Of a DNA stretch of 64,000 nucleotides, positions 1 to 64,000 are shown piece after piece (position 1 is the first letter of the stretch; every line of letters starts with the position of its first letter). Both the position numbers and the translations under genes were made by a program. Source of the stretch: Utricularia gibba (lineage: Eukaryota; Plantae; Magnoliophyta); assembly GCA_002189035.1 (NCBI GenBank), contig NEEC01000007.1, forward strand, positions 2,976,001-3,040,000, given 5' to 3'. The notes under the pieces are model-generated. The model was not told the DNA's origin. It made no database searches and was given only the letters and a program-made list of their open reading frames with translations.

Positions 1-252
1 TTCCTTGTCAGATGATGGGTCTACATAATTCATGTGAAGTGGCTTCCTTGTTTTTTTTTTTTTACATGCTTATATACTTCACTCAACTTGGCAAACAATA
101 TGTAAGAATTGCAGTTTCTTCTTTTTTGGCTAGATATGCTGTCATCTGCAAACTTTTGTAATGCAAAGTTCTTGTCTTTTTCCATCAACCAAGTGCTTTT
201 CAAATTGATAATAAAAATTTCATGTTTTGGCTGGTTTCTTACAATTCTGCAG

Positions 253-2011
253 TTGGGAATGGGAAGTGCACTGGAAACATTGTGTGGGCAAGCATATGGC
301 GCGGGGCAGATAAGAATGTTGGGTATATATATGCAGAGATCATGGGTTATCTTGCTGGTTACATGCCTATTTTTGCTTCCGATATATGTGTTTGCCCCTC
401 CGATACTCTCGTTTTTCGGGGAATCTGATGAGATATCACGAGCTGCTGGTGAGTAAACATGATAACTTGTAAACTTTACCATAGTTAAAATACTCCTGAT
501 CATAATGGTGATGCATTTGCAGGTAAATTCGCCCTTTACATGATACCTCAAATGTTTGCATATGCTTTGAACTTTCCCATTCAGAAGTTCTTGCAATCAC
601 AGAGGAAGCTCATGGCAATGGCTTGGATTTCCCTAGCCGTGCTCATTATCCACATATTCTTCAGCTGGTTGCTTATATTGCGACTTCACTGGGGTTTAAT
701 CGGTGCAGCGATTACGCTTAATGGATCATGGTTTCTCATTGTCCTCTTCCAGCTAATTTACATATTCTACACCAAGTCAGATGGTGCCTGGAATGGATTC
801 TCATGGTTGGCATTCCATGATCTGTGGAGCTTCATTAAACTTTCCTTGGCCTCTGCTGTAATGCTTTGGTAAGATCAAGGCCATGATTTCTTCAGTTTCA
901 TCACCGAGATATGTCTTATAACTTGACAAAATGGCCATGATTGCAGCTTAGAGTTCTGGTACTTGATGGTAATAGTTGTAATTGCTGGCCATCTGGATAA
1001 TCCTGTCATCCCAGTTGATGCCATTTCCATCTGGTATGGTATCCTCCATACTTTTTTCAGTTGCATGCAGTTTTCTCATCACATTAGCAAGCAACCCAAC
1101 TCTGCTACTTTTTTGCAGCATGAACATCAATGGATGGGCTGCAATGATTTCCATTGGATTCAATGCTGCTATAAGGTGAAATTCTACAAACTCTTCTACG
1201 ATGGTGTTCCGGTCTTACTTCCAGCCAACGTTTCCTTGATTGTTTCATGCAAGTCAAATGACTGTCTCCCATCTACAGTGTGCGGGTGGGAAATGAACTG
1301 GGAGCAGGTAATGCAAGAGCTGCAAAGTTCGCCGTGCTGGTAGTTTCCATAACTACCATGCTGATCGCCGTGCTGTGCACCGCGCTCGTGGCCGGAACAA
1401 GGGAGTCATTCCCTTACCTTTTCACGAACAGCGATGCCGTGGCAGCAGAGACGACACGACTGGCTTATCTTCTGGCGATCACAATTCTCATCAACGGGCT
1501 TCAGCCTGTGTTATCAGGTATGCATTTCTTTCTCTTGTCGCAGAGTCCTTGAACCAGAAACCCTAATCATGAGCCGTTGACTGTCTCAGGAGTTGCTGTG
1601 GGAGCCGGCTGGCAGGCCGTCGTCGCGTACATCAACATTGGATGCTACTACGCGTTTGGTCTTCCCCTTGGCATTGTCCTTGGATTCGTCGTGAAGTTCG
1701 GGGCAGAGGTGAACCGTTGAAAAGCAGTGCCCTGAATATCAGGAGAAAACATCTCATTCTACGTGTCTTCTCCGTGCAGGGCATTTGGGGCGGAATGATC
1801 GGAGGAGTTGCGCTGCAGACGGTGATCTTGATCACAATCGTTGCGACCCGAAACTGGACAAAAGAAGTTGGTTCTTCCTTTCCACTGTTCGATCAGCGTT
1901 TCACAATGGATATTTGCCGGCGCAGCTCACTGTTTCCTTTGAAATATGCAGGCGCAGGAGGCGGAGAGCCGCGTAAAGAAATGGGGAGGAGCCATTGCAG
2001 AGCACTCCTGA
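253..2011 (+). CDS. DTX33: MATE (DETOXIFICATION) efflux transporter, DTX33-like; 5' part lies upstream of the window. Exons 253-448, 523-868, 947-1033, 1119-1175, 1279-1517, 1590-1708, 1780-1866, 1952-2011
   Basis: GT-AG bounded exons splice in frame to [31 protein letters not shown]...[21 protein letters not shown]...LEFWY...[12 protein letters not shown]...[27 protein letters not shown]...GIWGGMIGG...ESRVKKWGG; stop TGA 2009-2011. Confidence 0.93.
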
Positions 2012-2748
2012 GAATTGACCGGCATCTTCTCCGAGATGTCGTCATCGCTCTTCTTTTTGCTCAGGAATTTTCCCAAATTGCGACGAATTGCTTTCCATTT
2101 TTACAACTCCTCCTGAAGCATCAAATGTACGGCACCGTTTCTTTTAAGAGCAATTGGGTCCTTTACCACAATTTATGTGGGCCGCCAATTAGTTACAAGG
2201 CCATGATAATTAATGTAGCAGCTATGCATTTAGCCTCGTCTCAAGCCCGTATTCGGCCCTGCTAGAAAACCGCTGTGAACTGTCGTCTAAAATCAAAATG
2301 GAAAAATGGCATTAATGATCAACTGTTAAACTTAATTATGCTAGTACACTTAATTATTTGACATAAATGACGTATTAATCCAAAACTTTGAATATCGAGC
2401 AAATTAGTTCTTAAAGTATCAAATGGTTGATAGTATTAATCTACATTACTTATATATTAGATATATGTTGTATCTATTGTTGAGAGCTAAACACCATTAG
2501 TTCCCAGTATTTGAATACTACTTAGCATAGCTAATCCTCAAATCAAGTTAACATCAAAGTTCCCAATGTTTAGATCTTTGGCATAATTGATCCATTTTTT
2601 TGATTAACAAAAAATGGTGGTGTCGATTGAAACCTGAATCAGGGGATGGTATTGAAAAACTGCTTCATGAAAAAATAAAAAAAAATTGGGTATGATATAT
2701 TACCGAAGCAGATGATGTAACAACTGAAGGTATTTAACTTGCCAGTCT

Positions 2749-5266
2749 TCACCAATAGCCTTTGCAGGAGCATGATCCATCTTTGAAATGATGAAAACGG
2801 CTTGAGTCCCTGAGTATAACTTCATGGTCTATGATCCTCGAAATGAAAGTGATGGCTGTGTGGCAATCACCGCAGACGCGCAAGTTCTTGGTGATCCTGA
2901 TGGGTACTCCTGGAGCTGTAGTCAGGATGCCGTAAGCCAGAGCGAGCTTCTCACTGTGCTCTAATAGAAGATCTCCTTTCTCCTCATCATCAACATCGTG
3001 AAGAGCAAATTCAGTCTCAGGTGTGTACCCCATGATCTTGATGCGGTTTATCAGATCATCCAGGAGATCATGTATCTGTGCAGACATTGGATGAGACTTG
3101 TCACCAACGTAAAATGTGGCTGTCCCTTTTCTGCCTTGGACCCAACTGCAACCTGGTCTCTTCCTGATCCCTGAATGCTTCATCAACAACCGGGTTCTCG
3201 CAACATCTTTCCAGCGACGAGCGCGGGCATAGATGTTGGACAGAAGTGTATACAAGCCATCATTCTCAAAGTTCAAATCTAGCAACTTGTTGACTGCTAG
3301 CTCCCCAAGCTCTACATTCCCATGGAGCCTGCAGCCACTGAGGAGTGTCACCCATATTATGGCGTTTGGCTCCATTGGCATGTCCTGGATGAGCTTCATC
3401 ACATCATTCAACCGACCAGCACGCCCCAACAGATCAGCCATACAAGCATAGTGCTCAACTTGTGGAACGACGCCAAAATCTCTGGTCATGTTGTTGAAGA
3501 AATTCATACCTTCATCAATCATCCCAGAATGGCTACATGCATACAGAACAACAACAAATGTGACTGCATCAACTGGGAGGCCAGCAGCAAGCATCTCCTT
3601 AAAAATACGCAATGCCTCCTCACCACGACCATGGAGTCCATACCCAGTCATCATGGATGTCCACGAGATAACATTCTTCTGCTTCATGTTATCGAATACA
3701 TCTCGGGCTATATCCACCGCCCCAGATTTCGTGTACATGTCTATTAAGCAGTTTGAGATGAACTGCGCAGCCTCCTCGTAACAATGGCGCAAAAAAAAAG
3801 CATGGATCTCTTTTCCGTGCCTCAGGGCGCCAAGCCTGGCACAAGCCACAAGAGCACAAGAAAGAGTGAATCCGTTTGGCATCACTCTGTCATTTACCAT
3901 ATCGGTGAAAAGAATCAGGGCATCATTGGAGTCTCCATGTTGGGCATAGCCTCCAATCATTACTGTCCAAGTTACTACACTTCTCAAATTCCTTTCAATG
4001 GAGTCAAACATGGAACGGGCCACTCTGAAATTTTTACATTTTGCGTACATGTCTATTAAGCCATTGATTACCATGCTTTCATCCCCAAGATCATTCTCAA
4101 CCAAATTTAGGAATTGCTTGATGACGCGACAATGCGTTTCTTTACCTTGAGGCAATGCACCAACCGCTGCACACCCAGATAGTACTGAAATGAAGGTCAC
4201 CGAATTAGGTAGAGATCCGGAGATTATCATTTCCCTGAATACATCCAGTGCCTGGTATCCAAGCCCCCTTTGAGCATAGCTAGAGATTACGGCGCTCCAT
4301 GTTACCACATTCAGTGCAATGTTGTTCATTCTCATGTTCTCGAACAATCTTAGGGCATCTTCAAATCTCCCAATCTGGGAGTAGCCAGTAACTAGGGCAT
4401 TCCAAGAGACGACATCCTTGGTCTCCATTCTGTCAAACACATTGCGTGCCTCGACCAATAATCCACATTTTGCATACATGTCAACCACAGCATTCCCACG
4501 AACATATCTTCGAGTAAACCCCTCCTTGTTGCATACCCATGAATCTCCTTACCGCTTCTCCAACCCCTGAATGAAGCACAAGCTGGAAGTATGTTCACCA
4601 AGCTAACTGCATCCGCCCGCAAATCCAAATCACATTTAAAAGTCATCTCTTGGAACATATGAAGTGCTCTTCTGCCATCTCCTACATAAACATAAACAGA
4701 TATGATGGAGTTCCAGGAAATTATATCGAAGACACCCACCTCCAACATTTCATCAAACAGTTGCCGGGCTTTGTCATACTCCCCACACCGCCCGTACATA
4801 GCAATCGCGGCATTGCCAACGAACACATTGGAGTTCGTATAACCAGACACAAGAGCCAACGTGTGAACTGCAGCCCCAACACGCATTAAAGAAGTATCGC
4901 CGCACGCCTTGAAAACGAATGGATACGTGTATCCATCAGGTAACCAATCAAGCCTCCGCATTTCATCAAAAAGGTGGAGGGCCTTCAATTGTTCCCCGAC
5001 ATAACGTACCATTTGATGAGATTGTTCCAGTAAAAAACAAAGGCTTGTGAGGGCGGGATACGTCGGAGGAGAGACACCGCGTCGGACTGCCGGTTGGGCA
5101 TGTATTGGGAGAGTGCTCGAGCAACATCGTTCTCCCCAGTGCCCGTACCTCGTCCATGAACATGAACCCCCTGGGCTGCCGCCGAAGAGAAACATGGGTG
5201 GATTTTAAATGGGCGAAGAGTCTTCCGACGGCAGTGCAACCAGTGTTTAGGAGGGAAGCACAGCAT
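2749..5266 (-). CDS. PLS-class pentatricopeptide repeat protein with E/E+/DYW domains (At5g16860-like), intronless; two apparent 1-bp frameshifts at about 4988 and 4496
   Basis: PPR repeats (DVVSWNALVTGY, NVVTWSAVIS), HSEKLA, KNLRVCGDCH and CSCKGYW C-terminus. The three ORF pieces (4985-5266, 4392-5195, 2749-4488) join into one protein if one base is restored in AA at 4987-4988 and in CCC at 4495-4497. Confidence 0.92.
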
Positions 5267-5402
5267 TCGGCTTCGGCGAGCTTCATATCATGACTCAGCT
5301 AATCTCTTGTTGTCGAGAGTGGAGCGATACAATAGATTCTGGTGATATCAAAATTGTGAAGCATTTGGGTTTCACAATGAATTAATATGGCATCAGGTCA
5401 TG

Positions 5403-5737
5403 GTTATTATGTGCAAAAGTTTGCGAACCACTAACAGTTGTTTGCGTTCAAAAATTAATTGGGATTGAAGACAAAAACGCATATGAGCTAGGTTTACATG
5501 CTAAAATGTCTTAGAACCTATGATGAGTTCTTAAGATACAAATAATAGAGGTTTCAAAAAAAAAACTTCTTTTATTATAAAATAATATTTTTTTTATATC
5601 TTTGACATTAGCTTTAGGAGGCTTCCTCAAATAAACTAGTAATTATTGTTACTTCTTTTCAACTTGGCTCCTGGATCTCTTCGACTCTTGCTTAGATGTT
5701 GTCTCCAACTCATCATGCGATGAATAATTTCCCATCA
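5403..5737 (-). repeat. 3' LTR of the old chromovirus
   Basis: Colinear by eye with 20496-20815 (roughly three-quarters identical); ends ...CCCATCA (TGATGGG on minus), downstream of the chromodomain remnant. Confidence 0.7.
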
Positions 5738-5769
5738 CGCCTCACCATACTTCTGCTGAATTGAAGAAA

Positions 5770-7100
5770 TCTAGGTATCTTTCCTTCATGGTAGCTAAGT
5801 TTCCCAAGTAGCTTTTGCTGGTTCTTGTAGTGCACTAATATCTCTATGTTAAAAGAAGATATTTTGAGCTCGAAAACAGCTTAAGGTTGTATCTCAACTT
5901 CCTGTAAATTGTCCAGAATGAGTTTCACCTCCTGCGGATTCCCTTTACCCTACTTGAGTTTACTCACATGAAAAACAGGGTGCAATTGGATTCCAAAAAA
6001 AATTTCCAGTTTATAAGCCAAACTCACCAATGCATCTTGATCCTTAAGCTTTATATCAACTCCTACAACTTTTACTCCTCCTTCATAATGTAATAAAGTG
6101 GGGGTGGTCTTCCATATACCAATTCAAAAGGAGAAAATCAAATATTGGTATGGTAACTAGTGTTGTAAGCATATTCCACCCACCTAACCAATCATTCCAT
6201 TGATGACGGCAATCTCATGTTAAGCATCTGAGGTAAGTTTCAAGTGTCTTGTTCATCCTCTCAATCTGAGCATCCACCTAAGGATGATAAGCCTTAGTGA
6301 AGCAAAACTTACTTCTTGAAAGTTCGAACAGTTCTTTACGAAAAAAACTTGTAGATATAGGGTCACGATCACTGGTAATTGCTTCTGGTAACCCATGAAG
6401 TTTAAACACATGATCAAAGAAAAGCTTGACTATTGTGGTTGTCATATAAGGATGTTTTAGGGGAATAAAGTGAGCATACTTATTAAGCCAATCCACCACT
6501 ACTAAAATCACATCTTTTTTCCTTTAGAAAACAGTAATCCTTCCAAAAAATCAAGTGAGAGATTTCAACCCAAATGTGTTCATGTATCTGCAAAGGTTGC
6601 AAAAGTCCACTAGGATGTAGCTGATGTGTTTTATTCCTTTGACATGTCATACAATTTACCACAAAAATTTGAATCTCTTCGATCATACCCTTCTAGAAAA
6701 AATCAATTTGAATTCTATGGATAGTTTTTTGACTTCCTTCATAAAGTGAATAATGTATAGCTTTCATAATTCTTTTTGGGAGATCAGATTTTGCATCAAC
6801 AAAAACTTGATTTTTGTATAATATCAAGCCATTTGAAACTGTCCATACAGATGACTTTATTCCTTCCTGAATTTTAGTTAATAATTCTTGCATAAAAGAC
6901 ATGATACTAATATAATCACATAAGGGAATTTGAGGCATTGAAATTGTAGTCAACTCAAGTTGAGGATCAAGATCCATGCACAAAAGTGTTTTATCTTTCT
7001 TTATACATAATTTGGAAATCATTAATAAGTAGCTTACTCAACCATTTTTGCTAAAAAGGAGTAGCAACATTTTTTTGCAAAAGATACTAAAGACTGATGA
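5770..7100 (-). pseudogene. Degenerate RNase H end, integrase and chromodomain of the old gypsy element
   Basis: DHQSL...QKWLSKLL; CMTCQRNK...PSGLLQPL; VVDWLNKYAHFIPLKHPY...LHGLPEAITSDRDP; HPVFHVSKLK; many stops and frameshifts. Confidence 0.85.
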
Positions 7101-7109
7101 TTTCCAAAA

Positions 7110-8235
7110 TGAGTAATATTATATTATTAAATTAGTGCTTTATTATATATTTCTGTATTTTCATCATTAAGAATGAGATTTAGTTTTAACATTTGTCCTA
7201 ATTACTTTCTTTGAGCAATCTATCACATTTCGAGCTATACAAATCTCAATAAATTGAAAATGTACAATATAGACAACATGAAAAGAGGACAAAAGAGAGA
7301 AAAGAGAATCATCAAATCTCAAGAAAACAAAAAAATAGATTTATGGAAATAATGAATAAAGAGAAAGGAGATCTCCCTATTAAAAAACATACAACACAAT
7401 TATGTGAGAGGAGGAGGGTGGGGGGGGGGGGAGATTTGGAAAAAAACTCACAAGAAGAAATGAAGAAGATGAACCAAGAATCAAGTATTCTTTTGAAAAT
7501 TTCTTTTGATTATGAAGAATATTACTCCTAATTAAGAATAGTTTTAGTTTTTTCGTGCAAACTGTTTACGATTTTAGTTACAACTTAGGTTATTGCTTTT
7601 TTTCTTGCTGTTATGTTGTGGAATGAAAATGATGTTCATGTTATATTATAAAAGCATTTTATCTTTCCTTAAGATGAATAGCTAAGTACCTAGGGGTGCC
7701 TTAAGATCAATGAGAGAATATTATGCAAATCATTCTTTTGATCTTGTTTAATATAAATCATATCACTTCCTTAACAAATTAGGATAGATCTAGAAGGGGG
7801 AGGTAGTGACACACTCATCTTGAACATTCCTAATTAGAGATAGAATAAAAATTAGGAAAAAACAATAGTTTGGATAAACCTAAACTTTTACTTGTTAGAT
7901 ACATGATTTATGGTTAATGTAAGGTTATTTTAGTGATGAGCATGCGGCTCCTAGAAGTCCTAAGGTATCACCTTGATTAATTTTAGATAAAAACTTGCTT
8001 TTACCCATTTATTGCCTTTTTACATATTATTGTGAAACTGTTAGTTCTAACTTAAACTAAATCCTTCAACCACAACATACATTGAATGCATTGATTTTCA
8101 CATAACAAACACCAGTTCCTTGTGTTCGACCCTAATCACTATGCTAATAATTGTTCCATAATTGAGTGTGCATTAGGTTAATAAATTTTATTTGAGTGTG
8201 TATGTTCACGACGTGTGCAAAATTTTCGTTTATCA
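7110..8235 (+). mobile_element. Probable Athila-like solo LTR inserted into the old element's RNase H
   Basis: About 1.1 kb non-coding block between RNase H codons ...YLWGR (8237) and ...HQSL (about 7100). It ends TTCCTTGTGTTCGACCCT...GTGCA...TTTATCA, resembling Athila-type LTR 3' ends. Left edge and TSD not resolved. Confidence 0.55.
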
Positions 8236-9830
8236 ACGACCCCACAAATATTGCTTCCAATGTTTAATAGCATAGACCATGGCAACAAGCTCGTTTTTTG
8301 TAAGTTGCTAAATATTTGTGACAACTTTTTCACACCTTACTGTAATTGGCAATTAGATGATAATCTTAATGTAAGACAGTGTTTAATCCAATGGAAATCA
8401 TCCTCTTTAAGCATTGATGCCAATGGTGCTGCAATACCACTAAAGTGAGCAATGAAGCATCAATGTTAATAGTGCTATGCTAAAAAATCCCCATAATTCC
8501 TTAATATTCCTCAGTTTTGGTCAATTTTTAATGGTTAGAATTTTTTTCTTCATCAACACTAATACTATTCCAGCCTATAAAATGACCCAGATAACCAATT
8601 TGTCTTCAACTAAACTGTCACTTAGAAGCTTTCATTGACAACTTGTTCTCAAACATTAAACTAAAAACAGTTTGTGCTTCAAGTGTTCTTCCACATACAA
8701 GATTGGCTATATACAAGAATATTATCAAAAAATACCAGAACAAAGTTTTGGAGATATGGCTGAAAGATAGTGCTTATTAACCTCTGAAAAGATGCGGGAG
8801 CATTGTTAAGACCAAAGCGCATAACCAAAAACTCTAAGTGACCTTCCATTTGAAAAACTCTAAGTGACCAAAAACTCAACTGATAATACCCTGCTTTAAG
8901 GCCTAGCTTGGAAATTGAGCTTTGATCATAATATTATTTATTGCACAATAATCAATACATAATCATTAACCTTCATCTTTTTTTTAACCAATAAAATAGT
9001 GGTAGAGAATGGAGAATTACTAGACCTAATCCACTCTTTTTTTAATAGTTCTTGCAATTGATTGTCTATTTCAGAATGTAAAAAGTGGGGGTATCTGTAA
9101 AGCCTCTTGGCTGTTGGATTTGCTCTAGCTACCAGATGGATCTGATGATCATAGACACATTTTGGTAGTATTTTTATAGGGTCCTCAAATAATTTCTAAA
9201 ATGAAATCATTAGACCTGCAAAAACTTTTTCCCATACTCCCAACTTGATTGTTGCCTTCAATTTCACATTATACACAATATTTGATTATACTACATGGTG
9301 CCCCAAGACATGGAAGTAACTTTTGCTTTTCAAAATGAAATTTTAGGGATATCAAAATCCCAAGTGATCAGTCCCAATAATTTGAGCCAATCATAACCAA
9401 GAATCCATCAAAATTACCTAACATGAACACATATAATGTATGTTTGCACACATAAGGCCCCACATTGATATCAGTTTGATCACAATACCTAGGGCAATTG
9501 ATTGAAGCTCCATGGCCATTACAGCCCTTAATCTCTTCCTTGGAGTAATAGTGAGATCTGAATTATTGAGCAATTCTCATGTAAGAAGCTGTGGGAACTC
9601 CCAAAGTCTAATAAAAAGAAATATTGATAGATGGCTTTAACTCCAGTTTCTTTTCTTGAATTGAAGAAATTTTATCCTTTTACTTCTTTGTAGGTTTGAA
9701 ATATGAAAATGGTTTATTTCCTACTTCACTCTCACCATGTGGAAACATTAGTGACAAATTCATGGCATCCATAGTATCAATCGAGTTTTGTAAAGCTACT
9801 TGATTGTTAAGATCCATTGGCAACCTTTTG
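8236..9830 (-). pseudogene. Degenerate gag end, protease, RT and RNase H of the old gypsy element
   Basis: LLDFGSSHSF, WLKLLGLITWDF, EFLVMRFGLNNAPASFQRL, FFDNILVYS, ELVAMVYAIKHW motifs. Confidence 0.8.
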
Positions 9831-9835
9831 GGGTA

Positions 9836-10365
9836 TCTTATGAGTGAAATTGTTATCGGGTGGGAAGCCGATTTAAGATGATATGTGCGATCGGGAATGC
9901 CACACTTAGTCACGTTCTTCACGGTTGATACGATTGAAATAAGAGTGAGCAAGGATTTTTTACGTGGAAACCGCCGGAAAGCGGAAAAACCACGGAGCTG
10001 CCGGAGCTCACCGGAAAAGATCTTCACTAGATGGAGGTCGCGAAGAGGAGAATACAAATTGAAGAAATATTTTCTTGTCCAACCCACTTTTAGTCGTAAT
10101 TCCTTCTATTTATAGGAGAGCTCAACCTGACCGAATCCTGACATCTGCGAATGTCGGTTGCTTCCTGCATCTGCTATACGATCTCGCTTTTCAGATATCG
10201 GCCGCCTGTTATGCCGTAATTCGGCCGCTTTTCAGACTATGTCGTATGGCTACTCCTGTCAGATTTCTGATAGATATCGATCTGCTGATTGGCATTATCC
10301 CTCAGGATCTCTTTTGGCAGCCTTTTAGGAAAACCGATTACCCTTGACCGATTTTTCCCCTATCA
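9836..10365 (-). repeat. 3' LTR of the Retand-like element (530 bp)
   Basis: Direct match to 19410-19897; retains TATAAATAG on the minus strand at about 10106-10114; adjacent PPT. Confidence 0.95.
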
Positions 10366-10377
10366 TTCAGCCCCTCT
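10366..10377 (-). other. Polypurine tract
   Basis: AGAGGGGCTGAA on the minus strand immediately before the 3' LTR start (TGATAGGGG...). Confidence 0.8.
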
Positions 10378-10571
10378 GATTCGCCGATATTAGCCCTTTT
10401 CGGGGTAAATCGGGGATCAGAACTACTACAATACCGATTTTTGAGCTGCCGCTTCCCCGAATAAGCCACATGCCGTTCTCTGCCACGTCGGCTCATTGGC
10501 ATGCCACGTTTTTTCCCGCTCATTATGGGTACCTCAAACGTCACGACGCTTCGTCTCCCTAACCTTTCCCG

Positions 10572-10579
10572 TATAAATA
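10572..10579 (+). promoter_or_regulatory. Putative TATA box of the antisense accessory gene
   Basis: TATAAATA followed by a pyrimidine-rich leader and a candidate 5'UTR intron (10709-10814) before ATG 10835. Confidence 0.5.
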
Positions 10580-10834
10580 AGCACCCTTCGCGTCAGTTCT
10601 TTCTTTTGCCCTCTCTGTTGCCTGCAAGAGTTTTGTGCCCTCCGTGCTCCGTCACACTCGTCCGCCGCTCAATCTCGCGATATCCGTTGGAAACCGCCAA
10701 TTTTCCAGGTATCATTCGGTTCTTCGTCTTTTCCGTTCGGTCTTCTGGGATTTTTGACGGGTCCCCCTTGTCATTCTAAGTCCTTCCCCCTTCCTGACTC
10801 CTGCCTCGTTCTAGGGTTTTGGGCTTCTTTGAAA

Positions 10835-13071
10835 ATGGGTAGGAGATCTAGTGAACTAAACATCCCCTCTCTTCGCATTCGGTACTCGATCCCTGATGAG
10901 TACCAGCTTTCTCATGCTCGGGACACTGAAATCCCTTGAGGGGTAGGTGAGGACCCCCTGCCTCCGTTCAGTCTTCCAATTCCGGTTGCCTATTTCGAAA
11001 GCGGTTTACACTTCCCTCTTCACCCTTTAATAGTCCGTATTCTCTATACCTTTGCAATCCCGATTTACTGCCTCGCCCCGAATTCCATATTCTGCTTTAC
11101 CACTTTCCTTTTCTATTCGGCCGGTATGGATCCGGTTATGACTCTGGTAGACTCATGTCATCTCTTCAAGATAGCCGTTCGTAAAGCCAAGTCCCCGATG
11201 GATGGCCGATCTCATTTTCAATTCCACCGATTCGAAGATAACCCCAACTTTGTTGTTAAAGCCCCCGATACCCACCATGATTGGTGGTCTTCTTTCGTTT
11301 GGATAGCTCCCCCTTTGGGTTTTCGATGGAACTTCCCAATCGATCCCCCAACTCCTTTCAGGATCAAGATCTTTGATGCGTATCGTTCTTCTTCCGAATC
11401 TCGCGAAGTCCTTTATGAGAGGCTTAGTCGAGGCTCAGTTCGGTATGAGTCTCGTGCCTTGATGTTCTCGGGTGAGTCGTTGAAAAGATTAGGTATTATC
11501 GGTCGTTCTCGAGACCTCCATTGGCCCGATATCATTCCTTTCGACGACACCGATTCGAGAAGCCTTCGTCTTAGCCCCTCTTCATCCTTCCCTCTTGTTT
11601 CGGCTTCACCTCCGATCCCCACCTGTTCAAACCGGGGCCCCCAAGAAAAAGAAGAGGGTTAAGGCAGTTGTGCACAAACCCTCAAAGAGGCAAAGAGGTA
11701 GTCGGGTTCAACTTTCCCGAGTCTCAGAATCGGAACTATGCCTTATTACTTTTCCTACTTTCGTTTTCAGCTGAAGAGATGGGCTCGAAGAAGCTCTCTG
11801 GAAGATTCGGTGATGGCGCGGTTCTCTGCCGAGATGCAGAGGATGCAGGAACCCGAGGAGCCCTCCCCTGCACCAGTCTGTCTCCTATTTAACAGTTACC
11901 GCGAATTCCCGATTATAACCTTTTTTCGGTTTTTCTTTCAAGCTGATATGATTGGAGCTCAGCTGGATGCCGTTGATCCTTCCTCGGTGGAAGATCAAGT
12001 AGTAGAAGTCTCCGAGATCCGAGAGTTGACTCCCCGTCCTTCAGCCGGGAAAGGGAAAGAGAAACTTCCTCCATCACCCGATCTCAGCGATACTCCCATT
12101 CTTGATGCAAGATTCTTTTCGGCTGGTGCTTCAACATCGGCTCCTCCAATCGAGTTACAGAGGGATTCTGCCCTCGTAGAAGTAAGGGACAACCCGGTGC
12201 TTCCTCTACCCTCAATTCCAGCTGAACTAAGGGGAATCCTGGATGGAGCTATGTCTAGTACCTCGGATGTTCGGCCGAAGACAGTACTTGAAGGGATCTG
12301 GCAGGTACGTATCTCGTTTCCTCTTCTAAATTCTAAGTAGTCGGTCTTTGACTTGGAATATTCTTTCAGGCATTGACTCTTGGGTGGGGAATGATTAGAG
12401 AGATTGGTTCTCAATCGGAGGCAGTCTCTCGGCTTCAAGCCCAGGTTGTGGCTCAGAACGCCCAGATAAAGTTGTTGGAGGAGGAGGGGAGTTCGCTGAA
12501 GACCGTTTTAGGGAAATGCAGTCGCCAAGAGGAAGAACTGCGGAATGTGATCGAGGAAATGAGAAAGGCGGTTGACGATGCTAAATCGGAGAGAGAGGGC
12601 TTCAAAGTCCGATTTGAAGAGGCAGAAGCGGACTTAGAGAATGTCAGGGGCCGCATTTCAGCACTGGAGGCCGAATTATTTGATCGAGAAGCATCTCGGC
12701 AGGGTCTTCTGGATGACTTTGTCAACTCGGCTTGTTTTTCCGAACTCTCCGATATCTATGCAGGAGATTTAATCGGATTACTTCTATACCGTCAGAGACG
12801 ATAGTTCAGCCGGGAATTTGGGCTTTCAATCATGGATCCGCGCTTCGACACGATAAACCCCTTGACGAAGGATGAGAACATGCTTGATGTTATCGCGGAT
12901 ACTTTCCAGGCCCCGGAGTTCGGGTTTGAAGCTGATCGAGAGCGGCTGATTGCGCTAATTCGGGCGAGGATAGGGCGAGAGAATGACGCCAAGTTAAGGG
13001 CCAGGATGGAGCGACATACCGGTTCCTCTACCAATCCTCCCATTAATCCCCCATCTCCTCCAGCACTTTAG
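10835..13071 (+). pseudogene. Antisense accessory gene of the Retand element: TRP28/Transposase_28 (PF04195)-like N-terminus, basic NLS-like patch, low-complexity linker and coiled coil; spliced
   Basis: LRIRYSIP...YFESGLHFPLHPLI...LAPNSI...WWSSFVWI; introns 11698-11770 and 12305-12369 restore frame; coiled-coil ORF 12373-12804; in-frame stops at 10937 and 12802; C-run frameshift at about 11640. Confidence 0.78.
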
Positions 13072-13892
13072 TGACTTTTTTTAACTTGATGTGTTTTCCC
13101 CCTTCTGTGGGGCTTCTCGAACATTTTTGATATCCCGATTTGGGATTTCCTTTTGATTTGCTCCACTTTTTTGCGTATCATTTCTGCCTTTGATGATATC
13201 ACATTTCGGGGGAAGCCCCGAGTTGGTTTGTTATGTCTATCACGTGTTTAGGCTTGGAAAGTTCGCCTACGCTTTTGTGATCCGGGGGTGGGAGTCTTTT
13301 CGCCAACCCTTTGGTTGGGTTTTTTGATTTTTGTTTGCCTTAGTATTTCTTCATGCGTGCTGAACCGTTGCTAAGGAAGTAGGTCGGAACCCCTCATGGG
13401 TTGAGCGACTTCCCCAATTTGGAAGGGCCCTCTTCTGGCCGAACCCCATTGTTTTGAACATGGGTGGATTTGCTTTGGGTGCACTTGTCGTCTCGAGATT
13501 TCGACGATAAAGTCAATACTTAAGAGCTTTTTGGGGCTTACGCGTGCGGTTTACAGGAACCAGTGCCCGAATTATACGAGGGCTTATTCTTGCCACCGAC
13601 TTATGCCTGGGTTTTGGGAGATCACATGTACATACATCGGGGGAGATCCCGAGTTGATTTGTTGTATCCCGCAGGGGGTGCCGATTTAGGGGATTTACCT
13701 GGGTTCGCGTTGCTTGGCCAGGGCTTGTGGTTTAGATCTTTAAGGGTCTGCCTGGGCTTACGCGACTCGGCCAGGGCTTATGGTTTCGTTTACTCATCTC
13801 CACTCTGGAGGAATTTACAGGCGCTTGAGTGTTTTGAGGGAGAGAATACCGGATTCTGCGCAATCCTATGATGGAGATTGTCATTGAGCCAG

Positions 13893-16800
13893 TTAGGTAT
13901 AGAATTTCCTTAGGTGTGATGCATTCCACGACCTTGAGAATTCCACGCCGTCTAATTGTTCTAGACGATACGCTCCTTTTCCGATTACCCTTGAAATCCG
14001 ATAAGGGCCTTCCCACTTGCGATCTAATTTTCCAACATGTCTCTGTGGTTGAATGCTTTGGAGCACCAAATCTCCCTCAGAGAATTCTCTTGGAGACACC
14101 GACTTGTTATATCGCTTCTCCGTTCTTCTTTGATGAGCCCCTAGTCGGCTATAGACATTTTGCCGTTTTTCTTCCAACAGCTCCAACTCCAACTTTCGTA
14201 GGTCGGCATTCTCTTTTTCGTTGTAATGCTCTACCTGATAGCTTTTCAGGGTTAGTTCGATAGGGCATATGGCTTCCGAACCGTAAACCAATAAGAATGG
14301 GGATTCTTCTGTGGTGGTTCGAGGGGTGGTGCGATATGACCACAACACTTCATCCAAGCGATCTGCCCATGATCCTCCAAAATCTTCAAGCTTAGTCTTC
14401 ATACCTAACCTGAGCGTTCGATTCGTTACCTCTGTGAGACTATTGCTCTGCGGGTGATACACTGAGGTGAAGTTGTGCTTGACCGTATATTTATCCAGGA
14501 ATTCCTCCATTTTTCCTCCAGCGAATTGGGTTCCATTATCGGTCACTAGTTCTTGAGGAATCCCGAACCGGATGAAGATATTTCTCCACAGAAATCAAAT
14601 AACGGTTTCCTCTGATATTTTTCCCACGGCTTCAACCTCCACCCATTTGGAGAAATATTCGACCGCCACGATGACAAATTTCCTTTGGCCTGAGGTTTGG
14701 GGGAACGGCCCCATAACATCCACTCCACATCTATCGAACGGGCACGAGAATGGAAGAGAAGTCAGGTTATGTACCGGCTTTCTCAGTGTACTCGCGTGGT
14801 ATTGGCATACTTTGCATTTCTTTACCATTTCGGTAATATCCCACTCCATAGTTGGCCAATAATACCCGGTTCTCAGGGCTTTCCTGCATAAGGATCGTAT
14901 TCCGACGTGGCTGCCACATTCCCCTTCGTGCAGATCGGTTATGAGTTCTTGAGAATGCTTCGCCCCGATACACCTCAAGAGGGATCCATCTAGGGATCTG
15001 CGATAGAGAATTCCATTTACCAATGTATATCTCTTTGCTCTAATCTCTAACTATCGGGCTTTGGATTTATCAGATGGTGTTTCTCCATTTCGTAGATATC
15101 GGACATAGGGCGATTTCCAATCATCGAGATGGTTCAGCTGTGGTGAGATATCATTTCCTGGTTGCTGGGTAATATAATTCACGGCTCGCAAGGTCACCGA
15201 AGGTTGATCCCGCAACCGAATCATCAACTTCCTTCCTCAGCTCATGAAACCTTGCAGAAAATCGGGCGAGGCTATCTGCGGATATGTTTTCCTCGCGCGC
15301 CACGTGCGACAGGGTGAATTCCTTGAAGGTCTTTGCTAGCTCCTTTACTTGAATATGGTAAATAGCCATGAGGGAGTCATGGGTTTCATATTCACCCGAA
15401 AACTGTCCTTGCACAAGTTGCGAATCGGTGTAGACGTTGAGCTCCGCAACTCCTAGTTCCTTGGAAATTTTCATTCCTTCGATCAAGGCTTCATATTCGG
15501 CCACATTGTTGGAGGCTGGGAATAAGAATTTCACCGTGATATAAATGTGTTCCCCATCCTGGGTTCGGATGTCTATTCCTCCTCCAGCGCCGTTGTATGT
15601 CGAGCCATCAACGTGCATGGCCCATCGATCATTGGCTTCCACAAAACGATCTATAGGTCTGGTCATTTCGACCACAAAATCGGCAAGGGGTTGGGCCTTG
15701 ATTGATGTTCTTGATTTAAACTCAATATCCATTGTACTCAATTCGACCGCCCATTTGGCAATCCTTTCGGAAATCTCTGGTCGAGATAGAATATTCTTCA
15801 GAGGCTAATTGGTGAATACCACAATGTGCCGATCTTGGAAATATGACCTCAGTTTTGTAGCCGCCATCTTTAGAGCCCAGATGGATTTTTCTGTCACTAT
15901 ATAACGGGTTTCGGCTGGTAACAGAACCTTGCTCACATAATACACCGGCAAGTATTTATCTGCCGAAATGGTTGTCAAGACCGCGCTGACTGCAACGGGC
16001 AATATAGACAGATATAGCCTTAAGGGCTCTCCTGCTTTCGGAGCCACAAGAAGCGGGGGGGGGGGGGATGAGAGATATCCCTTGAGTTTTTTGAAGGCAA
16101 TCTGGAAATCCTCGTTCCATTCTAAAGCGTTTCCCTTTCGCAAGACCTTGAAGAAGGATGCCGACTTATCAGCTGACCGAGATATGAAACGGCTGAGGGC
16201 AACCAATTTACCCGTGAGGCTCTGGTACTCCTTGATTGTCCTTAGGGGTTGCATTTCGCATATTGCCTTAATCTTCTCGGGGTCAGCCTCGATTCCCCTC
16301 TCCGATATGTAATGTCCCAGAAATTTTCCACTTCGCACCCCGAAGCAACATTTCAGTGGGTTGAGTTTTAACCCGTATGACCGGCACAGAGAGAAGCAAG
16401 AATCCAAATATGCTAAGTGGTCTTCTTCATTCATAGATTTTACGATCATGTCGTCCACATATACCTCCATTGAGGTACCAATTTTAGAAGAGAATATTTT
16501 ATTTACCAACCTTTGATAAGTCGCGCCAGCATTCTTTAAACCGAAAGGCATTGTCACATAGCAGTAAACCCCATCCTTGGTGTAGAAGGTGGTTTTCGGT
16601 TGGTCTCTCTTAGCAACGAAAATTTGATGGTATCCCGAATAGGCATCCATGGTGCTCAGGAATCGGGATTCGGCAATGGCGTCCACTAGCTTGTCAATCT
16701 TCGGCAAAGGATAAGGTTCCCTTTCGCAGCAAGCATTGAGGTCGGTGAAGTCAATGCACATCCTCCATTTTCCCCGGGCTTCGGGACGACGACTGGGTTA

Positions 16801-19332
16801 GCTACCCACTCGGAGTATTGGATCTCCTTCACATAACCAGCTTCCAAGAGCTCCCTTGTTTTTTCCTTGATAATTCGGCACTTTTCCTCTGAGAAATGCC
16901 GTTGCTTCTGCCGAACCGGTTTTGCCCCGGGTAGGTATCAATGTGGTGCTCGGCAACGGATCGATCAATGCCTACAAAGTCTGCAGCAGTCCAGGCAAAG
17001 ATATTGGCGTTCCTCATCAAAAGTTCAACTAACCTCTTCTCAAATTCCATGTCCAGATTGGCATCAATGCGGGTGGCTTTCTGCGGATCTTCTGGTACTA
17101 GTCGTACCGACTTGTGCCCTACCGGTTCCATTGCTTGTCTGGGGGGTTCTTGGGGCTCCTTTTCTACCATCATCACTCTCGGCTTTTTCGCGCAAGGATC
17201 TCGACAGGAAGATACTTAACAGGACCGGGCGGTTGGTTGGTCGATACCCATCGTGCAAATGCCTTAGGTGTCGAGAATTTAATTTTCAAATGCACAGTGG
17301 AGGGTAACATACCGAATTGGTTGATGCTAGGTCGCCCGAGGATGATGTTGTACGAGACCTCTGAATCCATGATTAAGAATTCCAACCTCTCGGTTCGGTT
17401 CCGCCCTGCCGCTCCAAACGTCACGGGCAAGGTTATTTTCCCGATAGTTTGTATAGCCCGCTGGTCAAACGCGTACAATTCCATGCGCACATGGCGGATA
17501 CTTCCCTCATTAGATGACGCCAGTAACTCGGCTACTTCCTTCTTCATGATGTTGCATGAGGATCCTTGATCGATGAGAATTCTCCTTACTTTGATGCTCC
17601 CGCATATTCCCGATACCACCAAGGGCTCATCTCTCGTGGCTGGGCCGATCAGGACGTCTCTGTCGGAGAAGCTGATCTCCTCCTTTTCCCAAGCGGCTTT
17701 TTCAATTGGACCATTCCCGATCTCGAAAATTTCTCCTCTTCTGGCTTCATCCAAATATCTCTTCCGTGCTTTTCTGGATACATCTATTTCGGTTCCTCCG
17801 GATATCATATGGATTTCCCGAATATAGGGGGACTACCTTGCATTTGATGGGCATTCCGTGAACTTTCTGGTCTGTCTTGTCCTCCGGGATTTGGTTCTCT
17901 GTTGTCTCTCGAGATCACCATTGCTAGTTTTGGGGGGAATTTCGGATATCGGTTCCCCTCATTCCTCGTTCGTTCGTTACGTCCTCTTTTCCAGTCCGTC
18001 GTTGACGTGGGGTTCCGTACCGCATTGTTTATCCCCCGCTTGCATGATATTGCTCGATCATCCTCTTCATTACTCGGCAGTCAGCAGTTTCATGCCCGGT
18101 GGTCTTGTGTATTTCGCAGTAGGCGTCCATTCTGGTTGGTTCCACCTGATACACTTCACGGCACTTATTCACCCTGGGCCCCGGTTAGGTTGGGTGTCTT
18201 GTTGCGGGATTGGGCGGAGCTCCACGCGGCCTTTCATCTCGGCTCTGAGGTCGTCGTCAACTCGGATATACTTCATGATTTTCCTTAGCAATTCTCCGAG
18301 ATCCTTTGGTGGGGACTTCGATAGACTCTGTCCCAATTTCGACGTTCCTAAGGCCCGCTTCATTATTTCCACCCTTTCCTTCAAATCCAACTGGACGTCT
18401 TGCACCAAGCAGTTGAATCGGTCGATGAATTTCCTCAAGCTTTCTCTACTGTGATCATACCGAATGGAGTACAACGCTGCCTTTGATGGTGGGGCCTCGA
18501 TGTTGACAGCATATCGGGTGGTGAAGAGTAGCACCAACTCCCGATAGGATCCCACGCTACATGGTTCTAACTGTTTGAACCAGATCTTGGCTCCCTTCTG
18601 GAGCGAGCAGGCAAACAACTTACACTTCATGGCTTCGGAGTGCTGGACCGTGGCCATCCTCATGTCGAAGTCGGTAACGTGAGATATAGGGTCTCCCTTC
18701 CCATCGTAGGTGGGCAGTCCATCGGGGACTCTGAATCCCCTTTCGGGCTCCTCTCGGATCAACTCATCGGAGAAAGGATCAAAACGAAGTGCAGGGGTCC
18801 TCGCAGTTCCTTCAACACTATTCTTCAAGGCTAGATCAATGTCGGCAAGGACATCTCCTCTTCCGGTGCGGACATTCTGGTCAAAAGCATCCCTGAAGCC
18901 CCTACTCTCTTTCTTTCCCGGTGGCGTTCGAGCGGTGATGAGCTTTCGTCTTTCCCGGATCTGATCCAATTCTCTTTTCAGCTCTTCTTCCCTTTCTTCC
19001 AAGATTTTTCCAGCCATGTTTTCCCTATCAGTTCATGGCTCATATATGACTTGGTTACGCCTCTTTCTTCGCAGCATCTCCTCCTCGGTTTCGGATTCAG
19101 TCTCCGTGTCCGGGGGGTAATCCGGAATAAGAGGTTGTTTCTCCGTTCGTGATGCAGTTTCGGGTGTTCCCTCCTGGGCTTTAGAGTTGAGGCCTAAAGG
19201 TGCCCGGAGGTCGGCGAGGATTTCCGTTAGCAGGGCTTTCAGTTGCTCCCTGCTAGTGATCATAAGGCCGAGGTCTCGCGCGTCGGCACTTCCGTCCTGA
19301 GTCGGGTTGGTGGCTGTGCTATTTTCCGCCAT
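13893..19332 (-). pseudogene. gag-pol of the Retand element (upstream ORF, gag, aspartic protease, RT, RNase H, additional archaeal-type RNase H, integrase)
   Basis: gag YDGKGDPISHV...CEIHKTTGHETADC; AP RILIDQGSSCNIM; RT WRMCIDFTDLN...MPFGLKNAGATYQRL...YVDDM; aRH HVDGS...SNNVAEYEAL; INT HEGECGSH...GVDVMGPF...TDNGTQF...NSLTEVTN...WEGPY; TAG stops at 15805-15807 and 15051-15053, plus 1-bp G/C-run frameshifts. Confidence 0.93.
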
Positions 19333-19390
19333 GACCCGTGATTAACAGGTGGTTCCTGTGGGTTTCTCGAGTGGGGCTGTGGAACGTGGT

Positions 19391-19405
19391 CCACGGTGGG
19401 CGCCA
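19391..19405 (-). other. Primer binding site complementary to the tRNA-Lys(CUU) 3' end
   Basis: TGGCGCCCACCGTGG on the minus strand, 4 nt after the 5' LTR end; matches the plant tRNA-Lys(CUU) end ...CCACGGTGGGCGCCA as recalled. Confidence 0.85.
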
Positions 19406-19409
19406 AAAA

Positions 19410-19897
19410 TGTTATGAGTGAAATTGGTATCGGGTGGGAAGCCGATTTAAGATGATAGGTGCGATCGGGAATGCCACACTTAGTCACGTTCTTCACAGTT
19501 GGTACGATTGAAATAAGAGTGAGCAAGGATTTTTTACGTGGAAACCGCCGGAAAGCGGAAAAACCACAGAGCTGTCGGAGCTCGCCGGAAAAGATCTTCA
19601 CTAGATGGAGGTCGCGAAGAGGAGAATACAAATTGAAGAAATCTTTTCTTGTCCAACCCGCTTTTTGTCGTAATTCCTTCTATTTGTCGGCTGCTTCCTA
19701 CGCCTGCTATAAGATCTCGCTTTTCAGATATCGGCCGCCTGTTATGCCGTAAGTCGGCCGCTTTTCAAACTATATCGTCTGGCTACTCCTGTCAGATTTC
19801 TGTCAGATATCGATCTGCCGACTGGCATTATCCCCTCAGGATCTCTTTTGGCAGTCTTTTAGGAACCGATTACCCTTGACCGATTTTTCCCCTATCA
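19410..19897 (-). repeat. 5' LTR of the Retand-like element (488 bp)
   Basis: TG...CA termini; matches 9836-10365 except for a 41-bp deletion and scattered substitutions. Confidence 0.95.
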
Positions 19898-19902
19898 GGG
19901 TA

Positions 19903-20480
19903 AATTTGAAGCTCATTCTTAGGACCTAGTTTTTATATTGTGATCATTGTGGCCATGAATTTGCGACGATACTCTTCTAGACTTGTTTCAACTAGGAGTT
20001 AGCTAATTTACTCATGCTCGATCCGTGATTTCTAGGGCCAAACTGCCAGTTACAATGATGTTTGAATTCTGACCAAATCAACTCATAATATTTATTCTAG
20101 ATCTAGATAAACCAATCTTGTGCAGAGCTCTCCAACTGTGCAGCCACAACTGCAACTTTGATTTCCTCTAGGGTTTTAAGATACTTGAACACTTGCTCAC
20201 AATGATTGAGCCATCGTAATGGGCTAGTGGAGCCGTCGTATTTAGGGATCTTCAGCCAGAGAGGTTAGATTCCTATCCTTTTAGTTGAATAGCTAGATTC
20301 ACTCTTATGGGTTCTGTTGGTATTTGAAGTCTCCACCATAGCTTCTTGAGTAGTTGAGTGCAAGCATGTTTCTAGTGTTAACGTCTGCATCTCCTGGAGA
20401 AGCTCATCCTTAGTTTCCAGAAGCATGCTCTTAGACAACTCTTTCAGTTTAGATTCCTCCATGACACAAGCCATAGGAGT
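19903..20480 (-). pseudogene. gag of the old chromovirus (continues at 9830 across the Retand insertion)
   Basis: KIPKYDGSTSPLRWLNHCEQVF...KVAVVAAQLESSAQDWF...SLEEYRRKF; degenerate PBS TGGTATTAGAAC at about 20483-20494. Confidence 0.8.
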
Positions 20481-20495
20481 TTGTTCTAATACCAA

Positions 20496-20815
20496 AGTAT
20501 TATGTGCAGAAGTTTGCGAATGAGTAACAGGTCCTTGCATTTGAAAATTAACCAGGATTGAAGACAAAAGCCTAGATGAACTGGGTCTACACACTGAATA
20601 TTTTTTAGGAGCTATGTTAAACAAAAGCTAGAGGTTTCCAAAAAAGCCCTCTATTATAAAATGATGTCTTTTTATATCTTTGACAGTAGCTCTTGGTTGC
20701 TTTCTAGAATAAACTAATAATTATTTGACTTCTTTTCAGCTTGACTTCTTGCTCACTTCAGCTCTTGCTCAAATGTTGTCTCCAACTAGTCATGGGGTGA
20801 ATAAGCTCATTTAGC
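20496..20815 (-). repeat. 5' LTR of the old chromovirus
   Basis: Homologous to 5403-5737; adjacent to a degenerate tRNA-Met PBS. Confidence 0.7.
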
Positions 20816-21303
20816 AACTTATTTTATATTTGATTATATTATGTCAAATGGGGTTGTGCTAATGCTTGGAATCCAAAGTTACTTTTGCAAGATAGAAACC
20901 CCCACATTTGAAGTGATTATTTATGTAAAGTCAAATTATCTTTCTCCATGTGAAGCATTTTGATTGATGAATTATATTTTGGCTCTATGGTGAAGTCTTC
21001 AATTTATAATTAGAATTAGGTTGTATCTTTTCATTTCATTGGTAATTTGTATGTATTTGATTTGATTCTTGCATTTGGTAATTGTTATAAAATATGTAGT
21101 TTTTTATGAATTGTAACTTTGAGTTACTATAGAATTTATAAGATGAACCACATTAAATGTGTTGTGTTATTTTTTTTCTAACTTAATAACACAATTTAAA
21201 TTTAAGCCATTAAGTTGAATGCTAGATGTTCAAATATCTTGAATTACACTTTGGCTCCTAGTGAATTTAATAAAGTTTTTGGGTGCAAAACAACTTTTGA
21301 AAT

Positions 21304-21770
21304 GTGAAAAAAAATGTGAAATTAATTTATGAAGAAGTGATAAAGTTGAAAAATAAATCGAATATGCTGATGCATGAATTTGAGATATTCATTATGCTTT
21401 CAAATGAAACTCTCTATAGCATACAACAGAGATTTACTCTTTTGTGCAATAAGATTGAGGTTCTTGGGAAGTCTTTATCAAATGAAAACAAAAACTTCAA
21501 AATCTTGAGAAGTTTGGATGTTTCTTGGACAAGTATTAAGACTACTTTACATGAAACTCTTTATAACGTACATGTATGATTCTAATGAATCTTATTCTGA
21601 TTCTGAATTGGATGATAATGATATTATACTTCTTGTCAAAAAAAAAAATCATTTCTTAAGATCAGGAGTAAGGAAAGGAGAAAGTTGAAAGATCAGAAAA
21701 AGGGAGTAAATTACATGCTATAATTGTAAGAAATCGGTTCATATTCATGCTAATTGCCTTGAATTGTAGG
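21304..21770 (+). mobile_element. Ty1/copia gag fragment (UBN2-like domain plus zinc knuckle)
   Basis: NMLMHEFEIF...NETLYSIQQRFTLLCNKIEVLGKSL...KILRSL; CYNCKKSVHIHANC at about 21716-21760. Confidence 0.7.
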
Positions 21771-22593
21771 AAAAAGAAAAGAGCCATTAATAGGAGAAGA
21801 AAACGGCTGTTGATGATTAATTATGTTAATTATTACAAATAGTAAAGATTGTTTATACCAAATTATTTATGTAAACAGCAGAGTTTAATTTTTTGAGGAC
21901 TAAAAATTCAATTTTCTAAATTGTGGGGGCTGACGCCTGTTTAATCTTGCCACTGTAGTTTTTACTTGTATGATATTTACTAACTCTTTCACTTTCTGAA
22001 ACACCAGTACCTGTGTTAACCTCGCCTTGAATCCAATGCTTGTTTCTTATCTTACTCCAACCTTGCCTTCAGCACCTGGATGACGACACACCAACCTCAG
22101 GGACGAAAGCCCGGGAAATTGGTGGAGGTTTCACAACAGGGTCCTGTTCTCAGTCGTCTGTGATTCAGAGAAGCTCAACACACCAACCTCACTGGCGAGT
22201 TCTTGCCAGTAAAACCGCTAGTTTCAGAGGGTTTTCATGTTTGCCTGTGGATACAGTACACATGTACTCCCGGTAGACATTATCAATGAGATTCGATTCA
22301 CAGTTTCAGTTTCCATGTTCTGCTCTCGTTGGATTTCATGGCAGATGATACTACTAACCAAAACAAGAACACAACTCTGTGAAAAGTCATTTTCGTTTTG
22401 AATAATAGGATCCATCAAAAACAGCAAAGCCAAAGGTTGGAGAGTAGTCCTTCCCTTATTGGCTGCTACAAATACTTGTCTCTAATTTTCCAAAACAAGG
22501 CAACCGAATAAACTCCGAGTGGCAGGAGTGTCTCAGAGCAAGTCAAGTATGGAGATAAAGGAAAAAGATGAACCTTTTTTCGCATTGACCAGT

Positions 22594-23904
22594 TCATTCA
22601 CGTTGTCTCCGGTGCCTGAAATGCCTGATGATGAAGCTTTCTGCGTAGAGAGGATAATTTTTCCTTATCAAACCTTTGATGCATTTCCAGTACGAAAAAT
22701 CGACCAGGTCCCCATCTGTACGCTTGATGAACATGCATTTTGAGTTTTGGAAAGTTGGGTGGTATCCAATCTGTCGACCAAAAAACAACAAAGGCCTTCA
22801 GCATCAAACACGAAAGAGAGGCATATAAAAGGGGTTCATTCATCTGACATTCAAAAGATCATGAACTCGACACACAGATGTGAAAAACTTTCAAGATGGA
22901 GTTATTTGTTAGGGAAAATGGAACCTCGTTCCTTCACCCCTAACCTCCATTTTTCTGATATGATTTCGCATAAACATCACTACCCAGAATCGAGACTCTC
23001 TCCTTCACCCTTTCTTTCAAGAACAACACCGCTTCGTTTTGCCATGCATGTCCCTACTAAGAATCTAGCCTCATCCCTTCACGCCCCAACTGCCATGCCT
23101 ATGACCATCATCTACATCTATTTTTCAAATGCGCCCACTCATTTCTTTCATAGGCAACAACTCAATGATTTTCTCATAAACATCACTGCTGAGAATCGAA
23201 CCTCAGTCTTCTACCATACCCTCCATGCTCTTTGTCGCCAAATTCCTCTCTTGATAAAGTGAAAGAACAAAAAACGATGTAATTTGCAGAATGAGAAAAG
23301 CAGAGCAATACCACGATGTAGTCCACTCCACAACCAATCTTCTTTTCATACTCGGGATGATATGGAAGCAACCTATCCAAAATCGCCGTTGTGTGCTCGG
23401 GACTCAACCTATCTCCAACCTCATACCTGCAGTGTTGCAAAGTCATCATCAAAATATGTGCTTTCCATCTGCAATTTACATGAAACTCGAGGAAACAGGG
23501 ACAACATTCAGGCAAAAGGCTTACTTTCCAGAGAAAAGAATCATCCTAACAAACCCAACAAGGGGCACGGTTTCTTCCAAAATCTGATCCTCCCAATCCA
23601 CCCACGTGTCGCCTTCACCACCCGTCTTCTCATCCTCATCATCATCCACCGGCTCTTGCTCGTCATCAGCACTCGGCAGCGGTGCCACCGGCTTTTTCAA
23701 CAACTCCGCTCCATACACCGCCGCCTCCTTACTGCTTCGTACTACCCCATCGCCCTCATCCACTGTGCCCACCGCCAAAGTTCTCGAATTTCGCCGCAAC
23801 GGAAAGGATACGGAAAATGGGTACGCGATTGAGTTCAGGGAAATGGGGTTTCTCCGATCCAACGAACATATATTCGCCGAATTCGAAGACGCAACAAACG
23901 CCAT
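22594..23904 (-). CDS. DCL: DEFECTIVE CHLOROPLASTS AND LEAVES (DUF3223) protein; exons 23525-23904, 23312-23426, 22594-22770
   Basis: Transit-peptide-like N-terminus, WVDWEDQILEETVPLVGFVRMIL, YEVGDRLSPEH...LLPYHP..EKKIGCGVDYI, DFSYWKCIKGLI; GT-AG junctions in frame. Confidence 0.93.
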
Positions 23905-24876
23905 AAATAAAAATCACTTCTCCTTGTGATCATACGCAGGATCCACGAAACATATCAATAAAAAATGCACTCAAATGGTAACGCAAACCACGACCTATCT
24001 CATCTAAAGGCAGTCAATAAGCAGCGAACAGTAAAGCACCCCATTTCCCCCGGTAAGCTGATACAATTGGCTGTTTTAAAGCTACGCTTTTTGAAGTTAC
24101 GGAGTTCGTGAAACAAGACTTGAACGAAGTTACAGCTCTTTCAACTGTGGCTCATAAGAGCATGTGGCTGTGAATAGGATAAGTAGGGCCACTATGCATT
24201 TCTGTATCTCCCATTGCAGCTTCTCCATGGCAACATAGTGAAGGGAACGCAATTTCGTGTTGGAAGATGGTGCTTCTCTGTTCCAAAAAACTATGTAGAC
24301 GGGGCCAACTTTTGGCATTTTTTTCTGGTAATTGGCCTGCACAGGATGGCTCTTGTTCTTCTTCTGTGCCTCTACTTCAGCAACGCCAGGCATGGCTGCT
24401 GGGGCTCCATCCTGCGCATTCTTGTGTAAGCGTGCTAGTGACACTCATGCTGGCCCAAACGATGATCGAAAACAACAGTTGTCCAATCCATGGCATGCAG
24501 CAGATCATTCAAATGCTACTTGGATCAAGTTTGAACAATTTCTTTTTGAGTAATGGTATGAATAAATACCCTGCATTTCGTGCAGGGAAAAACTCAGGAA
24601 TGAAACATTAACACCCCAAAACTTCTACCTGAGTATAGTTACTCCAGCAAAAACGCAGGAGGCAAGTGCACAAACAGCACGGTGAAAACTCATGGGTTCC
24701 TTGTCTCTGCATTGGAGAAACGGCTCAGTCTCCGGACTGTTTTACTTGTTTTCAATCACACTGGGAGAAATGGAACCAAGAACAGGCAGGCCATGGCTAT
24801 CCATTGCTCTTGCTATAATGTTTAATAGCTGCAGCATGGAAGATGGTGAGGAAAAGAGTATAGGATTAGGAGAAAC

Positions 24877-27024
24877 TCAAGGATTGTAAACAGTTGTGGG
24901 AGAATTAGAATTACGTTTTTTCCCTTCCATGGCCTCTTTCTTCTCCTGGCAGCTCAAGCAAAGAAGAGGGCCATGCCAGGGCCTTGGTTTTCCAGGATTG
25001 CTTGTTCCAGAATGTATTGAAAAACCTTCTCCGGGTTTTAGGCTCGCTTGGCAGATAGCACACACGAACAGCTTAAACATATTGCACACTGGGTACTTCG
25101 AGTTCAACCTACATTCCAAAAGCAGAAGTCGAGCCGAATGCACCAAGAGACTCTATTGATCATCCAAAAACTGAATGATAGGGTAGCATACAGATGCAAA
25201 CCTTTCAGAAAGTAAAGATGATCCTTCCTCAAAGAGCTCCTTAACTGAATCTTGTTTACAGTGTGCTGCTTCTTCCTGGCTTGTTTGAGAACATGACTCA
25301 ATTGGCTTTCTTCGGAATATCGAGTTAAATGCTTTCTTTTTCATGGGGGCTTCGAAGGGTCAGACCTTTCTTGGGGCTGAATATCCACAACGATACATGT
25401 TGTATCATCTAGAAGACCTTTAGCTTCCACAGCTTCCTGGAAGTATCACAAAACAGACATCATAACTGCAATACGACACCAGGTGGAGAATTCAACTGTG
25501 GTTGGAGGATGCCAAGAAAATATCTACTTTGACTATCTGCCAAGCTGCAGCCTCAGCAGGCATTCCTCTACAGCACTCGAAAGCTGCTTTGGAGGATAAG
25601 GCATCCCAAACACCGTCACTTGCAACTACGAGGCGTCCACCACTTGATGATAGCTGGTTATATTTTCAGAGTTAGTTCAGTCTCTGGTCACGCATGAATG
25701 CTGCAGAGGGAGAATTTCTGCATTGGAGAAAAACAGTGACGTTCTCTTTCAATGAACCAGATAAATAACTGACCTTTACTTGCTTCACATGCGGTACAGG
25801 AACTATGAGCTCTCCAACATCCATGTCGCCAATCGATCTTGAAAGACACAAACCGCCTGGCCAACATCTCAGTGGTCCAATCTGCAATGGATGACCATAT
25901 CTTTGAGTGCCTAAAAGCATGTCAAGTTGTTCAAAAATCACTACCTCTGTGCCACCTCCGGTATTGAGACGACAAACCTCATAGCCATTTGCAGTAATTC
26001 TTTTTCTTCTGTTTAAGAAATTGAACAGATCGCATAACTAATGGAAAGACACAATCAGTGCCAAAAAGAACTAGACAGCAAACACGCACTCTTCTTCACT
26101 TGTGTCAAGCCGATGATCAGCTGACAGATGATATATACCACCATCAGCAGATTCAAGGACACAAAGAGAATCTCCCACCGATGCAACAGTTAGTATCCAG
26201 TCCTTGATAATCAGAAATGTAGCTGTTGTTCCTGATGATGCCGCTGGTAGCAAAAGAAAACAATCAGCAGCAGTAGATATGAATACGCACCACTTCAGCT
26301 TATAAGAATCCCACATGCACTATCCAAAGATAAAAGTGTAAGGGCATTGGCTAACACGGACTGCATTGAAAGAGAACTGAGTCAATGCAAACATTCTATC
26401 ACTGAAATTTGCACAAGCACAAACCGTTTCCCTGGAAATCTTTGTCAGTTTTCACAAATCCAGAGACCATAGCCCGAGGCAGCACAGAAATCCACTCCTC
26501 TGTGTTGAGATCAGGCGGAATGGCGTTCAATACATTGCTCAGGAGATTCTCTTTAGCATACAAAGCTGCTGAAGGTCCATTGTGACCATCAAACAACTGA
26601 AACGAAGATATTCTAAGATTAACAAAGCCGTGTCTAAGTGCGTCAGTTACCACGAAGAAACCTGGTGAAAATAGTGAACAGAAAGTCTACAACGGATTCG
26701 ACTTTATAACAGTGTGTAACAGTGAAACGCTCAAAGACAAGGCAAGTATATGTCTTCAACATTCTGCATCAGAGTGAAGGCTGAATCACTTTCCAATCAG
26801 TGACGAAATTCAAAAAGCTTACCCCAAAAACTGAATATGTACTAACACCGTCACCAAGAGTCCTTTGACAGTCTGTCTTGATGAAGGTGCAATCCTCCCT
26901 TTCTTACTCTGACTGGCCTGGCCGTGTGAAATCTCCGATTTCACTATCTTCCATCGGCGATTTCCTTCTTCAGCAACAAGGAAAGTGAAGTTTTTTGGTG
27001 ATCCACACTCATGGACAACAACAT
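24877..27024 (-). CDS. Protein phosphatase 2C (At1g47380/PP2C12-like); two 1-bp deletions in the first exon (about 26951 and 26898); exact C-terminal exon uncertain
   Basis: LFDGHNGPSAALYAKENLL, SGTTATF...VASVGDS, IGPLRCWPGGLCLSRSIGDMDVG, SDGVWDA, KYPVCNMFKLFVCAICQ...LCLSCQEKKEAMEGK; start ATG at 27024 or 27012. Confidence 0.9.
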
Positions 27025-28111
27025 CTCCACCCCAAACTTCAATCCCAAAAATCGAAAAAATGCTCAATGAATTTCAAATATATGAAGATCCCTGCCAGGA
27101 AAAAGTGAGAAGAATCTTGTCAAGTAGCAAACAAGCGAACAGTAACAGAAGCATGTGAATTGATTAAGACGTTATATTATTTTCTTACATTCAGTTCAGA
27201 AAAACCAGCGTTGCGCAGCACAAGATGCGCCTACACTTGGATAACCAGTCAGACCAGCAAAATGCAGAAGGAAGACAACGAACCCACTAGAGGCCTTGGA
27301 TTACATTAATCCAGAAACGCGTATACCAGCTTTTTTAGTGCAAAAAACTTGAACTTTTTGTCGTTTTGAATGAATGAGACAACGAAGACAGAGTGTCGTA
27401 ACATGGAAAGGGTGGGAGCAAAGCTGACCCACAAATTGTCTTGCTTTTCTGCTTCCTTGATCTGAAAATGATAAAACTCATATTTAATGGCGGAAGACAA
27501 ACTCCCAACACAACCATTGTGTTTCTGGTCCTGTGAGCTTGCTAAATCTTCATAAGAAACTGAAAAAAAACATTGACAGAAGCGATTGCAACTCCCCCTT
27601 GTCGCACTTCGTTCTGTGACAGCTGGGAACTGAAGAAAGTTTTCACCTTCATTGTCATTTTACCTTCACCGTCAAACGGCCATTGCTTCCACTTCCAGCA
27701 TCTGGATTCATTCAGCAGACAATCTTATTTTTAGGGTTGAATAATGGAACTGTCAAACCGGTAAGGATGTTTGTTCGTTGGTCCACATCTCAGATCTCCA
27801 TCACAACCTGGACATCACCATCTTCTACAGAACACTTGTAATTGTGTGTCGGAATGAAACCAATGAAACAGGGAAAGATCATGCTTGGAAAATAAATGAT
27901 TAAATATTTTTTTAAGAAAAAACAATCCCTGTCGCATGGATAACAGAGTCAATTATGGGCCAAATGGGCTCATTGAGAGTGGACTGGTGCCTTTGAAACT
28001 CAAAAAAAAAAAAAAAAAAAAAACTGCGTTACAAAGTTGGAGGCATTATTTGAGTCCACAAGAGAAACCTCGATGGACCGAAGCTTAGGCTTCCTGTGAT
28101 GGAGATGAGAT

Positions 28112-32125
<4,014 letters not shown>

Positions 32126-32750
32126 CTACAATCAAATCCCAGAATCAGCTGGTACATTTAAAACGAAGTAACGAAAGCTTGTCAAGAGAGTTTCGCAATC
32201 AAAATTTCTCATTTATAGAGTTTCTGATAAATGCATCAACCCCTAGCTACGTTAACACGAGCTCCGTTTTTTTCAGTGATCGCCGATCTGCTCAATCGCC
32301 CCAGATATTTCCAGAGTTCGTCGTCGCCAGGTGAATCAAACAATCCAAAGTTTTTCGAAAAAAAAAAGACAAGACAAAAGAACTTTCGATACTGCGTGCT
32401 ACCTTGATGCAGCGATGTAGAGCTCAGACGCAGAACCAGTGGGTGACAAAACTGGGGGAATACAACTCCATTGACCCTCGGTTTTAAGCTTTATTCGAAC
32501 TCATCGTTCACGAGAATCGACGCCACGTGGTGCGATGACAGCGTGCAGGAGGTGATGCCGATAATGGCACTTTTTAGCCGGGTATTATTCATGATTCGAA
32601 TGACTGAGATTCCCCATGATTACCGAAATAGGAAGTCATCAAATTACAAAAAGAGATTGTTCTTTTCCATAATCACCGACAAATCAATATAGCAACCAAA
32701 TGGATGACGCGGACTCCTAGAATACATCAAGCAGCTCCAGCACTTGGGCG

Positions 32751-35700
32751 CTACACGGCTACGCCGCGAGCCTTGTACATGCAGATGTAAGCCATATGCC
32801 AGTCACCTGAAAGAAAGCCATATGTCATCAGTATGAACTGTAAGGATGCATGTGCGAGGAGAGGAGGGTCTGGGATGGGGGCAAGATCAGGACTGTACCG
32901 CCTCCTGAAAGCCTGGTTATGTCATCTTCGCGTTGCAGGGTGGGATTATCGTCGTCAAATTGAACCCATTTACCTGTCATTACGCAATGTTTGTGCTTCT
33001 GTAATGATGGGAAAACTCATTGTGTGTGTTGTTGTGTGTCGCTGGCTGGAGGCACTGACCGTTGTCTTGTTTGACCCATGCGACGTAGTGTCCGGAATCA
33101 GCACTTCTTCCCTTGTGCGTGAGTACAGCAATCAGGTCATATATTCCTGTTGCATGCTTCTCCTTATCTACAGAAAGGAAAACAACGGTGAAATCATCAG
33201 TACTTAATGTGCATGGTAATAATTCCCCACCAGAACTTGGGAGAGAAAGAAAGGCGCACCTTCTTCCATTGCGGTGTTGGACAAGTCTCCATCTTTGTCG
33301 GATGGTCCCTGTGTGGGCAGCATAGACACAAATATAGTCAAAATCTCGTCTGCAATCATAACCGTCCTGAGTATATTCTGGGAAGAGTGTTACTGATATG
33401 AATCGAAAGCATACCGCTGCATCAGTCATCTTATCAGAGGAAGTTGAGGCCTTATTAGTTTTCAGGCCAAGTTTCTTTCCTTCTTCGTCTCTCAGGATCT
33501 AATGCCAACGCATCAAATAAGATAGAAACACGGTGGACAGTAGAGAGAATAAGAAAATGCACAACTTTCTTGTATAGCATACCTGTCTAGGAGACTGTAA
33601 CTTCTTTTGGAGGTCATCTGAACAAAGGTCGTAGACGTCTAACTCCAACGGGTAGTCTACTTTCTGATAGGGAAAAATTAGAGCTAGGTGCTCATTATGT
33701 GAATCTATTTACATGGCTACTCTAACACCAAATATATGTATGTACCCCATTGACAATAAGTGAAAATATTACCCGCAGAATTTTTGCCTTTTGGTTTGTT
33801 TCTCTTTTCCAAAAAAAGCGTACAAACTGCACTGTTAAATATCTGTAATCAGACGACACAAATTAGCCATAGAGCAGCCAAGTAGTCCACGTAATGAATG
33901 CACATTGATAATTAAGGGAAAATAAGAGAAGTCTCGTGTAACAAAGTGGATATACTTTGGCAAATCACTTATGCGAGAATCCTTGGTATAGATAGCAGTA
34001 CGTCCAAGTGAAGGAGAATTTTTCTCTAGCTCCGATTTGAGACCCTGAACATACAAAAGTAAAAGATGCACGTCCTGAATCTAGTTCCAGTTTGGGATAG
34101 AAAGAATGCAAAATTGCTGGAATCGAAATTAAAGATGGTCATGCTCGACTTACACGTTTCAAGCCTTCATGAAGATGGTTCACCTCTTGTGAAATATGGC
34201 ATTTAAGAGAATAAACTGATTCAGTTTCATTAGACTCTTCACCACTTTCAGTACAATGCACCCTAGCCACATATCATGAGATATGAAACTAGGTTAACAA
34301 GACTCTCGTGATGTGCATACCACATAGAATTCTCACTGGAAGACAAGACATCAGGTGTACTTGAACCATAGGGTATTTAGAGACAACCCACCCCCAGTCA
34401 GAAAAACAGGACTATAAAAACGAAGGTTCATAGTTCAAAATTCTGAGTGATAGGCTTCTGCGAAAATGGCATCAGGGATTAGAAAAGGAAGTGACTTCTC
34501 CTGAAAGATTTCTTCCCCTTGTATATGGTGGTGATGGGGAGATGGTGATAGATAAGAGAAGGGAGTAAAGAGATGAAAAAGTACGGAAGGAAACAACAGA
34601 AGGAACAGAAGTCAAATTAAAAAGTGACCCTCTTTCCCACAAATGCAGTAACAATGATACGATCACATAAAAACTATGAAAATAGCCACTTGCGAAAATA
34701 ACCCGAGAACACACAGTGGAGAAAAATACCTGCTGGCGAGGCCAATAGCAAAAAGTTTTTTCACAGTTTCAGCAGCGTTTTCACTGGTAAAAAAAACAGA
34801 GAAGAGATGAAACTGTACTTGAATGATATGAAGCCTCTGCTTCAGATAGGGCAGCACAATAATTCCACCTTCATAAAAAATTATGCTACCTCACACCGGG
34901 GGACTTGAGAGTCAAAGATAAAGAAAATAGAAGTTGTGTCCAGCACTCTTCGGCATCCTGAGCATCATTATAAAATATCAAAATGATAAATCACAAAAAA
35001 AAAATGATTACATCATGTTGTACCTGTTGCATGTAAATTCCATTATGAAGCTGCGCAAATTGGGGATACTTGCTTCGCAGTGCCTGTTGAACAAGGATCA
35101 AGTAAAGGGGAGGTGTCAAAGGTACATAAAGAAAAATGAAGGTTGCAGCTCCCACAACACAATCGCTATGGCTACCCATTTTTTCCATCTCTTCAAGAAG
35201 AATATACATACCACATGACCAGAAAATAAACAAAAAAGGACATTAATAATAAGACGAAAATTTAAAATGCCACAGTGAAATTGTATTTTTTTAGTGCAAG
35301 CCTTCAGAATGAGTGAGGACCCAGAAAATGTACTTCTAGAATAAATAACAAACATACCATCAAAAATCGTACGGGTGCTACTGGCTTTGCACTTTTGTCT
35401 AGTTCATTGAATAATTCTCGTGTTGCAATTGTCAGGGCATGGGAAGATTGATCTATATCATTGCCCCTGATAGGCGGATACCTGAATCACAGATACCCAC
35501 CATTAGAAAAAAAAACCAGACAAAAGATAGATACTGCACTGTTCAAATGAACTCACTGACCCCAAAATTACAGAATTGGATAAAATAAACTCCCAAACAA
35601 GTTTAAAGGTAGCCTTAGATCACTCACTTGGTCAAAGCAGATTTCAACTCTGGAACTGAGTGCAGACATTGGACTGTAGAGTTCATGTAACAGGTATTCC

Positions 35701-36765
35701 CCAAATTCAATAGACCAGCCGAATGTCCCTACTCCCAAGAACAAGTACATTTTGATCAATCAATAAAATTCACCAAGCAAGAAATTTTCTGATACGCAAC
35801 ACAGAGTTTCATCAAGAGAGCGCAATTACTGAATGATAAGAAGGCGGATATGTATTCAAGCTTCAGTATTCCGTTTTTAAGTCATCATTATTTCACTACT
35901 GATACGAAACGAAAGAAGTTAGCCAAGAATCTCATGACAAGTATCTGAAACCCAAAATCTGCACTACATTATACAAAGTTTCCAAAATATGGAGAATCTT
36001 TGAAGTAAAAATGGAAATACGAACTTACTATAGCAACTGCCTGTTCCTCCTCAGGCATATCCTCAGAAAAAACAAGTTCCTTCTCAGGGCCTTCACAATC
36101 TCATCTGCAGTCCCCATCATCATCAATTTCTGTCCCTGAATTGTAAAAATGAAAGAAAAAAAGCGTAAAATCAACAATACCATCTCTCCCAAAAAACACT
36201 AATTTATGAAAAGAAACCCTTACATCCTTCACGCCAAGCTTTGACCAATCTGCATCATCCTATACACCAAAAAACAAGAAAAAAGGGGTAACTTAAATCC
36301 TCAGAAAATGTGCACGAAACTAATGAAATGAATTCTCTCAGGATAATCGCTTCCATACCTTTAACAGGCCACCTTTTATCATAATCTTCTGTCTCTCTGG
36401 TGGAACTCCAGTTAAATCAAAGAGCTGACACTTGAAGACGTAAGGGGGTAACGTGGTATCTATTTCTACATTGGAGAAGAGCTCCTTCTGCCACTTTACG
36501 TTTACTGTTAACATTTCCAAACACAAGTAGCACATGTCAGATTCAATGAAAAGCAAAAACTTTACCTGATTTACAGTTAATTCAATATGCATCCCAAAAA
36601 ACACATTCAAACAGTATCTCACGCTTATCACACTTATACGGTGCTGACTAATTTTATAACTCAACCACAGTCCTCATACACGCAGAGGCAAAATTCCAGG
36701 TTTGGTTCAATCCACAAAAAGTGAAAAAAAAGGTTCATCAATTAAATATTTTTACCTGTCAACAT
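32751..36765 (-). CDS. UBP6: Ubiquitin-specific protease UBP6/UBP7 (USP14 orthologue) with N-terminal UBL
   Basis: MLT/VNVKWQKE...LTGVPPERQKIMIKGGLLK; Cys box GLLNLGNTCYMNSTVQCL; His box THKGRSADSGHYVAWVK; C-terminal GDWHMAYICMYKAR; 10-nt first coding exon 36756-36765; 1-bp deletion at about 36088. Confidence 0.93.
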
Positions 36766-37410
36766 GGCTAAGAATGATTCCTCCGAATGGACAAATATTT
36801 CACCCAAACTCGGGGACGAATATTGTGAATGCAATATGGCCGCAGTTGTCCTACAACACAAAGGTATGCCGATCACCTTGAGAACAATCTCCTAGTCGGT
36901 TTCCTATCCATTTAAAAATAAACAAAAAAAGAAGCCAACTCCCTTCAACACAAGACTCCATACCTGGTTTTCAGACCCAAAAAAAGTACCCTCTTACACT
37001 AAGAAAAAAAGCGCATTTATGAAAGACGAAGGCCCCGCATCACAAGTTTAACGGGAAAAGGAAACCCTTCAAATAAACTCAGTTATCCACAAATAAGAAT
37101 CCCGAATTTTCAGGAACTAATGAAGATTTGCATAAAAATAAATTGCCTGATACACATTGCAACAGATAACCTATCGATCGGATTTCATAGGGCGATAATA
37201 ACCAGCCAGCACCTCTCAAAAGATCGAACCCTCAAACACCCCTCCTAATTAAGAAACTTTCACACATTTTCATTATCTTCCTAGATTTTTCCAAACCGTT
37301 ATTCTCCCAAGTTCAATACGAGAATCGTTCTCACCGTTGCTTCACCCTCCCCACCGCCAAATTTGATCTCCTCGCCCTCCCGTTGCCCTCCTCCCCAAGA
37401 TAAGTTATTG

Positions 37411-37443
37411 AGCCCATTAAGCCAAGCTGGGCCGGGCCGGGCC
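37411..37443. promoter_or_regulatory. Site II (TGGGCY)-like cluster in the UBP6 promoter
   Basis: AGCCCA at 37411 and TGGGCC-GGGCC-GGGCC at 37428-37443, just upstream of the pyrimidine-rich UBP6 leader. Confidence 0.5.
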
Positions 37444-38797
37444 TTTTGTTGAAATTAGACTATATTTTTGTAATATATCTTTAATATACAGCAAAATAGT
37501 GACACATTGGCATCTTGAAGCCTATCCGCCACATCTAGTTGTATAATTACATGTTATTATTATTATTTTTTTGATAAGCCGCGGGATAAGTGTATCTATG
37601 ACAAGGGATTCTATTTGGTTCCTTAAAACTTGAAACCGAAACCACCAATTTCAATGTTTGGAAGATTTTTTACATATTTATTGTGCAACTTATCGATGGA
37701 GCCACTTGGATTGGGCACTTTTGGCTGTAAGGCTTAAGATTTAATCACGGTATTCCATGTTAGTTATGAATGAAAAAAATATGTATTTAAATATAAAAAT
37801 CATTCTAATCTTGTATAACCATTTTTCTTTAAAAAAATGTAAAATTAGAAAAGTTTGGGTAACTAAAGTAAAAAATATTGTATTATAAAAACATGAGTCA
37901 TAATATTTGATGTCAAACCCATATTCAAGTGCATGGCAATTTTGGGACAGGAGCAATCAAGAAGGAAATGTTATCTCATATTGATTATTGATATAAAATA
38001 AAAATGATTTAAGTAAAGTAATTTTCTTAATTTTTTTTATAAAGTCTTTTCTTCAAGATTAAATAATGTAAAATTATGAGAATTAGATTTGAGAATTCAT
38101 TCGAAAAAAAAATTGTAATTTCATAACTTATTAAAAAGTAACAAATATTTCTAAATTTTGAATTTTTTAAAGTAATAATCATTTTATTCATATTTAATAA
38201 TAAAAGCTATTAATTAAAAAAAGATATTTCAAACAGAACCTTAGTATTAGATTCGTGATTTGTTAGTGTCAAATGTAGATGATATCCAAATAAAACATGA
38301 AAACTGTCATTCACATAATTTAATGATTTTCAACCAGCTAAAAAAATCTGTGTATGCTGACAAAGTCCATCATTTGTCCTTTTTTTTTTTTTTCTTTTTT
38401 TACCGTGAAGCCCAGTCCTTTGGATTTCAAGGCCAAGATTCATCACCGGAGACATACTTCTGAGAATTCGTAGCTTTCATACAATTGAAGTAGCTTTTTT
38501 CACGGTCTCCGGCAGCCACAGACGTTGTTGGAGGAGTAGGCTGAAGAACAGAAGCATCCGTAATTGGTGTACGTCTGTCTATGCGTTCCCTCATTAGCTT
38601 CCTTCCTGCCACTTGCTGCTTCTTTATATTTCTTAAAGACTGAAGAGCCTCTCACAGTCACACGACTTGATTTTTTTATGAAACCCCATTTCTCTGTGCT
38701 CCCTGCACTGTCGCTTCTCAGCACGAAAGAAGCCAAAGGATGACAGTGAAGAAGGAGAAAAGCTACGGAGTCTGATTTTTTACATTCTTTTTGTGGT

Positions 38798-39105
38798 ATG
38801 GGTAGGCAGAAGAAGGCAGTGGAAGGAGAGGCTGAGAAACAGGGCTCAAGGAAAAGAGGGAGACCGAGAAAAAACACACTGAAAGCAGAGGAGCAGGTTG
38901 AAGCAGAAGCAAAGAAACCAAAAATCAGTGAAGGAGGAGGGAAAAGACTTGAAGATACAATAGAACAAGAAGAAGAAGAAGGAGAAGTGGGGACTCATCT
39001 AAGCACTCTGATGTTCTAGAGTCAGAAAAGCAAGGGGAAGAAACTGAAGCTGCCTTCAGGAGGAGAAGCAGCAGAAGAAAAAGCTTGCCCAGAAAAAGCA
39101 TCTGA
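38798..39105 (+). CDS. Small basic/acidic protein with an AT-hook-like motif (about 100 aa)
   Basis: MGRQKK...RKRGRPRK...EEEEG; adding one G in the run at about 38988 extends the frame to ...RRRSSRRKSLPRKSI stop 39103-39105. Confidence 0.6.
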
Positions 39106-39485
39106 AGCAGCAGAAGAAGAATGATGGAATTTGCTTGATGATAATTTTCTGGGTCCCGGTGATGAAATGGGAAAGCAAAAGGTGTTGTTGCTGTAAAATG
39201 CCTTCTGTATAGATTGTCTGCATATGGGAACTAATGATTGACTCCTGCATCTCATTCAAAAAGCATCACCGAAGCCTGGTGATCATGGATGGGAATTAGA
39301 AACAACTGCGTTCCATATCATAGTTTTCAGTTGAGAATTGACAAAAAACCGTTCCTTCCAAAAATGTGTTCATTGTAGCCCGGACACTAATAGAAACAGT
39401 ACAGATGGCCACAACAAGGGTGAAGCTAGGAAGAAGAAAGTTGCTCATCAGTATACTCTGTGCATTCAAACTAGACCTGCTGCCT

Positions 39486-42400
39486 TCATCTTGCTGACTT
39501 GTGACGTCTCTCTTTTCTGTAGCGGGATTGCTGAGGGTCGAAGCCGCCCTCTTCTGCTCCATAGACGGCCCATGAAGGCGTCGGGGCCATGTAATCCTCA
39601 CTTGAGAATGGCTCTCCCGTAGAGACCTTCAGTTTCAGACAAACAGATAGATATCAGTGATCCAGCTTTCAACTTGATAGCAGAACAGAGGCCATTTTAG
39701 TCGAGCACAGCAATAGAAAAGCTCACGAACCAGATCATGGAACTTCTCATAGTCGATCCATGTGTGCCATTGTCCGTTGACCTTAAACTTGTCGACTTTG
39801 GCAAGAAGCACGCAACAAGAGTGCACATGCTCGCAAGCAACCTCATATGCTCCATTGCTCTTTTGAGCCAATGCCTCTGAGAAGTCCTTCACGTCAGAAT
39901 GCCAAGGGACATTCTCCATCGTGAGCTTTGATGTCGCTGACCTGCAGGCCAGATTTGTGTTGGAAAAATGAGAGAAATGCAAGCTAAGGCAATGTTTTTA
40001 AAAAGCGAGTCAGCTTTGACAGGCACAAAATCCAGTATGATTGCAAAAGCTGAATTGCATCAAACCAGACACCAAAAGAATGCATCACTGCACATGTTAC
40101 TTACGATCCACAGTACGTGACTCCTTTGATTTCAATGAAATCTGGATTCCCAATGTCAAATAGTGAAGAATATGCATCCACATCTTCTGTGTTCCACCCC
40201 TTTACCAGGGTTAAGCGATAAACAGTACGTTGTTGCTTCTCCCTTAGAGCTCTCAGAGAGTCCTGAGCATCAAAAATGCCTCACTCAGATCTCCATTGTA
40301 TGAACAAAAAAAGACATAAAATGCATCTAGGAAGTTGCCAACCACAAATCGTTCCCAGAAATCTGAGAAGAGTGGTCTATCTATTGCCTTCAAACTGTCC
40401 TTCGTACTTGCATCTACACTAACATACAACTGCCAAATTCAAGGAGAAATCAGGCATATTTCATAGCAATCAGATGCTCAAATGTAATTGCTGACAAATC
40501 AAGAACCTGCGTTATAGGCTTTAGTGACTTGATTTTTTCTGGGAATTGAGCATTTGTCACAAGAAAAGTTGATATTCTTCGGCAATGGAGCTCATCAACA
40601 AGGGAGTTTATCTCTGGATACATGATAGGCTCACCAACAAGTGACAAGGCACAATGTCTAGGTGAAAGGCCTTCAGATAAGCGTTCAGCATTTACACCTG
40701 CATTTGACCAGAAAAAAAAAATGTTGTCAACCTATACTAGTAACATGTGCCTAAATTCATTAAAAAACATGGGACCAGGCTGAAACGTGAAGACGTGAAA
40801 CACGTTCAACCAGCCGTTACATTCACAGACAAATAGTCCATCTTCACAAGATCCTGTTTTAAGTGTGTATTAAATGTTACATAACACCTACATTTTTTTG
40901 ATATGCAATGCATAACTACAATTTAACAGTATGAAATTTGATAGAACTCTGTAATGACATCAAATAAAGAAACCTTAGGTTTTTCATGCTATACGTTTAC
41001 TCCACATTCTAAATATAAGCCTGTTCTAGAAGCCTTCGGTTAGAATTTGACATTGCAGCATAATGTCCAATGTAATAAGCTGACAGAATCTGTGAAGCTT
41101 ACCAGGAACTCCTTTCATCTCCCCAATCATCTTCTTATGTAGACTAATGGCAGTATCAACGATCACCAAGGGATCATCCATCTTCCACTGCCAGCTCTTT
41201 CCTACAGGATTAGTATGATGCCTCCAACAAAAAACACATTTATTTGCACATGCTAAACTTGGGGTTGCTTCCATGCACCTAAAGACAGTTAAGCGACATA
41301 GTATTACTAATTGAAGAGAAGATGCTCAATCATCTAAACAATTAAAACTCTCGGGGATCACATGATGCAGATAAGGTTGTTTCACTCCACAGTGGATTTT
41401 ACACTCTGTCTAAAAACCAAGCTGCGGGAAACACAACCTGAGACTAACAACAAATATTACCTATGACTTTCAATGCCATAAAAAGAGTGCTTGTAGCAAC
41501 CTCCACGTCCTCTTAGCTGAGACTTGGTCCATCTACATAGTTTAACTCCACTGTGAGAACCAATTATTTTATAGCCCTGCAAAAAACACAACCTAAGTAA
41601 CCGAAGTCGCTTATGGACTCCAAAAGGCATTTTCCACTTGACTGAAAAAAGTAGTTATTCAACAAATCTACCTGTTTTTCTAAATTTCTCCTCACAAGAG
41701 GAGTCACCATTTCTTTCTCCCCATTCACGTTTCCATTAACCTTTGCTTCCGCAGTTGATCTTCTTGAAGTATCTTTGCCTGCAATGTCCTCAAGGTCGAC
41801 TATAGCATCCTCTCCCACATCATCTTCTTGAGAAAACTCGCCTTCACTTTCGCTCTCAAAACCATTATTTTCCAAAGGCAATGAATTCCCGATCCCCTTT
41901 AAAACAGCAATAAGCTTCTTACTCCATTGATCAAACACTTCATCTATATTCCCCATATCAATATCCCCTTCACCCAGACCCATCAGTTCATTGGCACCTA
42001 GCTTCTGTAGCTTAACAGAAACACTTCTTGCAACAGCATTGTATGTTGACCCATAACTCCTACTGCCCACTCCGAACATGGCAAAGTTACAGTCCCTCAG
42101 CAAAAGCGCACCAACTCTGAAGTCATCTGCACTCTCCGTTAACCAGTTCACCATAAAGCTCCCATTTTGGGGCGGCCCACCATCCTCCCACGTCGAAGCA
42201 ACCATCAAAGCAAACCTTTCTTTGCATAAATCCTCAGGCTCAAAGTCTTTGGGATCAACAAGATCAAAAAGGAGATTTTCAGCGGCCAAGAGCTCGTGCA
42301 GACGATTCGCCAAAGCCTTGGAGGTCCCAGTTTCTGAAAGGAAAAAAATCTTGCCTCTTTTGGAAGAAGCAGCAGGTTCTCGACCAAGTTGCGTATAGAG

Positions 42401-42502
42401 GCAACGACGGCGCTGCAGCGACTTATAGAGTAGGAATACTGCGGCAGATGCTGAGATCACCGCGAGGAAAGTAAAGCTACCACGAGGATGAGAAAGCAAC
42501 AT
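39486..42502 (-). CDS. TYW1: SAM-dependent tRNA 4-demethylwyosine synthase (flavodoxin plus radical SAM domains)
   Basis: N-terminal hydrophobic anchor, flavodoxin SETGTSKALA...ASTWEDG, GYKIIGSHSGVKLCRWTK, CANKCVFCWRH, SLVGEPIMYP, CEHVHSCCVLLA, EDYMAPTPSWAVYGAEEGGFDP; stop 39486-39488. Confidence 0.95.
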
Positions 42503-42876
42503 GATGTCTTGTAACTTCTTTTCCCGTCAACCGCAACGTTGCTAAAATGGGATTTCAAGAACCTCCCGATGGCTGCCGGATGAACACTCGTTTCGGGAAT
42601 TGAGAAACTTTTTCACATTACATTAACCAGAGGGAAAACGGAGGAGCGCCGCCATTTGATTCCGGGGAACTCCCAGACCTTCCTCACTAGTTTTTAGGTG
42701 ATATTTCATTTGACTTTCTAAACCCCTACCCTAATTCCATCATTTTGAATTAAAAAAAAAAACATTTCCTCAAGAAACAAGTTTGTATACATAATGTGGC
42801 ATTTCAATGGAGAATTCCCTTGTTGATCATCACATCAACGAACTGTAATAACAAGCATGTGTTGTTGTCGGAAGAA

Positions 42877-45716
42877 TCATGGTCGCCACAGCGTTTTCTG
42901 GGCACAAAGAATACCTTCCTTTCCCTGAGCAAAGGTCAGCCGGATCTCCCAGTGAAGCCTTCTCAACATCTCTTCCAAAGGATTGAGAATGTCGACTCTG
43001 TCACGTATGATCACCCACCCGCCCGGCCTTAGAAGTCGATCCATCTCGACTACGATAACCACCGCTTGCTTACACCTGAGAACAACCCAGACGTCAAGAG
43101 TGGCTCTTTTTAAAGAAACAAGAAGGATGCTTGTTCTGAACCTGCTCTTAAGTCTAGAGAAGAGGTGATCCGCATGGAGGAGGTCATAAGTTCTTGGGTA
43201 TGAGCTGAAGGCTTCACACCAGTCATGGTATATGCCAAGCAGGCCACGTTCGAAAATAACTGGAAGTGTATCAGGTGCATGAACAGGGACGACATTCATC
43301 ACCCAAACATTCTGGTCTGCAAGTGCAGCTGCAAATCTGCAACGATGGGAAACCGACAAATTTATGGTCAAGAACCAATGAGAGGATGGTAGGAAATGGG
43401 AGGAAAATATGCTCTTCTTAAACCGAGTTCAGAAGCTCACCCTCCGTTTACAGCTTTCATGTCCATTACATTTCGGATAGCCGACCAATCAATGCCTATT
43501 CCCTTCAGGTAGGAGTTGTTCACGATAGCTTTCCAGTGCTCACTTTCGGCAATGAGTTGCGCTTTTCCATTCATCCACTCTGGGAAAGTGTGAAGCCTTT
43601 GAGGCCATTCTGCTGGCCATTCATTACCTCGTTCTTCAATGGCTTCAGGGATGGTATGCAGACAAGTTCCTATTGGGGTGTACCTGAATGACTACCAACA
43701 ATATAAGAACAGAAATTACAACCAAATAACATTGATATGCATGTTTCCATTCGAAATTAATTCAACTCAGCATCACTAGATTTGTTTTGGATTCCATGCT
43801 AGAGCTGAAGATGGAAAGCCTTCCAACTCACCAGGCAGCATCTGGCTTTTCGTTTTCATTGCAGAGTGGAGGGATCTTCTTTCGTCTCAGTTCATATATC
43901 TCATTTGTTTCCGGCTTCTGATAGATCTTGATTCTGATGTCACTGGTATCATCTGTTCTATCAGCTAAGATGTTCCAACAAATGGATGCTGATAGTGTTG
44001 ACAGAGCTGGAGTCCCCGAATCACAAGAAGATGTTAAAAAATGCAGCATACACTAAATCCATTGGAATGCTTGAGGTCGAAAGAGCAGACCTTCTTCCCC
44101 CTCGAGGCTGGTTTGTTTTGTTGACAAAATAAAGTACCCGCCAGGTCTCAGTATCCGATTCATCTCAAGGAGAAGCTTACCACCTGAAGAAATTGACCAA
44201 AACAAGTATATCTGAACATCCCACCTCAAAAAAGTGAAAACTTAGATGAGAATTATGAGCTATACCACTTGATGACCAAGAGATACTGCATTCTCCACAA
44301 TGAATGGCATCAAAAACTCCGCTAGGAAAAGGAAGCCTACGGGATGAAAGAAACCCAACAACTGCTGGAAAACCACGTTCCAAAGCAACTTGGGCTAGGT
44401 CAACTAGATCAGTTTTCAAGCCAAAAGACAGTGTCAGCACATTCTTCTCTGAGAGTGAAGCCCCCAAGCTCGAATCTTTACATCCGATATCCAGGACAAG
44501 ACGAATGTTTTTTCCCCACTCAATGTCCGGCACCATCTATGATGTTTTATACAAACATAAAGCACGTTCTTGCAGAGACTTCATATTTCATCTTGGAAAC
44601 ACCACATATTTTCAAGGTCAACAAAGACTCACCTCTTCTATGGATTCTAGATAGTGTTCAATCCCGGCAATGAAGACAGATTTCGTCTTAGGAAAAGTGA
44701 GATATTCTCCAGATTCCACCAACCAATCCTGTGATTTAACATATGCATCCAATTTCGGATGTGCCACATTTTTATACAGTATCTGCAAGGAGTAAAAACA
44801 TTAGCATATTTTGGAGGGTGTTTCGTCTTCCTTGTGCTTAAAATGCGCATTGGTGTTTATGGAGTTAAGTACAAATAACAAAAAGATAAGCAGACTACAT
44901 GAATGCTTTAAGTGGTACTGGGAAGCCTTTGACCACTACCTTTGATTTGCTTTCAGGCCATTGAACAGGGGTGCCATAACCTTGAGCAGGAAGAGGAACA
45001 AGGCACATAACACCTGACCTTGGACAACTTCTCTCATGGTGACGATAAACTTGTGTCTTTCCTGTTCTGATTTCAATGTCAATACATGGAATGTAGTTGT
45101 GTTTGCTTCTCGTAGTGCATAACTTCCAATGATATCTAGCCTTGGGATCAAATACAACACCCTTTTTCAGTGTCCTCGTTTCAGAAACACCGGTATCTTC
45201 CCTATTATCCAATTGATCCGTTTCATGATTATCATTCGTTTCTTCTCCCTCCACTCCTTTTGCAGTACCTCCATTATCCACGGCTTCATTATCACCTTCA
45301 TCGTTTTCCTTTCCTACAGTCACCTCATCACCCTCCGGCTCCTCACGGGTTCGGTTAAAACCATCATTTTCCAACACCTTGGTTTGCTCTGTCTCTTTCT
45401 TTGAGTCCAATATTGCAGAGGCACTACCCAAATCCTTGACTTTCTTATTCAATTCCGAGTCGAGTACCGGAGCATCATCATCTTTTCCCCTGTTGAAATT
45501 CACCCTATCTGATCGCACCCCAGAACTATTGGCCATTCCGTTTGGCTGAGCAATGTCATCAAACGTCTCCCGCTGAGAAGTAACGGAATAAGTTGACAAA
45601 CTGGACCACACCAACACAAAACACAAGCCCAGGACCACAACTGCAGAGAGCTTCACAGGGAACCCAATTGACTGATAAGAGCGCTTCACTTGCCGCCCCA
45701 ATCTTGCTATAGCCAT
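42877..45716 (-). CDS. PMT28: Probable SAM-dependent (pectin) methyltransferase, PMT28-like
   Basis: Type II membrane anchor, WKLC...NYIPCID...HHERSCP, IRLVLDIGC, RLPFPSGVFDAIHC, VWVMNVVPV...ERGLLGIYHDWCEAFSSYPRTYDLLHA, EMDRLLRPGGW. Confidence 0.9.
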
Positions 45717-46727
45717 GATTCTCTTAGCTCTTATCCAAGAAGATGTCATTCCCAGAAAACTAACTTAGCCGCGCTTCATACCCAATAACACCAAAAATGC
45801 TTATTAAACAGCTACAGGTTACCTCAAACCAGGTGCGACCTTGCAACTACCGACGGTAGCAGATCGAGGCTACGATAAAGAATCAGTTTTGAAAAATAGA
45901 TTTGAGAGAGGGGGCTATCCCATTATAAAAGAAGCACTTTTGAATGACTTCAAACTTCCAAGTTACCATTTTGTGTAAATTGTATTTTTTGAAAACTTCC
46001 AGGCGAAAGGTCACCTTCAACAGGAAAGGAATTTCCCACTAACCGCCTGATCTATCACGCATTTTCGAGTTCATTCATAAATATTGATGTACACACCGTC
46101 CATATACTACTAATACATTTTTAAAACTAAACATGACCAAGTACTGAGTTGCTTTGAGCCATTTTTAAAACAATCATTCAACTGTGGGAAAGCTGACTCT
46201 GCAGCTGACTGGTACTAACATAAAGTGTGTATTATTTGTGACTTATTTTACAACTTATGATTTAAAGTAAAAGTACAAGTAATTGTTTTACAGAATACCT
46301 CTAATTGTTCTAAAACTTAATTTCTAATTCTATTTTTACTTATTTGTAACTTATTTTAATTTTAACTATTTTAGCAACTTATCACAGATAAAATGTGATT
46401 TATTCAATAAGTAGGTTACTTAATTTAAAACAGACTGCTTCTACTTATACAGACTACACCCAAAGATTTGTTGTTTCCATGGAATTTATAGTTACATCAT
46501 GCGTGTTGTAACAAGTCAAGAAATACTTGGAAACCATACTTTGTGTCGGTTTCAGTTCATGTTCTGTTGCAAGGGTGTAATTAATATTGCCATCCTTTTG
46601 ACACCAATGCATCTCACACCTATACAATTACAGACTGTGGATTGAGTTCCCTTGGGCCATATCTGAGCACTTGAAGTAGAAGAACCATCAGAACGTCTAG
46701 GATTTAACAGAAGAAACCAGAGCTTGT

Positions 46728-49518
46728 TCATGGTTTATCAACATTCGTTGCTTCTGTGTGGGACGGATCAGGGGGACTGCTGCTGACAGTTGAAGCTCCG
46801 GACGTCTCCACCTCAGGAAGCTTTTCCATTGAGGCATTCATGTTTATCTTGATCCTGCATGAAGGTTTGGATGAAAGACAGCTTTTTCGAAGTGGGCCAC
46901 TTGAAAATCGAAACCTGGGGGTTTTGTCAAAAAATAGAGCCATCTTACCTGTTGTGTATATTCACATATTCATCTGTCTCATCAAGTATCTCCTCCTGGA
47001 AAGGAGAAAATCGTAGCATTGTAGTGACGGTGGTCTGGTGTATAAAAAATGGTGATGCTCTCTCTAGTAAGCGGGTACCTGAAGCAGCTCCTCGATAACA
47101 TCTTCCATTGTAATGACGCCAACCACTTCTTGATTTGGCGGAAAAACGGGGAGCGAAGAATTTTCCAGATCTAATATGCAGTGCGAACATCCCCTATGCC
47201 TTTTCTTGTAACCAGGAGTAGCATGAGCGCTTTTGTCACAAAAATCGCCTTCGTTTGAAAACAAGCCTGCATCGTGTGCAGACACGATCCCATCACCATT
47301 TTGGTTATCTGAAAAAAGGCAGGCTCATCATTGTTAAACATCAAGTAATAGATATTCAGAACCACTAAAATTATACAGATAAGATAGCAATATTAAGCAG
47401 ATGACATACTTCTGGTTTTCTGGGATCTCCCCTTCCTTTCTTTTGATTCCTTGTAAACAACCGCAATGTGACTATGGCCCTTCTGAAACTCATTGAGTAT
47501 ATCATACAGTGGCATGTCTCCGGAGACCCTTTTGATACGAAGCAATGCATGAGAAATGGGTAACAATCGCTGACCAGTTTCAAAAGGCATACCATTTGGC
47601 TACCTCACCTGGGAATTTTTCTGATGGCCATTTTTCTTAGAGGTACAGCATCCCGGGAATCAACTGCCAGTAGATTTTTAACCTGAAAAACAAGAAAGTA
47701 ATAATATTCCGTTCACATGATGAAGATAAGCACGATTACCATAAGAGAAACAACATCAACCTACCAAAATGAGACCAATAATATCATTAGGATTTCTATG
47801 GTAAACAGGAACCCTGCTGTGGCCCTTAGTCATTATTTCGTTCAATGTTTCCCTGATCAGGATGAAGATCGTTATGCAACTTGATAGAAACATGAATAGC
47901 ATGACATGTTAACAAAAATAAACTCAAAGCTCAACCCACAAATCAAGAGTTGCATCAAGGTCAAGCAAAAATGCCTTCGATATAGGTGTCATTGCATCTT
48001 TTGCAGTCTTTTCAGTTAGCTCCAGAGCCCCAGCAATAATTGTAGTTTCATCATGCGTCAAATCCCCACCCTTCCCAGCCTGCAAAGAATTGGTGATTTC
48101 CAGAGTGGTACAGTCAAATTCATGAAACAATAACATCTGAGGCTCCAAGTCAGCGCGAAGTGTATATTTCTACCTCATTGCCATGAAAATCAACAAAAGT
48201 TTTCAGCTCCGCTCTACGCAGAAGTGCAGCATGGCCTTTACCCAGCATGAAATCCAGAATCTGGAAGTGGGAAGAAATCCCAGAGACAGGGATATAAGAT
48301 AAACAAACATGAAGAACTCACAGGTTAATCTTGGAAATAAATGTGACAAGCAGCACGAAACCGACAGCCTTAATCACATGCACTAGCAACTTGAGATGGA
48401 TATATAAAAAAACACGGGTAAGATATTGTGGCATGCTGTAGATAAGTTATCTAAAAAGGCCCATTTCTTTCCGGATACCTTACTAATTGGATAAGCAACT
48501 GGATAGAATGCCCATATAAGCATACGAACAAAGGGTGCCACAGTTGCGCCGATCGCTAAACCATACCGAGTGCATAGTGCTTGTGGCATGATCTTCCAGA
48601 AGAAAAGAATGAGTTACAAAGTAAAGAGGTAATAAAATCACATGCATGCTCTGGTAGTCGCAGAAGATGGATACCTCACCAAACATGAGAATGAGAGTGA
48701 CTGAAACAACAACAGCAGCCCAAGGAGGCACGAGTGCGTCCAAAAATATAGGCAGTGACTGGAACAAGAAAAGGTAAATTCATCAGTATCTCTCTTAAAG
48801 TTGCTCATTTCAGAGCTATCACTAAAACCACAGCGATCAACTTCTAAACATTGCCTAGTTTACCCAACTAGTAACGAAATAAAATAGTTCCTTTAAATTT
48901 TTTGGAATCCACCGACCTCCATTGCCAGAGAGTTGCCAATCAACAGCGTACACAGCAGAAGATGCTGGTTCTTGACTACTGGAAGAATTTTTGCTGCCAA
49001 AGAGACAAATTTCACTTGCATGCTCTTATAAAAATCCACACTAGTAGGGTGACAGAGTAAGATTAAACCATTATCGGTCATATAAAAAGCATAAAAGCTT
49101 TTGCCCCATAAAACATAACCCGCAAAGTTTTGCCCCCAAAGATAAAAAATGTACAGGGTGGGAATAAGCGATAAGAAATGAATGAAACAATTCCTCTCGC
49201 CAAACGAATCCACATCCTCTTCCATGTCAGAACTGAATACAATTGGTTTGTCCCATAAACCCCAGAAAGCCATCCAGCCGGGTCCAAACAAAACTCAAGA
49301 TAAAGCAATCAAAAAGAAAGAGAGTATACAGTACAGGCATGAACACGATCTTTAGGGCGACCCGATTTGCTAAGTACTTCAAGCTCAACAAGACCAAGAG
49401 ACATCAGTCCCAGAGTCAAACCCGCCATAAGCCCAGCAAACGCCACCAGCCCCACAATCACAAGCAGGAACAGAAAGAATTTGCTGTGACAACACGGCAC
49501 ATCTTGATGATTCGCCAT
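46728..49518 (-). CDS. CNNM/DUF21 transmembrane plus CBS-domain protein (At1g47330-like)
   Basis: [113 protein letters not shown]. Confidence 0.93.
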
Positions 49519-49952
49519 TTTTTCTACCCCGCCGCCTTCTCAATCACAACCCAAAGCACTCCAACAAGAACCCGGCTGATGCGAGACCTCACTCCTCAGG
49601 GGTAGGAATTCGAATCACCGTTTTGGAGTGTGATCCTCGCTGCTTTCCTCATCTTTTTTTTGACTAATGAACCTAAATCTTTTTCTAATAATTACAGTGC
49701 ATAGGCATCATTAATTCAGATTACGTCGTAATTAATGCTAACAGCTGGGATTAATTATATTAACGGATATATTGATTGAGGAATGCGACCCGGATGGCAA
49801 GTGGATCCGTGGACTGACAAACAGGGTTCAGATATGATTGAGAGGCCGTTCCGGGCAGTGTCCTGGGTGGGGTAGCGGAGCGGAGGGAGAGGAGACGAGA
49901 ATCTTCTCTGTCTTTGCTCTGCGGAATTTCCCCCTCTAGGACTGGGAGGGAG

Positions 49953-52041
49953 ATGGGTCTGGGTTATCATCAAAACATCAACCACCAATCTGATGGTGAC
50001 GCCGCCGCCGTCGTAGCCCCGCTCGTCATCGGGCTGCAGCCGGCGGCGATGGTCGACCATGTTGCCAGAGTTGGTCGATCCCTTTTGTCCCGAATTCCCG
50101 GCGAACCCGGTGGCTCTTTTCCAGTATATTATTCCCCCTTATCTATTCTATCTGTATCTTGAATAGGGGTTACTCATATGCTGGTTTCTTTCGTTCGTTT
50201 TGGGTATCTCCCTTTAGTGTAAAGCTGCAATTTTTAGCCCTCGGTTGTTGCTTATGCAGTATATTATTCCCCCTTATCTATTCAACTCGATGTTAATCTT
50301 TGCAGGTTGATGCCAAGGAGCTGAAGTTCATTTTGGACGAAGTTGTCAATTCACATAAGTTTGATTCTCCAAATGGCACTGCCTCATTGAAGACAGTAGC
50401 TGGTGGGAGTATAGCAAATACGATCAGAGGCCTTGCGGCGGGTTTTGGTATCAGTTGTGGGATAATTGGAGCTTATGGCGATGATGATGAAGGAAGTCTT
50501 TTCGTAGATAATATGAATTCCTATAACATTGATTCCTCCAAATTGAGACCCAAAAAAGGGCCTACGTCACAGGTTAGATCTTTCCATTTCTGTCTATGCC
50601 CAAGGATACAGTGGTTAAATGATTCAACGTTGATGCAGTGTGTTTGCTTAGTTGATGAAGTGGGAAACAGAACAATGCGACCGTGTCTCCTAGGCACCGT
50701 GAAAGTTCAGGTAAATGTATTCTTGATGCGTCAGATTTCATGCTGATGCTCATTTTAGATGGAACATTGAAAAATTTCAAAGCTTTTCTATCTTTAAAGT
50801 TAATGCATCTCTTAACGTTATGTCTTACCAGGCAAATGATCTGACTGCTGCTGACTTCAAAGGCTCCAAGGTGAAGTATAACCGAAATATGACTTCCCTT
50901 TTAGAATTCAAATTCTTAGTTTTTGCATCTCTTGATTGGTGTTGTTTAGAGACAGACCATATCGACTGCAATATTGTTCACCATGATCATTAATGTGCAA
51001 ATCCTTGGCGTCCATGAATGATACTGGATGAATTGATATATGTGCTATGCTTATAAAATGAAGCGTTTTAGTAGGAAGTCGAAATGCTTTTTGAGATGGT
51101 TGCAAGCGAATCTGGAGGGTGTTTGAGAGTGGGTGCAATTTTTTTGACTATTCCTTCTAATCAGAAAATTGCCAACATGTTTCTGATGGTGTTACAGTGG
51201 CTAATGATGAGATATGCCATACTAAATATGGAAGTTATCCAGACTGCTATTAAGCTGGCAAAGCAAGAGGGTCTTCTGGTCTCGCTAGATCTTGCCAGCT
51301 TTGAGGTAGCATTTCACTGAATCTGTATGGGATTCCGCTGAAATAGGATTTGGATGTTTTGCCTTTTGCAAAATGTGTTCTTTCCCTCCACAGATGGTAA
51401 GGAAGTTCAGGTTGCCTCTTCTAGAATTACTAGAATCTGGAACAATAGACCTCTGCTTTGCTAATGAAGATGAAGCTGCAGAACTTCTGAGGTGATGTTC
51501 TCATTTGTCGGTCCATTGTCATCTTTCAAGCAGCATCAGTTGTTGATCTATTATTTTTCCAAATAGCAGGGATGAAGACAACACAGATCCAGAATCCGCC
51601 CTCAACTTTCTGGCCAAGCACTGCCGATGGGCGGTGGTTACATTAGGCTCAAGGGGATGCATAGCTAAGAGTGGAGATGAGGTTTCTTTACCTTTTGTTT
51701 GTCCCATTGCTTTCTCCATAGCATGTCCTCATTAACCTATTGCACAGGTTGCCTGCGTCCCTTCCGTCCATACAAATGCCATTGATGCGACTGGTGCAGG
51801 TGACCTGTTTGCCAGTGGCTTCTTGTATGGACTCTTGAAGGGGTTGACACTGGAGGAGTGCTGTATGATTGGTTCGTGTAGTGGCGGATGTGTGGTCCGT
51901 TCTCTTGGAGGTGAGGTTCCACCGGAGAGCTGGTGGTGGATGTATCAGCAGATGCAGAGCAAGGGATATCATTTGCCTAAACCATTGAAGCCGTGCCACA
52001 AGGACGACGGTAGTTTTCATCTGGTTCATGTTTCTGAATGA
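49953..52041 (+). CDS. pfkB-family carbohydrate kinase (At1g19600-like)
   Basis: PLVIGLQPAAMVDHVA, AGGSIANTIRGL, CVCLVDEVGNRTMRPCL, SLDLASFE, FANEDEA, VVTLGSRGC, DATGAGDLFASGFLYG (pfkB signature). Confidence 0.92.
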
Positions 52042-52577
52042 TGGGTCGGACCTGTCATCAGAAATATTGTTTGCTTTTTTCAAACTCATTTGTATGGCTG
52101 ACTGATTCGACTCAGTGGCCGCACCATTGAATTGAAACCCATCTCGTTTTGATTATTGTGTTGGTTCTAACATGCTGACCAAGTCGAGAAATAGCGATGT
52201 TTTGCGATGTCATGACCACTGGATGTTTGGTCTGGGAATCATCCGTCTTACCTTGGAATCGTTCCCAGCTTTTGGTTGATGCTGATCAAGTCGAGAAAGT
52301 TGGGTAGAAATTTAGTCCGCGCACTCATGGAAATTCCAGTCCTCAAGGGAGATTGTTCTTCCCAACTAAGAAGAAATCTGGCAAAGTGAGGAAGGAGCAG
52401 CAGCCTCTTTTGTTCTTCATTGCTGCTACTCGACGATCGACAAGGGAATCAAGCTTTTGGTTCTACGAACTTGTTGTCTCTGAAGAATGAGGTCGTTTGC
52501 ACACTGAATTTGCCAGTTTCTTATGCATTCTTTGCACACCATGTGACTGACTGTTGAATGGTGGGAGAGGACTCTAG

Positions 52578-55119
52578 TGATGGTCTGTTCTCTATTCGTG
52601 AGATGAGACAGTCACATCAACCTCACAACACATTTAATTAGATCTTAAACATGTGCTTAGATTGGAGTCTATTATAAGACTGTTAATGGGTTGCTTGTTG
52701 AAGGGCTTGATTTGGCAAGAACTCAACATTAACAGTCCATATCCATTAGCGACCTCTTTCTCTTTCTTACAATGTGATATAGGCAGACTACATGGGGCGG
52801 GCCCATAGGTTTCAAGCCCAAGTCCACGAAATTTAGTGTTTCCCTTCGGAATTCAAGTATTCCTCTATCGTCCTTGGCTCCAGACTCCGGCTGAGTGCGG
52901 GCCAAAAGCAAGGTCAACTCTAAGCTTGATTACTTGGTGTTTCAGGTTGGAGGTGAGGTTTAAAGCTTGTTTTTACTACGTGCGACACAGATTCCTAAGT
53001 TTTGAAGCTTGTGGAGGCTCGTCGACACTGCACAAAGAGTCTCGGTGTTGCGTCATGTTTGTCTTACTCTATTTTATCCTTTGTTCCTACTGGAGTTGTA
53101 ATGGGGGCACCACAATCATTGCTGAATATTTGCCCTAGTGGAACGCTTTGTTTTAAAAATCAGTCGATGTGAATCGGTTTCAACCGTCCGTTTACATCAT
53201 CTTGTCGCTAGAAGGAGGGCCACAGCCATGTCTTGAGGTGGACAGGGAGGTCGAGGATTTGATAATGAGTCGTACAGGTGAGATAGGCGAGACCTTGTGA
53301 TTGATGAACGCCTTGATGCTCTTGAATTGAAAATGGAGCAACTATTGACATCGATGGATGTCCTGCTCGATCAAGGATCAAGAGCCACCCCTAAGCAAGA
53401 TCACTCGGGAACCTCTTCAACAGGGGGATTTGAGCATAGATTTATTGAACGAAATGGGCAAATGGGGGTGGATAGGTGTTGGGGATCGAGGATGCGAATT
53501 GATGTTCCGAAATTTCACGATAGCCTACAAGCGGAAGAGTTCTTAGACTGGATAACTACAATGGAGGCTGTGTTTGAGTACAAACAAGTTTTGGAGGATT
53601 TTCGTGTTCCCCTGGTGGTAACATGGCTTCGTGGTCGTGCAGCTTCTTGATGGGAGCAACTGAAGCTCACCTGCAATCAAATGGGAAAACCCAAGATTAA
53701 ATCCTAGGAAAAAGATGAAGAAGCAAATGCGTCTAAAATTTTTTCCCTATAATTTCCAAAAAGTCATGTTCCAGAAGTTATCTAGCTTGCGTCAGGGTTC
53801 TAAATCGGTGGAGGAGCATGCAGATGGCTTTACTTGCATGTTGTCCCGTATTGAGCTACAAGAGGATGAAGAACAATTGGTGGGGTGCTATTTAGCATCA
53901 CTCCGTTCGAGTATTCAGGATGAACTAAATATGTATGATCCCATGAGTGTGGATGAGGCCTTCCAACGAGTTTTGCTAATAGAACATCGAGCACGACGGG
54001 AAACTTTGACTCCTACTGGCATGACTCCCCCATTCCCTGGACTCAACTGTCTGAAACCTCGTGTGAACCTATTACAACCTGAGAGCTGCTCTAGTCACGT
54101 TGTTACTGATCGTATAAAAAGTCAGATTGTAAAAAAAAATATGGAAAGAGAGTGATGATGGCTGACAAGAATGATGAGTCTGAGGAAGATGACCCCTTAC
54201 CAGTTGGTTCAGAGAACTCTACTAGAGAGGGGGAGGAATGGGTTCAAGGCGACCCCATATCGTATTTAATGCTTCAGCGGGTTTTTCTTAGCCCAATTTA
54301 GGAGGATAAACATCAATGTCTCAGGAAAAATATATTCCAATCCTATTGTACAATTCAAGGAAAGGTTTGCAAGTTCGTAATTGATAGTGGGAGTTTCGAT
54401 AATTTTGTTTCAGAAGAAGTTATCAACAAATTGCTGATTCCTACAGAACCATTACCAGTTATCACGATTTGAGAAAAAAGAGTTTGTAAATGTAGAAAAA
54501 AGGGCACTGATCAATTTTTCTGTGGAAAAAATTACAAGGACTCCATTTGGTGTGATGTGGTTCGTGTGGACATGTGTCATTTACTCTTGGGTCGGATGTG
54601 GCAATTCGATCGAAAAGTCTTTCACTCCGGACACAAGAACACCTACATGTTTTGGTTTAACCAAGTAAAGATTGTCCTATTACTGTCAAAACCAGCATCC
54701 GAGGGGACTCCGCTAAGGGTTTTAGCCAGCTGTCAGCTTGACAACTAGAAGAGGAATTGATAGCAAGTAATGATATTATCTTACTTAGGATGGCCTCTAT
54801 AACTACATCTAAACACACTCTAGAAGTGGAAGAGCTATTAAAAGAGTTTGACTCAGTCTTCCCTCTAGAGCTACCAGATGGGTTACCCCCATTTCGTGAG
54901 ATTCAACACCAAATCAATCTGCTATCAAGAGCCTCCCTTCCTAACCGGCCACATTGCTGGATGACCCTTGCTAAGCATGAAGTGGAAGAATTATTACACA
55001 AGGGTCATGTTCATGAGAGTCTAAGCCCATGTGCGGTTCTCAACATCTTAGTTCCTAAAAAGGATGGATCCTGACGGATGTGCATGGATAGTAGGATCAT
55101 CAACAAGATTACGTTAAGG
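52578..55119 (+). mobile_element. 3'-truncated degenerate Ty3/gypsy element, CRM-like (putative LTR, gag, protease, start of RT)
   Basis: IDVPKFHDSLQAEEFLDW...VPLVVTWLRGRAAS*W; LRQGSKSVEEH; KVCKFVIDSGSFDNFVS; CHLLLGRMWQFDRKV; LVPKKDGS*RMCMDSRIINKIT, ending at 55119. LTR boundaries approximate. Confidence 0.8.
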
Positions 55120-55544
55120 TAGAGGTGGAATTGTGGAACCGACGGTTCCGACCCGTGTGTGAACTGTACTGTTCACGGTTCCGACCTGTGAACCGTGCGA
55201 TTCGGATTTAAAAATAAAAAACAATTTAAAAAAAATTAGAAAAAATTAAAAACAATTAAAAAAAATTTTTATACTTTTCTCAGGCACGCATACGAAGGAA
55301 GTGGATGACTAAAAAATCTTCTCAAACACTAATGGGGTATAAATCAATTTTCGCCCTTAACAAAGACCCATTCCCAAACACACCCACGACAGATGTGGGT
55401 GCCTGAAAAATGGTCTCAGATACCCTCACGACACACTCTCTTAAATTACATACACTTATTTTTCATCTTCTTGATTTCTTTTGTTCACAAATGACAATAT
55501 ACATCCATGGCTTTTGAGATTGAGTATTCATTGTCCTCCTTGAA

Positions 55545-55810
55545 CCAAGACCATATGTATCTCACATTAACGTTACCTATGAAATAAGTAATTTCATAAG
55601 AGTCCAATACACGGACGCGGATTATACATAAACGATTCCCATGTGTATCCTCTATTAACGCTACGTATGAAATACGTAATTTGGTAGAAATCCTACACAC
55701 AAACATAGGTTATACATAAACCACACCTGTGTATATCTCACATTAATGGCACCTACGAAATAAGTAATAAGGTAGGAGTCCAACACATTTGTGTATTCAA
55801 CTCCTACCAA
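55545..55810. repeat. Degenerate tandem repeat, 88-bp period, 3 copies
   Basis: Core (G/A)TATCTCACATTAA...TA(T/C)GAAATA(A/C)GTAAT recurs at 55557, 55645 and 55733. Confidence 0.75.
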
Positions 55811-56593
55811 ATTACTAATTTCGAATGTTGCGTTAATATAAAATAATTCAATATATAAATTTAAATACATAAATCAAAGTTTATGTTGAACTGTGTTTTT
55901 TGTTGTAAAATAGGTTAATAAAACAAAAATTAATAATAAAAAAATTCCAATTTATGTGATTATTCGAGAATGAAATATATGTTTTATATTATTTACATAA
56001 AAATAAATTATTAAATTTTGATGGAGACATATATTAAGCTCACTTGTTTATTGAACTATAACTCAATAGATTTATATGCTAAAACAGAATAACAATAATT
56101 CACAAAATATTTTAACATTTCATTATCTATATATTTTTCTCAATAACTAGTTATGCATTGCCAAGATAACTAATGTATCTATATTGGTAACGCAATGTAT
56201 ATTTAAACATAAGTATATATTTAAAATACTAATGTAAAGACTGCTATGGCAGCATCATATCTAAAATTTTTATTTAAAATATATTTGTTATCTATATGTT
56301 TATCTCAACGGCTAGTTTATGCATTTGTGATTGTGCAGACTGTGGAGTTGCACATGGTTTTGAAAGTAACCATTGCTATTACTTTTATTAATAAAATTTG
56401 TCTATATATATATGATATGGTTATTTTATAATTTTCCACTACTTTCTCTTATTGTCTCATTACTCAGTACTAGAAATAATTCTATTTCAACTTCTACGTG
56501 ATTGGAGGTACTCTCAAGTGTCAAGTTTCAGATTTCCACTTGGACGACATTGATGAAGCCTGCAGAGTAATAGGTTTTTTTATTTTTTACAGA

Positions 56594-58674
56594 ATGGAGG
56601 GGTCTGGTTTGCGAAATTCTTCTCAAGCTTCTCAAGCTAATTCTACTATACCTTGTGTTTTTGAAAATAATAGAGAATTTTCTTTTGGGGAAGACCTTCA
56701 ATTTTTACAAGAGCTTGAATATGGTCCTTTACCCGAACAAGATGATTTTTCTAGTCCTCAAGAAGAGGGTTCTTCCACCTCATCTAGTCTCCTTTGTCGT
56801 AAAAGATCGAAAAACACTAATAATGATTCTCTGGATATTCGAGAACATTTTGTTTTTTGTAATCCCGAAAAAATTTCTTGCAAACATTATGGTAAAGAGT
56901 ACACTTTCAAAAAGGGGTTGGGGAAGCGGTACATATAAGACGCATGTTAGAGAGAAGTATAATGATAAATTACGTCAGTTTCTTCAAACTAGATTATGTT
57001 TAGAGGGTGACAATAGTGTGAGATTATCTAATTTTGTTTTTAATTATAAACTTTTTCAAGTGTGGTGCATTATTTGATACTTAATGAACTTACTTTTTCA
57101 TTAGTTGAAAAACCTTCTTTTAATGATATGTTGAAACAAGCTCAACCAGGATACAAAAATTTTTTTAGGAAAACCGCACATCATATGGCACTTGAGGATT
57201 TTAAAAATATATGTGACTATTTAATTTTTATTTTTAAGTCTCTACATTGTAATTTTTGTTTGACTTGTGATGGTTGGAAAGGTTGTAACAATGAGAGTTA
57301 TATTGTTATTACATGTTCTTGGGTAGATAATTCTTGGTGTATGCAAAAACGAATTTTAGCTTTTCAAGAATGGCTATCATCACATAATGGTTTTTCTATT
57401 GCTAAAATCATTGAAAAGGTCACAGTATTTCATGGAATATCTGATAGGATTTTTTTCTATTTCTTTGGATAATACCTCTACAAATACAAATACTATAGAC
57501 ATTTTGAAAAGTAACATGAATCCTATATTAAATAACATTTTTTCCACACTAGGTGCACTTGTCATATATTAAATTTGTGTGTTCAAAATGATTTGAAAGA
57601 ATGTGAAATTTTTTTAACTCCTATTCATGATTTAATTAGTATGATTAGAACTACCTCTAATAGAAAAGATGATTTTAAAAGGATTTGTCAAGAAACGAAC
57701 ATCTCTTATCGTAAATTTAAAAGTGATTGTCCAAATAGATGGAATTCTACATATGACATGTTACAATTTTTTATTCCTTATGAATATGTTCTTATTGAAT
57801 TTTGTAAATCTGTCACGGTTTATAATTTCTTGACTCATTTGTATTTTTGAAAAAATAAGAGGTTTAGTAAATTTATTAGAAATATTTTATTCTTATACTA
57901 AGATTTTGAGTTGTATTTACTATCCAACTTCTCAACTTGTGCTTTCATGTATTTGTAAAATTTCGTTTGCTTTTTATGACCATCAAAGTGATTGTGATTT
58001 TTTGGGAGACGTAGTACGAAATATGAAAAATAATTTTTTGAAATATTTTGATGTCCCACATTTGTTTCTTATTGCATTTATTTTGGATCCCCGGGTTAAG
58101 TCTAAAGGTATGAAAACATTACTTGAATGTATTTCAGAATCATTTATTGTAGATGATGTTGGTTTTTCCATTAAAAATTGTGAAGAAATAGATGTTGATG
58201 GCAATAATGTTCTACATGTCATGTATTCCCTTTATGCTTCTAAAATAGTGATCTTAGTGTTCCTATTCCTAAAGCATGTAACAATTCGACATTTGGTAGT
58301 CACAATCCAATGGACATTATTCGTAGGAAACATAGTTCATTTTTGTCCTCCTCTTCATCATCTTCATTAAACTCTATTGATCAAATTACATTTTACAATA
58401 ATACTCCTATTGTTGAGGATGTTGATGATGACAACTTTGATATATTTGGTTGGTGGAAGACAAATTCTACTACTTACCCTATCTTGGCTAAAATGACCAA
58501 AGATCTTCTAACATCTTCAGCATCTACAATGGCATCCGAAAGTGCATTTAGTGCAGGGGATTAGTTTTTAATCACAACCGCTCCAAATTGAATATAGAGA
58601 CCCTGGAGGCATGCATTTGTCTAAAGGATTGGTTGGAGGCTGTGAAATCAAACCTTATCCTCAAGTTCAAGTGA
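56594..58674 (+). pseudogene. hAT transposase (BED finger, RNase H-like core, hATC dimerisation domain; RICESLEEPER/DAYSLEEPER-like), broken by +/-1 shifts
   Basis: IREHF...SCKHYGKEY, LTCDGW, KRILAF, HTRCTCHILNLCVQ, CPNRWNSTYDML, YYPTS, FILDPRVK, DIFGWWK...YPILAKMTKDLL...ASESAFSAG...RSKL..ETLEACICLKDW. Confidence 0.9.
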
Positions 58675-58810
58675 AGATGAAGTTGAAGACTCCTAATTTG
58701 GAAACATTTAGTGCTCCATGAAATAATATTACTTTGTAAGAAAATGTTGTATTCATGTTTTTAATTAAAAGTGGGTGCCTGGAATTTGATCGCAAACTCG
58801 CAAACATCCT

Positions 58811-59345
58811 CCCGAGGCACCCACATGAAGGAAGAGGGTGTCTGGAAAACTGTCTCAAATACTTCTTTCCAGGTACCCATATAAGAGAAGTGAGTGCCTA
58901 GAAATCACTCTTCTCAGACACCCACACAATGCATTATTTTGTAGGTGCCATCCAACTCTTTTTCCTGGACACCCTCCCTAGGCACCCACATGAGGGAAGA
59001 GTGTGTCTGGAAAACTGTCTCAAATACTTCTTCCTAGACACCTCTATAAAAGAAGTGGGTGTCTGGAAATCACTCTTCCTAGACACCCACACAATGCATT
59101 ATTTTGTAGGTGCTGTCCAACTCTTTTTCTTGGACATTCTCTCGAGGCACCCACATGAGGGAAGAGGGTATCTGGAACACTATCTCAAATACTCCTTCTC
59201 ATACACCCATATAAGAGTTGTAGGTGCTTCGAAATGGCCTTATCCACTCTTTCCAGACACCCACACAACGCATTCGGGGTGCCTGGAAAAAGATATCTGA
59301 CTCTCTTTCCAGACACCCACACGAGGCAATGTGGGTGTCTAGAAA
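58811..59345. repeat. Tandem array of 165-bp units built from short inverted motif pairs (AG(G/A)CACCCAC ... GTGGGTG(T/C)CT)
   Basis: AGGCACCCACATGA starts at 58815, 58980 and 59145 (exact 165-bp spacing); partial units follow to about 59345. Confidence 0.9.
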
Positions 59346-60051
59346 ATAGTCTAAGCGATAGACGAATATTCTTTATTTATTGAAATTAATTTGTAATAAT
59401 TAGGATATATAAAATCATTTCATTTTCAAATTTTTATATTCCAATTAATGCAACAACAAATTTTTATATTTATGAAAATTAAGAATACTTTCAAAGATTG
59501 CGCAATTTCCAAATTTCGGGTACGGGTGCCTAATTTTGCATTTCTTGTGCCACTCACCCACATTAGCGATTCTAGGTGCCTCAAAATTAGAGTATTAATT
59601 ACACGATGGGCTCGCATCGATTCAAACGAGCAGCGCACACCTTGTGTGAAAACAACGAAAGCTATTACCGACAACCTACGAAAGTAGGGATATCATTGCG
59701 CGTAATCATTAGCTTATGATTTGGTGTATTAAACCAAATCCCCACGCACCCATACACAGCGCTATACATCACCACCCCACTCCCCACTTTACCCACTCCC
59801 TATGTTGTCAATTAAACCAACCCTAATCCCCACCCATTTGGTAAGAAAATTTTCTTACCTCTTTCCCCCTCCCCCAGCCGAAAGTGACCGGACGCCCCCA
59901 CAGTCCCATCACCTACTTGGAGTGTTCTTTAAGTTAAATAAGGTAAGTGATTTATTTTCCACCATGGGTTGCTGATCTATGTTCCAAATTGTTATACCTT
60001 GTTGAATTATTGTAGTTTGAATTTTTATACAATTCCTATGGGTGTTTGTAG

Positions 60052-61995
60052 ATGCACACTTCTGAAAAATTGAGAACTAGATTCTTGATACCGTATGAAT
60101 ATGAGGTTTGGGACAAAGAACCGGATGAGTTGATTGAGAGTGAAATTCCAAACCGTGTGGGTCCAATGGGATTTTCCTTAAGCATGGAACATTTTCGCTG
60201 TGGTTTGCGCTTACCATTATTGCCCTTTTTAGAAGAAATATTAGAATGTTTAAAGATTCATTTATCTCATTTGACTCCAAGATCTATCTCATATGTGTTG
60301 GCCTTTGTTAGTATTTGTGAGGACTTATGTCTTGAGGTGGAACTTCGCTATTTTTTTGCTGTGAGTGTATGTTCTATGACTCTAAATAAGAACCACTACA
60401 CCCTAAAGGGGAAAAAAGGGTGGTACTAGTGAAGGATGTAAGAAGAGGATTTGAAGAATGGTGGACAAGTTTTGTTTGGATATGTACTCCAATGGAAACC
60501 AAATTTCTTCAAATTTATACTAATTCGAACGAAGTAGGCAAGGCGAAAGGTAAATCTTGCTTTGTATTATTAGAAGAAATATGAATAAAAATATTCCATA
60601 TTTTTATTGAAGGTATTATGATTGAGTGTTTTTTTTAATCTACTCTTATTAAAACTATTGTTATTGAATATTTTTATTCAATACCCTTTTTGAATATTTT
60701 TACACTTATCATGTTGAATATTCTTATTCAATAATTTTGTTGAATATATTGTTAATAAATTTACTTTTACTGTAGGATTTGATACCTTGTCCAAGAGGGA
60801 TATACAAAATCTTATTCTCCTCTTCTCAAGTATGCAAAAGAGTTTTGTTGACATTTTACCACCATTTGTGGATGCACTGGGGACAAAACGCTATTGGTGT
60901 GGTGTGTTAAAGAATCCTAGAGTCTCCCAAAAAAATGAAGACTTGTCAAGGAATGAAAGGAGACAAGATGGGAATGATGTTGAAGGGGACGAGCTCATAC
61001 ATGGTCTCGATGATGTCGATGACATACTTGAATTTATAACAAAAGAGAATGAAGAGCTTCGCTACACGTTGGATTGGTATGAGAGTCGTTGGGCATATAC
61101 CGGACCTCCTTTTAGTGCCTCTGAGCCTCAACGAAAGCTGATTATCTTGGATGTAAATGATGAGCTAGCAAACATCGTTTACAGGACTGGAGCGTCAAGG
61201 TCACGAATCCCTCCAGATAAAATCATATATGGCCGATCAGGTATGTTAACACAATACTTATTTTTGTGTGTTATATGCATTCACGATTTATGAGATATCA
61301 TAGGTATCTTTTGGTGCAAATTATGCAGTCTTTCTACGTCCACATGCCCGCGATTTTATTAGGTGGTGTTTGGATAATTTTGATGTAGCCTTGTGGTCAT
61401 ACCGTGGGGGGTACGTGTGTTGCATCTCTTTTTTTTTTTGTTGGTATTTATAATTGGTGCAAACACTTGCAAGTGATTTATTTTGTAGGGAGCAACTACA
61501 AGCAATCACTAAATGGGTATTTCCACCTTCGTTATTCGACAAACTCATTTTCGTATGGGACCAAACCATGACAACGGACACTGGCGTATGTGTTCACAAC
61601 AATCCTAGCAACACGGTTTACATGAAGGAGTTGAATCGTGTATGGGCTGTCAACAATGGATTGAACACAAGATATGACCGTCACAATACCTTATTAATTG
61701 ATGATTCACCTCACAATACACGGTTTACATAATATACTCTTGCATACACTTGGTTATACATCAAAACTAACCCTTCAATTTTTAGGAAAATAATGATATT
61801 TTTCCAAGTCCCTATTCGCATACTAATAGGGATGATGCATCACTCAATGTTGATGGTGAGATGCGGACTTTCCTTGAAGGGTTACGGTATGCTAATGATG
61901 TTCCAAGTTATGTTAATGAGAATCGAATAGGACAGCCTCCCATACGTGAGTGACATGCCTTATGGGAGTATTATGCATGCCTATATGATTGTTAG
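60052..61995 (+). pseudogene. Spliced chimeric gene: TRP28/Transposase_28-like domain plus FCP1/NIF (HAD-superfamily) phosphatase-like domain. Exons about 60052-60549, 60776-61240, 61329-61410, 61489-about 61730, 61786-61995
   Basis: LRTRFLIP...FRCGLRLPLLPFL...HLTPRSI...WWTSFVWI; then KLIILDVNDEL, VFLRPHARDFIRWCLDNFDVALWS, LIFVWDQ, MKELNRVW, NTLLIDDSP, IFP.PY...GEMRTFLEGL...IGQPPI; first three introns phase-compatible; frameshift at about 60427, stop at 61951. Confidence 0.72.
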
Positions 61996-62181
61996 AAGGA
62001 GCCTCTTATTTCTAAAGAGCCGTCCCATTTATTTTCAATTAGATAGACACTTACGAAATGTCACATTTTGATTATGCCATTGAATTTATTTTAAAATAAA
62101 TGAAAAAATTAATGACAATACCTACAAAACAACTTATTTATACTGTATGGCGCTTATTTTGATTTTTTAAATTAATTTACT

Positions 62182-63440
62182 GGAACGGCACATACATAAA
62201 AATGTTTCTTATGGATGTAGGGGCCGCCAAAATATTGAAATACTATTAAATTTGCTTACAGATGTGAATTGTTTATTAAACGATTTCCCATTACAATTGG
62301 CATCCATATTTTAAAAAATATTTTTTCGTACATAATTATTTTAAATAATTTTATGTTATAACATAGAATTATAAGTGTGTTGTTGACATACAATCACATT
62401 TTAACTTAAAACATTTTTAGCAAAAATATGATACGAATGTAGGTTCTTGTCTAACTTAACCTCAGATGTTGCGAGGTTTAGTAGAGAAAAATATTTGAGA
62501 TACAATATACATATACTTGTGTGAAAAAACTTCATTTTTATAATCCTACCTTAAATATTCAACGCATTACAACATTTATGTTGATAAACGTCATTAACAA
62601 GGACCATTTATATTAAAAAAACATAAATTTCCACTTCGTAGTTTAGGGTTTTCAGGGTTTTAGGTTTAGGGTAAATAAAATATCTGAAATATTCACGCAT
62701 TTTTAATATGTTGCAAATGTGAAATTTTGGACGGCACATACGTAACATTGCGTTTTGTAGGGGCGGTAAAAACAATTTATGGAAACACTCTCAAATGTAT
62801 TTACGGATGAGAATTGTTTATTAAATAATTTACAATTCAAATTGACGTCCATTAGATACAAAATATTTTTTGTATCGAATTTCTATTTAAAAAAACTGAT
62901 TCAAAAACCTTAAATTACAAATGTATAATTGAAAGGCAATATAATGACATTAAAGTTTATAAATAATCATCCACATTTACATTAGATACTAATGTATCTT
63001 GTTCTATAATTTAAATGTCAAATATTATGATGCTTTATAAAAAAAATATTGAACATATATTTACAAAGAAACGTGGTTTTTATTATTTTTAACGTTACAA
63101 TATTGGTGATGATAAACTTCATTACTATGAACAAAAACTATTAAAATTTTTAATGTGTAGTTTAATTAAGGGTTTAGGACAATTAAATGTGTAATAAATT
63201 CTCGTCATTTTTTTAAAAAAATGTAAGAATAGTTGGATTTTGAGAAGGTACATTCAAACACACGTAATGCGTAGGTGTCGCTGAAATATATCCACAACCT
63301 TTTTCATTTATCATTTTTAAAATACTAAAAATTTGAAATTTGGGACGGCAAATTAAACAATGAGTTATCTGGATTTAGACTATATATGGATGTGAATAAT
63401 TCTATGTAATATGATTTTCTGAAAAAGTTGGCGTCCATTA
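62182..63440. repeat. Three highly degenerate dispersed repeat units (spacing about 547 and 614 bp)
   Basis: GG(A)ACGGCA at 62182, 62729 and 63343, each followed by a (C/G)GGATG..AAT motif and TTG(G/A)C(G/A)TCCAT at 62297, 62842 and 63428. Confidence 0.55.
62640..62672. repeat. Short degenerate telomere-like/telo-box cluster
   Basis: GTTTAGGGTTTTCAGGGTTTTAGGTTTAGGG. Confidence 0.6.
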
Positions 63441-63789
63441 TATAAGTGTACAACTCTACCTAGTTTACATCATCTTTTGCTGCATACAAAGACTCTTCTT
63501 ATCAGTGTCGTCGCGCTCCTGAAAACCCAGAATTCGTCGGCTTAAAATCGGGTAATCTTGTTGTTGAAACTTACATTATTTTTGTGAAATGTATTCTATG
63601 CATTTGTTGGTGCAGTATGCCTTATATATTAAGTTGGGTTTAGTTATTAAAAATTGTCTTTTCATATAATTATGTATTTAGTTGGGTTTAGCTGTGTTTT
63701 TCATCGTTAATATCATGTTTGTTTTGCTGTTTTCCATTTCCTTATTTTTAGAATTTCATTCTTATTATGTATCCTTTATTGATTAGGGA

Positions 63790-64000
63790 ATGGATAGATT
63801 TCGTGTTAAATATTTCATCCCAACCGATTGGTTGACAATTCCTGCTCTGCAAAACACACCTCTTGATGCCAATCCCCCTCATGAACATCCCAATGCTTGG
63901 CTTGTGTCTCGTAAAACATTTGATGCTGGTCTTAGGCTACCTATCCATCCCTTTGTTGTTGATGTGCTCACCTACTTGAGATTGCCTATTGGGTTTTTAG
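63790..64000 (+). CDS. Second TRP28/Transposase_28-like gene, runs off the window end
   Basis: After acceptor AG (63785-63786): MDRFRVKYFIPTDW...TFDAGLRLPIHPFVVDVLTYLRLP, open to 64000; upstream donor at 63552. Confidence 0.7.
   Translation, partial: MDRFRVKYFIPTDWLTIPALQNTPLDANPPHEHPNAWLVSRKTFDAGLRLPIHPFVVDVLTYLRLPIGFL

Follow-up and report, generated by a model that had tools for sequence, protein, structure and literature searches.

Between positions 60052 and 61995 on the forward strand of the 64-kb window (the whole stretch of Utricularia gibba DNA analysed here, 64,000 nucleotides) lies what is left of a gene, which we refer to as TRP28-NIF; its coding part is divided into five exons, and its GT-AG introns are AT-rich. 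The ancestral product was a protein of about 500 amino acids in which an acidic linker separated an N-terminal TRP28 domain from a C-terminal HAD domain of the NIF/FCP1-like type. The peptide motifs and feature positions given in a first-pass annotation of this DNA were all found in the exons and frames named there, and the phase-1 GT-AG intron that it had placed between the TRP28 exon and the linker with LIILDVNDEL was seen as well, with both parts in one spliced reading frame. The GC content is 40% in the exons and 19-31% in the introns, and the three intact introns are all of the GT-AG type; such a contrast between exons and introns is usual for plant genes. The linker encoded by exon 2 is about 118 amino acids long and carries 23 acidic residues (D+E) versus 14 basic ones (K+R). 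A decayed hAT transposase gene is located 1.5 kb upstream on the same strand. The coordinates of the gene and of the features around it are collected in Table 1.

Table 1. Features of the TRP28-NIF locus and of related sequences in the window
Feature	Position	Strand	Remarks
Retand-type LTR element	LTRs near 9835-10301 and 19409-19834		Antisense ORF matches PF04195
hAT-like terminus	55120-55139	+	TAGAGGTGG...; read from sequence; unique in window
Decayed hAT transposase gene	56480-58564	+	PF14372 38.4 bits, PF05699 54.3 bits; five or more open stretches
(G/A)CACCCACA motif array	58771-59338	.	Includes 2.5 copies of a 165-bp tandem repeat; spacer between transposase and fusion gene
Putative 5'UTR intron	59943-60051	+	AAG/GTAAGT ... 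TTTGTAG/ATG; directly precedes start codon; read from sequence
Coding exon 1	60052-60549	+	TRP28/Transposase_28 domain; FRCGLRLPLLPF, then WWTSFVWI after the frame break
Intron 1	60550-60775	+	GT-AG, phase 1, 226 nt, 19% GC
Coding exon 2	60776-61240	+	Acidic linker, then LIILDVNDEL
HAD motif I, D-V-N-D-E	61150-61164	+	Exon 2
Intron 2	61241-61328	+	GT-AG, 88 nt, phase 1
Coding exon 3	61329-61410	+	FLRPHARDFIRWC...VALWS; HAD motif II Ser at 61397-61399
Intron 3	61411-61488	+	GT-AG, 78 nt, phase 2
Coding exon 4	61489-61729	+	FVWDQ, YMKELNRVW, LLIDDSP
HAD motif III Lys	61625-61627	+	Exon 4
HAD motif IV Asp-Asp	61700-61705	+	Exon 4
Coding exon 5	61786-61995	+	IFPSPY...GEMRTFLEGL; family stop codon TAG at 61993-61995
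Departure from family	62006-62007	.	Loose ends in 8 + 2 contigs, agreement 0.97
Start of second, divergent TRP28-like gene	63790-64000	+	tblastn E 4.5e-5; extends past window end

Exon 1 matches the Pfam profile PF04195 with 41.5 bits (E 1.6e-10; profile positions 4-61 of 69), which is above the gathering cut-off of 26.2 bits, and PF04195 is present in 73 of the 100 clusters that neighbour the exon in a language-model comparison (Atlas; score 0.96). In BLASTP comparisons with the Retand antisense ORF at 10940-11659, both halves of the exon gave colinear alignments in which the spacing was similar, the E values being 4e-5 for the GLxxPLxP block and 7e-7 for the WW(S/T)SFVWI block. Taken together, the profile score and the colinear alignment bear out the earlier claim that exon 1 encodes the same domain as the Retand antisense gene. 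TRP28 is the hallmark antisense domain of Retand elements; it has no known function and is predicted to bind DNA (PMC11963269). Residues G51, P55, P58, L64 and L74 are common to exon 1 and the window's two other TRP28 sequences (three sequences compared), and the P-N pair reported for Retand TRP28 (PMC11963269) reads P-R in exon 1. The AlphaFold2 prediction for exon 1, obtained with a three-sequence alignment, had a pLDDT of 44. The second TRP28-like gene, of which the window holds the start, shows 24% identity over 70 amino acids, and its piece at the window edge scores 22.6 bits against PF04195.

The C-terminal half was compared with the NIF profile (PF03031; gathering score 21.8 bits) exon by exon. 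NIF is the sole Pfam match of exon 3 (12.4 bits, profile positions 39-60) and also of exon 4 (13.3 bits, profile positions 88-122). The matches of the two exons are colinear and lend some support to the assignment to PF03031 that had been proposed, but each piece, scored singly, stays below the cut-off. The LIILDVNDEL sequence of exon 2 is found at the spacing expected for motif I, and, given that one exon points to NIF, the chance of the second exon matching the same one of 24736 families at the score obtained is about 3e-6 (0.067/24736). Among the Atlas neighbours, NIF clusters account for 91 of 100 in the case of exon 4 (top score 0.92, 190 shared features) and for 66 of 100 in the case of exon 2 (score 0.70), the latter being a weak lead.

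As regards the HAD motifs of the FCP1/NIF type, motifs II to IV were found in order, as the first-pass annotation had described, but motif I is not DxDx. The earlier reading of DVND as DxDx(T/V) is out of register, and the motif in register is D-V-N-D-E, that is, DxNx. Residues were assigned to motifs from the sequence by the established HAD pattern, according to which the nucleophile Asp, the Ser of motif II (VALWS), the Lys of motif III (YMKEL) and the Asp-Asp pair of motif IV (LLIDDSP) are kept, while the general acid/base Asp of motif I is replaced by Asn, giving DxNxE in the window copy and DxNxV in the family. Loss of the general acid/base Asp in HAD enzymes normally abolishes or cripples turnover. 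With this replacement, the NIF-like domain is likelier to be a pseudo- or atypical phosphatase than a standard enzyme. Nearly all other copies have V as the fifth residue of motif I (61163) and KELS instead of KELN, and the family is therefore nearer to canonical NIF proteins than is the window copy.

When exon 2 was compared exhaustively by phmmer with 1.84 billion representatives, no true homologue was found, the sole match being a spurious one to a bacterial repeat protein. No relatives were returned by word-index searches with either exon 4 or exon 1, scans of metagenomes for relatives gave no match, and the same was true of NCBIfam and of a phmmer search of the PDB with exon 4; in an exact-match look-up of three ORFs, none was on record. 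Searches of the literature revealed no published description of a TRP28-NIF gene or of a transposon-borne NIF-type gene, and for TRP28 itself they led only to the Retand paper (PMC11963269), in agreement with the earlier view that the fusion had not been described.

The TRP28-NIF unit is a high-copy repeat. When contigs of two DNA runs from the same species (X6 and X1) were aligned at ≥80% to positions 58200-64000, 2130 contigs of X6 and 297 of X1 were placed, each site being covered by 17-42 distinct contigs and the identities ranging from <90% to >99%. In this comparison, C>T and G>A changes exceeded their reverses 2.4-fold, as expected for a methylated repeat. These contigs bear on the possibility that the TRP28 exon is a fragment unrelated to the NIF-like exons and that the splice between the two is imaginary, a reading with which the lack of any transcript seen would be in keeping. 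Since the unit recurs many times in the DNA of the species, however, the juxtaposition of the two domains is not due to chance. Furthermore, intron 1 is AT-rich and is bounded by a good donor and a good acceptor that agree in phase, the depth is continuous over the whole unit, and contigs of other copies run from exon 1 into intron 1, one of them bridging this intron with a 151-nt internal deletion. Chance juxtaposition, which the first-pass annotation had itself raised as an objection, was therefore not borne out, and we consider it very improbable.

The copy in the window is dead and makes no protein. Exon 1 contains a frame break at 60420-60429, with an in-frame TAG at 60427-60429, and at least 7 of about 28 contigs from other copies have one extra base at 60420 and are still in frame. 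As only these at least 7 are demonstrably free of the break, it may be common to a subfamily. The end of exon 4 and its donor are lost at 61717-61732, where a TAA is found at 61730; eight contigs from other copies diverge from the window after 61716 and reach a GGTAAGT donor. Exon 5 is interrupted by a premature TGA at 61951-61953. In 35 contigs of X6 (about 92% of the depth) and in 5 of 5 contigs of X1, this position is occupied by a sense codon, and the frame is then open to 61993-61995. The frameshift near 60427, the damaged donor near 61730 and the stop at 61951 on which the earlier claim of decay was based are therefore all real, and for each of them there are other copies without the lesion. 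Just past the gene, the window copy departs from the family; the sequence that other copies share after 62006 is absent from the window at up to 3 mismatches, and contig depth falls 3- to 5-fold past 62080. Nine exon differences separate the window copy from nearly all others, seven of them replacement or nonsense changes and one silent, the ninth (61589) being present in only part of the copies. The private differences shift the window copy away from the NIF consensus, and the proportion of seven replacement or nonsense changes to one silent change is consistent with neutral decay after insertion.

The state of this copy is one of several observations that could be explained by the main rival to the interpretation that we favour below, namely that the gene is passive chimeric cargo. 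According to this reading, a TRP28 exon and a fragment of a host NIF-like gene were captured by a DNA transposon in a Pack-MULE-like manner, the chimera was amplified although it never served the element, and every copy is a pseudogene in decay. The four lesions of the dead window copy, a frame break that is possibly subfamily-wide, the missing general acid/base Asp and a linker without an annotated protein relative among 1.84 billion representatives would all fit such a history, but in the ancestor of the copies the splice sites and phases were intact and a frame of about 500 codons was open, the sense codon at 61951 is kept in nearly all copies, the consensus of the family is nearer to the NIF motifs than is the window copy, and only one of the five key HAD residues has been replaced. 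Expression data add to the case for passive cargo in that no RNA match was found: none of the RNA contigs of runs X11 and X12 matched any part at ≥80%, such contigs showing presence rather than absence, and no RNA run was among those listed as containing the sequence, which is a weak negative. Overall, we regard passive cargo as a serious but rather unlikely explanation.

With respect to the host element, a gypsy gag-RT reading frame (53297-55119) ends exactly at 55119/55120, where the hAT-like terminus starts. A right terminus that matches it, a repeat of the flanking 8 bases and a resumption of the RT were all looked for from this point to 64000, and none of them was found. Since the gypsy RT never resumes before 64000, the transposase and the TRP28-NIF gene belong to a single inserted block, which is at least 8.9 kb long. 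Around the gene there is no LTR pair and there are no pol sequences, its neighbours being the hAT transposase and AT-rich repeats. The spacer between the transposase and the gene is itself repeated, with a depth about half that of the exons. An apparent inverted repeat between 56200-56282 and 62306-62365 was rejected as an AT-rich chance similarity. All 9 matches to the (G/A)CACCCACA motif in the window fall into two clusters, one at 58817-59330 in the spacer and a smaller one that precedes the transposase (55394, within 55381-55401). These clusters resemble subterminal repeats, and a hAT end could be located near 59400-59870, before the gene. The earlier proposal of a transposon-borne fusion is thus supported to the extent that the gene adjoins a hAT transposase within one inserted block, but neither a right terminus nor a target-site duplication was found. 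As the window lacks the right end, the gene is no more than probable cargo of a hAT-type DNA transposon, and we put the likelihood of this assignment at a little over one half.

If the gene were not carried by a transposon at all, it could belong to a host gene family of many copies, with transposons as mere neighbours in a repeat-rich region. It would then be unsurprising that the element ends are not closed in the window, that the gene apparently has its own promoter region and 5'UTR intron and that the motif arrays suggest that the hAT might stop short of it. However, the existence of tens of copies that have diverged and show a mutation bias of the methylation type argues against a transposon-independent host family, as do the repetition of the flanking spacer and of the transposase at a depth of similar order and the gypsy RT, which is cut at 55120 and not resumed past the transposase. 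Moreover, no such protein was found in annotated proteomes, and we consider a host gene family to be improbable.

We interpret the window copy as a dead member of a high-copy gene family, probably the cargo of a hAT element, whose product would have been a transposon accessory factor, and we hold this interpretation to be moderately likely. In such a role, TRP28, a predicted DNA binder (PMC11963269), would bring the protein to the DNA or chromatin of the element, where the NIF-like domain would bind a protein phosphorylated on Ser/Thr, for instance the CTD of Pol II or another tail of this kind. The bound phosphoprotein would be held, or dephosphorylated only slowly, and the outcome would be that transcription or silencing is shifted in favour of the element. 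It is conceivable, although we advance this only tentatively and would not expect it to be the case, that the combination of TRP28 with a substrate-trap-like DxNxV domain constituted a shared, once-selected gene of plant cut-and-paste transposons, which acted at Pol II or the silencing machinery as a regulator of a new class and moved between superfamilies.

Accessory genes are rare in plant DNA transposons, and the few that have been studied, for instance VANC, revealed escape from silencing. Should the TRP28-NIF family be functional, the presence of TRP28 in a spliced gene next to a DNA transposase, together with a NIF-like domain that has relatives acting on the tail of Pol II, would provide a testable idea of the role of TRP28, and retrotransposons and DNA transposons would be seen to exchange accessory domains. 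From the Asn in motif I, binding without turnover is predicted. TRP28-NIF is of interest as a family; the window copy by itself is ordinary, and what it adds is the link to hAT.

Several known systems can be compared with TRP28-NIF. Its HAD motifs I-IV are ordered and spaced as in the small CTD phosphatases of the SCP1/FCP1/NIF family (PF03031), from which it differs in having DxNx instead of DxDx(T/V) as motif I and in Pfam scores that are below threshold for each piece. To our knowledge, neither a fusion with TRP28 nor an association with transposons is known for that family. Other plant DNA transposons carry non-transposase genes, namely VANC of the VANDAL MULEs, which has an anti-silencing function, the ULP1-type genes of KI-MULEs and the Myb-like ORF of PIF/Harbinger elements. 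None of these accessory genes is related in sequence to TRP28-NIF, and we know of no accessory gene of this kind in hAT elements.

The antisense TRP28 gene of Retand elements (PMC11963269), present in the window at about 10940-12800, has the N-terminal domain in common with TRP28-NIF, the motifs FxxGLxxPLxP ... WW(S/T)SFVWI being colinear in the two, but their identity is only about 33% over 42 amino acids. In contrast to the Retand gene, TRP28-NIF is spliced, has no LTR element around it and does not run antisense to gag-pol. No similarity was found between its linker and the Retand gene, and the C-terminal halves are different, the Retand gene having a coiled-coil tail and TRP28-NIF a NIF-like HAD domain after the acidic linker. 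The nearest published parallel is provided by proteins with a plant mobile domain (PMD), which occurs in MULEs and gypsy elements as well as in host genes; in MAIL3, a Ser/Thr phosphatase domain has been added to it (PMC5418596). Like TRP28, the PMD of MAIN/MAIL1 and MAIL3 (PMC5418596) is thus a domain of both gypsy elements and DNA transposons that has in one case been joined to a phosphatase-type domain. TRP28 is not a PMD, however, and the phosphatase part of TRP28-NIF is of the HAD/NIF type rather than the PPP type. Furthermore, MAIL3 is a host gene, whereas TRP28-NIF is a repeated and decayed gene of an element.

A second gene resembling TRP28 lies downstream of the fusion gene (the decayed TRP28 and NIF/FCP1-like HAD gene, 60052-61995, + strand), and its translated product is 24% identical over 70 amino acids to that of fusion-gene exon 1. 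The Pfam profile for TRP28 (PF04195, Transposase_28) scores 22.6 bits on this piece, which is truncated by the window end, and a possible 5'UTR intron precedes it at about 63553-63751. With the fusion gene and this gene at 63790, there are therefore two TRP28 genes in tandem within 4 kb. In the AT-rich stretch separating them, a direct repeat of roughly 100 to 150 nt occurs three times (62180-63430; for example, 62228-62326 and 62773-62871 are 76% alike), and this stretch is also repeated in Utricularia gibba DNA, at lower depth. A perfect 20-nt palindrome, GGTAAGAAAATTTTCTTACC (59840-59859), is located about 85 bp upstream of the donor of the fusion gene's putative 5'UTR intron.

Features located in the window
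Feature	Position	Strand	Basis
Retand-type LTR retrotransposon	9835-19834		
Gypsy-type element fragment	53297-55119	+	gag PF03732 and RT start
(G/A)CACCCACA motif clusters	55381-55401 and 58771-59338		
Second TRP28-like gene, divergent	63790-64000, continues past window end	+	exon 1 comparison, Pfam

All nine (G/A)CACCCACA motifs in the 64-kb window fall within two clusters on either side of the decayed hAT transposase gene (56480-58564, + strand), and a tandem repeat with a 165-bp unit, present in 2.5 copies (58804-59214), forms part of the right one. These motifs may be binding sites for the hAT transposase or, more speculatively, for TRP28. Farther upstream, the gypsy-type fragment ends at 55119, truncated by the hAT-like terminus.

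The LTR pairs of the Retand-type element are 95% and 91% alike, and its antisense gene lies on the + strand. The TRP28 part of that gene, at about 10940-11660, is broken by a stop; its other part, at 12373-12801, is a coiled coil. Two further regions look like ordinary host genes. At 47900-49300 (- strand), exons read like those of a CBS/DUF21-type membrane protein, with no Pfam match in the two pieces searched; the other, at 50300-52100 (+ strand), contains a pfkB-family kinase exon (PF00294, 27.5 bits).
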